From assembly GCA_963781885.1 (NCBI GenBank), contig CAWAHW010000002.1, positions 1,312,001 to 1,376,000 of the forward strand: a stretch of DNA of 64,000 bases. The letters are read 5' to 3'. A model generated the notes under the pieces. That model ran no database searches. It saw only the letters and a list, made by a program, of their open reading frames with translations, and was not told the origin of the DNA. This document shows positions 1 through 64,000 of this stretch, piece after piece; positions within the stretch are counted from its first letter, which is position 1; the number at the start of each line of letters is the position of its first letter. Made by a program: the position numbers and the translations under genes. Source of the DNA: an uncultured Spirochaetota bacterium. Lineage in GTDB: Bacteria; Spirochaetota; Spirochaetia; SZUA-6; Fen-1364.

Positions 1-182
1 AGCTTCTTCGGGCTGAAGAGCGCGGCGAGCCTGTCCAGCCTTTCGTCCGGGACCTTCACGTCGGAGACATTCCCCTGACGCTTGCCGCCCGTGCTGTCTC
101 CCGTGCCCGCCGATTGCCCGGTGAGGGCGTTGAAGATCGTGGTCGCCCCCGCGCGGGCGAGCCCGATGATGACGGTTTCCAT
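1..182 (-). CDS. ychF: YchF/OLA1-like P-loop NTPase, N-terminal part (runs off the window start)
   Basis: Manual translation METVIIGLARAGATTIFNALTG...VKVPDERLDRLAALFSPKK matches the YchF N-terminus (IIGLxxxGKxTxFNALT; VPDERLDxL). AAGGAG RBS upstream. Walker A Lys is replaced by Ala. Confidence 0.8.
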   Translation of the reverse strand, partial: METVIIGLARAGATTIFNALTGQSAGTGDSTGGKRQGNVSDVKVPDERLDRLAALFSPKK

Positions 183-212
183 TCACACTCCTTGCATGCA
201 GAGCTGCACGGC

Positions 213-241
213 AGTATAAACGTCGTCATGACGCCTGGCAA
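213..241 (-). promoter_or_regulatory. sigma70-type promoter for the ychF-like gene
   Basis: TTGCCA-N17-TATACT on the minus strand. Confidence 0.6.
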
Positions 242-283
242 TCGCGCGTCCCGACGGGACCAGTGCGGGCGCCGTACGCACGA

Positions 284-604
284 ATGAAATCGAAGGCCGC
301 GAGATTCTTCTGCGAGACCTGCGGCACGGAAGTGTCCGCGGGGGCAAAATCATGCCCCGGATGCGGAAAGACGTTCACCGCGGTGCGGTGTCCGCGATGC
401 GGCTTCGAGGGATCGGTGGTCGACTTCAGATCCGGCTGCCCGTCATGCGGCTACATGGAGCCTTCCGTGCCCACGGCAGCGCCCGCCGCGGGGGAACCGA
501 GCAGAAGAAAACCGGGCTTGCCGAAACGGTACTACCGGATTGCCCTGATCGGGCTCGCCGTTGTTGCCCTGGGGCTTCTTGCCATTCTCCTCTTCGCGAC
601 CTGA
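284..604 (+). CDS. Double zinc-ribbon protein with C-terminal membrane anchor
   Basis: Four CxxC pairs (CETC, CPGC, CPRC, CPSC) and a hydrophobic C-terminus. Confidence 0.7.
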   Translation: MKSKAARFFCETCGTEVSAGAKSCPGCGKTFTAVRCPRCGFEGSVVDFRSGCPSCGYMEPSVPTAAPAAGEPSRRKPGLPKRYYRIALIGLAVVALGLLAILLFAT

Positions 605-612
605 TGCTCTCC

Positions 613-2298
613 CTAGTACAGGTATCCCAGTCCGCCGCCTCCCATGAGATAGAAGCTCGCCGGGTTGTCGGCTTCTCCTGCGAGAATGGCCGAAAGAACG
701 AGGCGCGTGCCCGGTATGATCCAGTGTATCTCGCCCCCAACCTCGAAGGGCACGGGTGAGGCAAGCAGCGACACGCCGTTTGGCAGCGGCTCGGTTTTCG
801 TGCTTGCCGATATTCCCGCGGTGATCGAGCCTGTCTCCAGCATGATCCCGGCGCGCAGGTACAGCCATGCCATGAGCAGCTCCTGCGGCGTTCCATCGGC
901 GTTCAGGAGATACGGGTACCAGAGCGACCCCGTGGCTCCAACCGCGAGCAGAAAGCCTATCGGCCCAAGGCTGAGCTGGAACGGGAGCTCCACGCTGACA
1001 CCGGTGAAATTGGCGAACGTATCCGTCATGAGAGGCTGCACCGAACCGCCCGTGGGCAGGAGCTGCGCGGCGAGCTTCACCTGGACTGCGCTGCTGGTGC
1101 CGTAGGCTCCGTGCGGCGAGAGGAGATTCCATCGCGCGGCAATGCTTGCCATGAAGGGTGTGCTCGCTGACGTTGCAATAGCCCCGAGGGAGGTGTCGAC
1201 CTCCAGCCCTCGTGCCAGGCCGTATCGCGCGCCGATCTGCACCGGCGCCTGGTACCCGGAGAAATCGGGAGCCGTGATGCCCGCGGCGAATACGGAGAGC
1301 TGGAAATCACCGGGGGGCAGCACCTCGGGCACGGGGGCGTAGAGCAGGCCGGAGCTGCCGCTCCAGAGGCTGCGGGCGGCAACCTTCAGGGTGCGGTCGA
1401 CCTTCACTGAAATCTCGCTCGTTTCCTCGGTGTCGCTCTGCGCGCCGCGAGCCAGGAGGCTCACGGTGTACGTGCCGTCGGGAAGGGGATTATTGGCCGT
1501 GTCGTGGGCATTCCAGGTAAAGCGCTGGTTCCAGGTCGTGAATGCGGGCAGGGTGATGGCGTAGATTGTCGCCCCCGATGCATCGCGCACGCGCAGCTCA
1601 CCGGTGCCCGGTGCCGTGACTGAAATGACGCCTTCGAAATCGCCCAGGAGTCCGGGGCTCTCAGGGTTGATCGACGTCCGGGGTATTGTGAATGACGTGA
1701 TGGCGAATGCCGCCGGGTCGAGCGTGACGGATACCTTGCTGACGGCCTTCTCCTCGATCTTGACGGATTCGCGATGCTCGGTGTATCCGAAGAGGCTGAC
1801 GCGCACGTCGTACGTCCCCACCGGGAGCTCGATCAGACCGCCGGTGATGAGCTGGCCGTTCACCGTGACGGCGCTCTCTTGCGGTGTCGCCGACACCTGC
1901 AGGAATCCCGTGATCTGCTGCAGGGAGGTCTGGTAGACCATGGTGAGCCCCTGGAAATTGACCCATGTGGAAAGCTCGTAATAACCCTGCTTGCGGAGGG
2001 TGACCTTGTGCCAGCCCTGGCCCAGGTCAACGGCGGTATAGGGGGAAAGCCCCATGAAGGTGTCGTCGATCCATACCTCGGCCAAATCAGGATCCGTGAC
2101 GACTTGCAGGCCTTTCGTTTCCGTGGGCGGCGTCTGGGACTGCGGCACAAAGGGCTTCCCGGGCGCCGGAGTCGCTTTCTCCGCCTGCAGAACAGTCCCG
2201 AGCGTCGAGCCCTTCGACGTTGCGCACGAGGCCAACAAGCCTGCGGCGAGACAGCAAAGCGCGATGCACGCCAGGACGCCCGGAGATCTGCCTGTCAT
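613..2298 (-). CDS. PEGA-domain lipoprotein with an FlgD-Ig-like domain and a putative C-terminal beta-barrel
   Basis: Lipobox LLASC; PEGA-like LQVVTDPDLAEVWIDDTFMGLSP; FlgD-Ig-like WNAHDTANNPLPDGTYTV; amphipathic beta-rich C-terminus ending GLGYLY. Start placed at MTGRS using the promoter. Confidence 0.7.
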   Translation of the reverse strand: MTGRSPGVLACIALCCLAAGLLASCATSKGSTLGTVLQAEKATPAPGKPFVPQSQTPPTETKGLQVVTDPDLAEVWIDDTFMGLSPYTAVDLGQGWHKVTLRKQGYYELSTWVNFQGLTMVYQTSLQQITGFLQVSATPQESAVTVNGQLITGGLIELPVGTYDVRVSLFGYTEHRESVKIEEKAVSKVSVTLDPAAFAITSFTIPRTSINPESPGLLGDFEGVISVTAPGTGELRVRDASGATIYAITLPAFTTWNQRFTWNAHDTANNPLPDGTYTVSLLARGAQSDTEETSEISVKVDRTLKVAARSLWSGSSGLLYAPVPEVLPPGDFQLSVFAAGITAPDFSGYQAPVQIGARYGLARGLEVDTSLGAIATSASTPFMASIAARWNLLSPHGAYGTSSAVQVKLAAQLLPTGGSVQPLMTDTFANFTGVSVELPFQLSLGPIGFLLAVGATGSLWYPYLLNADGTPQELLMAWLYLRAGIMLETGSITAGISASTKTEPLPNGVSLLASPVPFEVGGEIHWIIPGTRLVLSAILAGEADNPASFYLMGGGGLGYLY

Positions 2299-2305
2299 GC
2301 ATGAG

Positions 2306-2334
2306 ATAGTAGCCCGCGTAATGTGCCAGTTCAA
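2306..2334 (-). promoter_or_regulatory. sigma70-type promoter, leaderless geometry
   Basis: TTGAAC-N17-TACTAT-N7-ATG(2298). Confidence 0.6.
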
Positions 2335-2335
2335 G

Positions 2336-2565
2336 GCAGCCACCGTAATCGGTGGCATTCGCAGCCACCGTAATCGGTGGCATTCGCAGCCACTGTAATC
2401 GGTGGCATTCGCAGCCACTGTAATCGGTGGCATTCGCGGCCACCGTAATCGGTGGCATTCGCAGCCACTGTAATCGGTGGCATTCGCAGCCACTGTAATC
2501 GGTGGCATTTGCGGCAGCCACGGCCACCGTACCGTGGCATTCGCAGCCACTGTATTCAGTGGCAT
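2336..2565. repeat. Tandem array of a 25-bp palindromic unit (7 regular copies plus 2 variant copies)
   Basis: GCAGCCACYGTAATCGGTGGCATTC starting at 2336, 2361, 2386, 2411, 2436, 2461, 2486; variants at about 2514-2542 and 2543-2565; core GCCACCG-TAAT-CGGTGGC. Confidence 0.95.
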
Positions 2566-2628
2566 GAAGGCGGCCATACAGTGCCGACGGCCTTGGAACG
2601 ATCGCGATTTCGGCCGATATTCGAAGCA

Positions 2629-3213
2629 ATGGATCATCATGCCGCATGCTATGGCCTGAATCTCCGCATCGGGCGCCTGTGGCTGGCGCTGATGCTTTGC
2701 GTTGTCTCCATCGCCCCGGCCGCTGCCCAGGCTGCAGCTCCGATTCCACAGTCTCTTCCGCTCGGGTTTCGCACCGTCATGCTCGGCATGGGTCTGGACC
2801 AGGTAAAGGCCGCGCTGAAAGCGGATCCCCTGTTCCGTTACCGCGGCGATCCTGACGTGAGCTTTCTTCCGCAGACAAGCCAGTATTTGATCGAGTGCGA
2901 AGGCAACTCTTATCTCCGCCGCGCATATTTCCAGTTTGCCGACAGCAGGCTCTTCATCATGATCCTCGTCCTGGATACCCAGAAGCTCGACCATTTCTCC
3001 GTCTGGAGCGCTCTCAGCGCAAAGTACGGACCGCCGACGACGCTCAGCCCGGAAGAAAGCGTCTGGCAGTCGGATCCCGTTCGGCTTTCCCTGGAAAGGC
3101 CGCTCACGGTCAAGTACATCGACAACAAGACCTTCGCGGCGCTCCTTTCAAAGGGTGGCGCGCAGAAGGACCTCGAGCAGCTCTCCCAGGAGAAATTCCT
3201 TGAGCAGTTCTGA
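2629..3213 (+). CDS. Secreted hypothetical protein
   Basis: Signal-peptide-like WLALMLCVVSIAPAAAQA followed by a globular domain; start uncertain (2629 or later). Confidence 0.65.
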   Translation: MDHHAACYGLNLRIGRLWLALMLCVVSIAPAAAQAAAPIPQSLPLGFRTVMLGMGLDQVKAALKADPLFRYRGDPDVSFLPQTSQYLIECEGNSYLRRAYFQFADSRLFIMILVLDTQKLDHFSVWSALSAKYGPPTTLSPEESVWQSDPVRLSLERPLTVKYIDNKTFAALLSKGGAQKDLEQLSQEKFLEQF

Positions 3214-4390
3214 GCGCATCCCGTCCGGCATCACCCTGAAGCAGAGCAGGGATGCGCCCGTGCGCCGGCGATTCCACCTCTGGATCTACAGCCAGGCCAT
3301 TGCGGAAGCCTCCGAAGGGGCCTCCCCGTCCGAGCTGCTCCCGGTCCGGGCTGCCGATGGCGCCGTGATCGGCTGGGGCCTCTATTCACCGGACAGCCTG
3401 ATCGCGGTGCGCATGGTGTCTTTTTCTCCTGAAAGACCGGCGGCGGACTGGATCGGACGGCGCATCCGCGGCGCGCTCTCTTTGCGCCAGCGGCTTGCGC
3501 TGGACAGCGATGCATTCAGGCTCGTGAACGCGGAGGGGGATTTCCTTCCGGGATGTGTCATCGACGTCTATGGCGACACGGTCGTCATCTCCCCGCACGT
3601 GCGGGGCATCGAGGCATCGATGGATGACATCGCTTCCTGCCTCGGCGCGCTTTTTCCTGAGGCGCGCATCTACCTGAAACGCGACGAGCATTTTGCCCGG
3701 GTTGAGCACCTTGCTCTGCCCGCGGGATACCTGAGCGGCACGGGAGACGGCACGGCGACCATCCGGGAGGGCGGAGTCCGCATCATAGTCGATTTTGCGC
3801 GCGGACAGAAGACCGGCTACTACCTCGATCAGCGCGCCAACAGGACCCAGATCGCAGGCATGTGCAAGGGAAAGACGCTGCTCAACCTCTTCTCTTATAC
3901 CGGTGCCGTTGCGCTTCGGGCGGCGGCCGCCGGGGTGACGAGGGCGACTTCCGTCGACAGCTCGCGCGCGGCCCTGGACCTTGCCGCAGCGAGTGCGGGG
4001 TTGAACGCCGCCTTTTCCGCCGATGCGCTTTCATGGGTGCAGGCGGACGTGTTTTCGTACCTTGAGGAGCCGGGGACCTGGGACGTGGTGGTGGCCGATC
4101 CCCCCCCATTCGCCCGACGGCGCGTCGAGCTCGATGGCGCGCTGAAAGGGTATCTCAGCCTTTTCCAGCAATGCCTGCGCATCCTGAACCCGGGCGGAGT
4201 TGCCTTTCTCTTCTCCTGCTCCGGCGCGGTGGACCGGCCGACATTCCACCAGGTGGTCGCCGAAGCGGCGCGCCGGTCAGGCCGCGCCGTGCGTCTCCTG
4301 CGCGAGCTGCACGCGGACGCCGACCATCCCGTTGCGGCGACGCATCCTGAAGGAGAATACCTGAAAGGCTGGATGGTCCATGCGGAATAG
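3200..4390 (+). CDS. rlmI: RlmI-family 23S rRNA m5C methyltransferase
   Basis: HLWIYS, RLVNAEGDFLPG, GQKTGYYLDQR, LNLFSYTG, DPPPF, FSCS, HPEGEYLK motifs; TTG start after AGGAG. Confidence 0.85.
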   Translation: MSSSERIPSGITLKQSRDAPVRRRFHLWIYSQAIAEASEGASPSELLPVRAADGAVIGWGLYSPDSLIAVRMVSFSPERPAADWIGRRIRGALSLRQRLALDSDAFRLVNAEGDFLPGCVIDVYGDTVVISPHVRGIEASMDDIASCLGALFPEARIYLKRDEHFARVEHLALPAGYLSGTGDGTATIREGGVRIIVDFARGQKTGYYLDQRANRTQIAGMCKGKTLLNLFSYTGAVALRAAAAGVTRATSVDSSRAALDLAAASAGLNAAFSADALSWVQADVFSYLEEPGTWDVVVADPPPFARRRVELDGALKGYLSLFQQCLRILNPGGVAFLFSCSGAVDRPTFHQVVAEAARRSGRAVRLLRELHADADHPVAATHPEGEYLKGWMVHAE

Positions 4391-4847
4391 AATGCGTCTT
4401 GGGAAATCGCTGCTGAGGGATGCCATTGCGGCCGTCGGAGCGCTGCTTATGGTCGCGGCTCTTGCCGGCTGTCAGCAAAAGGCGCCGCGCATTACGCTCG
4501 CCGTGTCAGGCCAGCAGCTCAGCGTCGAAGTCGCCCGCACGGACGCGGAGCGCGCGCACGGCCTGATGGGCAGGAGGGACCTGGGGCCGCGCGACGCCAT
4601 GATTTTCGTCTTCGATCGCGACGACCACCTCACGTTCTGGATGAAGGATACCCCGACGCCGCTTTCCATCGCATTCGTGTCGTCAGAGGGGAAAATTCTT
4701 GAGATCACCGATATGGAGCCGTTCTCCGAAAAGATCGTCCGCTCGCGGCTTTCCGTCCGTTATGCCCTTGAAATGCGCCAGGGCGCGTTCAGCGATCTCT
4801 CCATCCGGGAAGGGGACATCATCACTTTCCCCGCCGGCTTTCCCTGA
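4380..4847 (+). CDS. DUF192 family lipoprotein
   Basis: Lipobox LAGC; VEVARTDAERAHGLMGR, FWMKDTPTPLSIAF, YALEM. Confidence 0.85.
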   Translation: MRNRMRLGKSLLRDAIAAVGALLMVAALAGCQQKAPRITLAVSGQQLSVEVARTDAERAHGLMGRRDLGPRDAMIFVFDRDDHLTFWMKDTPTPLSIAFVSSEGKILEITDMEPFSEKIVRSRLSVRYALEMRQGAFSDLSIREGDIITFPAGFP

Positions 4848-4856
4848 TCGAGCGCC

Positions 4857-5139
4857 CTAGCTCTCCTCGTCCTCGGCAAGCTCGGGGAAAAGCTCCATTG
4901 CCCGGCTCCTCTTCCTCGCCCGCGCCCGGTTCGCGCGTGAGGATTTCGACTCGCCGCTCCACGCGTGAGAGGTCCTTCTCCAGCGATTTGGAAAGCTTCA
5001 TGCCTTCCTCAAAAAGCGCAAGGGCCTCGTCCAGGGGCATGCTTCCTTCCCGAAGCTTGTCTGCGAGCTCCTCCAGCCGCTCCAGCCTCTTCTCGAAAGC
5101 GGGCGCCGCCTTTCGTCCCTCATGACCCTTCGCTGGCAT
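4857..5139 (-). CDS. xseB: Exodeoxyribonuclease VII small subunit (apparent +1 frameshift near the 3' end at 4901-4903)
   Basis: FEKRLERLEELADKL...LDEALALFEEGMKL; removing one base gives the acidic tail EPAMELFPELAEDEES* and removes the overlap with the DUF192 gene. Confidence 0.85.
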
Positions 5140-6342
5140 GCGTCACCTCCACGGTCGCGCGCAGGCCGCCCTGCGCGAGCCTGATCGCCACGGCGTCGCC
5201 CCGCCGGACGTGCTCACTCGAGACCAGAATCCTGCCCGATGCCTCATGGGTCACAACGGCATAGCCGCGCTGCAGAACGGAAAGGGGCGAGCAGGAGGCA
5301 AGCGCGCTGGAGGCAAGCTCAGAGCGGTGGAGCGTGTCCGTGAGCAAGCGTCTCATGCCGTTCACGAGCTCTTCCGAGGCATAGTCAGTGCGCTGCGACA
5401 GCGGCTGGATGAACGTGCGCACGGTGCGCTCGAGATTGCCCGCGGCGAACTGCCCCAGGAGCATCCGGACCTTTTCCAAGCGGCCGTGAACGGCGCTTTC
5501 AAGCGCGCCGCGCAGGGCGCTGACCCGGCCGCGCAGCTCCGTCTGTGAGGCGCTCACGAGCTCCGCGGCGGCGGAGGGCGTCGGGGCACGGAGATCGGCG
5601 GCGAGATCGGAGAGCGTGACGTCTGTCTCGTGACCGACCGCTGAAACGATCGGCGTCTCCGCCGCCGCGATGGCGCGCACGACCGCCTCCGACGAAAACG
5701 GCAGCAGGTCCTCCAACGAGCCTCCGCCGCGTCCGACGATGATCACGTCCCCCAGGTGGCAGCGATCGGCGATCGCGATGGCGCGCGCGATGCGCTCTGC
5801 GGCCTCATCCCCCTGGACCGGGGTCGGAACGATGACGACGTCCATGCCCGCGTTGCGCCGGCGGAGGATGCGAAGGATATCGCGGATGGCGGCACCCGTG
5901 GGGGAGGTGACCACGGCGATTCGCGACGGGTAGAGGGGCAGGGGTTTCTTTCTCGTCAGGTCGAAAAGGCCTTCCGCGGCGAGTGCGCGCTTGCGGGCCT
6001 CCAGCGTCGCAAGGAGGTCGCCTTCGCCGGCCCGGGCAATGTCTCGCAGATGAGCTGGTAGCTTCCCCTTTTTGCGTAGACCGATATCGTCCCCGATGCC
6101 TTGGCGAGCATTCCATCGGCCGGCGTGAAACGCACGGCATCCAGCCTGCCGCGGAACATCACGACCGAGATCATCGCATCCACGTCCTTGAGGCTGAAGT
6201 ACCAGTGCCCGGCGCTCGATGGGCGGAAATTGGATATTTCGCCCTGGATTGTCACCCAGGGGAAACCCTCTTCCAGGGAGGATTTGATGAGCTGCGTGAT
6301 CTCGGTGACGGAAAAGACATGCTCCGCGGTGCGCTCGGGCAT
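5120..6342 (-). CDS. xseA: Exodeoxyribonuclease VII large subunit (frameshift near 6035)
   Basis: N-half: QGEISNFRPSSAGHWYFSLKD. C-half: VVTSPTGAAIRD, GRGGGSLEDL, SAVGHETD, RAPTPSAAAE. The halves lie in two frames. Confidence 0.9.
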
Positions 6343-6349
6343 GGCTGGC

Positions 6350-6378
6350 ATCGTACACGCCGGTCGCGTGAATGGCAA
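6350..6378 (-). promoter_or_regulatory. sigma70-type promoter of xseA, leaderless geometry
   Basis: TTGCCA-N17-TACGAT-N7-ATG(6342). Confidence 0.6.
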
Positions 6379-6453
6379 TCAGGACGAACGGCGCCGCCCC
6401 GCGGGCCCTTTCTTGAACTTCGAGCGATTCTGTCGATATTATCAGCGAAGGCA

Positions 6454-7944
6454 ATGAAAAACTCGGCCGTCATCAACGGGATCGGTCTCAAGGCGCCTGC
6501 ATTCCGGCCACTCGTCGATGGCGGCTCGGCGTTCGCGCGCTCGCTGGCCTATGCCCGGGCCCTGCCCGAGGTCGCGGAGCCCGTCGTGCTGCTCTCCCAT
6601 GCGACGGAAATGCCGTCCGGCGTGCGCGCGGTCGTGCGCGACGCATGGACGGAAGCCGACGTGATCGCCGCACTCGCCGCGGAGACGGAGGGTTGCGATT
6701 CGGCCTTCTACTTTCATGCCGACTGCCCCTTTCTCGACCTCCCGCTTTCCCTCAAGATGTATGAAAACCATCGCCGCTACTGGGCGGACTACACCTTCGC
6801 CGATGGTTACCCGTACGGCGTCACCCCCGAGATACTGACACGGGAAGCGGTCCAGCGGCTGCGCGGTCTCCTCGGGGAAGGTGCCGCAATTCCCCGGCGC
6901 GACCTGATATTCGCCATCGTCCGCAAGGACATCAACTCCTTCGACATCGAGACGGAGATTTCACCCGTGGACATGCGGCTGATGCGGCTTTCCCTGACCG
7001 CCGACACGGAGAGGAATTTCCTTCTTCTCTCACGCGTCGTCGCGGCCGGCGGACGGGAGGCGCTCGGCGCGTGCGCCATCCTTCGCCAACGGCAGGATAT
7101 CCAGCGGACCTTGCCGGCATTTTACCCCGTCCAGATCGTCGCGCAGTGCCCCTACGCATGCACGTACTGTCCTTACCCGGTTTTCGCCGGCGATGTGACG
7201 AACAAGAAGGGTTCCATGCCCGTCGACACGTTCCACGCCCTGGTGAAAAAGATCGCCGCATTCAGCGGTGACGCCGTCATCGACGTGTCTCTCTGGGGCG
7301 ATCCCGGGCTGCACCCGCAGATCGTGGAGATCGCGGAGGCCGCGCTCTCCGAGCCGGGCATCGAGCTCATGATCGAGACGTCCGGCGTGGGCTGGCAGCC
7401 GGGCACGTTCGAAAGGATGCAGGCGGGGCTCCGGCGGCCGCCGACGTGGATCGTCTCCCTGGATGCGGCGACGGAATCGATCTACCGCGCCCTGCGCGGA
7501 CCCGGCTTTGCCGAAGCGCAGAAAAGCGCCGAGCGGCTCCTTGCCCTTTTCCCGGGCCGCGTGCACGTCCAGGCCGTCCGCATGAAAGAGAACGAAGAGG
7601 ACCTCGAGCTTTTCTACAAGTCGTGGAAGGCACGCACGGAGAATGTCATCGTCCAGAAATACGATTCCTTCTCCCGCGCGTTGCCCGACCGGCAGGTGGC
7701 CGATCTTTCCCCGCTCGCGCGCTTTCCGTGCTGGCACCTGAAACGCGACATGCCGATCCTGCTGGACGGCACCGTGCCGCTCTGCCGCGAAGACCTTCGG
7801 ACGGAGACACGGCTGGGCAATGCCCTGACGGAGGAGCTGGCGGCAATCTGGGAAAAGGCACGGGATATCCACCGCGCGCACGTGTCGGGAGTGTATCCGG
7901 GTATTTGTGCGGGGTGCGATGAGTACTACACCTACAACTTCTGA
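6454..7944 (+). CDS. Spiro-SPASM-type protein (cytidylyltransferase-like N-domain, radical SAM domain, SPASM domain)
   Basis: N-domain ADCPFLD...YTFADGYPYGVTPE; CPYACTYC radical SAM motif; RFPCWHLKRD...PLC...CAGCDEYYTYNF. Confidence 0.85.
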   Translation: MKNSAVINGIGLKAPAFRPLVDGGSAFARSLAYARALPEVAEPVVLLSHATEMPSGVRAVVRDAWTEADVIAALAAETEGCDSAFYFHADCPFLDLPLSLKMYENHRRYWADYTFADGYPYGVTPEILTREAVQRLRGLLGEGAAIPRRDLIFAIVRKDINSFDIETEISPVDMRLMRLSLTADTERNFLLLSRVVAAGGREALGACAILRQRQDIQRTLPAFYPVQIVAQCPYACTYCPYPVFAGDVTNKKGSMPVDTFHALVKKIAAFSGDAVIDVSLWGDPGLHPQIVEIAEAALSEPGIELMIETSGVGWQPGTFERMQAGLRRPPTWIVSLDAATESIYRALRGPGFAEAQKSAERLLALFPGRVHVQAVRMKENEEDLELFYKSWKARTENVIVQKYDSFSRALPDRQVADLSPLARFPCWHLKRDMPILLDGTVPLCREDLRTETRLGNALTEELAAIWEKARDIHRAHVSGVYPGICAGCDEYYTYNF

Positions 7945-8878
7945 GACCGGCGGACGAATCCCGTACACGGTCGTCGGCGGGCCGCGCTGGGACAGGATAC
8001 GCCGCTACCCATTTCCCCTCACGATGCTCGTCCTGGGCAGGGGCGATCGTCTCTTCAAGGGAGAGCTGCTGAAGGACCTGGAGGGGCGGGGAATCGGCGA
8101 GGTCCTCTGGGTCGAAGGGGACCAGCTCGCGACGGACGTGGACTCTCTGGCGCACGATTTTCCCGACGTGCGCTTTCTGCTCGTGAAGGCTCCCAGCACC
8201 GTGGGAGAGAGGGTGAACGTCGGCATCGAGGAGTCGCGCGCGCCTCTTGTCCTCGTGCTCTGGAGCGACACGCGGCTTTCCCGGTTCCCTCCGTCATCGA
8301 TCGCCCCCTTCGAAAAATCCGGCAACCTCTGCTGGCTGCCCACGGCGCGCACGATGCGCGACGAGCTCTTGCCGTCGTGGCAGTCTCCGCAGTGGAAAAA
8401 GCGCCGGCTCGCCGTGTCCTTTCGCGTCCCGCGCAAGGACGGGGAGCGCGTGCTCTTTCCCTTTGATTACTGCGGAATTTACAACAAGGAAAAATTCGCC
8501 CAATCGGGAGGCTACGACCGCGCGATTGCCAGCTCCTACTGGCAGAAGCTGGACTTCGGTTTCCGCGCCCTGCTCTGGGGCGAGAATATATTCGGCACGA
8601 CCGGGATTTCCCTCATGTACACGGGAAGCCCGCCGGAAGAGGACACGACACCCGATGCCGGCTACAAGCTTTTCTGGCTGAAGAACCTCGCGGTGCAGCT
8701 CCGGCGTGAGGCCGGCGTGCTGCCGACGGTGAAGCTCCTGGACTACATGCTCCATTCGGACACGGGCCCGCTTGACGCGGTCAAGGAATTCCGGGCCGTG
8801 CGCGGATGGGTTCGCACGCATCGATTCCGCTTCCGCCGCGATCCCCGGCAGGCCATCGAGCGCTGGGAGGGCGTCTAG
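7919..8878 (+). CDS. Glycosyltransferase family 2-like protein
   Basis: GERVNVGIEESRAPLVLVLWSD; GIYNKEKFAQSGGYD...WQKLDFGFRA. Confidence 0.6.
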   Translation: MSTTPTTSETGGRIPYTVVGGPRWDRIRRYPFPLTMLVLGRGDRLFKGELLKDLEGRGIGEVLWVEGDQLATDVDSLAHDFPDVRFLLVKAPSTVGERVNVGIEESRAPLVLVLWSDTRLSRFPPSSIAPFEKSGNLCWLPTARTMRDELLPSWQSPQWKKRRLAVSFRVPRKDGERVLFPFDYCGIYNKEKFAQSGGYDRAIASSYWQKLDFGFRALLWGENIFGTTGISLMYTGSPPEEDTTPDAGYKLFWLKNLAVQLRREAGVLPTVKLLDYMLHSDTGPLDAVKEFRAVRGWVRTHRFRFRRDPRQAIERWEGV

Positions 8879-8879
8879 A

Positions 8880-9596
8880 ATGCGCACCGGCGTTTTTGTC
8901 CAGGTGAGGCTCGGCTCGCAGCGCCTGCCGTCAAAGGCAATCCTGCCCCTGCCCGGCGGCTCGGTGATCCAGCACGTCATGCGCGCGCTCCTTGCCGTCC
9001 CCGCGGAGGTGAGGGCGCTTCTCACCGACGAGCAGAGCCAGGATACGCTTCTGCCGCTGGCAGCCGCGGAAGGGTTCGAGGTTTTTGCCGGCGCGCCGGA
9101 AGACGTGCTGGATCGCTACTGCGCCGCCTGCGAGAAGTGGGGCGTGGGAAGGGTCATCCGCGCGACAGGAGACAACCCCCTGACGTCGGCGCTGCTTGCC
9201 AATTCCATCATCGCGCTGCACGGGCACGCACATGCCGACCTGAGCCATTACCTTGGCTGCCCCTGGGGCACGGGCGTGGAGGTCATCGAGGCCGAGGCTC
9301 TTTTCACTGCGCGGCACCGCGCGACGCAGCTCGATGAGCGGGAGCACATCACAACCTGGATGTATCGAAATCCGCAGGCGCTCACGATCCTGGAGCCGCG
9401 CGCCCCGGATGAATGGTGTTTTCCGGATGGTCGCGTCACCGTCGACACGGAAGACGACTACCGGAGTGTCACGCGGATTTTTAAGGAGCTGTACCAGGAC
9501 GGGCCCGTTGACGTGGACCGGTTGGTGCCCTGGCTGAAAAAACACCCGGGACTGTCGACGCCGAAACCGGGCAAGAAGGGGCGCGTCCATGGCTGA
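8880..9596 (+). CDS. SpsF-like acylneuraminate-type cytidylyltransferase
   Basis: VQVRLGSQRLPSKA, EDVLDRY, IRATGDNPL, REHIT, RVTVDTEDD. Confidence 0.85.
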   Translation: MRTGVFVQVRLGSQRLPSKAILPLPGGSVIQHVMRALLAVPAEVRALLTDEQSQDTLLPLAAAEGFEVFAGAPEDVLDRYCAACEKWGVGRVIRATGDNPLTSALLANSIIALHGHAHADLSHYLGCPWGTGVEVIEAEALFTARHRATQLDEREHITTWMYRNPQALTILEPRAPDEWCFPDGRVTVDTEDDYRSVTRIFKELYQDGPVDVDRLVPWLKKHPGLSTPKPGKKGRVHG

Positions 9597-11368
9597 GCGG
9601 CCCTTTTTCCTGCTGGTGCCGGCCGCGGGGGCAGGGGACGGCATGGGCCATCTCCTGCGCTGTCTCTCGCTCGCGCGCGACCTGGGCGGGTCGTCATCGG
9701 TGCTCACCGTGCACATGGACCAGCACGCGCGCGCGCTTCTGGCGCAAAGGCTTCGGGCAATGCCCGCCGCCGCCCGGCCTGTCGTGATCAACGGGATGAA
9801 AGCGGCGGCGCGCTGGGACATCATTGTGGTCGATGCACGGAGAACGAGCCGCGCGGAGCTCGATATGCTGATGAAGCGGGGCCTCGTCGTCTGCCTCGAT
9901 GAAGGCGGGGAGGCGGCGGCATTCGCGCCGCTGCTCGTGGACTCCCTGCCCAGCCTCCCGGGTGTGCGAAAACCCAACGCGGCTTCGCCGGCCTTCCTTT
10001 CACTTCCGCCGCGATCGAGATCCCGCGTCCGGTTTCCACCCCGGCGCGTCCTGCTCAGCTTCGGGGGCGAGGATCGCCCGCATGCAAGCGAGGCCATGCT
10101 GCGCGCGCTCATCAACGGGCGGGTTTTCGAGCCGCGCCAGCTCACCGTCGTCGAGGGTCCGCTTTTCGGCGTTCGGGAGTGGCCGCGCGAGGTTTCCGTG
10201 ATGCGGCAGCCGGCGGAGCTCTCACGGGCGCTGCCCGGACTTCGACCTGCTCATCACCCATTTCGGCATCACGGCCTTCGAGGCCCTGGCAACGGGCCTG
10301 CCCGTTCTCCTCTTCAATCCCTCGCGCTACCACGCGCGGCTGGGCGCCGCATCGGGTTTCCAGAACATCGGGATGCGGATGCCCGACCTCGGCACCCTCA
10401 GACGCTGTCTGGCGGAGCCCGGCCCTCTTTTCGCGCAGGTCGACGCCTTCAATCGTGAGATCGGGACGCGGCGGACAAAGGAGCTCGCACGGCTGCTGAA
10501 AAGTCTCGGCGCGCAGGGCTCTTCCTCCTGCCCCGTTTGCGGCCGGGCGGGGAATCCCGTCCTCGACAGGTTCCCGTTGCGCACCTACCGCCGCTGCGGC
10601 TCGTGCGGCACGATCTTCCTGGAGAGCTTCCGCGGAAGCCGCACGCGCTATGACGCAGCCTATTTTTCGTCCGCCTACAAGGCGCAGTACGGGCGGACGT
10701 ACCTGGAGGATTTCGAGGCGATCAAGAGCGCGAGCAAGGATCGCGTGCGCATCATGCGGGAGCAGATCGCGGAAGACATCGACGGCATGGTGATCGACGT
10801 GGGGTGCGCCTATGGCCCCTTCCTTGACGCGCTGAAGGACGCGGGCATTGCCGGCTACGGCCTGGACGTCGCGGCGGATGCGGTGGCGTACGTGAGGAAG
10901 AAGCTGCGCATCCCTGCGCTGCGATCGTCGTTCGAAACGGTGGCACGATCGGCGCTGCCGCGCCGGATCGCTGCAGTGACCATGTGGTACGTGATCGAGC
11001 ATTTTGAGGACACCGACGCAGTCTTGCGGAAGATTTCCGGGCTTCTCCCGCGGGGTGGCGTTTTTGCCTTTTCCACCCCGAACGGCCGCGGCATTTCCGC
11101 GCGACGCGATCTGCACGGCTTTCTCCAGGTGAGTCCCGCGGACCACTTCACGATCCTCTCACCCCGGAGACTGGGCAGGCTGCTTGATCGCTATGGCCTC
11201 GAGCTCCACCGTGTTCGGGTGACCGGTCATCACCCCGAGCGTTTCCCCGGGCTGCTGGGAAAGGCGGCGACGCGCTTCTCAAGTGTGCATGCGGCGCTGC
11301 TCCTCGCCAGCCGCCTGTTCGGCCTGGGCGATACCTTCGAGGCTTACGCGGTGAAGGGGGAGACGTGA
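9589..11368 (+). CDS. PseG/SpsG-like domain fused to a class I SAM methyltransferase (frameshift at 10234-10236)
   Basis: GMGHLLRC, VLLSFGGED; after the shift DLLITHFGITAFEAL, CPVC...CGSC, IDVGCAYGPF, MWYVIEH. Confidence 0.75.
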
Positions 11369-12960
11369 AAAGCATCCTCATCCTCGGCGCCGGCATCATG
11401 CAGGTGCCGGCAATCCGGATCGCGCGCGCAAAAGGGTGGCGGGCGATCGTCGCGGATGGGAATCCCGAGGCGCTGGCGGCGGGCATGGGCGATCGTTTCG
11501 AGCACGTCGACCTGAAGGACAAGGATCGCCTCCTCTCGATCGCACAGGGGCATGCCCGCGTGAGCGGTCTCGACGGGGTGTTCACGGCGGGAACCGATTT
11601 TTCCGCGTCCGTGGCGTGGGTGGCCGAGCACCTGGGTCTGCCGGGCATCTCGTATCAGACAGCCCTGCGCGCCACCGACAAGGTCCTCATGCGCGAAGCG
11701 TTCCTGGCCGCCGCCGTGCCCAGCCCGGCATTCGCCTGCTGGACGGGCGCCGGCGATCCGCTGGCCCAACTGCCTCCAGCTCTTCGCTATCCCCTGGTGG
11801 TCAAGCCCGTCGACAACATGGGGGCACGCGGCGTGCGGCGCGTTGACCGCGCCTCGGAGCTCCGCGCGGCGTGTGAGGCGGCCATGCCGCTCTCCCGCAC
11901 GGCGCGGGTCATTATCGAGGAATACATGGAGGGCCCCGAGCTCAGTCTCGATGCCGTGGTATACAAGGGGAAGGCGACGGTTTGCGGCGTCGCGGACAGG
12001 CACATTTACTTTCCGCCTCATTTCGTCGAAATGGGACACACGATGCCCACGGCGCTCGATGAAGCAACAACGGAAGCAATTGAAGCGGTATTCGTGGCGG
12101 GCATCCATGCGTTGGGCATCGACAATGGCGCGGCAAAGGGAGACATCAAGCTCACCCCGTCCGGCCCGATGGTGGGAGAGATCGCGGCGCGCCTTTCCGG
12201 CGGCTACATGTCGGGCTGGACATTCCCCCTCGCGTCGGGCGTGGAAGTGACCGAGGCGGCTTTGAACGTCGCGGTCGGCCTTCCGCCGGGAGACCTCTCG
12301 CCGACGCGTCATCGCGTCACCGCGGAAAGGGCGCTCATTTCCATGCCGGGGGTCGTCGCGCGGATCGAAGGCGTGGAGGAAGCCCGTCGGCTGCCCGGCG
12401 TCGCGGAGATATTCCTTCGCGCCTTGCCGGGAGATACCGTCAAGTTCCCGACAAACAACGTGGAAAAATGCGGAAACGTCATCGCGGTCGCCGACACGCG
12501 CGCGGAGTCCGTGGCCGCGGCGGAGCGGGCGCTTTCCACGATGCGCATCAGGCTGCGGCCCCTGGTGGACGTCACAACGCGATACCTCGCGGCAGAATTC
12601 GCCCATGACGCATTTGCGCAGGCCCCCGGATGGCTTCGGGATGCGATTGGGTCGATGCCATCGTTCATCGGCGACATGTCGCTCCAGGACCCGGGAACAC
12701 CGGTCGCCATCCTGAATATCGCGGGCATCGACGACGCGGGAATCGCCGACTGGTATGGCTCGTCATTCGCCGGAGCGGCAAGGCAGGCATGCAAGGACTC
12801 AGGCGGGCTGATGGTCGAGTCAGCCGTTGGCGTGCCATTCGCCCTTGCCGGCATTTTCTGGCGCGCAGTCCTGCGGGGCGGTAGTCAGGCCGGGACCTAC
12901 GTGCTGGATTCCGTGAAAGAGGCGCGGCGATCGGGGCGGACCCGGGAGTTTCCTGGCTGA
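11365..12960 (+). CDS. ATP-grasp domain protein
   Basis: ILILGAGIMQ, TDKVLMR, VVKPVDNMGARGV, IIEEYMEGPE, EIAARLSGG. Confidence 0.85.
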   Translation: MKSILILGAGIMQVPAIRIARAKGWRAIVADGNPEALAAGMGDRFEHVDLKDKDRLLSIAQGHARVSGLDGVFTAGTDFSASVAWVAEHLGLPGISYQTALRATDKVLMREAFLAAAVPSPAFACWTGAGDPLAQLPPALRYPLVVKPVDNMGARGVRRVDRASELRAACEAAMPLSRTARVIIEEYMEGPELSLDAVVYKGKATVCGVADRHIYFPPHFVEMGHTMPTALDEATTEAIEAVFVAGIHALGIDNGAAKGDIKLTPSGPMVGEIAARLSGGYMSGWTFPLASGVEVTEAALNVAVGLPPGDLSPTRHRVTAERALISMPGVVARIEGVEEARRLPGVAEIFLRALPGDTVKFPTNNVEKCGNVIAVADTRAESVAAAERALSTMRIRLRPLVDVTTRYLAAEFAHDAFAQAPGWLRDAIGSMPSFIGDMSLQDPGTPVAILNIAGIDDAGIADWYGSSFAGAARQACKDSGGLMVESAVGVPFALAGIFWRAVLRGGSQAGTYVLDSVKEARRSGRTREFPG

Positions 12961-14010
12961 ATGAAGGCTGCAGGAACCATGGTGCTCGTCCTCGTGGCGC
13001 TGCTTGGCGCCGCCAGGGCATGTGCCTCCCAGGAAAAAAATCTCCTCTCCGTGGTGAAGGACCTCGGCGCCGTGCTCGAATGGGACCCCCTTCGCGACAC
13101 GGGCGTCATCGCTGTGGGCGACGATCGGATCGCAATCGGCATCGGTTCCGACAGCGCCCTCATCAATTACCGGCTGAAGGTGCAGATCGATCCGCCGTCC
13201 CGCAGGGACGGCGCGGTGTGGCTCTCCACCTCCGCTGTGTCCGCAATCGGCGATGCCGTGCAGAAGGACCGTCTGAGCCACGCGGGCGAGCAGATGCGCG
13301 TGGCCTACATCCTCATCGACCCGGGCCATGGCGGGATGGACAGCGGCAGCGTCGGCGGCTACACCGAGGGAAAGAAGAAGATCACGGTGGAGGAGAAGGA
13401 CGTCACGCTGCGCGTCGGGCGGCTCCTGGGCGATCTCCTGAAGGCGGCGTACCCGGACAAACAGATCGTCTTCACGCGCGAAAGCGACGTCTACGTGAGC
13501 CTGGAGAAGCGCGTGGAGATCGCCAACGCCCTGCTCGACAAGACTGGCGACACGGTGCTTTTCCTCTCCGTCCACGCGAATGCCACGCCCTTCAGCAAGA
13601 CGGCGTCAGGGTACGAGGTGTGGTGCCTGCCCCCTGAATACACGCGCACGCTCGTGGATGAAAAGACAACGGGCAGGGAGAACGCCGATATCGCCGCCAT
13701 CCTCAACAGCATGCGGGAGGAGGAGATATCGATGGAGAGCAACCTGCTTGCGCGCGAGATCCTCGCCGGCCTGGATGGCGCCGTCGGTGCGCGCAGCGGG
13801 AACAGGGGCATGCGGCTCATGGACTGGTACGTCGTGCGCAACGCGCGCATGCCCGCGGTCCTGACGGAGGTCGGCTTCGTCTCCAACGAAGAAGAGGCGG
13901 CGCGGCTTGCCGACGAGGCGTACTTGAAAGAGGTGGCCGCGGGCATATACTCTGGCGTCAGCGCGTTCATCGGACAATTCGAACGCAACGGGAGTAGCGG
14001 TGCTCGATAG
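12961..14010 (+). CDS. N-acetylmuramoyl-L-alanine amidase
   Basis: IDPGHGG, EKDVTL, SVHANA, MPAVLTEVGFVSN. Confidence 0.9.
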   Translation: MKAAGTMVLVLVALLGAARACASQEKNLLSVVKDLGAVLEWDPLRDTGVIAVGDDRIAIGIGSDSALINYRLKVQIDPPSRRDGAVWLSTSAVSAIGDAVQKDRLSHAGEQMRVAYILIDPGHGGMDSGSVGGYTEGKKKITVEEKDVTLRVGRLLGDLLKAAYPDKQIVFTRESDVYVSLEKRVEIANALLDKTGDTVLFLSVHANATPFSKTASGYEVWCLPPEYTRTLVDEKTTGRENADIAAILNSMREEEISMESNLLAREILAGLDGAVGARSGNRGMRLMDWYVVRNARMPAVLTEVGFVSNEEEAARLADEAYLKEVAAGIYSGVSAFIGQFERNGSSGAR

Positions 14011-14503
14011 GCTGGATTTTCTGCTGCGCCTGCGGCTGAGAAAGGCGCCCGCGATCTGCGGGGCCGCTTTCCTGGGCGCGCTCGTTCTTTCCCTCGTTCT
14101 CTTCCTTTTCCTCGGCAACGGCCGGGTGGAACGGACGCTTTTCTTTCCGTCCCTCGCGGGGCGACGCATCGTCGCCGAGCAACGTTTCGTTCCGCGGCAG
14201 GGCTCCCTGGAAAAGGACGTGCAGGAGGTCGCCGAAGGCGTCCTGCTAGGACCGGCCCGACCGGACGCGCAGCGACTCTTCCCGCGCGGCGTGACGGTGC
14301 TCGCCGTCATGGCAAGCAGTAGAACGCTGTACGTCGATCTGTCTCCGGCGCTGCTCGCGCCGGACCCGGAGATTCCCCTGACGGGCCGCGCGGCCCTCGA
14401 TGCCCTCGCGCGTTCCATTCGTTTCAACTTTCCGCGCTTTTCGCAGGTGATTTTTTTCATTGATGGGCAGTCGCCGCGCTTCCCGGGAAATAAAAAGATT
14501 TGA
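14000..14503 (+). CDS. GerMN-like domain protein
   Basis: N-terminal TM segment; LLGP...LFPRGVTV...LYVDLS...IFFIDG. Confidence 0.6.
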   Translation: MLDRLDFLLRLRLRKAPAICGAAFLGALVLSLVLFLFLGNGRVERTLFFPSLAGRRIVAEQRFVPRQGSLEKDVQEVAEGVLLGPARPDAQRLFPRGVTVLAVMASSRTLYVDLSPALLAPDPEIPLTGRAALDALARSIRFNFPRFSQVIFFIDGQSPRFPGNKKI

Positions 14504-14527
14504 CAAAGGGCACTCCGTTGCTATAAT
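14500..14527 (+). promoter_or_regulatory. Consensus sigma70 promoter of flaA
   Basis: TTGACA-N16-TATAAT with extended -10 TG; AAGGAG RBS downstream. Confidence 0.85.
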
Positions 14528-14572
14528 TGGGGTGTAACTCCGAATGGGAACCAGCAGCGAAAGGAGTATCGC

Positions 14573-15598
14573 ATGAAACGGCTGTTCGTTATTGTATTCG
14601 TTGGGCTTCTCCTCGGCGGAACAGCGGGGCTTTTTGCCGATGAATCCGTGCTCATCGATTTCACAAAGCTTGGTGCCGATCAGACCCTGGGAACGAACAA
14701 GACCCCCACGGAAAACGCGGCAACGCTCGTGGACTACAGCGCCGTCGCCGGCGCGTCGTTCACCGACGAGGAAAAGGCCGCAATGAAGTCGTCCCTCGCC
14801 CTGAGCAACTGGCAGGTGACCCTGGCCTCCTCGGCCCGGTCCATCGTCAATCAGAGCGTCACCATGACAAAGGAAGCGGCCACCTCTCCCACGGCCAAAC
14901 AGTTCAACGGCCAGGACATGGCGAACAAAAAGATCCTGGGCGTGCGGATCCATTTCCCCGTGGAGTCGTTCAACTCGTGGGCGATCATCCAGCCGCCCTT
15001 CGATATTCCCGCCTACGCGGACAAGGACAGCCTGCAGGGAGCCACCATGCAGGTGGCTGACGCTGACAAGGGCAAGGGTGAGAAGTTCAACGGCTACGGC
15101 GTCGTGAAGAACGTCGGCGTGCTGAAGAGCCTCTCCATCACCGTCTACGGGGCGAACTTCCCGAACGGGCTCGGCGTGGTTGTCGCCGATCAGGACGGCA
15201 ACGAGCAGACGTTGTTCATGGACTACCTCCAGTTCGACGGCTGGCGTACGCTCACATGGAACAACCCGAATTACATCACCGACGTGCGCAACCGCGAGCT
15301 GCGGAAATATCCCCTGTATCCCAAGGGCGAGCCGTACCTGAAGCTCATCGGCATCGTCATCTATCGCGACGCGGCCCAGGAAGGCGGCGACTTCGTCACC
15401 TACATCCGTGACATCTCGGTCACCTACGACAAGGCCATCATCGAGACGCAGCGCGACATCAACGACGAGGCAATCTGGGGCATCCTCCAGCAGCGCAACG
15501 AGGCAAGGCGTCTGGCCGAGCTCAAGAGGCTGGGAAATGTCCAGGTCCTTCGGTTCCTCGAACAGCAGAAGATGGACGCCACGAAGCCGGCGCAGTAA
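14573..15598 (+). CDS. flaA: Flagellar filament outer-layer (sheath) protein FlaA
   Basis: Signal peptide; VLIDFTKL, NWQVTLASSAR, ILGVRIHFP, GYGVVKNVGVLKS, FDGWRTLTWNNPNYI. Confidence 0.95.
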   Translation: MKRLFVIVFVGLLLGGTAGLFADESVLIDFTKLGADQTLGTNKTPTENAATLVDYSAVAGASFTDEEKAAMKSSLALSNWQVTLASSARSIVNQSVTMTKEAATSPTAKQFNGQDMANKKILGVRIHFPVESFNSWAIIQPPFDIPAYADKDSLQGATMQVADADKGKGEKFNGYGVVKNVGVLKSLSITVYGANFPNGLGVVVADQDGNEQTLFMDYLQFDGWRTLTWNNPNYITDVRNRELRKYPLYPKGEPYLKLIGIVIYRDAAQEGGDFVTYIRDISVTYDKAIIETQRDINDEAIWGILQQRNEARRLAELKRLGNVQVLRFLEQQKMDATKPAQ

Positions 15599-15626
15599 CT
15601 CAAGATACTCACCTGGTTTAACATAC

Positions 15627-15655
15627 GAGGGCTCCCGAAAGGGGGCCCTCTTTCT
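15627..15655 (+). terminator. Intrinsic terminator after flaA
   Basis: GAGGGCTCCC-GAAA-GGGGGCCCTC followed by TTTCT. Confidence 0.8.
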
Positions 15656-15842
15656 ATGCCGGGGCACAAGCCGCCCGGCCGCGATCCGGACCCGTGCGCA
15701 CTGCGGCGGGCGCGCGCGAGGGAAAGGCGCAGACATGAGCGCTCGCCGCAGTCCTTGTCGGGGCGTCCGCTGCGCGCACCTCTGCATGCCACAAGCGCCG
15801 TGAGATGAGGCCGCGCGGGTGTTGGCCGATTGGGTTCGTGCC

Positions 15843-16733
15843 CTACAGCATCCGGGAAAGCACGGGAATCGTATCGAGGTTGATCTTCACTCCCGCGTAG
15901 GACCGGAAGAGGAAATCAGAGGCGCTGCCCTCCAGGGTGCCCAGACCGAAGGAATACACATTTCCATCCAGACCCGCGTGAAGGGACATCGAACCGGGAA
16001 GGGAAACGGTAACCTCGAGGCCGATCACGAAAGAATTGAGCGTTGCCGTCGTGGTCGTCGCGGCGATAAAGGCCCGGGAGAGATTCTGGTAGGAAAAGGA
16101 AAAGAGCAGGCGATAGGGGACATTCTTCTGGTATATGTCCGTGAGAAGCCCATATTCCGTCAGGCTGTCCACCACGTCATTTGCCGCCGCCTTCTGCTCG
16201 AATGAGCGGGAATTGATGAAGACGCTGCAGATGACGTTCGGCAGGTAGACGCCGAACGAGATGTCGTTGCGGTATTGGAGGTAATCCCCTACCTGCACGA
16301 GCTGGCCGCCAATCGAGCTGTCGGATCGAAATGAAATGAATGCAATGCCGGGCAGCTCGAGGCGCACCGCCGTGGAGATGCCGGACTTCAGGAGCGTGGT
16401 CGTGTCGTTGAAAAAACCGAAAAACGGTCCGATTCCGACGCTCAGGATTTTTGCATTGTAAGAGAACAGCGTGTACGAGGTGTTCCGCAGAATCGGGTCG
16501 GCATAGAAGCCCGTTTCCAGGCTGATGGAATCCGAAAGCGCCTGCGTGCCATACAGGGAAAGGCCCCAGAAATAGTTCGCGCCGGGCATGGTCGTGTCCG
16601 TAATGGCCCTGTCCGTGCTGAAGCCGAGGTTGCCCGCCCAACCCTCGATGCCCAGATCGAGGCTGAATGCCGCCGCCGCGAGCGATGCAAAGAGGAGGCA
16701 GAGAAGCGCCGTCTTCATGCCGTTCTTCCGCAT
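15843..16733 (-). CDS. Secreted or outer-membrane hypothetical protein
   Basis: Signal peptide ending AFS; amphipathic, aromatic-rich beta strands. Confidence 0.7.
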   Translation of the reverse strand: MRKNGMKTALLCLLFASLAAAAFSLDLGIEGWAGNLGFSTDRAITDTTMPGANYFWGLSLYGTQALSDSISLETGFYADPILRNTSYTLFSYNAKILSVGIGPFFGFFNDTTTLLKSGISTAVRLELPGIAFISFRSDSSIGGQLVQVGDYLQYRNDISFGVYLPNVICSVFINSRSFEQKAAANDVVDSLTEYGLLTDIYQKNVPYRLLFSFSYQNLSRAFIAATTTTATLNSFVIGLEVTVSLPGSMSLHAGLDGNVYSFGLGTLEGSASDFLFRSYAGVKINLDTIPVLSRML

Positions 16734-16734
16734 G

Positions 16735-17877
16735 CTAGAACGCCGCGCGGACGCCGACAAAAGCGTCGAACAACTGGGTGATGTCCCACGGCCACAGCCG
16801 CGCATCCAGCTTCAGCGTCCAGAAAACGCCGGGCGTGCTGAATGCAATCCACGGTGAAGCCTTGACGGTGATTGCCTCCGCCGGTGTCGACGACGTGTAG
16901 CGAAGATTGCCTTCCATGCCGCCCTCGAATGAGCTGCGCGCGAGATCTCCGAGTGTGAAATTGAGATTCACGTCAAAGGAGCCCAGTTCGTCGGGATAGG
17001 CCTGCTGCTCGTAGTAGCCCGGATGCCAAAAGAAGGTCGGCACGATGGAGAGGAGGCCGAGGTGGAGCCGGGGCTCGACCAGCAGATAGAAGAGATTGAT
17101 GGTCGGCGTGGCATCGAGCAGGGGGTTCCACACGGGTATCCCGATCTGGGACAGAAACTCCACGTTGCGGTTGCTTGCGTAAAAGAGCAGACCGCCGCGG
17201 TAGGCAAAAGAGTTGCTCGCGATGAGGTATGTGCTGCCGACGAATCCTTCGAGCTTTATGGCGGGGAAATTGAGGAGGAAGCGGAAATCGCCTGAATAAT
17301 TGGACAGGGTGGCGAAGGCATCGTGCGTGTCCTCGTAGACGTAGAGGTCCATGCTCAAGGTCTCAACCCGGGGGATGAACTGCAGATGGGCGCCGGTCCC
17401 GTGGACCTGGTAGATCCCGTCATACAACGGGCCCGCGGGATAATTCGAGAAATAGAGGAATCCGCGGTACGATGTCATGATGGGTGCGGCCCCGAATTGG
17501 GCAAAACCGTCACCGGACCCGAAGGTGTCGTTTTTTCCGACAAAATAGGAAAGGTTGAGCGGCAGAGAGAAAAGGTTGCGGATATCGATGCTCGCGGAGA
17601 AGAAATCGCGGCTCAACGCCGTCCCGGTGAGGTTGAAATCCTCCAAGTCGGGATTGAGGATCTGGAAGGAAAGATTACCGCCGAACTTATAGCCGCCCTG
17701 GATCTGCAGGGCAATGTTGCCGAATGTCTGCAGCGCGAATCCACCATTCTCGTACAGGCCGTGCGTGATGAGCTCCATGGAGGGAACCACGACGTCGGCG
17801 GCGAAAAGCGAAGGCGCGAGGACCAGGAAAAACCCGAGGAATGCGGCGGCGATCGTCAAACGGGGACTTTTCATCAT
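16735..17877 (-). CDS. Putative outer-membrane beta-barrel protein
   Basis: Signal peptide ending LFA; alternating beta pattern; C-terminal FVGVRAAF. Confidence 0.7.
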   Translation of the reverse strand: MMKSPRLTIAAAFLGFFLVLAPSLFAADVVVPSMELITHGLYENGGFALQTFGNIALQIQGGYKFGGNLSFQILNPDLEDFNLTGTALSRDFFSASIDIRNLFSLPLNLSYFVGKNDTFGSGDGFAQFGAAPIMTSYRGFLYFSNYPAGPLYDGIYQVHGTGAHLQFIPRVETLSMDLYVYEDTHDAFATLSNYSGDFRFLLNFPAIKLEGFVGSTYLIASNSFAYRGGLLFYASNRNVEFLSQIGIPVWNPLLDATPTINLFYLLVEPRLHLGLLSIVPTFFWHPGYYEQQAYPDELGSFDVNLNFTLGDLARSSFEGGMEGNLRYTSSTPAEAITVKASPWIAFSTPGVFWTLKLDARLWPWDITQLFDAFVGVRAAF

Positions 17878-17906
17878 TCCTGCGTCCTCCTGCTGTCGCA
17901 TTTATA

Positions 17907-18663
17907 TCACGACGAGATACTTTTGAAAATATAGCGCTCCAGCGCCTTCTTATCCGTCGGCGAAAGGATTTCAAAACGCACGGCGAGCACTTTCATTTTG
18001 TACATGACGACCGTCGAAGACGGGGCGATCTCTTTGCCCGCTATCGATATCTCCATGCCCGTGAGCGTCATGCCCGGAGCCAGGGAAAGAGCGGCCGGCA
18101 GATTGAACAACTCTGCCGCCATTCCACCCAGGGAGATGTCGACGACCCTGCCCGGCGACCAGAGCCGACGACGGCGGGACGCGGAAGCTCACGCGGGCAA
18201 GCTCCTGCGGATCGGGCTTTATGCGGATGTGCTTGCGCTGGCTGTTGTGAGTGGCGAGCTTCGAGAATATCGCGGCAAGCTTCGTCTTGGCGGATTCGGG
18301 GCTGAAAGGCTTCAGGAGATAGCCGGCGACCCCCAGGTCCACCATGCGCATCACGATTTCCTTGCTGGTCTGGATCGTGTGCACGATGACCGACATTTTC
18401 CGCGGCTGCGCGCTTTCCGTGAGCTCCGTGACGAGCTGGATGCCTTCGACGTCCTTGTTGTCGATGTCCACGATGGCCCCATCGATGGGATCGCCCCGGT
18501 CCAGCACGAGACGCGCGGCCTCCCGGTTCTCCACGGGAACCCCCTTGATCCCGAACGACAGCAGGACATAGCAGAGCGACTCGCGGACCTCGAGCGAGCT
18601 CTCGACCACCAGAAAGTTCACGCGCACCTCCGGTTCGCCGACGAAGTGTACACGGGAAGCCAA
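17907..18663 (-). CDS. Response regulator receiver-PilZ fusion (frameshift at 18151-18153)
   Basis: Receiver IVDID...YLLKPF; PilZ motifs RKHIR and, after the shift, DISLGG. Confidence 0.75.
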
Positions 18664-18795
18664 AGGCGGTCAACGCGCGCGGCCACGGTATTCAGCATTG
18701 GCGCGGCGCGGCATTTTTCAGCCGGTCATATCGCCGCCGGTGGCGTCTTGACTTCCTGGGGCATCGACATACACTTCCCTGGGAGATCCGAAAAA

Positions 18796-19215
18796 GTGTG
18801 GATCAGGAGTTTTCGGGCAACCTGGCTCGTCGCGCGCTGTGGAGGCGCCGTCCTTCTCTGTGCGACCCTGTTCGCCTGCGGCTCCCTGCGTTACGTACGG
18901 ACGGAAAATGTCGCCGGCAGCGTTTTTGTCGATCGGCTCGTCCTCGACGGGCCATCTTTCCGCCTTGAGCGCATGTCGGATGAGGGCAGGATTGTCTACA
19001 TCGGGCGCTATGCGGTCGATGGCGACCAGTGGACCTTTCAGATTACCTCCTGGCGCTCTGATGCCGGGCAATCACACCGGATCGATCCGCCGCTTCTCTT
19101 TGTCTGCCGGGGAAAAAGCTTTGACAACGGAGTGGCGTTTTTCGACACCCCCTCCGGGTCAACGGACATGGATGCATTCCTCGACCTGCCGTCCGATTTC
19201 GACCTGCAGCCGTAG
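18796..19215 (+). CDS. Putative lipoprotein
   Basis: Lipobox LFAC; TTGACT...TACACT promoter and GGAG upstream. Confidence 0.5.
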   Translation: MWIRSFRATWLVARCGGAVLLCATLFACGSLRYVRTENVAGSVFVDRLVLDGPSFRLERMSDEGRIVYIGRYAVDGDQWTFQITSWRSDAGQSHRIDPPLLFVCRGKSFDNGVAFFDTPSGSTDMDAFLDLPSDFDLQP

Positions 19216-19220
19216 CGCGC

Positions 19221-19250
19221 TTGACACGAGCGATGCGGCCTGGCTACAGT
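19221..19250 (+). promoter_or_regulatory. sigma70-type promoter of the tRNA
   Basis: TTGACA-N18-TACAGT. Confidence 0.6.
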
Positions 19251-19259
19251 CCAGCGCAG

Positions 19260-19334
19260 GGGCGGCTAGCTCAGTTTGGTTAGAGCACCAGCTCGACACG
19301 CTGGGGGTCACTGGTTCGAGTCCAGTGCCGCCCA
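19260..19334 (+). tRNA. tRNA-Val(GAC), CCA end not encoded
   Basis: Acceptor GGGCGGC/GCCGCCC-A; D-arm GCTC...GAGC; anticodon arm CCAGC-TCGACAC-GCTGG; T-arm ACTGG-TTCGAGT-CCAGT. Confidence 0.95.
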
Positions 19335-19488
19335 TAGGCATGGAGGGACCGCGCGAGTCCCTTCAACGTGTTCCATAGCTCCGATATGCGCGAACGCGAA
19401 ACGACTTCCACTCCTAAAAAGCGGGGGTAGAGCTTTCATCGTCGAGCGGCGTCAACAGGCTCGGGGCGTGCCGCGGAGGAGTGCGGGA

Positions 19489-20136
19489 ATGGCGGACAAG
19501 GTTCCTCAAAGCGCGCGTATTGCCGACGGCTTCTCTCTCATCAGTTTCGGTTTTGTCGCCATGTACGTTTTCGATGCCGGCGACTGTCTCATTGCCTTCG
19601 ACACAGGAATGCGCGCGGGCACTCTTCTCGCCGAGTTCGCGAAGCTGGGCCTCGACCCGTCGCGGGTACGCCATGTCTTCCTCACGCATTCGGACATGGA
19701 TCATACCGGAGGCCTCCGTGCCTTTCCCGGCGCACAGGTATATCTCAGCCGGGACGAGCTTCCCATGGTGACGCGCGCGAAGCCGCGCTTCTTCAGCTTC
19801 GTCTTCAACAAACGCCTTGCGGCGGGGTACCAGACCCTGGGCGACGGAGAAGAGCGGCGCATCGGGAATGCCCGCATTCGCTGCCTGATGACGCCGGGGC
19901 ATACGCCGGGCTCGATGTCTTTTCTCATCAACAAAAAGATGCTGATCGTCGGTGACATCTTGAATCTGGACAAGGGAAAGGCAGTCATGGACCGGCCCAG
20001 GATCAACATGAACCACGTCCAGCGCAAGGCATCGATAGAAAAAATTGCGCGCGTGACCGGCGTCGACCTGCTGTGCACGATGCACAGCGGCTATACCGGC
20101 GATTTCGCCGCAGCCATGAAGGACTGGCAGACATAG
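19489..20136 (+). CDS. MBL-fold metallo-hydrolase
   Basis: THSDMDHTGG, TPGHTPGS, GD, H motifs; GGAGG RBS. Confidence 0.85.
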   Translation: MADKVPQSARIADGFSLISFGFVAMYVFDAGDCLIAFDTGMRAGTLLAEFAKLGLDPSRVRHVFLTHSDMDHTGGLRAFPGAQVYLSRDELPMVTRAKPRFFSFVFNKRLAAGYQTLGDGEERRIGNARIRCLMTPGHTPGSMSFLINKKMLIVGDILNLDKGKAVMDRPRINMNHVQRKASIEKIARVTGVDLLCTMHSGYTGDFAAAMKDWQT

Positions 20137-20258
20137 CCCCTGTCAGGCGCGGCGCGTGGAAAAGAGATCCGTGGGAAAGTCGCTTCACGGCGATGCGGAT
20201 TGACCATTGATGGCATTCCCTGTAGCTTCTTGGCGTTGACGTGCTCTTTCGGACCCGC

Positions 20259-20624
20259 ATGAAGCTCAGGATTCTCGATTACATCGCGATTGCCCTCTGT
20301 CTGCTGGTTATCGGTGGATTCTCTCTGTATGCCTACGCCGGAAGGAGCAGCGGGGGAGACGTCGTCATAGAGGCGTCCGGCTCGCAGTGGATTTATCCCC
20401 TGTCGACGGACAGACGGGAGGCGATCAAGGGCCCCCTGGGCGATACGATCGTCGTCATCAAGGCGGGCAAGGCGTTCGTTGAAGACTCCCCCTGTCCCGA
20501 CAAGCTGTGCGTGCACATGCCGGCAATCTCGAAGCCGGGGCAATGGATCGCCTGCCTGCCGAATCGAGTCTTCGTTCGCGTCCGGGGTTCCAGTGGCCAG
20601 GAAATCGACGATCTCTCTTACTAA
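20259..20624 (+). CDS. NusG domain II / DUF1312-like extracytoplasmic protein (EetA-like)
   Basis: N-terminal TM segment; GPLG, DSPCPDKLCV, IACLPNRV. Confidence 0.85.
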   Translation: MKLRILDYIAIALCLLVIGGFSLYAYAGRSSGGDVVIEASGSQWIYPLSTDRREAIKGPLGDTIVVIKAGKAFVEDSPCPDKLCVHMPAISKPGQWIACLPNRVFVRVRGSSGQEIDDLSY

Positions 20625-21148
20625 CCGGTTGGATCTCGTTGCCTTCATGGGGGCGATCTGTCTTTTTCTCTCCGCGATCGAATACATGATACCCAAGCCG
20701 ATCCCTTTCCTGCGGGTCGGCATCGCGAATGTGCCGATCCTCCTCTGTCTTGACATCCTGCCCGGTGCCGCTCCTGCTCCTCGTGGTGGTTCTCAAGGTG
20801 ATCGGCCAGGGGCTGATCGGCGGCACGCTCATCTCCTACGTGTTCCTGTTTTCCGCGGTCGGCTCATTTGCAAGCGCGCTCTCCATGCTCCTGTTCCGTC
20901 GGCTCTTTTCCACGCGCATCACCCTGGTCGGCGTGGGTGTGCTCGGCGCGCTCTTCAGCAACATCACGCAGATCCTGCTCGCGCGTGTCCTGATATTCGG
21001 GGAAGGCGCGTGGCTCATCGCGCCGCCCTTCCTTGCGCTGGGGACGGTCACGGCGACCCTCCTGGGTTTTTTTGCAGAGAGGTTCGCCGCCCGCTCCCGC
21101 TGGCTCGTCTCGGTGCGGAGCAGGGTCGCCGCTTCGAAGGCATCGTAA
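20593..21148 (+). CDS. Gx transporter / heptaprenyl diphosphate synthase component I family protein (EetB-like; frameshift at 20761-20763)
   Basis: LSAIEYMIPKPIPFLRVGIAN, then GTLISYVFLFSAVGS, GVLGALFSNITQ in the second frame; start uncertain. Confidence 0.8.
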
Positions 21149-21789
21149 TGGCGCGGCGGCAACAGGGCTCCTCGCTCCTTCAGCAGAACGCCTCTGCCCG
21201 CGTTCTTTTTCTCACCGGCGCCCTCCTCTTTCCCTCCTTCCTCCTCCAGCAGGACATCGCGATACGCGCCGCGCAGATCCTTCTTTTCCTTCTTCTCAAT
21301 CTGCTGAGCGGAAGGAGAATCAGGTTTCTGCAATACCTCGTCGTCAGCGCGGGCATCGTCATCTTCAACCTCGTGATCCCCACGGGCCGCGTGCTCGTTT
21401 CCCTGCTCGGTCTGGCCGTGACGGAAGGGGCGCTGAAGAGCGGGCTTCTGAAAGCCACGGCCATGACGGGGCTCATCGCGCTCTCCCAGTTCTCCATCCG
21501 CGGGGAGCTTCGATTCCCCGGTCGCGTCGGCGGACTGGTCGGACGATCGCTGTTCTATTTCGAGCGCATCATGGGAGGCCGGAAGAAGATCGACCGCAAG
21601 GACATCATCGGGAGCGTCGACGCCCTCCTGTTGGAGGTCCAGGCTGCGGGTCCGGCGCTCGCCGGCGAGACAGAAGACCCCGTGCCCACGACCCTGGCGG
21701 GCTACTCCATCCTCCTGCTGAGCGTCGTGGCGTGCTGGGGAGCATACGCCTTCACGCTCATGCACCCGCATCCGATCTGGGGCGGCTGA
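21148..21789 (+). CDS. Membrane protein resembling a shortened EcfT (FmnA-like)
   Basis: TAATG coupling to the upstream gene; IFNLVIPTGRVLVSLLGLAVTEGALKSGL resembles the EcfT/CbiQ mid-region. Confidence 0.55.
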   Translation: MARRQQGSSLLQQNASARVLFLTGALLFPSFLLQQDIAIRAAQILLFLLLNLLSGRRIRFLQYLVVSAGIVIFNLVIPTGRVLVSLLGLAVTEGALKSGLLKATAMTGLIALSQFSIRGELRFPGRVGGLVGRSLFYFERIMGGRKKIDRKDIIGSVDALLLEVQAAGPALAGETEDPVPTTLAGYSILLLSVVACWGAYAFTLMHPHPIWGG

Positions 21790-21844
21790 GCGGGGCGGCC
21801 CGCGCCGATTGTCCCGCAAGCCCCGTTTTGCTACGCTCCGTGCC

Positions 21845-22762
21845 GTGATTCGTGAGCTCGTCACAAATGTCGTGCGATTCGGTTTCGACTTCCGCTCGTG
21901 GCGGGCCGGCTTCAAGGCGTTGCGGGCACCCTCGCTCGTCATTGCGGCTTTTTCGTGCGCGCTGGGCATTGTACTTGCCTTCCACGATGGGCGCGGGGAC
22001 CTCCTGAATGCCGCGGCCGTCCTGGTCACGGGTCTGCTCCTCCAGGCGGGAGTCAATCTCGTCAACGACTTCTTTGAGTTCCGCCAGCGCCGTGTCGATG
22101 ACAAGGTCCATGCTCTTGGTTTTTCCCCGAAGGACCGGGACCTGCTGGAGATCTACATCTTCCTCGTCGGCCTCGCGCTCTTCGGCCTTGCGGGCCTTTT
22201 CGGACTTTTCCTGGCGTGGAGGGTGGGGTGGCCCATCATCGTACTGGGCGCATTCGGTTTCATGACGGGATTCTTCTACACGGGTGAGCCCCTGAACTAT
22301 AAAAGAAGGGGTCTCGCGGTCCCGCTGGTTTTTTTCATCATGGGTGTGCCGATGATCGCAGGCTCGTACTATGCCGTTGCCCGTACCCTCACCGCGGGTG
22401 CCGTCTTTGCATCGATCCCGGTCAGCTTCCTCATTTCCCTCATCCTGCTTGCCAATGAGCTTCGCGACTACGAATCGGACGTGCGCTACGGCATCCGCAC
22501 GCTGACGGTGCGCATCGGCTACAACAGGGGAATCGTCCTGTTCTGCATCCTGCTTTTCTGCGCGTATGCGAGCCCGATCGTGCTCTGGCTGTGCGGGGCC
22601 ATTCCCTTTCTCTGGCTGTTTTACGTTGCGCTGCCATTCATCGTGCCGCCTTTTCTCTTCATATGGAGACCGCCGGAGAAGCGTCACCCCCTCATTCCGC
22701 TCGTGATGCTCCACCACCTTGCATACGGCGTCCTGTACTGCGTGGCGTTTTTCATGCGATAA
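21845..22762 (+). CDS. menA: UbiA/MenA-family prenyltransferase (DmkA-like)
   Basis: LRAPSL, NLVNDFFEF...D, FYTGEP, LLANELRDYESD...GIRTL; GTG start 7 nt after TTGTCC-N17-TACGCT. Confidence 0.8.
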   Translation: MIRELVTNVVRFGFDFRSWRAGFKALRAPSLVIAAFSCALGIVLAFHDGRGDLLNAAAVLVTGLLLQAGVNLVNDFFEFRQRRVDDKVHALGFSPKDRDLLEIYIFLVGLALFGLAGLFGLFLAWRVGWPIIVLGAFGFMTGFFYTGEPLNYKRRGLAVPLVFFIMGVPMIAGSYYAVARTLTAGAVFASIPVSFLISLILLANELRDYESDVRYGIRTLTVRIGYNRGIVLFCILLFCAYASPIVLWLCGAIPFLWLFYVALPFIVPPFLFIWRPPEKRHPLIPLVMLHHLAYGVLYCVAFFMR

Positions 22763-22788
22763 ACGCCGCTGGAAAGAGGAGAAGAAAG

Positions 22789-23728
22789 ATGATCCGAAAT
22801 CGTGTCCTTGCCTTGCTTTTCGCGGTATGCTGCGCGGCGCCGCTTGCCGCGCAGCTTTCCATCGGGCTCATGCCGGCGTGCAATTCCATCCCGTTTGTCG
22901 TCGCGGAGAAGAAGGGACTATTCGCCGCGCACGGCCTGCAGGTGACCCTCGTGCCCTTCACCGGTCAGCTGGAGCGCGAGACCGCGCTGCAAACGGGCGC
23001 CCTGGACGGGACCGTCTCCGATCTCATCAATGCAATACAGTCATGGTCCCACGGCTCGGGCGCCCGGGTGACCTCCGTGACGGAAGGCAATTTCGCGCTG
23101 CTTTCATCGCCCGGCTCTTCCCTGAAAAGCCTCTCCGACTGGAAGGCCCGCACGAGCGGTTCTGTGCGCACGGGACTGCTGGAAAACAGCATTGTCTTCT
23201 ACCTCAGCGAGCGCATGGTCATGGCCGCGGGCGCGGACCCGAAGCGCATCGAGCTCGTGCCCATCGTGCAGATTCCCGCGCGCCTGGAGATGCTGCTTGC
23301 CGGGCAAGTCGAAGCGGCATGCCTGCCGGATCCCCTCTGCCACCCTGGCAGCTTCCCGCGGCGCCCACCTGCTCGCTGATTCGGACGGCATGGGAACGAC
23401 ACCGGGCGTGCTCCTGTTCACCGCCAAAGCCATTGCGGAGAAGCGCAATCAGATCGTCCAGCTCTACGCGGCCTACAACGACGCCGTGCGCGAGGTGAAC
23501 GCCCATCCCGAGGACTATCGCGCCGCCATCGTTGCCGGCTGCGAGTTTCCGCCCGCGGTCACGAGCGTCATGAAGATACCGCAGTTCAAGCCGGCATTCC
23601 TTCCGTCGGAGGCGCTCGTGCGGGACGTTGCCCTTTGGATGAAGGAAAAATCACTGGTCGATCGCGTCCCCGGATACACCGACCTCATCGTCGCCGACAT
23701 TCTCGGCTCTCATGCTGGCGCTCAGTGA
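22789..23728 (+). CDS. NitT/TauT-type ABC transporter substrate-binding protein (frameshift near 23337)
   Basis: Signal peptide; IGLMP...PFVVAEKKGLF, ERETALQTGALDG, IPARLEML...ACLPDP. Confidence 0.8.
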
Positions 23729-24452
23729 TTGCACCGCTGCCTACGATGCCGGCCCCGTGCTGCAGGCCGTCAGCCTGACCGTGCAGGAAGGGAGAACGGG
23801 ATGCATCATCGGGCCCAGCGGATGCGGCAAGACGACCCTTCTGATGCTGGCGGCGGGTCTGAAGGAGCCGCTGACCGGCGAGGTGGATCTTGACGGCGCG
23901 CCGGTGTGTGCGGGTGACAGGCGCATCGGGCTCATCATCCAGCACTACGGGCTGTTTCCGTGGCTGACGGCGCGCGGCAATGTCGCGCTGGGACTGCGGA
24001 TGCGTCATGTGCCGAAGCCCGAGCTGACGGCCCGGACCGACCGCGAGCTCGACCGCGTCGGCCTGCGGGATGTCGCCGACCGCTACCCGCTGCAGCTGAG
24101 CGGAGGCCAGCAGCAACGGGTGGCGATTGCGCGCTGCATGGCGCTGGATCCGCGGCTCCTGCTCATGGACGAGCCTTTCTCGGCGCTTGATGCCTTGAGC
24201 AGGGAGACGCTGCAGGACCTCCTCCTTGCATCCCTTGCGGCGCGGCATATGACCGTTCTCATTGTCACGCACAGCATCGAGGAGGCGGCCATCCTCGGCG
24301 CGCGCATCTGGGTGATGGAAGGCGGGCCGGGCCGTATCAGGACGTGCTTCGAGAATCCCGGTCAGGGCAGCGAGGGCTACCGTCGGACGCCGGCGTATTT
24401 CCGCGTGTGCACCGAGCTTCGACGCGCGATGCAGGAAGGGACGTCCCCATGA
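23712..24452 (+). CDS. ABC transporter ATP-binding protein (NitT/TauT type)
   Basis: GPSGCGKT, LSGGQQQR, LLMDEPFSALD, VTHSIEEA. Confidence 0.9.
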   Translation: MLALSDCTAAYDAGPVLQAVSLTVQEGRTGCIIGPSGCGKTTLLMLAAGLKEPLTGEVDLDGAPVCAGDRRIGLIIQHYGLFPWLTARGNVALGLRMRHVPKPELTARTDRELDRVGLRDVADRYPLQLSGGQQQRVAIARCMALDPRLLLMDEPFSALDALSRETLQDLLLASLAARHMTVLIVTHSIEEAAILGARIWVMEGGPGRIRTCFENPGQGSEGYRRTPAYFRVCTELRRAMQEGTSP

Positions 24453-25201
24453 GCCGGGCCGTGCGCGGCGGCATCCTTGGCGTCGTGGCGCTCACGGCGC
24501 TTTGGTGGGCGCTCTCCCTGGTCATTGCCGGCGGCTTTCTCCCGTCGCCGATCGTCGTCGTGCCCCGTCTTCTCTTCCTGTTGCCGCGCGGTCTCCTGAT
24601 TCACGTCGCGGCGAGCCTCGGGCGCATCGGGGTCGCGCTCGGCGTCTCTATCGTCACCGCCGTGCCGGCGGGTCTTGCAATCGGACGGAGCAAAGTGCTC
24701 GACCGGCTCTTCTCTCCCATCGCCTACCTCCTTTACCCGGTGCCCAAGATCGCGCTCCTGCCGGTCATCATGCTCCTCTTCGGGCTCGGGAACGTGTCGA
24801 AGGTGGTGATCGTCTTTCTCGTGCTCTTCTTCCAGGTGCTCGTCGCCACGCGAGATGCGGCCCACCAGATACCCGCGCAGTACCTGCTTTCCCTCCGATC
24901 GCTCGGGGGAACGCGCATGCAGGCGGCGCGCTACGTCCTCCTGCCCGCCTTGCTGCCTTCCCTCCTGTCTTCGCTGCGCATCGGCACGGGCACGGCGCTT
25001 GCCGTGCTCTTTTTCGCGGAGACGTTCGGCACCAGCCGGGGCCTTGGCTGGTTCGTGATGGAGAGTTGGATGCGCATGTCGTACGTCGACATGTTCGCCG
25101 GCATCCTCTGTCTCGGCGTCGTCGGCCTGGGCATATTCCTTGCCATCGATGCGCTCTACCGGCGTCTCTGTCGATGGCAGGTGGCCGCCCGCGCTACTTG
25201 A
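24449..25201 (+). CDS. ABC transporter permease (NitT/TauT type)
   Basis: YPVPKIALLP, EAA-like loop SLRSLGGT, multiple TM segments. Confidence 0.9.
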   Translation: MSRAVRGGILGVVALTALWWALSLVIAGGFLPSPIVVVPRLLFLLPRGLLIHVAASLGRIGVALGVSIVTAVPAGLAIGRSKVLDRLFSPIAYLLYPVPKIALLPVIMLLFGLGNVSKVVIVFLVLFFQVLVATRDAAHQIPAQYLLSLRSLGGTRMQAARYVLLPALLPSLLSSLRIGTGTALAVLFFAETFGTSRGLGWFVMESWMRMSYVDMFAGILCLGVVGLGIFLAIDALYRRLCRWQVAARAT

Positions 25202-26231
25202 GCACCGTGTAGCCTGTGTCGGTGAGCGTGAATCGAGACCGCAGCCCCGGGGTCACATAGATCTCCTTGTTCTCCGTGATGAAGACCGCTTCGATCGTGC
25301 CCGACCTGGATTCTACGAACTTGCGGCCCTCATCCAGGCCCAGGGTGAAGACAAGCGTGTCGTAGCCGTCCGCGGTGAGGGAATCCGGCGCGAGTATGGC
25401 GACGGCCGAAAGCCCGTTCCACGCCGGGAAACCCGTGCGCGCATCGAGGATGTGGAAATAGCGCTTGCCGTTCTGCTCGAAGAAGCGCTCGTAGGTGCCC
25501 GCGGTCGTGACCGAGCCGCCCGTGATGTCGACATAGCCGATCATCGTGCCGCGCGCTTCGAGGGGATTCTGGATCCCGATGCGCCATGGCGCGCGGTCGG
25601 GCTTGGTGCCCATGACAAGGACGTTGCCGCCCAGGTCCACCAGCGCGGAGCTCACGCCGTTGGCGCGCAGGATGCGCACCACCTCGTCTGCGGCGTAGCC
25701 TTTCGCCACCGAGCCGAGGTCGATCCCCATGCCGGGCTTTTTGAGGAACACCGTGGAGTTTTTCTCATCCAGCACGACGTCGCGGTAGTTGATGAGCCGG
25801 ATGGCCGCTTTTATCTCCTTGTCGCCGGGGATGCGCGCCGCCGGAGTCCCGATGCCCCAGAGCTGGACCAGCGGCGCGACCGTGATGTCGAAGGCGCCGT
25901 TTCCGTCCGCGGAATAGCGAAGACCGTTGGCGATCACGTCGAAAACATCCGGGGTCACCTTGACCGGGCGGAACCCGGCGGCCTTGTTGACCTCGATGAG
26001 CTCGCTGTCGGGCTTGTTGATCGTCATGCGCGCTTCGATCTCCGCCAGGCGCGCGAAAGCCTTGTCGAGCACCGCCTCGGAGCCCCCCGCGTAGAGCCGG
26101 ATGAGGCAGGTCGTGCCCAGCAGGTTGTATTCCGTTCGCTCTAGGGGCGGAGCGGCCCACGCGGCCAGAGAAGCAAAAAAAACAAGCGCGGCGGCTGAAA
26201 GCCCCCGCGCGCGATGGATCGAAAATGTCAT
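25194..26231 (-). CDS. apbE: FAD:protein FMN transferase ApbE (FmnB-like)
   Basis: LGT, AFDITV, IDLGSVAKGYAAD, DLGGN, WRIGIQNP, YERFF...YFHILDARTG; signal peptide without a lipobox. Confidence 0.92.
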   Translation of the reverse strand: MTFSIHRARGLSAAALVFFASLAAWAAPPLERTEYNLLGTTCLIRLYAGGSEAVLDKAFARLAEIEARMTINKPDSELIEVNKAAGFRPVKVTPDVFDVIANGLRYSADGNGAFDITVAPLVQLWGIGTPAARIPGDKEIKAAIRLINYRDVVLDEKNSTVFLKKPGMGIDLGSVAKGYAADEVVRILRANGVSSALVDLGGNVLVMGTKPDRAPWRIGIQNPLEARGTMIGYVDITGGSVTTAGTYERFFEQNGKRYFHILDARTGFPAWNGLSAVAILAPDSLTADGYDTLVFTLGLDEGRKFVESRSGTIEAVFITENKEIYVTPGLRSRFTLTDTGYTVLK

Positions 26232-26281
26232 GCGCCTTTATACCATGCGGGCGCGGGCCGTGGGCACTGGCAGCGGTCCAG

Positions 26282-26309
26282 TTGACAATTCCGAGTAGGG
26301 GGATACGAT
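26282..26309 (+). promoter_or_regulatory. sigma70-type promoter of the ndh2-like gene
   Basis: TTGACA-N16-TACGAT; GAGGGGAG RBS before ATG 26334. Confidence 0.7.
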
Positions 26310-26333
26310 GTGTGGATTCCTGAGGGGAGAATT

Positions 26334-28451
26334 ATGCCAGACACGATTCGCATCGCCGTGCTTGGTGGCGGGTACGGCGGCGTGGAGGCTGCCAAAGTGC
26401 TCGAGCGCAGGCTCGGCGGACGCAGCAATATAGAGATCAGTCTCATCGACCGAAACTCCTATCACACCCTGATGACCGAGCTCCACGAGGTCGCCGGGGG
26501 CAGGGTCGAGCCGGAGTCCGTGCAGATCAGCTTCCGCAAGATATTTGGCGCCCGCCGCGTCAGGCTGGTGACGGACCGCATCCGCACGATCGATTTCGAA
26601 AAGCGGGTCATGATTTCCGACCTTGCGCAGTATCCCTACGATTACCTGGTCATCGGCGCGGGCGGCGAGCCCGAGTACTACGGCATTCCCGGCATCAAGG
26701 AGAACTCCTTCTCCCTGTGGTCATTCGATGACGCGATGCGGATCCGGCGGCACATCGAAGACCTCTATCGGCGCGCGTCCGCGGAACCGGACCCCGTGCG
26801 GCGGTCGGAGATGCTCACATTCGTCGTGGCGGGTGCCGGCTTCACGGGCATCGAGCTCGCCGGCGAGCTGATGGATCAGCGCCGCGTGATGTGCCGGCAG
26901 TACCTCATCGACGAGAAGGACGTGAAGATCATCGTCGTGGAAGCGCTGGATGCGATCATCCCCAACCTCCCCGGGAAGCTGCAGGCGCGCGCGCGCCAGT
27001 ACCTGGAGCGGCGCGGCATCCAGTTCATGCTCCATTCCCCCATCGTCGGCGCGGAGGCCGGCAAGGTGCTGCTCGGTGGCGGCGTGTCGGTCGCCACGCA
27101 GACGTTCATCTGGACGTGCGGCATCCAGGGCTGCGAGTTCGCGGGCAATCTCGCCCTCACCAAGGGGAAGTGCTCCAACAGGCTCTGCCGCTTCGCCACG
27201 ACGCAGGGGACCTGCGGGGTCAAGGACTGCACGTTCTCCAAGGATCGCTATATCGAGGGGAAGCGGGGAAGGCTCCTCACCAACGAGTACATGCAGTCGG
27301 TGGACTACAACAACGTCTACGTCGTGGGCGACGTCGCGTGGTACGTCGAAGGCAAGAAGGTCATGCCGCAGATCGTGGAATCCGCCGTGCAGACGGCGGA
27401 AACAGCCGCGCACAACATCATCGCCGACATCGACCATGAGGCGATGAAGACGTTCACGTCCAACTATCACGGCATCATGGTGTCGCTGGGCACCTACGCG
27501 GGCGTCGCGCACGTCATGGGCATTTCCCTGACGCGCATCTTCGCCATCGCGGTGAAGCACATGATCAACGTCGTGCACCTCTTCGGCGTCGCCGGGGTGA
27601 ACCAGGTCTGGGAATACGTGAAGCACGAGTTCCTCGACGTGAAGAACGCGCGCTCGTTCATTGGCGGTCTTGCCTCTTACAAGATACGCGGCTACTGGCC
27701 GCTCCTCCTGCGCATGTGGCTGGGTTTCATGTGGGTGGTGGAAGCGACGAACAAGATCACCCAGGGCTGGCTGGACTTCTCCTCGGGCCAGAGCAAGACG
27801 GGCTGGATGTTCTCCAACGGCGTCGTGCAGGCCGGGATCAAGGCCGCGGATGCCACCAGCTCCGCGTCGGTCTCCGCCGCTGCGGGCGCGGCCGCCGCAC
27901 CCGCCGTGGCAGCCGCGACCTCTGCCGCCTCCCAGGCCGCCAGCGCGGCACCGGCAGTCGCGGCAGCCGCAGCCGATGCGACCTCGGCCGCCTCCCAGGC
28001 GGCCAGTGCGGCGCCGGCCGCTGTCGCCGTTGCCCACACCGCGGCGCCCGGACCGTGGATGGATACGACAAAGACCATCCTGGACCCCCAGTCCGGCGTC
28101 GTGACGTGGTTCCGTCACTGGTTCATGGACGGCATCTTCTCCCACGTCGCCTACAGCTGGTTCCAGGTCATCATCGTCATGACGGAGCTGCTCGTCGGGC
28201 TTGCGCTTTTCGGCGGCTTCTTCACCTGGTGGGCCGCTCTCGTGTCGCTCGGGCTCTGCGTGATCTTCACGTTCTCCGGCATGTTCGCCTGGAACCAGCT
28301 CTGGTTCTTCTTCGCCGCCATCCTCATGCTCGGCGGAGTGGGCAGGGCATTCGGGATCGATTCCTGGACCGTGCCTTTCTTCAAGAGGTGGTGGAACGGG
28401 ACACGATTCGCGCGGCGGACGAGATTCTATGCCGATGGGCCTTCAAAGTAG
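26334..28451 (+). CDS. Type II NADH dehydrogenase with a C-terminal DoxX-like membrane domain (Ndh2-like)
   Basis: VLGGGYGG, TELHEVA, YDYLVIG, VAGAGFTGIELAGEL, VVGD, PQIVE; C-terminal LRMWLG...ELLVGLALFGGFFT...GRAFGID. Confidence 0.9.
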   Translation: MPDTIRIAVLGGGYGGVEAAKVLERRLGGRSNIEISLIDRNSYHTLMTELHEVAGGRVEPESVQISFRKIFGARRVRLVTDRIRTIDFEKRVMISDLAQYPYDYLVIGAGGEPEYYGIPGIKENSFSLWSFDDAMRIRRHIEDLYRRASAEPDPVRRSEMLTFVVAGAGFTGIELAGELMDQRRVMCRQYLIDEKDVKIIVVEALDAIIPNLPGKLQARARQYLERRGIQFMLHSPIVGAEAGKVLLGGGVSVATQTFIWTCGIQGCEFAGNLALTKGKCSNRLCRFATTQGTCGVKDCTFSKDRYIEGKRGRLLTNEYMQSVDYNNVYVVGDVAWYVEGKKVMPQIVESAVQTAETAAHNIIADIDHEAMKTFTSNYHGIMVSLGTYAGVAHVMGISLTRIFAIAVKHMINVVHLFGVAGVNQVWEYVKHEFLDVKNARSFIGGLASYKIRGYWPLLLRMWLGFMWVVEATNKITQGWLDFSSGQSKTGWMFSNGVVQAGIKAADATSSASVSAAAGAAAAPAVAAATSAASQAASAAPAVAAAAADATSAASQAASAAPAAVAVAHTAAPGPWMDTTKTILDPQSGVVTWFRHWFMDGIFSHVAYSWFQVIIVMTELLVGLALFGGFFTWWAALVSLGLCVIFTFSGMFAWNQLWFFFAAILMLGGVGRAFGIDSWTVPFFKRWWNGTRFARRTRFYADGPSK

Positions 28452-28454
28452 GGC

Positions 28455-29420
28455 ATGAAGTCCTTCTGGGACGGGCAGCCGGAAATCTCCCGCGATCTTG
28501 AATGCGTGCGGGAAACCATCGCGCGCTGCGCGGCCACGGAAGACGCCGACGTCCACGCCGCGATCGGCCAGCTGCTCTCAACCAGCGGCAAGATGCTGCG
28601 GCCCGCCTTCGTCCTGCTTGCGTCGCGCTTCGGCGCCCCTGACCGGGAGCGGATCATCCGCATCGGCGCGGCGGTGGAAATGCTCCACATGGCCACACTC
28701 GTTCACGACGACATCATCGACGGGGCGAAGCTCCGCCGCGGCGTGGCCACCCTGAACGCGTCGAACGGCCCGCGCACGGCCGTGCTGGTGGGCGACTGGC
28801 TTTTCGCTTCCTGCTTCAGCCTGATCGCGGACATCGCCCGCACGGAAAATGCCCGCGCCCTTTCCCACATGGTGGCCCGAATCTGCGCCGGGGAGATCGG
28901 GCAGTCCGCCGACAGGTTCACCGTCCACACGAGCAAGCGACGCTACCTGCGGCGCATCACGGGCAAGACCGCCGCCCTTTTTTCCCTCTCCCTCTACGTC
29001 GGCGCGGTGGAAAGCGGCTGCACAGAGGCGGTGCAAGGCATCCTCCGCAGGCTGGGATTCTGCGTGGGCATGTGCTTCCAGATCGTGGACGACATCCTCG
29101 ATTTCTCGCCGGGCGCATCGGAAATCGGCAAGCCCGCGGGCAGCGACCTCCTCCAGGGGGTGCTCACCCTGCCGACAATACTTGCGCTGCGTGCGGACGA
29201 CGGCAGCCTGGCGAGCCTCATTGGCAGGGGACCCCTGTCCCGGCGGGCGGCGGCGCGCGCCGGGCGGATGGTTGTCGCCCTTGGCGGCATCGAAGCTGCC
29301 CGTTGTGAGGCGGAAGCTTATACGCGCCGCGCCGAACGGGAGATCCAGCGGCTTCCACCGTCAGAGGCCCGGGATATCCTGGGCGAGGTGACGGCAAGGC
29401 TCCTGAACCGTACGTGGTAG
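28455..29420 (+). CDS. Polyprenyl diphosphate synthase (DmkB/HepT-like)
   Basis: GKMLRP, HMATLVHDDIID...RRG, KTAALF, FQIVDDILD, GKPAGSDL. Confidence 0.9.
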   Translation: MKSFWDGQPEISRDLECVRETIARCAATEDADVHAAIGQLLSTSGKMLRPAFVLLASRFGAPDRERIIRIGAAVEMLHMATLVHDDIIDGAKLRRGVATLNASNGPRTAVLVGDWLFASCFSLIADIARTENARALSHMVARICAGEIGQSADRFTVHTSKRRYLRRITGKTAALFSLSLYVGAVESGCTEAVQGILRRLGFCVGMCFQIVDDILDFSPGASEIGKPAGSDLLQGVLTLPTILALRADDGSLASLIGRGPLSRRAAARAGRMVVALGGIEAARCEAEAYTRRAEREIQRLPPSEARDILGEVTARLLNRTW

Positions 29421-29464
29421 CACCGCTCGTTGCGCGGCCCGGACGGTACCCGGACGACATACAA

Positions 29465-29493
29465 TTGACAGCCCGGGGCGCGCATGATACTTT
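29465..29493 (+). promoter_or_regulatory. sigma70-type promoter
   Basis: TTGACA-N17-TACTTT with extended -10 TG; AGGAGG RBS. Confidence 0.7.
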
Positions 29494-29525
29494 GGGAGAA
29501 CGATATCTCGACACAGGAGGGATAA

Positions 29526-30050
29526 ATGAAAAGAAGAGTGCTTGCAATCGCGATCGTTCTGATTCTCTGCGTCACCGTCGGTTCGTTTGCCGCCGAGAAG
29601 AAAAGCTCCACCATTCCCTGGTGGGTCACCTACGGCGGGACGGATGTCGCCGTTGGCGTCGGCTATACCCAGGATCTTTTCGGAGCCTCGGCTGCTCTGA
29701 ATCTCACATTCGGACAGTTCGACATCGGTCCGATCCCCCTGTCATGGGGAGGCACGGTCGGCGGCGAATTCGGCTTCGGCTATGGGCTCGGACTCGGCGT
29801 GGGTGCATTCGTCACGCTGGAAACAGGATGGGACTTCGGCAGCATCTGGAAGTTCGAGTGGAGGGTCGGGATCGGCCCCGCTATCGCACTTGACCTTGGG
29901 GGCGGCTTCGGGATCGGGTTTGGCCAGTATGCATCCTGGACCTGGTGGTTCACGGATGCCTTTGGACTCACTGCCCAGGATATGTGGTCATATACCTTCG
30001 GCACCGCCGACATGTCGGCATACACCATCGGGGTGGAGTTGAAGCTGTAG
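29526..30050 (+). CDS. Small putative outer-membrane beta-barrel protein
   Basis: Signal peptide ending SFA; about 8 Gly/aromatic-rich amphipathic strands ending IGVELKL; has its own promoter and terminator. Confidence 0.7.
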   Translation: MKRRVLAIAIVLILCVTVGSFAAEKKSSTIPWWVTYGGTDVAVGVGYTQDLFGASAALNLTFGQFDIGPIPLSWGGTVGGEFGFGYGLGLGVGAFVTLETGWDFGSIWKFEWRVGIGPAIALDLGGGFGIGFGQYASWTWWFTDAFGLTAQDMWSYTFGTADMSAYTIGVELKL

Positions 30051-30069
30051 AATCGCTGATACGTGAAAG

Positions 30070-30100
30070 AAGAAGCCCCGGCTCTCCGGGGCTTCTTTTT
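30070..30100 (+). terminator. Intrinsic terminator
   Basis: AAGAAGCCCCGG-CTCT-CCGGGGCTTCTT-TTT. Confidence 0.85.
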
Positions 30101-30120
30101 ATCATGCGTCGGGAAGGCAC

Positions 30121-30261
30121 ATGACGCCGCTTGCATCGAAAATCCTGATTGTTGGAATACCCTTCGTCCTTTCGGTTTCCTGGTTCGTGTTCTGGGTGGT
30201 CCGGTTGAAAAGGGCCGCGAAGAAGGCGCGGACTTCATCAAGCGCGGACAAAAGACCGTAG
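30121..30261 (+). CDS. Small (46 aa) single-pass membrane protein, below the ORF-track cutoff
   Basis: MTPLASKILIVGIPFVLSVSWFVFWVVRLKRAAKKARTSSSADKRP*; GGGAAGG upstream. Confidence 0.55.
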   Translation: MTPLASKILIVGIPFVLSVSWFVFWVVRLKRAAKKARTSSSADKRP

Positions 30262-30313
30262 CGGGACGTGGCGGGCCTTGACGCAATTCATTCCTCAGCC
30301 CCTATTGTAGCCT

Positions 30314-31810
30314 GTGATATCGTCGCGGGCTGTGCACCTTCAGATCGAAAAGCTCTGCTTCTCCTATCCTGCGCTGTCGGGAGAGCCGGGTCCGCTCGTC
30401 CTTGATGGCCTCAATTTTGGCGCGGCGCAAGGGGAGCTCGCCGTCATACTCGGTGCAGCGGACGCGGGCAAGACAACCCTTGCCCGCATCGTCGGCGGCT
30501 TCGTGCCGCGATTCAGCGGGGGAAGGCTGGCCGGATCGCTGCGCATCGCCGGAACGGAAATCCTCGGCACGCCGCCCTACGAGCTCATGGAGCGCGTCGG
30601 GGTGGTGTCACAGGACTCCGACGAGCAGCTCATCACCACGCGCTGCGACACCGAGGTGGCCTTTGCGCTAGAGTCGCTCGGCATGCCCCGGGAGCAGATG
30701 CGGGAGCGGGTGGAGTCGTCCCTTGCCCGGTTCGGCCTCACGGAGTTTCGAAGCCGTAATCCTTCGACGCTCTCCGGCGGGGAGAAGAAGCGCCTGCTCT
30801 TTGCCTGCCTGGACGCCATCGGTCCAGAGATATGGCTGCTCGACGATTCACTCGGAGAGCTGGACCAGGGATGGAAGGCACGGATACTCGCCCTTCTCGC
30901 GGAAGCGGGCAGGACCGTGATCGTATTCGATGCCCGATTGCCGGAGCATGCCGTCGGCCGCGCGCAGAGCTACGCGCTCCTGGAGGATGGCCGCATTGCC
31001 GCCCGGGCTGCACAGGTCGACGAGCCCGGCTTCCCGGAAGCCCTTGCCGCTGCGGGCATCACGCCCCGAGCATCCGCGTCCATTCAAATCCGGCCCACCC
31101 CGCATCCGGTCCTTCAGGCAGAAGGGGTCCGGTTCAGCTTTGCCGGCCCCGACGGATTTTCCCTCCAGATAGAATCTCTCTGTCTGAACGGCGGCGAGGT
31201 ATGCGCCCTTGCGGGCCGGAACGGATCGGGCAAGTCGACATTGGGCAGGATCCTGTGCGGCCTTCTGATGCCGCAGGCAGGCGCGTTCACCCTTGAGACG
31301 GGGAAGGGCAGGCGGCAGGCGGACGCGGACGATCTTTCCGCTTCCATCGGCTACCTTTTTCAGAATCCCGATCACCAGATCTACCTCCCGACCATCCGCG
31401 AAGAGCTCTCACTCGGGCTCCAGCGTCGGGGCCTGGCCCGCGGTGAGATTGAAAACCTGGTCGCCGATGCTGTCGCGCTCTTCCGCCTCCCCGATGCCGG
31501 CACGCCGCCTGCCCTGATGAGCTATGGCGCGCGCAAGAGGTTGCAGGCAGCGACCTATTACCTTCTGGACCGTGCCCTCCTCATCCTCGACGAGGTCGAC
31601 GCCGGCCTCTCCAGCAGGGAAGTGGAGGCGCTCATCGATTCACTCGGGCGACGCGGCGCCGGCATCCTCCTCATCACCCACGACCTGGCCCTGGCACGCG
31701 GCATGGCGGACAGGGTGCTGGCGATGGACCGGGGCAGGATCGTCGCGGACCTGCCGGCCGGTCAGCTTGCCCGGCTCCCGTCGCTGCTCGAAGAGGCGGT
31801 CGGCGCATGA
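30314..31810 (+). CDS. ECF transporter fused double ATPase
   Basis: Two NBDs: GAADAGKTT/LSGGEKKR and GRNGSGKST/FQNPDHQ/ILDE. Confidence 0.85.
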   Translation: MISSRAVHLQIEKLCFSYPALSGEPGPLVLDGLNFGAAQGELAVILGAADAGKTTLARIVGGFVPRFSGGRLAGSLRIAGTEILGTPPYELMERVGVVSQDSDEQLITTRCDTEVAFALESLGMPREQMRERVESSLARFGLTEFRSRNPSTLSGGEKKRLLFACLDAIGPEIWLLDDSLGELDQGWKARILALLAEAGRTVIVFDARLPEHAVGRAQSYALLEDGRIAARAAQVDEPGFPEALAAAGITPRASASIQIRPTPHPVLQAEGVRFSFAGPDGFSLQIESLCLNGGEVCALAGRNGSGKSTLGRILCGLLMPQAGAFTLETGKGRRQADADDLSASIGYLFQNPDHQIYLPTIREELSLGLQRRGLARGEIENLVADAVALFRLPDAGTPPALMSYGARKRLQAATYYLLDRALLILDEVDAGLSSREVEALIDSLGRRGAGILLITHDLALARGMADRVLAMDRGRIVADLPAGQLARLPSLLEEAVGA

Positions 31811-32577
31811 ATCTCGAGCTGTACCGCAGCGGCACGAGCTTCCTGCATGCATTCGATGCGCGCGCAAAGATTTTCCTGCTCGTGCCGCTTGTTGTCTGCT
31901 TTTTCCTGCCGCAGCCCTGGCAGCTGTTGCTTTTCTTCACGGCGGCCATCATGGCAGTCGTCGCCGCTGCTCTCGGCCCCCGCGAGCTCCTGCCGCCATT
32001 GAAGGCAATCGGCGCCGTCCTCATCCTCATCTGTCTGCTCACGCCGCCTTTTCACCGCGACGGGCAGGTCGTGCTTCGGCTCTTCGGCTTTGCCCTGCTG
32101 ACCGCGGACGGCCTGCGTGAGACGGCGGTCATGCTCCTGCGCTTCCTCGGCATCACCTTCGGGGTTTTCGCCATGCTCCGCACGCTTCCGCTGGACGATC
32201 TGGTGCTCGGGCTGCGATGGTTCCGCCTGCCCTATGCCGCGTGTCTGGTGATGATCGTGACGCTGCGCACGATCCCGTCGCTTGCGGGCACCTGGCGGAA
32301 CGTGCTCGACGCGCATCGCCTGCGCGGAGGTCCGGTGGCGCAGCAAGGGCGCAAGAAGATCGTTGCGCGCTATCTGCCGCTCCTCACCTCGGTGCTCATC
32401 GAGGCGGTGAAGAGTATTCCTGCCCTTGCGATGGCCCTGGAAAGTCGGGGTTTCGGCCGGCGCAACCCGCGGACTGCTTTCGCGCAGCTCCCGGCGGGGC
32501 ACGCGTTCTTCCGCGACATGACGGTGTGCCTGCTCCTGTCCGCGGCGCTTCTCTGGCCGGCATTCGTGCGCTGGTGA
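31807..32577 (+). CDS. ecfT: ECF transporter T component
   Basis: SFLHAFDARAK, DAHRLRG, AMALESRGF. Confidence 0.85.
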   Translation: MNLELYRSGTSFLHAFDARAKIFLLVPLVVCFFLPQPWQLLLFFTAAIMAVVAAALGPRELLPPLKAIGAVLILICLLTPPFHRDGQVVLRLFGFALLTADGLRETAVMLLRFLGITFGVFAMLRTLPLDDLVLGLRWFRLPYAACLVMIVTLRTIPSLAGTWRNVLDAHRLRGGPVAQQGRKKIVARYLPLLTSVLIEAVKSIPALAMALESRGFGRRNPRTAFAQLPAGHAFFRDMTVCLLLSAALLWPAFVRW

Positions 32578-32635
32578 GCTCCGGCATTCTTTCCGCGTCG
32601 CGCGTTTTCTCCTATAATGAAGGGGTGAGGTGCGA

Positions 32636-33163
32636 ATGAAAGACGATCGACCCATCATGTCTCCCGCGTTCCGCGTGGCGTCCATCGCCGTCCTGGCAGC
32701 CGTGACGACGGTGCTCACGCGCCTTGTGCAGATACCGACGACCGCGAGCAATTACATCAATCTCGGGGACGTTATCATCGTTTTTACCGCCTTGATATTC
32801 GGCCCCTTTTCCGCCGCGCTCGCCGGCGGCGTCGGCACCGCGCTCGCCGACCTGCTGAGCGGACCGTTCGCGTTCTGGGCGCCCATTTCGCTCGTCGTCC
32901 ACGGTCTGCAGGGTCTGCTGATCGGCCTTATCGTCCGCGCGCGGCCCTCGAACGTCCCCCTTGCGATCGCGGCCGGCGCCGTCGGAATCGTCATCATGGC
33001 AGGCGGCTATTTCGTCGCGGGGGGCTTCATCACCGGTTTCGGGCCTTCGCTCACGGCCATACCGCTCAACTGCCTCCAGGGAGGCGTCGGCGTGGTTCTT
33101 GGACTGCTCGTGGCCGCGACGGTGGAGCGGGCCTATCCGCCCGTCCGCCAATGGAAATGGTAG
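32636..33163 (+). CDS. ECF transporter S component (HmpT/PdxU-like)
   Basis: YINLGD...FGP...AGGVGTALADLLSG...WAP; TATAAT at 32613-32618. Confidence 0.8.
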   Translation: MKDDRPIMSPAFRVASIAVLAAVTTVLTRLVQIPTTASNYINLGDVIIVFTALIFGPFSAALAGGVGTALADLLSGPFAFWAPISLVVHGLQGLLIGLIVRARPSNVPLAIAAGAVGIVIMAGGYFVAGGFITGFGPSLTAIPLNCLQGGVGVVLGLLVAATVERAYPPVRQWKW

Positions 33164-33849
33164 AAACGCTCGCGGCCGCATACGTCGCGGTGCAGCAGAG
33201 AATCGAGGCAGCGGCGCGCCGGGCGGGCCGCCCGCTCTCAGGTATCCGTCTCATGGCGGTGAGCAAGGGCTTTCCGCGCGCCGCTGTGGATGCCGCGCTG
33301 GCCGCAGGGCTCCGGCTTTTCGGTGAGAACAGGGTGCAGGAGGCGGAAGGGAAGTTCGCGGAACTGCCGACGGACGTCGAGCTCCACCTGATCGGACATC
33401 TCCAGCGCAACAAGGCGCGCACGGCAGCCGCCGTCTTCTCCTGCGTGCAGTCGATCGACAAGACCGAGACGGCGGAAGCGCTGGACGCGCATTGCGCGCA
33501 ACGCGGCACCGTCATGGACGTGCTGCTGGAGCTGAACGCAAGCGGCGAGCAGTCGAAATCCGGATTTGCCGACCGAGACCGGCTTCTCCGCGGCCTTGAC
33601 GCGATTTCCCGTCTCACTCATCTCCGCGTGAGGGGGCTCATGACCGTGGGTCCACTCAGCGATGAGGAAACCAGGATTCGGTCCGCCTTCTCCCTCCTGC
33701 GCAGCCTCTTCGATGAGATTCGCGACGGGCAGACCTCTTTCGATACGCTTTCCATGGGAATGTCGGGCGATTTCGAGCAGGCCATCGAGGAAGGGTCCAC
33801 GCTCGTGCGAATCGGCACGGCGCTTTTCGGGCCTCGGCAACCTCAATGA
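33151..33849 (+). CDS. yggS: YggS-family PLP homeostasis protein
   Basis: MAVSK, FGENRVQE, HLIGHLQRNK, LSMGMSGDF, VRIGTALFG. Confidence 0.95.
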   Translation: MEMVETLAAAYVAVQQRIEAAARRAGRPLSGIRLMAVSKGFPRAAVDAALAAGLRLFGENRVQEAEGKFAELPTDVELHLIGHLQRNKARTAAAVFSCVQSIDKTETAEALDAHCAQRGTVMDVLLELNASGEQSKSGFADRDRLLRGLDAISRLTHLRVRGLMTVGPLSDEETRIRSAFSLLRSLFDEIRDGQTSFDTLSMGMSGDFEQAIEEGSTLVRIGTALFGPRQPQ

Positions 33850-34238
33850 GCACAAGGGTCGTGCGCGTGACGGCGCTTGCCGTCCTCCTCTGCCTCGGCG
33901 CGGCCACCGTCGGCCTGGCCGACGACCACACGCCGAAGCCGTACGACCCCGACGAGTTTGCCGCGTGGATGCGCGATCTCTGGCGCGCTGAGGCCGTTTT
34001 TGTTGGCGCATTCCCGTTCGCGATCTTCGTGACGTTTGAAGTCTACGACACCATTCGCTACGCCGAGGATGGGTTTCGTGACCCCAGCTATGCCCCCTGG
34101 CCGCTGGGCTCGGGCTCGTCGACGTACTCGACGACCGAATCCACGTGGCTTGCGGTTTCGGCCCTATCCCTTTCCCTGATCGTCGCCGGCATCGATTTCC
34201 TGATCGGTCGCATCAATGAATCCTCCCCGAAGAATTGA
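33846..34238 (+). CDS. Hypothetical membrane protein
   Basis: Signal peptide, PYDPDEF motif, two hydrophobic segments; translationally coupled to yggS. Confidence 0.65.
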   Translation: MSTRVVRVTALAVLLCLGAATVGLADDHTPKPYDPDEFAAWMRDLWRAEAVFVGAFPFAIFVTFEVYDTIRYAEDGFRDPSYAPWPLGSGSSTYSTTESTWLAVSALSLSLIVAGIDFLIGRINESSPKN

Positions 34239-35173
34239 AAGACGCGTCGCGCTTGCCGCGGACGACGGCGTTCGCCTGGACGTCTTCATCGCCGACCGGC
34301 TGGGTCTTTTTTCGCGCAGCCAGGCCAGGTCACGCGTCGTGTCCACGACGGTGAACGGAAAGCCGGCGCGGCTGGCGCGCAAGCTGCGCGTCGGAGACCT
34401 CGTACGCGTGGATTGGGCCGACCCTCCGCCCAGCGAGCTTGTCCCGGAGAACATCCCGTTGTGCGTCCGATTCGAAAACGAGGACGTCGTGGTCATCGAC
34501 AAGCCGCAGGGCATGGTTGTGCACCCGGGAAGCGGCAATGCGGGCGGCACCATGGTGCATGCGCTCCTCTTCCGCTACGCCGGCTTTACGGATCGGTTTG
34601 CGGAGTCCGGGAGCAGGCCGGGAATCGTCCATCGACTGGACAAGGAGACCTCCGGCATCATCATCGTGGCGCGCCACCCCGCGGCCCATGAGATGCTTGC
34701 CGCCCAGTTCCGCGACCGCAGCGTGCGCAAGCGCTACCTTGCCATCGTCCAGGGCGTGCCGGCCGAGCGGGAGGGCAGGATCGACAAGCGCATCGCAAGG
34801 GACCCGCACGACAGGAAGAGATTCACCTGCGTCGCCACCGGTGGAAGGACCGCCTCGACGCGCTACCGCGTGTTGCGCAGCTTCGGCGCGGGAAAAGGCT
34901 CATATTCACTGGTTGTTCTGGCGCCGCGCACGGGGCGTACGCACCAGCTGCGCGTCCACATGAAGTCCATCGGAACCCCCATACTCGGCAACCCCGTCTA
35001 CGGCCGGCCCAGACGCGCGCTTTCCCGCCAGCAGGCTCATGCTCCACGCCCGCAGTCTCACCATCAGGATACCCGGAGAGGAGCAGGCGCGCACATTCGT
35101 CTCACCGATGCCCGATCGGTTCCGCGGCGTGCTGCGGGAGATTCAGAACTTTTCGCCCAGGACGGAATTGTAG
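34216..35173 (+). CDS. rluD: RluA/RluD-family pseudouridine synthase (frameshift near 35008-35010)
   Basis: RLDVF S4 domain, KPQGMVVHPG, GIVHRLDKETSG, TGRTHQLRVH; LMLHA motif resumes in the +1 frame. Confidence 0.85.
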
Positions 35174-35712
35174 AGCTTTTCAATCCCCACCTTCGAGGGC
35201 GGCCCATGTCCGGGGAATATCAGCACCTCGTCACCGAGTGATAAAAGCTTGTCGCGCACGGATTCCAGAAGCAGCCCCCGCGCATAGCCGTCGCGCGTCG
35301 TCCCGATCGTGCCCGCCGACAGGGTATCTCCCGTAAAAAGGAGGTGACCGCAGAGAAAACAGACCGAATCGATTGAGTGCCCCGGTGTCTCGATGACGCG
35401 AATGGTGAACTCTCCGAGATCGAGCGAGTCCCCGTCTTTGATGTGCCGGGCAGGGAAGTCGAGAACGCTGGGCTGGTTTGCGTAGATCACCGACTCGTAG
35501 ACCTTGCGTAGCGCGCGGATGCCATTGATATGCGCGTTGTGGGCATGCGTCACGAGGATGGACCGAACATACAGGCCGTTCTCCTCTACCGCCTGGAGGA
35601 GCTGCGCGTCGAATGCGCCCGGGTCGATCAGGATGGCGTCGCCCCCGCCGTCGGATCCGATGAGGTACGAGTTGGAGAATCCCAGCCGGGAAAAAAGCGA
35701 AAAGAACTTCAT
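35143..35712 (-). CDS. MBL-fold metallo-hydrolase (glyoxalase II-like)
   Basis: IDPG, THAHNAH, TPGHS, FTGDTL, FPGHGP. Confidence 0.85.
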   Translation of the reverse strand: MKFFSLFSRLGFSNSYLIGSDGGGDAILIDPGAFDAQLLQAVEENGLYVRSILVTHAHNAHINGIRALRKVYESVIYANQPSVLDFPARHIKDGDSLDLGEFTIRVIETPGHSIDSVCFLCGHLLFTGDTLSAGTIGTTRDGYARGLLLESVRDKLLSLGDEVLIFPGHGPPSKVGIEKLYNSVLGEKF

Positions 35713-36293
35713 GGCGACTGTTCCAGGAAGACCGCTTCGTTTGGATTGGAGGACCTGAAGTCGACGATGGCGCGGTGCCCCGCATCGAAGAGCGTGCGCA
35801 TGAGACTGCAATCGCGCATGCCCACCTCCTGCAAAATGGAGCCGACAAATCGCGAGCCATAGAGGTTGGAGTGGTCGAATTGCGTACGAACGGCGCGAAT
35901 GCCAAGGAAATTGCACTGCACGATCTCGCATTCGGCGAACGTGCAGTCCAGGAGCTCGCAGCCGGCGAAGACCGAGTTCAGGAAATTCCCGCCCGTTGCG
36001 TCGCAGGAGGTGAAGGTGGCGCGGTCCAGGAAAGAGAGATGAATCTGGGCGCCGCGGAGGATGACGCGCGCCATCGTGGCGGCCGTCAGCCGGCAGCCGT
36101 ACAGCTGCACGCCCGACAGGTCCACGTCCTCGATGCGCGCCCCCGCCAGGTCCAGGTCCCGCACGACGCGCCCCGGCTGGAGAATGCTGCGCACATGGGC
36201 CACAGGGGAAGGGTGGTGCACGACGCAGGTCGTCGCACCCGAGAGGGCGGGGCGGCCGCACCCCTGCACGGCACATGACCGGGGAACGAACAT
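35709..36293 (-). CDS. Pentapeptide repeat protein with an N-terminal Cys/His motif
   Basis: CAVQGC...CVVH, then [LF]xxxx periodicity (LDLAG, VDLSG, CRLTA). Confidence 0.8.
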   Translation of the reverse strand: MFVPRSCAVQGCGRPALSGATTCVVHHPSPVAHVRSILQPGRVVRDLDLAGARIEDVDLSGVQLYGCRLTAATMARVILRGAQIHLSFLDRATFTSCDATGGNFLNSVFAGCELLDCTFAECEIVQCNFLGIRAVRTQFDHSNLYGSRFVGSILQEVGMRDCSLMRTLFDAGHRAIVDFRSSNPNEAVFLEQSP

Positions 36294-36300
36294 GGCCTTA

Positions 36301-36394
36301 AGATTACCCATTCATATCTGCGGGTGCAAGGCCGGGCAGGGGATTTGCAGGATTTACCGTCATACTTGCCGCCTCCGCGGCCTTGGTATATCCT
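36301..36394. promoter_or_regulatory. Divergent pair of sigma70-type promoters, both with leaderless geometry
   Basis: Minus strand: TTGCAC-N17-TAATCT-N7-ATG(36293). Plus strand: TTGCCG-N17-TATCCT-N7-ATG(36402). Confidence 0.6.
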
Positions 36395-36401
36395 GTGTGC
36401 G

Positions 36402-36704
36402 ATGTATGCCTGCCATTTCTGCGGGACGGAGGTCGGGAATCCACGCGAAGTATTCAGGAACTCGACCTGCGCTTCCTGTCAAAAGGACCTGAAAATATGC
36501 CTCAACTGCCGGTTCTACAGCCCCGGCGCCCACTGGGATTGCGGTGAAACTATCGACGAGCAGGTGAAGGACAAGGATCGGGCCAACTTCTGTACGTTTT
36601 TCTCCTTCCGCGTCGCGACGCCCGGCACGAAGGCAGAGCAGCAAAAGGACGCGCGGCAGCAGGCAAAACGAAAAATCGACACGCTATTCGGCGATGAGTC
36701 CTGA
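36402..36704 (+). CDS. Cys-rich (zinc-binding) hypothetical protein
   Basis: CHFC, CASC, CLNCRFY, C...ANFCTFF. Confidence 0.75.
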   Translation: MYACHFCGTEVGNPREVFRNSTCASCQKDLKICLNCRFYSPGAHWDCGETIDEQVKDKDRANFCTFFSFRVATPGTKAEQQKDARQQAKRKIDTLFGDES

Positions 36705-37485
36705 GACAATAGGCTTTCTTGATTCCGGCATCGGCGGCCTGCCGTACCTGGCGCACCTTCGCATGCGCCTGGGCGGCGGGCGTCTCGTCTATGTGGCGGA
36801 CCGGGCGAACTTCCCCTACGGGGAAAAAACACGGGAACAGGTCCTTGCGGCATCGCTCTCCGTCGCGGAACGCCTCATCGCGCGGGAGAACCCACGGCTG
36901 ATTGTCGTCGCCTGCAACACGATGTCCGTCATCGCCCTTGAGGCGCTCCGCGAGCGCTTCCCGCTGCCCTTCGTCGGGGTGGTTCCTGCCGTAAAGCCGG
37001 CCGCCGAGCTTTCGCGCAAACGGCGCGTGGGAGTGCTTGCAACCCGGCAGACCGTGGAGGGGGAATACCTGCGGGGGCTCATCGAACGCTACGCCTCCGG
37101 CTGCGCCGTTGTAAGCCTCTCGTCGGCGCGGCTGGTCGAGTTCGTCGAGAGGGAAATGGCCGACGCATCGGACGAAGTGCGCATGGAAAGGGTGCGCGAG
37201 GAGGTGGAGCGCTTCCACACCGCGCGCATCGACGCGCTGGTTCTGGGCTGCACGCATTTTCTCCATCTCGAGCAGGAGTTCCGCCGGCTCCTTGAGGCAG
37301 AGGCCATCGCGCTCGTGGATTCGCGCGACGGCGTCTCCCGCCAGGTCGTGCGCCTCCTGCCCCCCGATATCGGTGCATCCAACGGCTCCCCGCATGTGAT
37401 GTATCTCACCGGCGCAGAGCCCCTGGAAGAGCGCTACCAATGGTTTGCCGCCCGATTCGGCCTGCAGCTGGCGGGCACCCTGTAG
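36694..37485 (+). CDS. murI: Glutamate racemase
   Basis: DSGIGGL, PYGEK, ACNT, LGCTH. Confidence 0.95.
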   Translation: MSPETIGFLDSGIGGLPYLAHLRMRLGGGRLVYVADRANFPYGEKTREQVLAASLSVAERLIARENPRLIVVACNTMSVIALEALRERFPLPFVGVVPAVKPAAELSRKRRVGVLATRQTVEGEYLRGLIERYASGCAVVSLSSARLVEFVEREMADASDEVRMERVREEVERFHTARIDALVLGCTHFLHLEQEFRRLLEAEAIALVDSRDGVSRQVVRLLPPDIGASNGSPHVMYLTGAEPLEERYQWFAARFGLQLAGTL

Positions 37486-37491
37486 GAACAT

Positions 37492-38445
37492 ATGGCGCCG
37501 AAAAAAACCGGCGAAGTGCTTTTCGGCATCAACTCCATCTACACGGTCGCCTCGGAGGGCGCGCGATACCAGTGTCGCATCAAGGGCAAGAAGGTGCGCG
37601 AGGATGCGCGCAGCTACAACCCGATCGCCCCCGGAGACCTTGTCGAGCTGATTCCCGATGATTACCACCCCCACGAAGCGATGATCAGCGCCGTGCTTCC
37701 CCGTCGCACGCGCCTCGTGCGTTGGAACAAGAAGGGCCGGGCCCCGCAGGTGCTTGCCGCGAATGCGGACATCGCGGTGTGCGTCACGAGCCCCGCTTCC
37801 CCGCCGTTTCGGCCGCGCTTCATCGATCGGCTGATCGTCGCCGCGGAGACCGGAGGCCTGACGCCCGTCGTCGTCCTCAATAAGTGCGATCTCACTCCGG
37901 CGGCTGACGTGACGGGGCGGCTGGACCATTACCGCGGAATGGGCTATCGGACGCTCGCCTGCTCGGCGCTCACGGGCGAAGGGCTGGGCGAGCTTGCCGA
38001 CCTTCTTTCGCGGCAGCTCGCGGTGCTCGTCGGCCAGTCGGGCGTCGGAAAGTCGTCGCTCCTCAACGCGCTCTGCCCCGGGGCGGCAATGCGCGTCGGC
38101 GAGCTTTCCGAAAAGCACAACCGGGGCAATCACACGACCATCGTCTCGATCCTGCTGGAGATGAATGACGGGCTGCGCGTCGTCGACACGCCGGGCATCC
38201 GCGAGCTGGAGCTCGCCGACGTGCTTCCGGACGAAATTGGTTTTCACTTCCGTGATTTCGCTCCCTTCATGCAGGACTGCTCCTTTCAGCCCTGCCTCCA
38301 CGACGGAGCGCCTCAATGCGCGGTCGCCGCCGCGGTGGAATCCGGAGAAATACATCCCGACCGCTATGAGAGCTACCTCCGCATCCTGCAGGAGCTGCGG
38401 GATTCCCGAAAGGGCATGTACGGGAGGACATTCCGCGATGGATGA
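37492..38445 (+). CDS. rsgA: Ribosome small subunit-dependent GTPase A
   Basis: NKCDL, GQSGVGKSS, RGNHTT, DTPG, C-terminal Zn finger. Confidence 0.95.
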   Translation: MAPKKTGEVLFGINSIYTVASEGARYQCRIKGKKVREDARSYNPIAPGDLVELIPDDYHPHEAMISAVLPRRTRLVRWNKKGRAPQVLAANADIAVCVTSPASPPFRPRFIDRLIVAAETGGLTPVVVLNKCDLTPAADVTGRLDHYRGMGYRTLACSALTGEGLGELADLLSRQLAVLVGQSGVGKSSLLNALCPGAAMRVGELSEKHNRGNHTTIVSILLEMNDGLRVVDTPGIRELELADVLPDEIGFHFRDFAPFMQDCSFQPCLHDGAPQCAVAAAVESGEIHPDRYESYLRILQELRDSRKGMYGRTFRDG

Positions 38446-40775
38446 GCATACCCTGGAGCTTCTCGAATTCCCAAAGATCGTGGAGGAGCTCGCGTCGCTC
38501 TGCGCGAGCCCCGAGGGCGCGGCGCTCCTCCGCGGCCAGCCCATCATGACCGACAAGGGGCTGATCGAGCAGCGAATCTCCCTGGCGCTGGAGCTCCGCG
38601 CGATACTCGAATCGGGCGCTTCAATGCCTGGTTTCGATTTTCCCGACATCGACGATGCGACGCCGCGCCTGGGCAAGCAGGGGCTCCAGCTCGAAGGGGA
38701 AGAGCTGGCCGCCATCGGGCGATGGATACTCTCCGGTCTCAAGATGAAGCGTCTCATCGAAAAGGATGCGCGCGGCGGCGTTGCCGAAATGGCCGCGGGC
38801 ATCCCCGACCTGAGCGCTCTGTCCAAGCGCATATTCCGCGTCGTGGACCATGACGGACAGCTGCGCGAAAAGCAGCTCCCCGAGCTTGCGGCGATACGCG
38901 ACCGCATCCGCCGGCACCGCGAAGACGCGGACAAGTCCGTGCGCGGCCTCCTGGAGGAGAACGCGTACCGCGGGTACTGGCAGACGGCGCTGCCGACGCA
39001 GCGCGACGGGAGGGTGGTGCTGCCCCTGAAGGCCCAATACAAGGGGAGGGTCAAGGGTATCGTGCACGAGATGTCGTCCAGCGGGTCGACGCTCTTCATC
39101 GAGCCTCTGGAAGTGGTGGAGAAGAACAACGCCATCGTGCAGGAGGAAAACCTGTACCGGCTGGAGATGCGGCGCATCCTGCGCGAGCTCACCGCCGAGG
39201 TGTCGGCGCGCGCAGGCGAGCTCGACACGCTGGTGGCGACCGTCGCATTCATCGATACGCTGATGGCGCGCGCTCGCTATGCCGTCCAGCACCGGTGCAG
39301 CCGCGTGGAGAACGGCGGGCAGACCATCGCGCTGCGGGAGGCGCGGCATCCACTTCTTGGCGCCGCGGTCGTCCCGGTGTCGATCACGCTGGCGCAGGAC
39401 CTGCGCGTGCTCATCATCACGGGACCCAATACCGGCGGAAAGACCGTGAGCCTGAAGACCGTGGGGGTCCTGGCCCTGATGAACCAGTTCGGCATGGAGG
39501 TGCCCTCCGGGGAGGGATCGCGGCTGCCGATATTCGACGCGGTGCTTGCCGACATCGGTGACGAGCAGTCAATCGAGCAGTCTCTTTCCACCTTTTCCGG
39601 GCACGTGAAAAATCTTGCGGCCATCGTGAAGCAGGCGGGGCCGCATTCCCTCGTGCTCCTGGACGAGCTGGGCGCCGGCACCGATCCGCAGGAGGGCGTG
39701 GCCCTTGCCATGGCGCTTCTGGACCACTTCATGGCGCGCGGCTGCTCCGTCATGGCGACGACGCACCACGGCATCCTCAAGAATTATGGCGCGACCCGGC
39801 CCGGCGCGCAGAACGCCTCCATGGGATTCGATCCGGAGAGCTTTGCGCCGACGTACCGCATCCAGATGGGCGTGCCGGGAGAAAGCCATGCGCTGGAGAT
39901 CGCGCGCCGCAGCGGCATGCCGGAGAATGTGCTTGCAAGCGCCTTTTCGTATCTCGATGACGAGCGCACCGACATCTCGAAGCTCGTGTCGCACCTCGCC
40001 GAGAGGCACCAGAAGCTTTCCCAGGCCGAGGAGGTTCAGACGGAGCGCGAGAACGAGCTGCGGGAAAAGCGAAGGTCGGCGGACCTGAAGGAGCTCACGC
40101 TGCGGCAGAAGGAGCTGGAGCTGCGCCGGCACGGCCTGCGGGAGCTCAGGGACTTCATCGAGCAGGCACGCAAGGAGTGGGAGTCGCTGCGGCAATCCTC
40201 TTCCGCGCCCGCCGGCGCCGAGTTCGGCGCGCTGGCGGCCGGCATCCAGGAGCGCATCGAAAAGGAAGAGCAGAGGATCTCTGAAGAGAGGGATGCCCTG
40301 GCGCCGGCCGCCACATTCGACGTGCAGGAGGGGATGGAGGTCGTGATCGCGCGCACGGGAAGGAGGGGCAGGGTGCTCCGCCGGGACAAGGGACCGCGAT
40401 GGATCGTGGAGACGGAGACGCTGCGTCTGTCCCTCCTGCCCGGCGAGCTTCGCCCCGCGCCCGCCGTGCCTGACAAGGAGGCCTCAGGGGTCTCGGTGAG
40501 CTTTTCTTCGGCAGGGACGACGGATACGCCGGCGCTCGAGCTGTACCTCATCGGGCTGCGCGTGGAAGAGGCCATGCAAAAGGTGGAGAAGCAGATCGAC
40601 AACGCCCTCGTGCACGGGTTGCGCGATCTTCAGCATCGTGCACGGAAAAGGGGAGGGGAAGCTCCGCACCGCCGTGCACGCGTACCTCCGCGCCCTTCCG
40701 CTGGTTGAGGAGTTCCATTTTTCCGCGCCCGAGGAAGGCGGATTCGGCAAGACCATCGTCACGCTCAGGATGTAA
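38438..40775 (+). CDS. mutS2: MutS2 protein with Smr domain (frameshift near 40627)
   Basis: LELLEF, SSSGSTLFIEP, TGPNTGGKT, IEQSLSTFSGH, LDELGAGTDP; Smr motifs IVHGKGEG...GGFGKT in the +1 frame. Confidence 0.92.
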
Positions 40776-40853
40776 GTCTTCGAACAACCGCGTATCCCGT
40801 CCACGCGCGGCGGTCAGCTTGCCATCCCCATGGCCGGACGATAGTATTGCGCG

Positions 40854-41120
40854 ATGGATTCCGGTGTCTTCGGCCAGGTCTTTTCCTCCTGGGAGGTGAT
40901 TGCCGCCTCCCTCGTCCTCATCCTCCTTCTGCCGCTCGTCTTCTATGTCGCCTCGACCCGTGCGCGGAAGAAGAAGCCGGCGCGTCTTGCCCCCCCGAGG
41001 TCAAAAGCGAAACCGGCGGCTGCTCCGAAGAAGGATGAGCGCGAGGAGGTGCGCGGGCCGCGGGAGGGCCGGCCCTCCCGGTCGATCGAGCCGCCAGACG
41101 ATGCCGAAGGGAAAAAATGA
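40854..41120 (+). CDS. Small membrane protein with a basic tail
   Basis: One TM segment; TTGCCA-N17-TAGTAT-N6-ATG; ATGA overlap with uvrA. Confidence 0.65.
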
Positions 41121-43942
41121 AAAACATCGTCATCAAAGGGGCGCGCGAGCACAACCTGAAAAACATCGATCTCGTGATGCCGCGCGATGCCCTGATTGTC
41201 GTTTCCGGTCTGAGCGGCTCCGGGAAGTCCTCCCTCGCTTTCGACACCGTTTTCGCGGAAGGTCAGCGCCGCTACGTGGAATCCCTGTCCTCCTATGCGC
41301 GCCAGTTCCTCGGCAGGCTGGACAAGCCAGACCTGGACTACATCGAGGGGCTGTCGCCGGCGATCGCCATCGAGCAGAAGACCACCCACCGCAACCCCCG
41401 GTCCACGGTGGGCACGGTCACGGAGATCTACGATTACCTGCGGCTCCTTTTCGCGCGGGTGGGCACTCCCCACTGCCCGCAGTGCGGTCGGGAGATCCAG
41501 GAGCAGTCGGTCGACCAGATCGTCGATTCGCTGCTCGTGCTGCCGGAGGGAACGAAGGTGGTCCTCCTTGCGCCGGTCGTCGGGGCGAAAAAGGGGGAGC
41601 ACCAGAAGATACTCGATGACGCCAAACGCATGGGATACGTACGCGTCCGCATTGACGGTGAGATACGGGCTCTGGACGAGGAGATCGTCCTGGACCGCAA
41701 GCGCAAGCACACCATCGAGGTCGTCGTGGACCGGCTCGTCGTCGCCCCCGACACGCGCCGGCGCTTCTCCGAATCGGTGGAAGGAGCACTGGAGACGTCG
41801 GGGGGCACGCTCATCGCGCTCGTGCGGGAGAGGTCGGGCGAGCGGGAGATACTTTTTTCACAGAAAAGCGCCTGCCCGACCTGTGGCATCAGCATCCCCG
41901 AGCTGCAGCCGCGGCTTTTTTCCTTCAACAATCCATTCGGCGCCTGCCCGGAGTGCTCGGGGCTCGGCGTCACCCTTGAGTTCGATCCCGCCCTCGTCGT
42001 GCCCGATAAGACGCTGTCGTTCAATGAAGGCGGCATCGTCCCGTACAATCCCAAGGCCAACTGGTACAGGAGCCAATTCGACTCCCTGGCGAAGCATTTC
42101 GGCTTCTCGCTGGATACGCCGCTTGCGGACCTGCCGGCCTCCACCTACAACGCGATCCTGCATGGAACGAAGGAGAAGATCGGCTTCCGTTACCAGAGCA
42201 AGGACGGCCGCGGCAAATGGGAGTTCGAGTCGGGCTTCCGCGGCGTGCTCAACGAGCTGAAGCGCCGCTACTTGGAGAGCAGCTCCGAGCAGGTCAAGGA
42301 ATGGATGGAAGGCTTCATGTCGCAGAAGGACTGCACCTCCTGCGACGGCAGGAGGCTGAAACCCGAGGTGCTTGCCGTCACCGTGGGGGACAAGAACATC
42401 CATGAGATCACGCAGCTTTCGGTGAGCGATTCACTTGCCTTTTTCGCCAGTCTCCCGCTCACCTCCACCGCGCAGAAGATCGCGCGACAGATCCTCAAGG
42501 AGATCGCCGCGCGCCTCACGTTCATGAAGAATGTCGGGCTTGCCTACCTCACGCTGGAGCGGCGCGCGAGCACGCTTTCCGGCGGGGAGGCGCAGCGCAT
42601 CCGTCTTGCCACGCAGATCGGCTCGTCGCTGGTCGGCGTGCTCTATATCCTGGATGAGCCGACGATTGGTCTCCACCAGAGGGACAACGCGCTTCTGATC
42701 GACACGCTCAAGCACCTGCGCGACATCGGCAACACCCTCATCGTCGTGGAGCACGACGAGCAGACGCTGCGCACCGCTGATTACATCGTGGACCTGGGGC
42801 CGGGCGCCGGCGTCCACGGCGGGCACATCGTCGCGGCCGGGAGCATTGAGGAGGTCTGCGCCAATCCGCAGTCTCTCACGGGCCAGTACCTTTCCGGGGC
42901 TCTCACCATCGAGCGCGGAAGGCCGCGCCGCAAGGGCAATGGAAAGACCGTGGTCCTGCGTGGCGCCCGCGAGCACAACCTGAAGGGCATCAACGTCGAG
43001 TTCCCCCTGGGAACATTCATCGCCATTACCGGGGTGTCGGGGTCCGGGAAGTCGACCCTGCTCTCCGACCTGCTCTATCCGGCGCTTTCAAACGCGATTG
43101 GAGGCCCGCGCCTTGCCGAGGGGGCATACGATTCGCTCATGGGCTCAAAAGAGATCGACAAGGTGATCAATATCGACCAGGGCCCCATCGGCCGCACGCC
43201 GCGGTCCAACCCGGCGACGTACGTGGGCCTCTTCGGTGCCATACGGTCCCTTTTCGCGCAGCTTCCTGAGGCGCGCGCAAAGGGATACAAGGCGGGTCGC
43301 TTCTCCTTCAACGTGAAGGGCGGCAGGTGCGAGAAATGCCAGGGGGCCGGCACCATCCGCATCGAGATGCATTTCCTGCCCGACGTCTACGTGACCTGTG
43401 ACGCGTGCAAGGGCAGGCGCTACAACCGCGAGACGCTTGAGGTCCGCTACAAGGGCAAGAACATCCACGAGGTGCTGGAAATGACGGTGGAGGAGGGCGT
43501 CGCGTTCTTCCGCCACATCCCGACCATCGCACCGAAACTGGAGACATTGCTCGACGTGGGGTTGGGCTACGTCTGCCTCGGGCAGTCGGCGCTCACCCTC
43601 TCCGGGGGCGAGGCCCAGCGCGTGAAGCTTTCGCTGGAGCTTTCCCGTCGGAGCACGGGCCGCACGTTCTACATCCTGGACGAGCCGACCACCGGGCTGC
43701 ATTTTGCCGATGTGAAGCAGCTCATGGAGGTGCTGGAAAAGCTGGTCGATGCGGGAAACACGGTGGCGCTGATCGAGCACAATCTGGATGTCATCAAGTG
43801 CGCCGACTGGGTGATCGATCTCGGACCGGAGGGAGGCGACAAGGGCGGCGAGCTGGTGGCGCAGGGCACCCCGGAGCACGTCGCGCGCACCGAGGGCTCC
43901 TGGACCGGGAAATACCTGAAGCGTTTGCTGAAAAAGGAATGA
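41117..43942 (+). CDS. uvrA: Excinuclease ABC subunit A
   Basis: [23 protein letters not shown], two NBDs, Zn fingers. Confidence 0.98.
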
Positions 43943-46900
43943 TCGCTTTTCTCCTGGCGTTGCTGCTTCTGTCATCCCCCGCTCCGGCCTCAGCGCGGCC
44001 TCTTGACGAAGGAGCGACCGCGGCTCCGCGTCCGGCGGCGGCAGGCGCAGCGGCAGCCCCGGCCCCGGCCGCCGCGGAGAGCCCGCAGGACCAGGCAGCA
44101 GCCACGCTTGCCCAGGACGTGGCCACGGCAAGCTACTACGAGCTTGTGACCTGGTGCCGGGAGCTCGGGCTGGACGATTCCGGTTCCCGCCGCGACTTGC
44201 AGCAGCGGCTGGCTGAGCACCTGAAGGTGTCATTGCCCGCCGTGGCCGCAACGCCAAAGCGGACCATCACGGTGCGCTCCGCCCGGGAATCGGAGTACTC
44301 CACGCTGAAGGAAGCGGATGAGAAGTATGTCTTTCTCCGCGGGGACGTGCTCATCGAGGTTCGCGATGAAAAGGACGGCACGCTGCAGTCGATCAAGGCA
44401 GACAGCGTCACCTACAACCAGACGCGCGGCAAGGTGAGCGCGCAGGGCAATGTCGCCTATTCGCTCACCCGGGGCGGCCAGACCGACACCTTTACGGGGC
44501 AAAGCCTCGATTTCGACCTGGAAAGCTCAGAAGCGGTTTTCTACGACGGGAGCACGACGCGCGTGATCAAGCGGACGGGCGCCGATGTGCCCTATTCGTT
44601 CAAGGGACAGACGATCACCCGCTTTGCCAACGACACGGTCATCATGTCGGACGGCACCTTCACGAGCTCGCCAACGCCGGATGATCCGCTGTACCGGGTA
44701 AACGCGTCCGCCGTCTATCTCCTGGCGCCCGGCGAATGGGCGATACAGAACGTCGTTCTTCTCGTGGGCAGGGTGCCCATCCTCTGGCTGCCGGGCTTTT
44801 TCTGGCCGGGTGACGAGTTTTTCTTCAATCCCAACTTCGGCTCGAATACCCGCGAGGGATCGTACGTGCAGACGACGACGTATCTGTTCGGCAGGAAAGC
44901 CAAGGAGGACAGCCCGCTCTCATTCCTCCAGATCGCCGATTCCACGGACGCAGGCTACACGCTGGAGCCGCACGGCCTTTTCCTGCGCAAGGTTCCCGGC
45001 ACCACGACGACGACGCCGGATACGCGAAACGTCAAGCTGCTCCTGGATGCCTATTCCAACCTCGGCCTGTTTGCCGGTCTTACGGGCGACCTGTCGCCGC
45101 TTGCGACGTTCCGCACCGGTATCGGGTTCAGCCGGACCATCTTTGACAACAACTCCCCACTCTGGGTCAACCCGGACGGTTCGGTGCAGAGCTACTGGAA
45201 CTCGTCCTCCCTTTTCGGTCTCGTCGTTCCCTTCCGCTTCGGCCTGGAAGGAACTCTCCGCACAACGGGCGATGTTTTTTCGATGAGCGCGGATTTTCAG
45301 TATTTTTCCGATCCGTCCTTCCCGAGCGACTTCTACAACCGCTCCGAGGCGAATTTCCTGTCCACGCTCCTGACGCCGCCGAGCACAACGACCGCTGCCA
45401 CCACCGCGCAGCAATCCAACCTGTCATGGGATCTCGCCGGGCGTCTCGACCTCACGAAGCTTGTCGGGCTGCCCTTCGTGCAGAATCTTTCCATCCCGAG
45501 CGCGAACTTCAAGGTCACGTGGCTGAGCAAGGCCGGGCCTTTTGTCAATCCGCTCTCCACCGTTCCGACCGACCCTCAGGACTACGACCCCGGGCGCACG
45601 TTCTACTATCCGTCGAGCATCACGGCGCCTGACATTTCCTTTTCCATGACGGGAGACATCCTCTCCTTGAGCACGGTCCCGCAGACGGCTGCGGCGCAGC
45701 CGCCGAAAACGGCGGCACCTGCCGCTGCTTCGACCGGGACGGCGCAGGGCAAGGGCGGAGCACCCGGCGCTGCCGCGCAGTCGCAGCCGGCAGGTACAGC
45801 TGCCGTACCATCGGGGACGGCAACGTCGGCACCCGCGGCAGCGACCGCAACAGCGCCGTCAGCAGCGGCACCCGCGGCAGCGCCGTCGGCAGCGGCACCC
45901 GCGGCAGCGCCGTCGGCAGCAGCACCAGCAGCGGCAAAGGCGTCTGACTCGTCGGCGAAAACGCCAGCCCCGGCACCCGATCCCGGCAAGGGTCTACGGG
46001 AGCCTCATGTCGTGGCGGTTGCAGGTTCAGCTTCGTCGGCGCCCGCCGCTGCACCGGCCGCGCCGCGCATCCCGTTCCGTGAGCCCGCGCGGCAGCCGGA
46101 CGTCCAGCAAAGCCAGAGCCCCGGCGCATCGGCATTCAAGCTTTCCTACCAGCTCCAGCCGCGCGCGACATTCGAGCACACGTTCGATACCACGAATTGG
46201 GTGAGCAGGCAGACAGTCGACTACAGCATCCTCTACCGAACGCTGGAGCTGGGTGGATCCGGCGGCGTGACTGCCGCCGCCTCCTTTCTGGACAAGCTTG
46301 CCGACGTGAGCCTTGGTTTGAGCACGGACGGTTTGTGGAGGACCCGATTCGATCCCAGTGCGCTGGAGCTGGCCTCCACAGACTGGCCGAGCCAGCTTCT
46401 TCGTGACATGCAGCAGGACCAACTCGCGCTGCGCACCAATTTTCAAGGGACACTGCGGCCATTCCAGTCCTTGCCGTCGCTTGCCAGCTCCACGCTGCAA
46501 TATCAGCTCGGGGTCCGTCTTTACCAAGTCAGTCTGACGGGAAGCGACCCGCTGAATCCCGTGCTCACGAAGGCCTCACCCGATTGGACGACGAATACGA
46601 TCACCACGAACAGCCTGGCGTCGACGCTGGCCTTCAATACGGTGCAGACAACGGACACCCTTGCCGTGACGTTGTTGCTTCCACCTCAGAACGCCGTCGC
46701 TCACGGCGCGACTGGATGTGGGGGCAGGTCCCTTCAAGGGCACCGTGCAGGGAGGATTCACGCAGCCATCGACCCTGCTCTACCAGCCGTTGATCGTGAA
46801 CGGCACGCTGGATTTCGGCTCCGGCTTCGGCGGGAGCGAGGAGGTGCAACTGGACGTTGCCAACGCGGCGATCTCACGGTCGACCACCCAGCTCAACCTG

Positions 46901-47518
46901 GGCTACTTCAGCGGCACATTCATTGCCCAGGAAACCGGCCCGTTGAACCTGCTCGAGCCTTCGACAGTGAAGGTCGGTTTTGAAAACGGCGGGACGCCGG
47001 TGTGGCTCTGGATGGACAGGATCAAGCTCAGCCTTTCCCTCAAGACACACTGGTACCTGAATCTGCAAAATTACTTGGACAATCTCTTCGATTTCAATCT
47101 GGGCCTGACGCTCTCAATCTTCAAATTCCTCGATCTGACATTTTCATCTGTTTCTACAAACAGCAAAACGTACCGTTATATCCCTGCGTTGGCTACGGCA
47201 GAAGGCGAAACGTGGGTGAATCCCTTCGACGATCTTCTTGCATCGTTCGATTTTTTCGACACCCGGACGTCTGCTTTAAGTGACAGGGTGAGATCTGCCT
47301 TCAAGATTCGGACGCTCGCTATCACCGCCGTGCAGCATTTCCCCGATTGGGATCTCAGTTTCCAGTACCAGGGGTCGCCGCAGCTCCGCAGGGACCCTGT
47401 TGACAACATTCTCAAGAATATCTGGACGCCCACATTTTCCATCCAGGTGACGTGGAACGCGGTTTCGGAGGTGAAGAGCAACGTTCATGGGGACTATACG
47501 GGTGTGTATCTGCGGTAG
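43939..47518 (+). CDS. lptD: Large outer-membrane protein, spirochaetal LptD-like (frameshift near 46690)
   Basis: Signal peptide; OstA-like jellyroll (IKADSVTYN...AQGNV); [13 protein letters not shown]...P; long beta-rich C-region; adjacent to uvrA as in treponemes. Confidence 0.7.
45851..45931 (+). repeat. In-frame 27-bp tandem repeat (APSAAAPAA x3) within an Ala/Pro-rich insert
   Basis: CAGCGCCGTCRGCAGCRGCACCMGCRG three times. Confidence 0.85.
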
Positions 47519-47540
47519 CAGGCCGTCACCCGGGGAGGCA

Positions 47541-47659
47541 GCTGCGACTCCGGCGCAATTGAAGCTGCGACTCCGGCGCAATTGAAGCTGCGACTCCGGC
47601 GCAATTGAAGCTGCGACTCCGGCGCAATTGAAGCTGCGACCTTCTTGGGCGCAATTGAC
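47541..47659. repeat. Tandem array of a 23-bp unit (4 perfect copies plus 1 variant)
   Basis: GCTGCGACTCCGGCGCAATTGAA at 47541, 47564, 47587, 47610; variant GCTGCGACCTTCTTGGGCGCAATTGAC at 47633. Confidence 0.95.
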
Positions 47660-47684
47660 GCTCGGATCGTTTTTCCACTACGAT
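47655..47684 (+). promoter_or_regulatory. sigma70-type promoter of the phoH operon
   Basis: TTGACG-N18-TACGAT; GGGAG RBS. Confidence 0.55.
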
Positions 47685-47699
47685 GATCGCGGGAGTTGA

Positions 47700-48659
47700 A
47701 TGGAGAAACCGCTGACGGTTGTCGTAAACGACGAAACGATCCTGCCCGAAATCTGCGGGGCAAACGATACAAACCTGAAAATCATGGAAGAGCTGATGGG
47801 AGTGCGCATATACTCCCGCGGCAACGAGATACTGCTCGATTCTGAAGATGACGCCATCCAGCGAACCTTCCGGCTCCTGCTCCAGCAAATGGAAGACCAC
47901 GTCCGTCTCGGGCAGTTTCCCGGCCCGGACCTCATCCGCACGCTCTATCGCTCCCTCGCCGACGGCGAGGAGGAGAAGGTGGAGATCCTCAAGCGGAACC
48001 TCGTCGTCATTCCCGGCGGCACGCGCAAGGTCTATCCCCGCACGCACAATCAGGCCCTCTACCTCGAATCGATCGAAAAGAACGAGCTGGTCTTCGGAGT
48101 CGGTCCCGCCGGCACCGGGAAGACCTATCTCGCCGTCGCCCAGGCGCTGAAGCAGGTCCTCAGCCAGGGCAGGAGGAAGCTCATCATCACGCGCCCCGTG
48201 GTGGAGGCGGGCGAAAGCCTCGGCTTCCTGCCCGGTGACCTCACCCAGAAGATACACCCCTACCTGAGGCCCCTTTACGATGCCATCGAATCGCTGGTTC
48301 CAATGGAGGTGTTTCGCCGGCTGGAGGAAAACGGGGTGATCGAGATCGCGCCGCTTGCCTACATGCGCGGCCGAACGCTTTCGGGAGCCTTCATCATCCT
48401 CGACGAGGCGCAGAATACCACCCGGGAGCAGATGAAGATGTTCCTCACGCGCATCGGAGAAAACTCCCGCACGGTCATCACGGGCGACATCACGCAGATC
48501 GATCTTCCCCGGAAATCGGACTCCGGGCTCCTCACGGTAATCCCCATCCTCACCCCCATCCGCGAGATACGGTTCACGTTTTTCGAGGAGCGCGACGTGG
48601 TGAGGAATCCCCTCGTGCGAAAGATCGTCCACGCCTACGAGACCGCGCATGAAGAATAG
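47700..48659 (+). CDS. phoH: PhoH-family ATPase
   Basis: GPAGTGKTYLA, RPVVEAGESLGFLPG, AYMRGRTL, LDEAQN. Confidence 0.95.
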   Translation: MEKPLTVVVNDETILPEICGANDTNLKIMEELMGVRIYSRGNEILLDSEDDAIQRTFRLLLQQMEDHVRLGQFPGPDLIRTLYRSLADGEEEKVEILKRNLVVIPGGTRKVYPRTHNQALYLESIEKNELVFGVGPAGTGKTYLAVAQALKQVLSQGRRKLIITRPVVEAGESLGFLPGDLTQKIHPYLRPLYDAIESLVPMEVFRRLEENGVIEIAPLAYMRGRTLSGAFIILDEAQNTTREQMKMFLTRIGENSRTVITGDITQIDLPRKSDSGLLTVIPILTPIREIRFTFFEERDVVRNPLVRKIVHAYETAHEE

Positions 48660-50874
48660 GCGCCCCCTCGTCGTGGCGCGCCTCCTCGAGGTCGCACGGC
48701 GCATGCGTCTGGAGCGCTGGACGGTCATTGCCGTGAGCATCTCCTTCGTCGTGGCGCTGGCCATCATCCTCGTGACGACGGAGTTTCGAAGCTTGTCCCT
48801 GCGCGCCGCCGGCGCCTCCTGGACCGCGGGGGGGGTCGCGGAGAAGGATTATGTCGTCGAGAAGGACTACCAGTACGTGGATGAGAATGCCACGCAGGAC
48901 AGGCGCGAAGCGCAGGCCACCCTCGTGCCTCCCGTTTTCACGCTGAACGCGGTCACGAGCGCGACGATCCTGGCGACCTTCGACCGGTTCGGCCAGATCC
49001 TGCTCCGCACGATCCGTGAAGGCTCGTCGGCGGAGAAGGTGTTCCTCTCGGTGCAGGTGGAGTTTCCCGACCGCATCTCGCGCGCCGACCTGCGCCAGAT
49101 CCTCTCCCCGCCGGACGTCGCGCAGACGCTGCAGCAGAGCCGGGACCTGCTCGATGCGACTCTCGCGCGCGGCATCACGGACCTCCTCGCGCATCGCGAC
49201 GAGGCGGCGGCGGCGGGGGCGATAGAGATCCGTCGCTTCCAGGACGGTCGGCTGCAGTCGGAAGAGGTCCCCTTCGAGCAGATCGTGACGCGGGAAAACA
49301 TCGTCCCGCAGATCCAGGACCATTTGCCGACCACGACGGCCGGAGATGGCACGCGCCGCGCGATGACGATCCTCGTGCGCGCCTTCGCCGCGGAGAACGC
49401 CTTCTACGACGCCGACAGCACGCTCATGCATCGAAACCGCGCCCGGGCGGAGGTTGACCTCGTGACGGAAAAGCTGTCGCGCGGCCAGGTGCTGGTCCGT
49501 CGCGGGGACCTCATCAGCGACGCCACGGCCCGCAAGATCCGCGCCCTCAACGACTACACGCGCACCGTGGATATCAACGGCATCGTCGGCACGACGCTTT
49601 TCCTCGCGGTGATATTCGGCCTCTCCCTCTATCTCCTTTCGATGAAGACGCCGCCGGTCCCGCTGCGGCGCGGCCATATCCTGCTCCTGCTTTCGGTGGG
49701 CCTGGGCTATCTTGCCGTGAGCGCCCTTGTGGTGCGCTTTGCGGCACTGCCCGAATGGATGCCGGTCTCCATCGCCATCCCGACCAGCAGCATGGCCATG
49801 CTCGCGACCATCCTCGTGTCGACACCGGTGGGTGTGTTTTTCTCGCTGTTTGCATCGCTCGCCCTTCTGCTGCTCACCGGCATGGGCGTCCAGGGCTTCC
49901 TTTTCGCCTTCCTGAGCGGCATCGCGGCGACGGCCGTCGTCCTGAACGCGGAAAAGCGCATCGATCTGATACGCGCGGGGCTCATCCTCTCCCTTGCCGA
50001 CATCCTGATCCTCCTGATCGTCGGCCTCCTGGGCAACTACGATTCGCGCATGATCCTGAGCCTCATGGGGTGGGGGCTTGCCAACGGCTTTTTCTGCGGC
50101 ATCCTCACGCTGGGCTTCCTGCCCATATTCGAGCTGATGCTGAATGCGCCCACGCGATTCAAGCTCATGGAGCTTTCGGACCTGAACTCGCCGATATTCA
50201 AACGCATGCTTTCCCAGGCGCCCGGCACCTACACCCACTCCATCAGCGTCGCCAATCTCGCGGAAACCGCGTGCGAGGCGATCGGCGCCAATGCGCTCCT
50301 GGCGCGCGTGAGCGCCTATTACCACGACATCGGGAAGGTCGACCAGGCCGACTATTTCGTGGAAAACCAGAAGGCCTATAACCGGCACGACCAGATGAGG
50401 CCGAGCCTTTCCGTGGCCGTGATCAAGAGCCACGTGCGCATCGGCATCGAGAAAGCGCAGGAGCTGAATCTTCCCCAGGCGATCATCGACATCATTGCGC
50501 AGCACCACGGCCGCGGTCTGATCACCTTCTTTTACCAGCGGGCGGTCAAGGAGGGAAAAAACCCGCGCCTTTCCCGCGACGACTACTCCTACCCCGGCGC
50601 ACGGCCGAAGACGAAGGAGGCGGCGGTCCTCATGCTCGCCGACACCGTGGAGGCAGCGTCGCGCACCCTGAAAAAACCCACCGAGGCGCGTCTGGAAAGC
50701 TTCGTCCAGGACATGATCATGGAAAAGTTCACCTCGGGCGAGCTGGGGGATTCCAGCCTCACCCTGCGGGACCTCGAGCTCATCCGCAAGAGCTTCGTGC
50801 ACATCCTGGAGGGCTATTTCCATACGCGCATCGAATACCCAAAGCTCGCGCGTCCCCGGGAAAACGACTCATGA
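48649..50874 (+). CDS. 7TM-HD phosphohydrolase (PgpH-like, candidate c-di-AMP phosphodiesterase)
   Basis: Extracytoplasmic domain, TM bundle, APGTYTHS, YYHDIGK, QHHG, ADTVEAASR. Confidence 0.9.
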   Translation: MKNRRPLVVARLLEVARRMRLERWTVIAVSISFVVALAIILVTTEFRSLSLRAAGASWTAGGVAEKDYVVEKDYQYVDENATQDRREAQATLVPPVFTLNAVTSATILATFDRFGQILLRTIREGSSAEKVFLSVQVEFPDRISRADLRQILSPPDVAQTLQQSRDLLDATLARGITDLLAHRDEAAAAGAIEIRRFQDGRLQSEEVPFEQIVTRENIVPQIQDHLPTTTAGDGTRRAMTILVRAFAAENAFYDADSTLMHRNRARAEVDLVTEKLSRGQVLVRRGDLISDATARKIRALNDYTRTVDINGIVGTTLFLAVIFGLSLYLLSMKTPPVPLRRGHILLLLSVGLGYLAVSALVVRFAALPEWMPVSIAIPTSSMAMLATILVSTPVGVFFSLFASLALLLLTGMGVQGFLFAFLSGIAATAVVLNAEKRIDLIRAGLILSLADILILLIVGLLGNYDSRMILSLMGWGLANGFFCGILTLGFLPIFELMLNAPTRFKLMELSDLNSPIFKRMLSQAPGTYTHSISVANLAETACEAIGANALLARVSAYYHDIGKVDQADYFVENQKAYNRHDQMRPSLSVAVIKSHVRIGIEKAQELNLPQAIIDIIAQHHGRGLITFFYQRAVKEGKNPRLSRDDYSYPGARPKTKEAAVLMLADTVEAASRTLKKPTEARLESFVQDMIMEKFTSGELGDSSLTLRDLELIRKSFVHILEGYFHTRIEYPKLARPRENDS

Positions 50875-51326
50875 GCGCGCGGGTCCGCTCGGTGGAGGTG
50901 GTCGTGGAGGGGGTCCCTGCGCCCCGGTGGCGTGTGGCCGTGGGTCGGTTCTGCGCGGCGATCCTCGCGGAGGCAGGCTATGATGCCTGGGAGGTTGCCG
51001 TGCTGCTCTGCGGCGACGAGCGGATCGCTGAGCTGAACGGCAGGTACCGCGGCAAGAGCGGGCCCACCGACGTGCTCTCGTTCCCGCGCGAAGAAACACC
51101 CACCGCGGGGCGCGTCACCGGTGACGTCGCGATTTCCCTTCCGATGCTCCGCCGCAATGCCGCCTCTTTCGGCGTGGGCGAGGACGAGGAGTTGAAACGA
51201 CTGCTCGCGCACGGCATGCTCCATCTGGCGGGCATGGATCACGGTCGCGGCCGGGGCGGGGCGATGCTCGCCCTCCAGGAAAAGCTCCTGGAGCGCACGC
51301 GCGCCGTCCACATCATGGCGGAGTGA
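50871..51326 (+). CDS. ybeY: rRNA maturation factor YbeY
   Basis: LNGRYRGKSGPTDVLSF, HGMLHLAGMDH. Confidence 0.95.
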   Translation: MSARVRSVEVVVEGVPAPRWRVAVGRFCAAILAEAGYDAWEVAVLLCGDERIAELNGRYRGKSGPTDVLSFPREETPTAGRVTGDVAISLPMLRRNAASFGVGEDEELKRLLAHGMLHLAGMDHGRGRGGAMLALQEKLLERTRAVHIMAE

Positions 51327-51333
51327 AGGCACG

Positions 51334-53316
51334 ATGAAAACGTATCGGTGCACCATTGTCGCGGGCTGCCTCGTGCTGCTTCTGGCCGGCGGAGGATCGC
51401 TCGCGGCGGATGCCCGCAGCGCGTACCTGGACGGGGTTGCCGCCCAGGGAACGGAGGACTTCGAGCTCGCCGTCGAGAAGTACAAGGAAGCGCTTTCACT
51501 CAACCCGGTGTACCTCGAGCCGCTTGTCGGCCTTGCAGAGGCCTTCCTGGAGCTCGAGGAGTACGACGAAGCGCTCACATTCGTGACAAAGGCGCGGACG
51601 CTGGACAGGAACAATCCCGACCTCGCGGTGCTGGAAGGCCGGATCCGTATCGGGCTTTCCGACGTGCCGACGGCGCGATCCCTTTTTTCCCAAGTGCTCA
51701 CCCGACAGCCGAACAATGTCGAAGCGCAGCTGGGCATGGCGGAGGCGTCCATTGCCGAGGGAAAGCCGCGCAATGCCCTGACGCAATACCAACAGACGCT
51801 GACGCTCGCCCCGGAGAGCACGAAGGCCCTCCTGTCCATCGCCATGCTCTATGACGAGACGGGGGACGAGGCGAGCGCCGGCACCTACTACGAGCTCGCG
51901 CTGAAAAGCCATGCCTCGGACGCCCACGTGCAGCTCGCCGCCGCCTCCTGGTATGCGACCCAGGGAAATCTGGCGATGGCGGAGAAGCACGCGCAGACGG
52001 CCCTTTCCCTGAAGCCCGGGTGGGATCAGGCGCAGATCGCCCTGGGGGGCATCTTCCTGGCGGAGACGCGCTACCCCGACGCTATTTCGACGCTGCATGA
52101 CGTCGTGACGACGAACCGTGACGACGCCGGTGCCTGGTACTCGCTGGGGCTCGCCTACAGGAAGTCCGGAGACCCCGCAAAGGCAATCGCGAGCTTCGGC
52201 TCCGCGCTGCACGCACGGCCGGACGACGAGGTGGCGCGCATTGCACAGGAAAACACGGCCATCGAATCGTTGCCCATGGACGACCCGCAACGAAAGAGCA
52301 TGGGGGCATTCCACCTCGCGCAGGGCAAGGCTTTCGAGGACCGCAGCTTCCTGGAAAAGGCGCTGGCGGAATATCGACGGGCCCTCATCCTCGACCCTAC
52401 GTCGCGGGACGCGCGGGTCGCCTATGCCCGCATCTACAAGAGCCTGGGTTTCCCCGCCAAGTACCTGAGCGAGCTGCAGGTGCTTGCGAAGCTCGGCGTG
52501 AACGATACATTCGTGTCGGACGAGATCGAGCGCCTGACGAGCCAGCTCGCGGATTCGGTCTCCCGCGCCTGGGGATACGACCAGTACAACCTGGACCGCA
52601 CCCGCTACACGGTTCCCGTCTTCACCATCGCGTCGAAAAATCGGCTGCGGCACGCGCTCGCCAGCGACGACCTTGCCCGTTCCTTCGCCTCCCTCCTGGG
52701 CCGCTACGACGCGCTCACGGCACCCGATGCGCCGCCGGCGGTGACCGGCTTCGACCAGGCGTTTCGCGCGGCGCGCACGGCGGGTGACGACTACTTCGCC
52801 ATTCTCACGATCGACGAGGCGGACAGGAGCTTTTCCGCGACCGTGGACCTTTATCTTGCGCGCACCGGCGGACGCATCGCAAGCTTCGCGGCGTTCCGCA
52901 CGGGGAACGACCGGGTCCGCGATGCGCTGATGAAGCTGGCCGGCCAGATCGCCGACTTGATGGCGCCGCGCGGAAACCTGCTCGTCCGCAAGTTCGCGCA
53001 GGGTGCCATCGACCTGGGCACGTTCCAGGGCCTGAAGAATGGCGATTCGCTTGTGATCGTGCGAAAGGGCGGGGTGCGTCTCCAGGCGGACGCGCCGGGC
53101 ATCACCTATGACGAAAAGGACGTGGCAGGGGATTTCAAGGTGACCGCGGTCGACGAGGCGGTTTCCGAGGGCACGGTGTCCTACCGTGGATACTTCGACT
53201 ACGTCAATGCCGGCGACCAGGTCGTCTTTGCGGTGAAGCGCGCCCCCCCGCCGGTCGTCGCCCCGGCCGAGCGGACGGGAAACATCCTGACGCGGCTTTT
53301 CCGCATCGGAGGTTGA
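51334..53316 (+). CDS. Secreted tetratricopeptide repeat protein
   Basis: Signal peptide; multiple TPR-like helical repeats. Confidence 0.85.
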
Positions 53317-53360
53317 AGGGCGCGCCCGACCCGGCGGCAGGGATCGGCGGAGCACCCGCG

Positions 53361-53389
53361 TTGACACGCCCGGGGCTTTCCCGTATATT
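53361..53389 (+). promoter_or_regulatory. sigma70-type promoter of the pgk operon
   Basis: TTGACA-N17-TATATT. Confidence 0.75.
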
Positions 53390-53458
53390 TTTCACGATTT
53401 CGCCAAAAACCCCCGCACCGTGGACTGCGATCCGATCGCACGTGCAAGGAGAATATGC

Positions 53459-54640
53459 ATGGCCAAGAAGACCGTTCGCGACGTGGACTTGAGAAACAAG
53501 CGCGTGCTCGTGCGCGTGGACTTCAACGTGCCCCTGAAGGACGGAAAGATCACGGATGACACGCGCATCACCGCTGCGCTGCCCACCCTCACGTACGTGC
53601 TGGACCAGAAAGGCGCGATGCTCATCCTCATGAGCCACCTGGGAAGGCCGAAAAAGCCCGATACGGAGAACAGCCTTGCGCCGGTGGCCGTCCGGCTCTC
53701 CGAGCTGCTCGGCCGGAAGGTGACGCTCGCCCCGGATTGCGTGGGGCCCGCGGCTGAGGCGGTCGTCAAGGCAATGAAGGCCGGCGATGTGGTGCTCCTG
53801 GAAAACGTGCGCTTCCACCCCGAGGAGGAGAAGAACGACCCCGGCTTCGCGCGGCAGCTCGCCTCGCTGGGGGACGTCTACGTCAACGATGCATTCGGCA
53901 CGGCGCACCGCGCCCACGCCTCCACGGAAGGCGTGGCGAAGATTCTGCCGGGCGTTGCCGGCTTCCTCATGGAAAAAGAGATCAAGTTCCTCGGCGGCGT
54001 GTTCGAGAAGCCCGCCCGCCCGTTTGTCGCGATCATCGGCGGGGCGAAGGTTTCCACGAAGATCGCCGTGCTCGAGTCCCTCCTGCCGCGCGTGAACACG
54101 ATGATCATCGGCGGCGGCATGTCGTTTACGTTCAGCAAGATGCAGGGCCATTCCATCGGAAAATCGATGGTGGAGGCGGATTTCCTCGACACGGCAAAAA
54201 TCTTCTTGGAAAAGGCCAAAAAGGCCGGTGTCGAGATACTCCTCCCGGTGGATCACTTGGTGGCCTCGGAGTTTGTCGAGACGGCCACGTCGGAGCTCGT
54301 GGACAGCGTTGATGTCCCCGACGGAAAGATTGCGATGGATATTGGTCCGAAGACGGTGGCGCTTTTCCGCGGACGCATCCAGAAGGCGAAAACAGTGCTC
54401 TGGAACGGGCCCATGGGCGTGTTCGAGTTCCCCGCATTCGCAAAGGGAACGCAGGACATCGCGCGCGCAGTCGCCGATTGCAAGGGAACAACGGTCGTCG
54501 GAGGCGGGGATTCCGTGGCGGCCGTCAACCAGTTCGGCCTGGCGGCAAAGATCACGCACGTCTCCACGGGCGGCGGCGCCTCGCTCGAGCTCCTGGAAGG
54601 CAAGCAGCTTCCCGGCGTCGTGGCACTCCAGGACAGGTAG
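53459..54640 (+). CDS. pgk: Phosphoglycerate kinase
   Basis: [44 protein letters not shown]. Confidence 0.98.
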
Positions 54641-54647
54641 GAAAGAG

Positions 54648-55403
54648 ATGCGCCAACCCTATATCGCCGGCAATTGGAAGATGTATAAAACCGTCTCCGA
54701 AGCCACCGCTCTCGCGGGCGCCCTGGTTGCCGCCGTCGGCAAAGACACGGGCAGGAAGATGATGATTGCGCCTCCCTTTACCGCGCTGCATGCGGTGCGC
54801 GACGTCCTGAAAGGCTCGAAAATCCTGCTGGGCGCGCAGAATGCGTGCGCCGAGCTGGAAGGCGCTCATACCGGGGAAGTCTCCCTGCGCATGCTTCGCG
54901 ATGCCGGCGTGACGGTCGTGATACTCGGCCATTCGGAGCGCCGCCACGTCTATGGAGAGACGGACGCCCTGGTGAACCGAAAGGTGAAGCTTGCCCTCAC
55001 GGAAGGTTTCGAGGTCATCCTCTGCGTCGGTGAAACCCTCGATGAGCGGCAGAAGGGCGTGACGGAAAAGGTCGTGGAAAGCCAGACGCGCGAAGGCCTC
55101 GCGGCCGTCGCCGAAAGGGACCTGGGCAGGGTCACCATCGCCTACGAGCCCGTGTGGGCAATCGGAACGGGAAAGAATGCAACGCCGCAGGACGCGGACG
55201 CGGTGCATCGATTCATCCGGACGGTCATCTCCCAGATGTACGGGGCGGAGGCGGCGCAGGCGCTCACGATACAGTACGGCGGCTCCGTGAAACCGGACAA
55301 TGTCCGCGATCTCATGAAGATGGAGAATATCGACGGCGCGCTGGTCGGCGGGGCGTCCCTCAAGCCGGAAACATTCCTGCCCATCGTGCAATTCGATCGA
55401 TAA
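54648..55403 (+). CDS. tpiA: Triosephosphate isomerase
   Basis: [35 protein letters not shown]. Confidence 0.98.
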
Positions 55404-55416
55404 GGGGGTTCGACAC

Positions 55417-55926
55417 ATGGGTGTCATCGGAATCGTGCTTCTTGTCATCCTCATCATCAGCGCAATCCTGCTGGTCCTCGTCGTGCTCGTGCAGGACGAC
55501 CAGGGCGAAGGCATCGGCGGCATATTCGGCGGCGGCAGCAATACCGCCTTCGGTTCGCGCTCGGGAAACGTGCTCACGCGATTCACGTCCGTGCTCGCTG
55601 CCATTTTCCTCATCTGCTGCTTCGGCGTCGCGTGGGTGAACAGGGCGCCGACCACGGGGAACGTCCTGAGCAAGGCGCGCCAGCAGGCGCTCAGCAATAC
55701 CACCCAGCAGAGCTGGTACCAGCAGACCACGACCACCGGCTCCACCGTGACCCCCGCCGGCACGCCGGTCTCGAGCACCACGACGCCCGCGGCGACAACG
55801 CCGGCATCCGGCAGCGCGACGGCCCCTGCTGCCGCGGCAAAGCCGGCGCCCGCGGGCGGCGCCACCGCGCCCGCTCCCGCAGTACCCGCGCCCTCAGCCG
55901 GCGGCACCGGCAAGGGAGGCCAGTAG
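55417..55926 (+). CDS. secG: Preprotein translocase subunit SecG with a long Thr/Ala/Pro tail
   Basis: VLVQ...GIGGIFGGGS...FG...NVLTRFT. Confidence 0.9.
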   Translation: MGVIGIVLLVILIISAILLVLVVLVQDDQGEGIGGIFGGGSNTAFGSRSGNVLTRFTSVLAAIFLICCFGVAWVNRAPTTGNVLSKARQQALSNTTQQSWYQQTTTTGSTVTPAGTPVSSTTTPAATTPASGSATAPAAAAKPAPAGGATAPAPAVPAPSAGGTGKGGQ

Positions 55927-55927
55927 G

Positions 55928-56410
55928 GTGCCATTGCTCCTGCAAGAGCTTTTCGTTCCGGGCCGGATCAAGTGCCATCTCGAGTCTGAAGACAAGGCCG
56001 AAGCCTTTGAAGAGCTCGTGGACCTCCTGGTCACGCACTATGGGCTGGATTGCCGCGACGAGATCCTGGATGCCATCAACAGGCGCGAGGCCAAGATGTC
56101 CACGGGGATCAAGAGGGGAATCGCCATCCCGCACGCCAAGACGTCGTTCACCCGCGGCGTGATCGGCGTGCTGGGAATTTCCGACCGCGGAATCGACTAC
56201 GAATCGATGGACGGCGAGCCGGTGCGTCTGCTTTTCCTGCTCGTGAGCTCCGACGAGGATGCGGCGACGCATCTGGCCGTTCTGAAAAAGATCGCTCTCC
56301 TGGTGGAAAGCCCGGAGTTCTATGCCGAGGTCTGCGCGGCGGCGGATGCGGAAACGGTCCACCGCATCATCCGCTCGTATGAAGAAATCCTCGACGGGCA
56401 GGACGAGTAG
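55928..56410 (+). CDS. PTS EIIA (fructose/nitrogen type) domain protein
   Basis: REAKMSTGIKRGIAIPHAK. Confidence 0.9.
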   Translation: MPLLLQELFVPGRIKCHLESEDKAEAFEELVDLLVTHYGLDCRDEILDAINRREAKMSTGIKRGIAIPHAKTSFTRGVIGVLGISDRGIDYESMDGEPVRLLFLLVSSDEDAATHLAVLKKIALLVESPEFYAEVCAAADAETVHRIIRSYEEILDGQDE

Positions 56411-56442
56411 CCCCGGGCGCTTGCGGAAGGAACAGGTACACG

Positions 56443-56748
56443 ATGGCAGACATGCTTGAAAAGCTCCTCGGCGTTGAAAAAGGCGCTGCATCCCTGATCA
56501 CCGACGCTGAGGCGGAAGTCGCGCGCAAGACGGCGCAGGCGCGCATGGACGCGCAGAAAGAATCGGCCTCCGCCTTGAAGGAAAAGGCGGCCGAAATGGA
56601 GCGCTCCGTCATCGCGGAAAAGGCGAGCCTTGCCGCGGAGCGCGCGGCAAAGACGGCGGCGTACCGTGAATCGCTTGCCAAGCGCGCCCCCGACGAGCAG
56701 GCATTCCGGCGGGCGGCGCTGGGCTTCATCGACAAAGGCGCGACATGA
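56443..56748 (+). CDS. V/A-type ATP synthase subunit G/H (peripheral stalk)
   Basis: Ala/Glu/Lys coiled coil; first gene of the ATPase cluster. Confidence 0.65.
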   Translation: MADMLEKLLGVEKGAASLITDAEAEVARKTAQARMDAQKESASALKEKAAEMERSVIAEKASLAAERAAKTAAYRESLAKRAPDEQAFRRAALGFIDKGAT

Positions 56749-57740
56749 GCCGTGCTTCCCGCTACGGGTTCATCCTCGCGAAGGTCTACGGGATCATGGC
56801 CCGTTCCTTCGTCGGGAAGAACTTCCAGGACCTCCTTCGGCTGAAGAAGCTTTCCGAGCTGCACGACACTCTTTTTCCCGGGGAAAAGCCTGCCGGGGCC
56901 GAGCAGCCCGTCGCGGAGGACCTGGAGCTCCGTATCGTGCAGGCCGGCATCGATGCGATGACGTACGTGCTGGATTTCCTCGGCGAACCGGTGGAAATAC
57001 TGGTCCACGTGCTGCGCAGGCTGGAGTACCAGAACGTGAAGACGATCATCCGTCGTCTTCGCGGCGGATCGACGGAGGGCATGCATCTCTGGGATCTGGG
57101 AGAATACGCGGGTCTGCGCCTGGACGGCGTCAAGGATTACGAAAAGGCCCTGAAGGCAAGCCCTTACGCGTGGGTTCTTCCCCGGCTCGCAGAGACGTCG
57201 ATCGCGCAGGCGGAAAACGCCCTTGACCTTGACTACTATGCGCGATTCCTCAGCCTGGCCGAACGGCTTCCCACTCGTGACCGGACGGGCATCCTCCGGC
57301 TCGTGCACCAGGAAGCGGCGCTTGCAAACGTGATCTGGGCGCTGCGCCTGAGGTTCTATTTCGGCATGGATGAAGTCCGGGCCCGTCCGATGCTGATACC
57401 GGGGCTATCCTCCGCGCAGAAAGCGGCTGTTTCGCAGGTGTTTCAGATCGCCCCGGATGCCATCGAGGACTGGCGCAAGTGGAAGTACGGCTGGCTCCTT
57501 GAAGACCAGCTTGCGGAATCCTTCCAGGCGCCGAACCCGCTGCGCGCCGAGCAGAAGGCCGCCGGGATGCTCTCCACACGGGCTCACCAGATCTTTCACC
57601 AGAGCCCCTTCACGCTCTGTCCCCTCGTGGCGTATTTCAAGCTGAAGGAATACGAGATCGCTCTCCTGAAGACCGCCGTGGAAGCGCTCCATTTTTCCCT
57701 GCCGGAGCAGGAGGTCCTGGCCATGGTGGGGGCTTCCTGA
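56745..57740 (+). CDS. ntpC: V/A-type ATP synthase subunit C (d)
   Basis: YGFILAKV, LEYQNVKTII, LDLDYY, VAYFKLKEYE. Confidence 0.8.
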   Translation: MSRASRYGFILAKVYGIMARSFVGKNFQDLLRLKKLSELHDTLFPGEKPAGAEQPVAEDLELRIVQAGIDAMTYVLDFLGEPVEILVHVLRRLEYQNVKTIIRRLRGGSTEGMHLWDLGEYAGLRLDGVKDYEKALKASPYAWVLPRLAETSIAQAENALDLDYYARFLSLAERLPTRDRTGILRLVHQEAALANVIWALRLRFYFGMDEVRARPMLIPGLSSAQKAAVSQVFQIAPDAIEDWRKWKYGWLLEDQLAESFQAPNPLRAEQKAAGMLSTRAHQIFHQSPFTLCPLVAYFKLKEYEIALLKTAVEALHFSLPEQEVLAMVGAS

Positions 57741-59737
57741 TGCTGTTCACCGAGCGCATGAAGAAGATCGAGCTCCTCATCATGAAGAGCGACACGGATG
57801 CCGTGATGCGCTATCTGGGTTTCGCCGGCTGCGTGCAGATGATCGCAGAGGGCCGCGAGCAGCACGACCTGTCGGCTGAGGAGCGCGATATCGCCGAGCT
57901 CAAGGTGCGGCTCTCCGCGCTCGCGCGTTTCCTCGGTATCGACGAGACGGTCCCCGGGGAAGGAGAGGTGAGGGAAGCGCCCGGCCGCGACGAGCTTCGC
58001 GCCCGGTCGGAAGCGCTCATCGAGTCGGCGCGGGTGCTCGTGGAAGAGGAGAGCCGTCTCCTGCAGCGCAAGCTGGAGCTGAAGCAGACGACAGACGAGC
58101 TTTCGACGTTCGTGCACGTGAAGGTGCCCTTTTCCCAGATGACGAATCTCGCCTACCTCGTGGTGCGCGTCGGATCCGTCGCACCGGATCGCCTGCAAGG
58201 TCTCACGGCGCGCCTGGCGCGGCGGGCGCTGATCCTGCCGCTGGACAAGCCGGGTCATTTCATCGCGGTGACGCCGAAGAAGGGCCGGTGGGCGCTGGAT
58301 TCCGAGCTTGCCCGCGTGGAGTTCCAGGCCGCCCAGTTTCCGGCCGGCATGACCGGTGTGCCGTCTGACATGCTCGCCGCGCTCGCGGCGGAAAGCGACA
58401 GCGTGCAGGCCTCGTTGAAAGCGCTCGACGCGCGCAAGGCCGCGATCCGCGACGAAAAAGGCGGCGAGCTTTCCTACCTCCTGGCGCAGCTCGACCTCGA
58501 TTCCACGATCGACGCCGTCACGCAGGGCCTCGCGTCCACCGGGAGCGTGCAAAGGATCACCGGCTGGATTCCGACGCGCCGGTTCTCCGAGGTGACGGAA
58601 GGGATCGCAGAGCTCACGCAGGGGAGAATTGCGCTTCGCTCCTACGACCCCGAGGAGCTGCCGGAGGTGAAGGCGGGCAAAACCAAGGTCCCCGTCTCCA
58701 CGCCTCACGGCCCCGTGACGCGGTCTTTCGAGCGCATGGTGTTCACGTACAGCATCCCCCTGTACGGCACGGTCGATCCGACCCCCTTCGTCGCGGTGAT
58801 GTTCGTGCTGCTTTTCGCCATCATGTTCGGCGACGTCGGCCAGGGATTTGTCGGCGTGGTCATCGGGCTCCTCATCAACAGCGGCCGCATCGCCTCGTTC
58901 CAGACGTATCGGAAGAAGCATTTCGGCACGGCCTTCATCGCCGCGGGGCTCGCCTCCATGGTGAGCGGCTTTTTCTACGGCTCCTTTTTCGCCTCCGAGC
59001 ATTTCCTGGAGCCTGCCTCCCGCTTCGTGACGCAGCTCGTCGTCGGACGGCCCATCGATCACATCATCTCCCTCCAGGGCTTTCAGAAAATTGTTCTCTT
59101 CTTCGGCGTGACCATTGGCATAGGGGCCATCATCAACACGATTGGTCTCATCATCAACCTCATTAACACGATCAAGCGCCGGGAATGGGAAAAGGCGATC
59201 CTGTCGAAGACCGGGCTCGCGGGCGCCGTCTTCTTCTGGTACGTGCTCTCCGTGGTCATCCGGATCCTGCTGGGCGGCCATATCTCGATCGTCGACTTCG
59301 TCGTGCTGGCCGTTCCCCTTCTTGCGCTGTTCTTCAAGGATCCCATCGTACGTCTGGTGGAGGGTCATCGCCCCATCCTGACCGAAGGGCTCTTTGCCTT
59401 CATCATGGGTGGGATTGCGGAGATCCTGGAGTCGGCAATCTATTACGTGTCGAACTCCGTCTCTTTCCTGCGCGTGGCGGCATTCGCCCTTGCCCACACG
59501 GTGCTCAGCACGATCATCTTCCTCATGGCTGACATGGTGGGCGGTGCGCCGGGCGGCATCGCGTTCAAGATACTCGTCATCCTGATCGGCAACAGCATCA
59601 TCATCGTGCTGGAAGGCTTGATCGTGACGATCCAGGTCGTGCGGCTCCAGTACTACGAGTTCTTTTCCAAGTTCTTCAATGAGTCGGGGGAGGAGTTCTC
59701 CCCGTTCATTCTGCGTCCATCGGGAGGTGTGAGGTGA
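57740..59737 (+). CDS. ntpI: V/A-type ATP synthase subunit I (a)
   Basis: DPTPF...MFGDVGQG, SNSVSFLRVAAFALAH, IQVVRLQYYEFFSKF. Confidence 0.95.
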   Translation: MLFTERMKKIELLIMKSDTDAVMRYLGFAGCVQMIAEGREQHDLSAEERDIAELKVRLSALARFLGIDETVPGEGEVREAPGRDELRARSEALIESARVLVEEESRLLQRKLELKQTTDELSTFVHVKVPFSQMTNLAYLVVRVGSVAPDRLQGLTARLARRALILPLDKPGHFIAVTPKKGRWALDSELARVEFQAAQFPAGMTGVPSDMLAALAAESDSVQASLKALDARKAAIRDEKGGELSYLLAQLDLDSTIDAVTQGLASTGSVQRITGWIPTRRFSEVTEGIAELTQGRIALRSYDPEELPEVKAGKTKVPVSTPHGPVTRSFERMVFTYSIPLYGTVDPTPFVAVMFVLLFAIMFGDVGQGFVGVVIGLLINSGRIASFQTYRKKHFGTAFIAAGLASMVSGFFYGSFFASEHFLEPASRFVTQLVVGRPIDHIISLQGFQKIVLFFGVTIGIGAIINTIGLIINLINTIKRREWEKAILSKTGLAGAVFFWYVLSVVIRILLGGHISIVDFVVLAVPLLALFFKDPIVRLVEGHRPILTEGLFAFIMGGIAEILESAIYYVSNSVSFLRVAAFALAHTVLSTIIFLMADMVGGAPGGIAFKILVILIGNSIIIVLEGLIVTIQVVRLQYYEFFSKFFNESGEEFSPFILRPSGGVR

Positions 59738-60033
59738 AGAAAACTTTCCTGGTCTCCGTCGGGCTCATGCTGGTCGCCGGCGTGCCCATGCTCTTCGCGC
59801 AGGCGGCCGCACCGGCGGCGTCGGGGTCGGTGATCAAGTACATCGCGGCGGCCGTCGCCGTGGGTCTTGCCTGTCTCGGCGGCGGCATCGCGGTCGGCCA
59901 GATCGGCGCCGCGGCAATGGCGGCCATGTCGGAGAACCCCGAGCTGTCCGGTCGCGCCATCCCCTTTGTCGGGCTGGCCGAGGGAATCTGTCTCTGGGGC
60001 TTCATCGTGGCCCTGATGATCCTCTCCGCATAG
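59734..60033 (+). CDS. ntpK: V/A-type ATP synthase subunit K (c), single hairpin with an N-terminal leader
   Basis: GGGIAVGQIG...ENPE...GLAEGICLWG. Confidence 0.9.
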   Translation: MKKTFLVSVGLMLVAGVPMLFAQAAAPAASGSVIKYIAAAVAVGLACLGGGIAVGQIGAAAMAAMSENPELSGRAIPFVGLAEGICLWGFIVALMILSA

Positions 60034-60049
60034 AGGGAGGCGAGCCCGC

Positions 60050-60355
60050 GTGGCTTTCCATTTCATCGGGGGTGAGGAGCTTGCCATCGGATTCCGGTTC
60101 GTCGGCATCGCGGGAACCGTGGTGCGGACAGCGGAAGAGGCGCGCGCCGCGTTCACGGCCGTGACGCGCGATCCTGACGCCAAGGTCATGATCCTCACGG
60201 AGCAGATCTCCGCGATGATCCCCTCCGAGGTGATGGCGTGGCAGCTGAGCGGGGCGTATCCGCTCATCGTGGAGATACCCGACATCGGGGGCCACGAGGA
60301 GAATCGCACGAGCCTCATCGACTCGATCCGGGACGCCGTGGGACTCCACGTGTAG
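60050..60355 (+). CDS. ntpF: V/A-type ATP synthase subunit F
   Basis: IGGEELAIGFRFVGI, PLIVEIP, IRDAVG. Confidence 0.9.
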   Translation: MAFHFIGGEELAIGFRFVGIAGTVVRTAEEARAAFTAVTRDPDAKVMILTEQISAMIPSEVMAWQLSGAYPLIVEIPDIGGHEENRTSLIDSIRDAVGLHV

Positions 60356-60382
60356 GGTTCCCGCCGAAGGGAGAACTGCGGA

Positions 60383-60999
60383 ATGGAAACCGTCAAGACC
60401 AGCGAGGTGCTGGAGTCGCAGATCATCGAGGACGCGCGCGCGAAGGCGCGGCGCATCCTGGAGGCCGCGGATCGCGAATGCGCCGCCATCCGGGCGCAGT
60501 GGGAATCCCACCGTGACGCCGAGATCCACAGGATGGAAGCGGCGCGCGACGCCAGGATCGCCCTCATGCGGCAGGAGCTTGCATCGTCGCTGCCGCTGGA
60601 CTTCATGCGCTTGAAGCTCGCCTTCCTCCAGCAGGGCGTCGCGGGGGCGATGGAGCGTTTCTTCGCGTCGCTTTCGGCGGAGGAGCGCGCGCGCATCATC
60701 GGCGCACTGCTCGCACGGGCGGCGTCGGCATTCAATGGCGCCCGTGTGACGGCCGGCTACGCCGGTCTCACGGAAAAAGAGACGCGCGCCATCATCAAGG
60801 ATTCCCTGCCGGGCGTCACCGTCGGGGAGGTCACCCAGCTCACCGGGGATGCCGCCGTGGAAGCGGGCACGGGCATCATGGTGGAGACAGCAGACGGCAG
60901 CCGGCGCTACCGCGGCTCGCTGGTGGAGCTTGCCGGCTTCCTCCTGGAGGAGTACCGCGAAGAGCTCGCCACGGCCTTATTCGGAAAAGACGTGCATCA

Positions 61000-61003
<4 letters not shown>
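60383..61003 (+). CDS. ntpE: V/A-type ATP synthase subunit E
   Basis: [16 protein letters not shown] coiled coil; position in the operon. Confidence 0.8.
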
Positions 61004-62750
<1,747 letters not shown>

Positions 62751-62754
<4 letters not shown>

Positions 62755-64000
62755 AGGGCCTGGAATATCGGGGTCTCACGAAGGTGGACGGCCCCATCAT
62801 CATCCTCAACCGCACGGAGGACGTCGGCCTCGGCGAGCTCGTGCGCGTCTACGACCGCGGCCGCGCGGAACGGGCCGGCCGCATCATCGAGCTGTCGGAG
62901 AAGGCAGTGGCCGTGCAGATATTCGGCACGAACACGGGTCTTTCCATCGATACCTCGTCCGTGGAGTTCAGCGGAAAGCCAATGGAGATGCGCGTCTCCC
63001 GCGACATGCTCGGCCGCATCTACGACGGGCTGGGAAAGCCCATCGACGGCTATCCCGAATCGTGGAGCTCCCTGCGCCTGGACGTGAACGGCATCCCGAT
63101 CAACCCCGATGCGCGCACGTATCCCCGGGACTTCATCCAGACGGGCATCTCCTGCATCGACGGCATGAACACGCTCATCCGCGGCCAGAAGCTGCCGATC
63201 TTCTCGGGCAACGGGCTGCCCCACAACCGCCTCGCCGCGCAGATCATCCGGCAGGCGAAGATCCTCACCTCCGACGAGCCGTTCGTCATGGTATTCGCGG
63301 CCATGGGCGTGAAGTACGACGTGGCGCGCTTCTTCATCGACTCATTCGAGGCAAGCGGCGTTCTTGCCAACGTCGTCATGTTCCTCTCCCTTGCGGACGA
63401 CCCTTCGATTGAAAGGCTCATCACGCCGCGCTGCGCCCTCACGGCGGCGGAATACCTGGCCTACACCTGCGACATGCACGTGCTGGTGGTCATGACGGAC
63501 ATGACGAACTACTGCGAGTCGCTGCGGGAGGTTTCAACAATCCGCGGGGAGATACCTTCCCGCAAGGGCTACCCCGGCTACCTCTATTCCGACCTTGCCT
63601 CTCTCTACGAGCGGGCGGGCAAGATCGAGAACTCCGCCGGCTCCATCACCCAGATCCCGGTCCTCACGATGCCCAGCGACGACATCTCCCATCCGGTGCC
63701 CGACCTCTCGGGCTACATCACCGAAGGGCAGATCGTGCTCGACCGCGAGCTGTTCCAGAAGGGCATCTATCCGCCGGTCGCGGGACTGCCTTCCCTCTCG
63801 CGCCTCATGAAGGACGGCATCGGCCCCGGCATGACGCGGGAGGATCACAAGGAGGTCTCTTCCCAGCTCTTTGCCGCCTACTCGCGCGTCCGCAGCATCC
63901 GATCGCTTGCCGCCGTCATCGGGGAGGAGGAGCTCTCGGACCTCGACAAGCAGTACCTGACCTTCGGGGACCGGTTCGAGCGCGAGTTTCTCGCGCAGGG
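62751..64000 (+). CDS. ntpB: V/A-type ATP synthase subunit B (truncated by the window end)
   Basis: MKGLEYRG...IQTGIS...[10 protein letters not shown]...TDMTNYCE...[16 protein letters not shown]; ATGA overlap with subunit A. Confidence 0.95.

Follow-up and report, generated by a model that had tools for sequence, protein, structure and literature searches.

Analysis of a 64,000-nucleotide stretch of genome from an uncultured Spirochaetota bacterium (the window) suggests that Ndh2, an NADH:quinone oxidoreductase (NDH-2) with a fused membrane domain, carries an electron exit arm in the loop between its first two transmembrane (TM) helices, and that this arm is flavinylated by ApbE. We place the probability of this reading at roughly 60%. 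From its gene content, the ndh2 locus appears to be a FLEET-like system for flavin-based extracytosolic electron transfer. Its components, in window positions, are as follows.

21809..22762, forward strand: UbiA-family prenyltransferase (DmkA-like); Pfam UbiA, 87 bits
25194..26231, reverse strand: apbE, divergent from ndh2; flavin transferase whose N-terminus is signal-like; Pfam ApbE, 295.6 bits
26282..26309, forward strand: between apbE and ndh2, promoter-like site TTGACA-16-TACGAT; a consensus match only
26310..28451, forward strand: ndh2, NDH-2 plus a fused C-terminal four-TM DoxX-like domain; 713 aa counted from GTG 26310
28455..29420, forward strand: polyprenyl synthase (DmkB-like), directly downstream of ndh2; Pfam, 197 bits
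30314..33163, forward strand: ECF transporter; Pfam ABC_tran, CbiQ and ECF-ribofla_trS (107.7 bits), and NCBIfam

The ndh2 product matches Pfam Pyr_redox_2 (107 bits) and Pyr_redox (39 bits) and has 258 homologues at E<=0.001. Residue numbers here take GTG 26310 as the start; translation probably initiates at ATG 26331, because the homologues begin there and the promoter-like site ends at 26309. The first-pass annotation had named apbE as the divergent neighbour, and the Pfam match agrees. Its orthologues in relatives are lipoproteins, and a second ApbE is encoded in the same genome (at G000:C5). The polyprenyl synthase adjoins ndh2 in all 10 of the 10 spirochaete loci. The ECF transporter consists of a fused A/A' ATPase (30314-31810), a T component (31807-32577) and a riboflavin-type S component (32630-33163), and could possibly carry flavin or FAD, in either direction. 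Rfam searches of positions 18000-36000 at the gathering score found no riboswitch, tRNA being the sole family.

This arrangement resembles that of the Listeria monocytogenes FLEET Ndh2 and Enterococcus faecalis Ndh3, compared here by description rather than by sequence. Both are likewise NDH-2 enzymes with an added C-terminal membrane domain, and their loci share the UbiA/DmkA-like, polyprenyl synthase/DmkB-like, ApbE-type (FmnB) and ECF flavin-transporter parts. Unlike the Listeria FLEET locus, however, the window lacks a PplA-type FMN_bind gene: neither Pfam nor our own FMN_bind HMM found one in it, and the genome's four FMN_bind matches all lie outside. In contrast to both systems, the host is a diderm spirochaete, and its Ndh2 loop is long, disordered and equipped with three motif copies. 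The parts of Ndh2, all on the forward strand, are arranged as follows.

26349..27635, forward strand: cytoplasmic NDH-2 domain, residues 14-442; Pfam, AlphaFold pLDDT mostly >85
27693..27761, forward strand: TM1, residues 462-484, inside to outside; AlphaFold helix 452-484, K+R bias
27762..27848, forward strand: conserved extracytoplasmic segment GWLDFSSGxSKTGWMFSxGVVQAG, residues 485-513, which positions the first motif
27849..28061, forward strand: disordered Ala-rich loop with the three motifs, residues 514-584; AlphaFold pLDDT <50
27849..27869, forward strand: motif 1, DATSSAS, from residue 514, candidate FMN-bearing Ser520; ORF translation
27912..27932, forward strand: motif 2, AATSAAS, from residue 535, candidate Ser541; ORF translation
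27975..27995, forward strand: motif 3, DATSAAS, from residue 556, candidate Ser562; ORF translation
28152..28349, forward strand: TM2-TM4 of the DoxX-like bundle, residues 615-680; AlphaFold and alignment
28350..28448, forward strand: Lys/Arg-rich cytoplasmic tail, 7 K+R in 33 residues

The TM1-TM2 loop, and with it the motif, is predicted to be extracytoplasmic, because AlphaFold places four TM helices in the membrane part, with the TM1 peptide PLLLRMWLGFMWVV inside its helix, and because the K+R distribution follows the positive-inside rule (4/22 ahead of TM1, 4/130 in the loop after it and 7/33 in the C-terminal tail). The orientation first suggested for the loop following the first TM helix is therefore also the predicted one here. 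Within the conserved segment, G493, F501, S502 and Q507 are invariant among 94 aligned sequences and the block has a pLDDT of ~80; Q619 and E626 in the TM2-TM4 region are invariant down to distant relatives. The length of the TM1-TM2 loop varies among homologues from 39 to 155 aa.

The three motifs reported in the first-pass annotation were confirmed in the translated reading frame, their starts being spaced by exactly 63 nt. As had also been recognized, they are non-canonical: none matches the strict D-x-x-[ST]-G-A-[ST] pattern, the Gly being Ser or Ala in all three copies, and the Asp is Ala in copy 2. Such departures may be tolerable. According to section 8 of a review (PMC12052999), a 7-residue tag is enough for flavinylation by ApbE, a Gly>Ala change in the motif leaves ~50% flavinylation in the mutagenesis quoted there, Asp>Ala matters little and Ser is tolerated, all of these data coming from a different ApbE and a different substrate than the pair in the window. 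Composition alone does not readily produce the pattern, for when this loop was shuffled 20,000 times with its composition preserved, A[TV]S[AGS]A[ST] never matched as often as the 3 times observed (mean 0.05); the looser 4-mer [ST][AGS]A[ST] is not rare (3 observed, shuffle mean 0.95, p 0.05).

Copies 2 and 3 share the peptide ATSAASQAASAAPA, at residues 536 and 557, and the two 42-nt stretches that encode it contain 5 differences, every one synonymous and at a third codon position, as first described; assuming uniform positions, the chance of this is (1/3)^5, or ~0.004. DNA identity between the 63-nt units is 46/63 for 2 and 3, 36/63 for 1 and 2 and 35/63 for 1 and 3, so that clear similarity is confined to units 2 and 3, and Tandem Repeats Finder reported no 63-nt array. 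Judged from this nucleotide comparison, units 2 and 3 arose by a recent duplication of 63 nt, and the exact 21-residue period is a product of local duplication without conservation. Indeed, the idea that this spacing is itself functional did not survive, as motif spacings range between 3 and 47 across the 94 homologues, with 21 in no way distinguished.

The motif itself is conserved among homologues while its copy number changes, two properties on which alignment had been expected to bear. At least one relaxed motif is present in the C-terminal loop of 117/120 among the homologues listed. In the 94 aligned homologues A[TV]S[AGS]A[ST] has 227 matches, distributed over 84 loops, as compared to 4.5 +/- 2.2 (maximum 13) in 500 shuffles. 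The Ala preceding the final Ser/Thr forms an aligned column conserved at >=90% at each of the three motifs, and the aligned position of motif 1 holds a motif in most homologues. A logo of 251 loop instances reads D/E/A - A - T/V - S - A(85%)/G(14%) - A - S/T, which agrees at 6/7 positions with DAVSGAT of one FMN_bind protein from the same genome; loop composition is Ala 53%, Thr 11% and Ser 10.5%.

In many relatives the same place is occupied by motifs of the canonical type. For example, one spirochaete locus (L034) has DASGAT and EVSGAT and another (L028) has AVTGAS and DASSGAS, and in a Clostridia-type group the loop contains DAVSGAT, DAVTGAT, DVVTGAT and DATSGAT. Among 80 named Bacillota loci, [ST]GA[ST] is found in 16, and a variant with Gly replaced by Ala or Ser, or with Ala at -3, in 58 more. 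Similarly, in a genome sample of the Bacillota phylum all 44 of 44 short-loop Ndh2 loci have at least one site (for example LVSGAS, LVSGAT, LVAGAS or LVSGSS). By these counts the motif is far beyond chance and recurs in this loop throughout the Ndh2-DoxX family. Comparison thus favors the putative flexible multi-FMN arm proposed at the outset, the motif being conserved, canonical in many relatives and predicted to face outward.

The loop might instead be an unmodified flexible spacer, its Ser/Thr-Ala pattern suiting an extended protease-resistant linker and having spread by replication slippage. Such an origin would fit the duplication of units 2 and 3, the fluctuation of spacing and copy number among close relatives (both vary freely; copies number 0-15 with one looser regex and up to 11 in the relaxed-motif count) and the loose 4-mer, which across homologue loops is enriched merely ~3-fold (363 vs 111 in shuffles). 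Slippage, however, leaves unexplained why a 6-7-residue pattern is kept at 30-45% identity across phyla while the remainder of the loop is unalignable, why short, non-repetitive loops hold a lone conserved site, and why the differences between copies are synonymous only. We therefore regard an inert spacer as unlikely.

A second alternative retains the chemistry and limits its extent: only one site, either the first or the last before TM2, would be flavinylated and functional, the extra spirochaete copies being neutral or spare. Indeed, a single site suffices in the short-loop relatives, alignment is best for the first motif, which comes right after the conserved segment, and tags placed in internal loops give a lower flavinylation yield (PMC12052999). 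Nevertheless, the later copies hold the full motif under synonymous-only change, and multi-copy loops prevail in spirochaetes, with at least 2 copies in 84/94 proteins (looser regex). We thus consider restriction to one working site quite unlikely, and favor an arm in which each motif would bear a flavin.

In the named Bacillota loci, ApbE lies within 10 kb of 54/74 motif-bearing loci as compared to 0/6 motif-less ones. The other conserved secreted protein in the ApbE-ndh2 operons contains [ST]GA[ST] in 0/53 copies, and the Ndh2 loop is therefore the sole motif-bearing candidate substrate in those operons. In the other spirochaete loci ApbE adjacency is found in 1/10 and so is not conserved there. 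At the genome level ApbE accompanies Ndh2 in 11/11 genomes and is also found in 4/5 genomes with a motif-less Ndh2; this level is uninformative, because 229/301 genomes of the phylum sample have ApbE. General O-glycosylation of some Gram-negative bacteria targets Ala/Ser/Pro-rich segments of periplasmic proteins. It is nonetheless quite unlikely, and marginally the least likely of the readings weighed here, that the motif Ser/Thr bears another periplasmic modification of this kind or serves another envelope enzyme, with a coincidental likeness to ApbE sites, for although the loop is of low complexity, disordered and extracytoplasmic by prediction, and ApbE is absent next door in 9/10 other spirochaete loci, the agreement with the ApbE motif spans six to seven positions rather than a lone Ser, the motif turns canonical (DAVSGAT and others) in relatives whose loops are not Ala-rich, ApbE is in the same operon as ndh2 in 54/80 named loci, and Pfam revealed no glycosyltransferase there.

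It had also been proposed that the flavinylated arm replaces PplA, an idea that found partial support. In keeping with this, the window is without FMN_bind, and in a clade whose Ndh2 lacks the motif 5/5 verified loci have a 2-4-domain FMN_bind gene directly downstream (Pfam E 6e-31 to 2e-65), although on the tree this swap of FMN_bind for the loop motif counts as a single event. Speaking against replacement, a single-site loop occurs alongside an FMN_bind neighbour in 20/69 loci. An FMN_bind neighbour is present at 1/50 loci with at least 2 copies as compared to 25/80 with zero or one (naive Fisher 2e-5), but we dropped this as statistical support, because phylogenetically independent pairs showed no significant association between copy number and an FMN_bind neighbour. 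Given this coexistence, and with no association left in independent pairs, the site looks like an old, general feature of the Ndh2 family that spirochaetes have multiplied, more than a PplA substitute. Among the relatives in the Bacillota-phylum sample, ApbE is adjacent in 27/44 loci and FMN_bind genes are adjacent in 20/44.

From what is known of these families, the cytoplasmic NDH-2 domain would pass electrons from NADH to a demethylmenaquinone-type quinone, presumably made by the products of the neighbouring UbiA and polyprenyl-synthase genes. The DoxX-like four-helix domain is predicted to hold, on the periplasmic side, the conserved segment followed by the disordered Ala-rich loop, and the secreted neighbour ApbE would move FMN from FAD onto the terminal Ser of each motif. 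The first flavin, whose distance to the membrane domain is fixed, would accept electrons from quinol, and further flavins on the flexible tether would hand them to periplasmic acceptors. The loop arm would thus be an in-cis counterpart of FMN_bind proteins such as PplA, which act in trans. More tentatively, it is possible that every Ndh2 of the family, including the short-loop ones beside ApbE and FMN_bind in Gram-positive FLEET loci, has a covalently flavinylated TM1-TM2 exit site as acceptor of demethylmenaquinone electrons, and that spirochaetes multiplied this site into a disordered multi-flavin tether, in effect a protein-borne flavin wire without a folded flavin-binding domain.

Compared with PplA and other FMN_bind proteins (PF04205), the Ndh2 loop shares a [ST]GA[ST]-like motif family with Asp at -6, an extracytosolic place and, presumably, the need for ApbE and exported FAD. 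In those proteins, however, the flavin sits in a folded FMN_bind domain, whereas the window's Ndh2 has its sites on a loop that is disordered in the model, with Gly changed to Ala or Ser, and Pfam found no FMN_bind match in it at E<=0.01. Flavin on Ndh2 would thus ride a disordered tether and not a binding pocket, unlike in most characterised ApbE substrates. Precedents exist for parts of this scheme: ApbE modifies a bare motif in an unstructured segment in flavin-tag and FMN_red C-terminal-extension substrates (PMC12052999; PMC11334425), and multi-flavinylated proteins with up to 13 sites on one polypeptide are described in mSystems 2024 (PMC11334425). The tethered flavin of FMN_red folds back into a pre-existing pocket, for which the Ndh2 loop has no evident counterpart. 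A complex prediction of ApbE residues 27-344 with loop residues 498-585, FAD and Mg gave a score of 0.07 (mark 0.32), which weighs on neither side of the question.

In flavin-based extracellular electron transfer, the route of electrons out of the quinone pool is openly termed unknown in the field. For ferric reduction by E. faecalis, PplA is reported to be dispensable and the FAD-export subunit EetB to be required (PMC9864754), and another flavinylated component is therefore implied. If our reading is correct, that component would be a flavinylation site on the outward loop of the dehydrogenase itself. Ndh2 would likewise represent a new class of ApbE substrate, with several sites on an intrinsically disordered loop of a membrane protein, and would extend FLEET-like electron export to diderm spirochaetes. 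Among the papers searched, in their main text, none assigns flavin to Ndh2 or describes the loop site.

The membrane domain that bears the loop matches Pfam DoxX (PF07681) weakly, at 17.4 bits and under the gathering cut-off of 23.6, and several homologues carry precomputed PF07681 assignments. A contig search for related loci with the window's own Ndh2 C-terminal domain found none, one that started from an alignment reached roughly 500 relatives, and a sequence search of solved structures found no match for this domain or for the neighbouring lipoprotein. By fold, the nearest solved structure is NACHO/TMEM35A (9h9e_C; Z 10.0, 116 residues aligned, rmsd 3.9, 17% identity), both being helical bundles of a possibly common arrangement; TMEM35A is a member of the DoxX superfamily. 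DoxX/DoxD proteins and the window domain have a four-helix membrane bundle in common, but the latter forms one polypeptide with NDH-2 and is interrupted between TM1 and TM2 by an insert of 130 residues.

Putative flavinylation of the Ndh2 TM1-TM2 loop is the best-supported reading, and from sequence we would put its probability at roughly 60%. The gene content of the window matches that of a Listeria-type flavin-based electron-export locus, except that a PplA-type FMN_bind protein is missing. As the first-pass annotation had recognized, apbE is the divergent neighbour of ndh2:

Genes around ndh2 (window coordinates, strand, product)
21809-22762, +, UbiA-type prenyltransferase
22786-23728, +, NMT1-like binding protein, split over two frames
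23712-24452, +, ABC ATPase
24344-25201, +, ABC permease
25194-26231, -, apbE (Pfam 295.6 bits)
26310-28451, +, ndh2
28455-29420, +, polyprenyl synthase
29526-30050, +, 174-aa Gly-rich secreted protein of no family
30314-31810, +, ECF fused A/A' ATPase
31807-32577, +, ECF T component
32630-33163, +, ECF riboflavin-type S component

The window's own genome has four FMN_bind matches, every one outside the window, and its FMN_bind proteins bear canonical VDDVSGAT, VDFISGAT and VDAVSGAT motifs. A second ApbE in this genome (G000:C5:176210-177159; L001, L006) directly adjoins a 132-aa secreted FMN_bind protein with canonical VDFISGAT, and the two look like a separate enzyme-substrate pair.

All three loop motifs are contained in a single forward ORF (26310..28451, 713 aa from GTG). 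Pfam assigns residues 14-273 to Pyr_redox_2 (107 bits), and a DoxX match near the C-terminus scores 17.4 bits, below the cut-off of 23.6. Residue numbers here count from GTG 26310; Ndh2 homologues align from ATG 26331, not from that GTG, which makes 26331 the probable true start (706 aa). The promoter-like TTGACA-16-TACGAT (from 26282), a consensus match only, ends at 26309, one base ahead of the GTG. Translation of the ORF places the motifs at exact 63-nt steps, just where they had been reported:

Motif copies in the Ndh2 loop (nucleotide, strand, residue, motif)
27849, +, residue 514, motif 1, DATSSAS
27912, +, residue 535, motif 2, AATSAAS
27975, +, residue 556, motif 3, DATSAAS

The peptide ATSAASQAASAAPA is indeed common to copies 2 and 3, whose 42-nt stretches differ at five positions, every one third-position and synonymous. 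DNA likeness is clear only between units 2 and 3 (46/63), and Tandem Repeats Finder did not report a 63-nt array.

Modelled by AlphaFold with 94 sequences (mean pLDDT 79.6), the protein shows a confident NDH-2 domain, TM1 as a long helix (452-484) and a conserved segment reaching residue 513, followed by disorder over residues 514-584 (pLDDT < 50) and further helices at 596-607, 615-635, 639-655, 661-680 and 683-696. Because four membrane helices accompany a cytoplasmic NADH domain, the TM1-TM2 loop is predicted to be periplasmic. Lys and Arg make up 4/22 residues directly before TM1, 4/130 in the loop and 7/33 in the C-terminal tail, and the earlier proposal that the loop faces away from the NADH domain agrees with this distribution and the four-helix topology. 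Folded by itself, the C-terminal domain gave pLDDT 68.7; its best solved match was NACHO/TMEM35A (9h9e_C, Z 10.0, rmsd 3.9, 17% identity over 116 aligned residues), 2.3 Z units ahead of the next, although for helical bundles such a Z may mean a common arrangement only. Within the DoxX-like bundle Q619 and E626 are invariant, and since conserved His or Cys is absent the bundle probably lacks haem or an iron-sulfur cluster.

Could so Ala-rich a loop produce such motifs by composition? Scoring of 8000 candidates yielded 258 Ndh2 homologues at E<=0.001, and of the 120 listed, 117 have a C-terminal loop with one or more relaxed motifs (1 to 11 copies, variably placed). The loops of 94 full-length sequences that were aligned span 39-155 aa and are 53% Ala; 84 of them hold A[TV]S[AGS]A[ST], with 227 instances in all, as against 4.5 +/- 2.2 (maximum 13) in 500 composition-preserving shuffles, these counts being taken over related, non-independent sequences. 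For the window loop alone, none of 20,000 shuffles reached the three motifs observed. A loose 4-mer was enriched merely about 3-fold (363 vs 111 in shuffles), so the signal sits in the longer pattern, which a logo of 251 loop instances gives as D/E/A - A - T/V - S/T - A(85%)/G(14%) - A - S(72%)/T(28%). The motif is kept even where the remaining loop defies alignment, and we read it as more than low complexity. The exact 21-residue spacing emphasized in the first-pass annotation did not hold up among homologues, where the roughly 210 spacings vary between 3 and 47 and 13 of them equal 21; on this comparison the periodicity is incidental.

The key comparative result is the apparent interchange with the canonical ApbE motif. 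At 30-45% identity the post-TM1 loop shows, for example, DAVSAAS, EAVSSAS (four copies), DAITAAT, DATTGAS, DAISSAT, LVSGAS or DSGAT, with a regex match in 27 of 42 long representatives and several others matching by eye. Ndh2 was found in ten other spirochaete genomes (with the window's own, 11/301 of the phylum sample); nine of these ten loops have a clear motif, including DASGAT and EVSGAT in L034 and AVTGAS and DASSGAS in L028, and the tenth (L027) has degenerate copies only (AVAAAS, DTVVAAS). Similarly, a Clostridia-type group, one member being Anaerotruncus, carries DAVSGAT, DAVTGAT, DVVTGAT and DATSGAT. Among the best 80 named loci of 521 confirmed relatives, mostly Bacillota, D/E-x-x-[ST]GA[ST] occurs in 10 loops, and [ST]GA[ST] in 6 others; 58 have a variant, either G>A/S or -3 Ala, and 6 have no motif. 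A 401-genome sample from the phylum of one Bacillota locus gave 81 matching genomes, from which 44 long-ORF loci were taken; every locus retained has a short loop with one site or more (e.g. LVSGAS, LVSGAT, LVAGAS, LVSGSS). Since loops of relatives range from G>A/S forms to the canonical motif, the window's form is, as these alignments read, one end of a continuum and the textbook motif the other. According to a review of ApbE (PMC12052999, section 8), seven residues are enough and Ser is accepted at lower yield; Gly>Ala or Ala>Val in a Klebsiella fumarate reductase left about 50% flavinylation, and the effect of Asp>Ala was minor. Loci L171-L198, from Bacillota-phylum genomes, encode Ndh2 of ~580-640 aa with a short loop and a single TM1-TM2 site (LVSGSS, LVAGAS, LVSGAS/T or LSAGAS), then a conserved P-x-G-P-x-T-P-x-W-Y element; many adjoin ApbE and FMN_bind genes.

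Each of the ten other Ndh2-bearing spirochaete genomes has one ApbE, and ApbE is common in the phylum (229/301 genomes), so genome-level co-occurrence says little. Genes adjacent to ndh2 in these ten loci include polyprenyl synthase in 10, UbiA in 4 and ApbE in only 1. Among the best 80 named loci, 54/74 motif-bearing ndh2 genes have ApbE no more than 10 kb away, vs 0/6 motif-less ones; ApbE is encoded elsewhere in 14/14 motif-bearing genomes tested that lack an adjacent copy, and in 4/5 motif-less genomes. A typical operon of these loci, that of Lacrimispora (Ndh2 - polyprenyl synthase - lipoprotein - ApbE - UbiD - UbiA - UbiX - NMT1-like binding protein - ABC ATPase), closely resembles the window's gene set. 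Its conserved two-repeat lipoprotein recurs in the interval from polyprenyl synthase to ApbE at 53 of the best 80 named loci (e.g. L074:11883-12995, Lacrimispora sp.). An invariant YGMKKAS-x-I-G-KEW-EQ block marks the lipoprotein, which had no match in Pfam, NCBIfam or the PDB sequences; an Atlas cluster bears the automatic name 'putative FMN-binding domain-containing protein' (score 0.96), and a Lacrimispora-type query found no copy in the window's genome. As [ST]GA[ST] occurs in 0/53 copies, the Ndh2 loop is in those operons the only visible candidate substrate of the co-operonic ApbE.

The suggestion that a multi-FMN loop arm fused to the dehydrogenase replaces PplA fared less evenly. Motif-less Ndh2 was verified in five loci. 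Directly 3' of each of these ndh2 genes, another gene encodes two to four FMN_bind domains (Pfam E 6e-31 to 2e-65) and canonical VD-VSGAT motifs:

Multi-FMN_bind genes 3' of motif-less ndh2
L045:6039-7427
L046:10722-11453
L047:10590-11726
L048:3598-5130
L053:7034-8560

This clade has a short loop and includes MAGs labelled Treponema sp., Spirochaetes bacterium, Defluviitaleaceae and Turicibacter; ApbE was not found in the available flanks of the five loci. An HMM of these FMN_bind genes matched exactly those five of the best 80 named loci, with no match in the window or the ten spirochaete loci. Copy number follows the predicted trend across 130 non-identical loci:

FMN_bind neighbours by motif copies in the loop
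two or more copies, 1/50
one copy, 20/69
no copy, 5/11

A naive Fisher test of this trend gives 2e-5. Among phylogenetically independent pairs, however, the association is gone: about one pair runs the predicted way, and the median p is 1. On the tree, the swap at the five loci counts as one change, and single-site loops plainly coexist with FMN_bind neighbours. Replacement of PplA is thus partly, and weakly, supported, by the window's missing FMN_bind gene, the trend and the swap. We therefore read the loop site as an apparently old, general feature of this Ndh2 family, which spirochaetes would have multiplied where the locus has no separate FMN_bind carrier.

NDH-2 domains oxidise NADH and reduce quinone, here presumably the naphthoquinone made by the locus. 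Under loop flavinylation, the DoxX-like bundle would present quinol near the periplasmic face. ApbE would place FMN on Ser520, Ser541 and Ser562; the first flavin, following the conserved, well-modelled segment 485-513, would take electrons, and the tethered flavins could relay them to periplasmic acceptors. Our literature search, covering main texts, found no paper assigning a flavin to Ndh2 or linking type II NADH dehydrogenase with DoxX, or Spirochaetes EET with ApbE. Ndh2 and DoxX go unmentioned in the main text of two large flavinylation surveys (eLife 2021, PMC8238504; mSystems 2024, PMC11334425), and a pair of papers on Ndh2 use "flavinylated" nowhere but in their reference lists. Hederstedt 2022 (PMC9864754) states that the carriers from reduced DMK to ferric ion are unknown and that in E. 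faecalis PplA is dispensable and EetB required, and Rivera-Lugo 2023 (PMC9973259) describes EetB with FmnA as the FAD exporter for flavinylation. Taken together, these findings leave room for another flavinylated component.

Elsewhere in the locus, the NMT1-like periplasmic binding-protein gene, part of the ABC transporter upstream of apbE, is broken into two frames that overlap (22591..23379, 23192..23728). Of the 216 positions in the NMT1 profile, the first piece matches 3-145 only; the split reflects a frameshift or else an error in the assembly. The 174-aa protein (29526-30050), between polyprenyl synthase and the ECF ATPase, had no Pfam or NCBIfam match and no tblastn counterpart in the ten other spirochaete loci; its N-terminus resembles a signal sequence, and its richness in Gly and aromatic residues hints at a small beta-barrel. 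Upstream of the locus lies a tRNA gene (19260-19334; Rfam RF00005, 63.7 bits).
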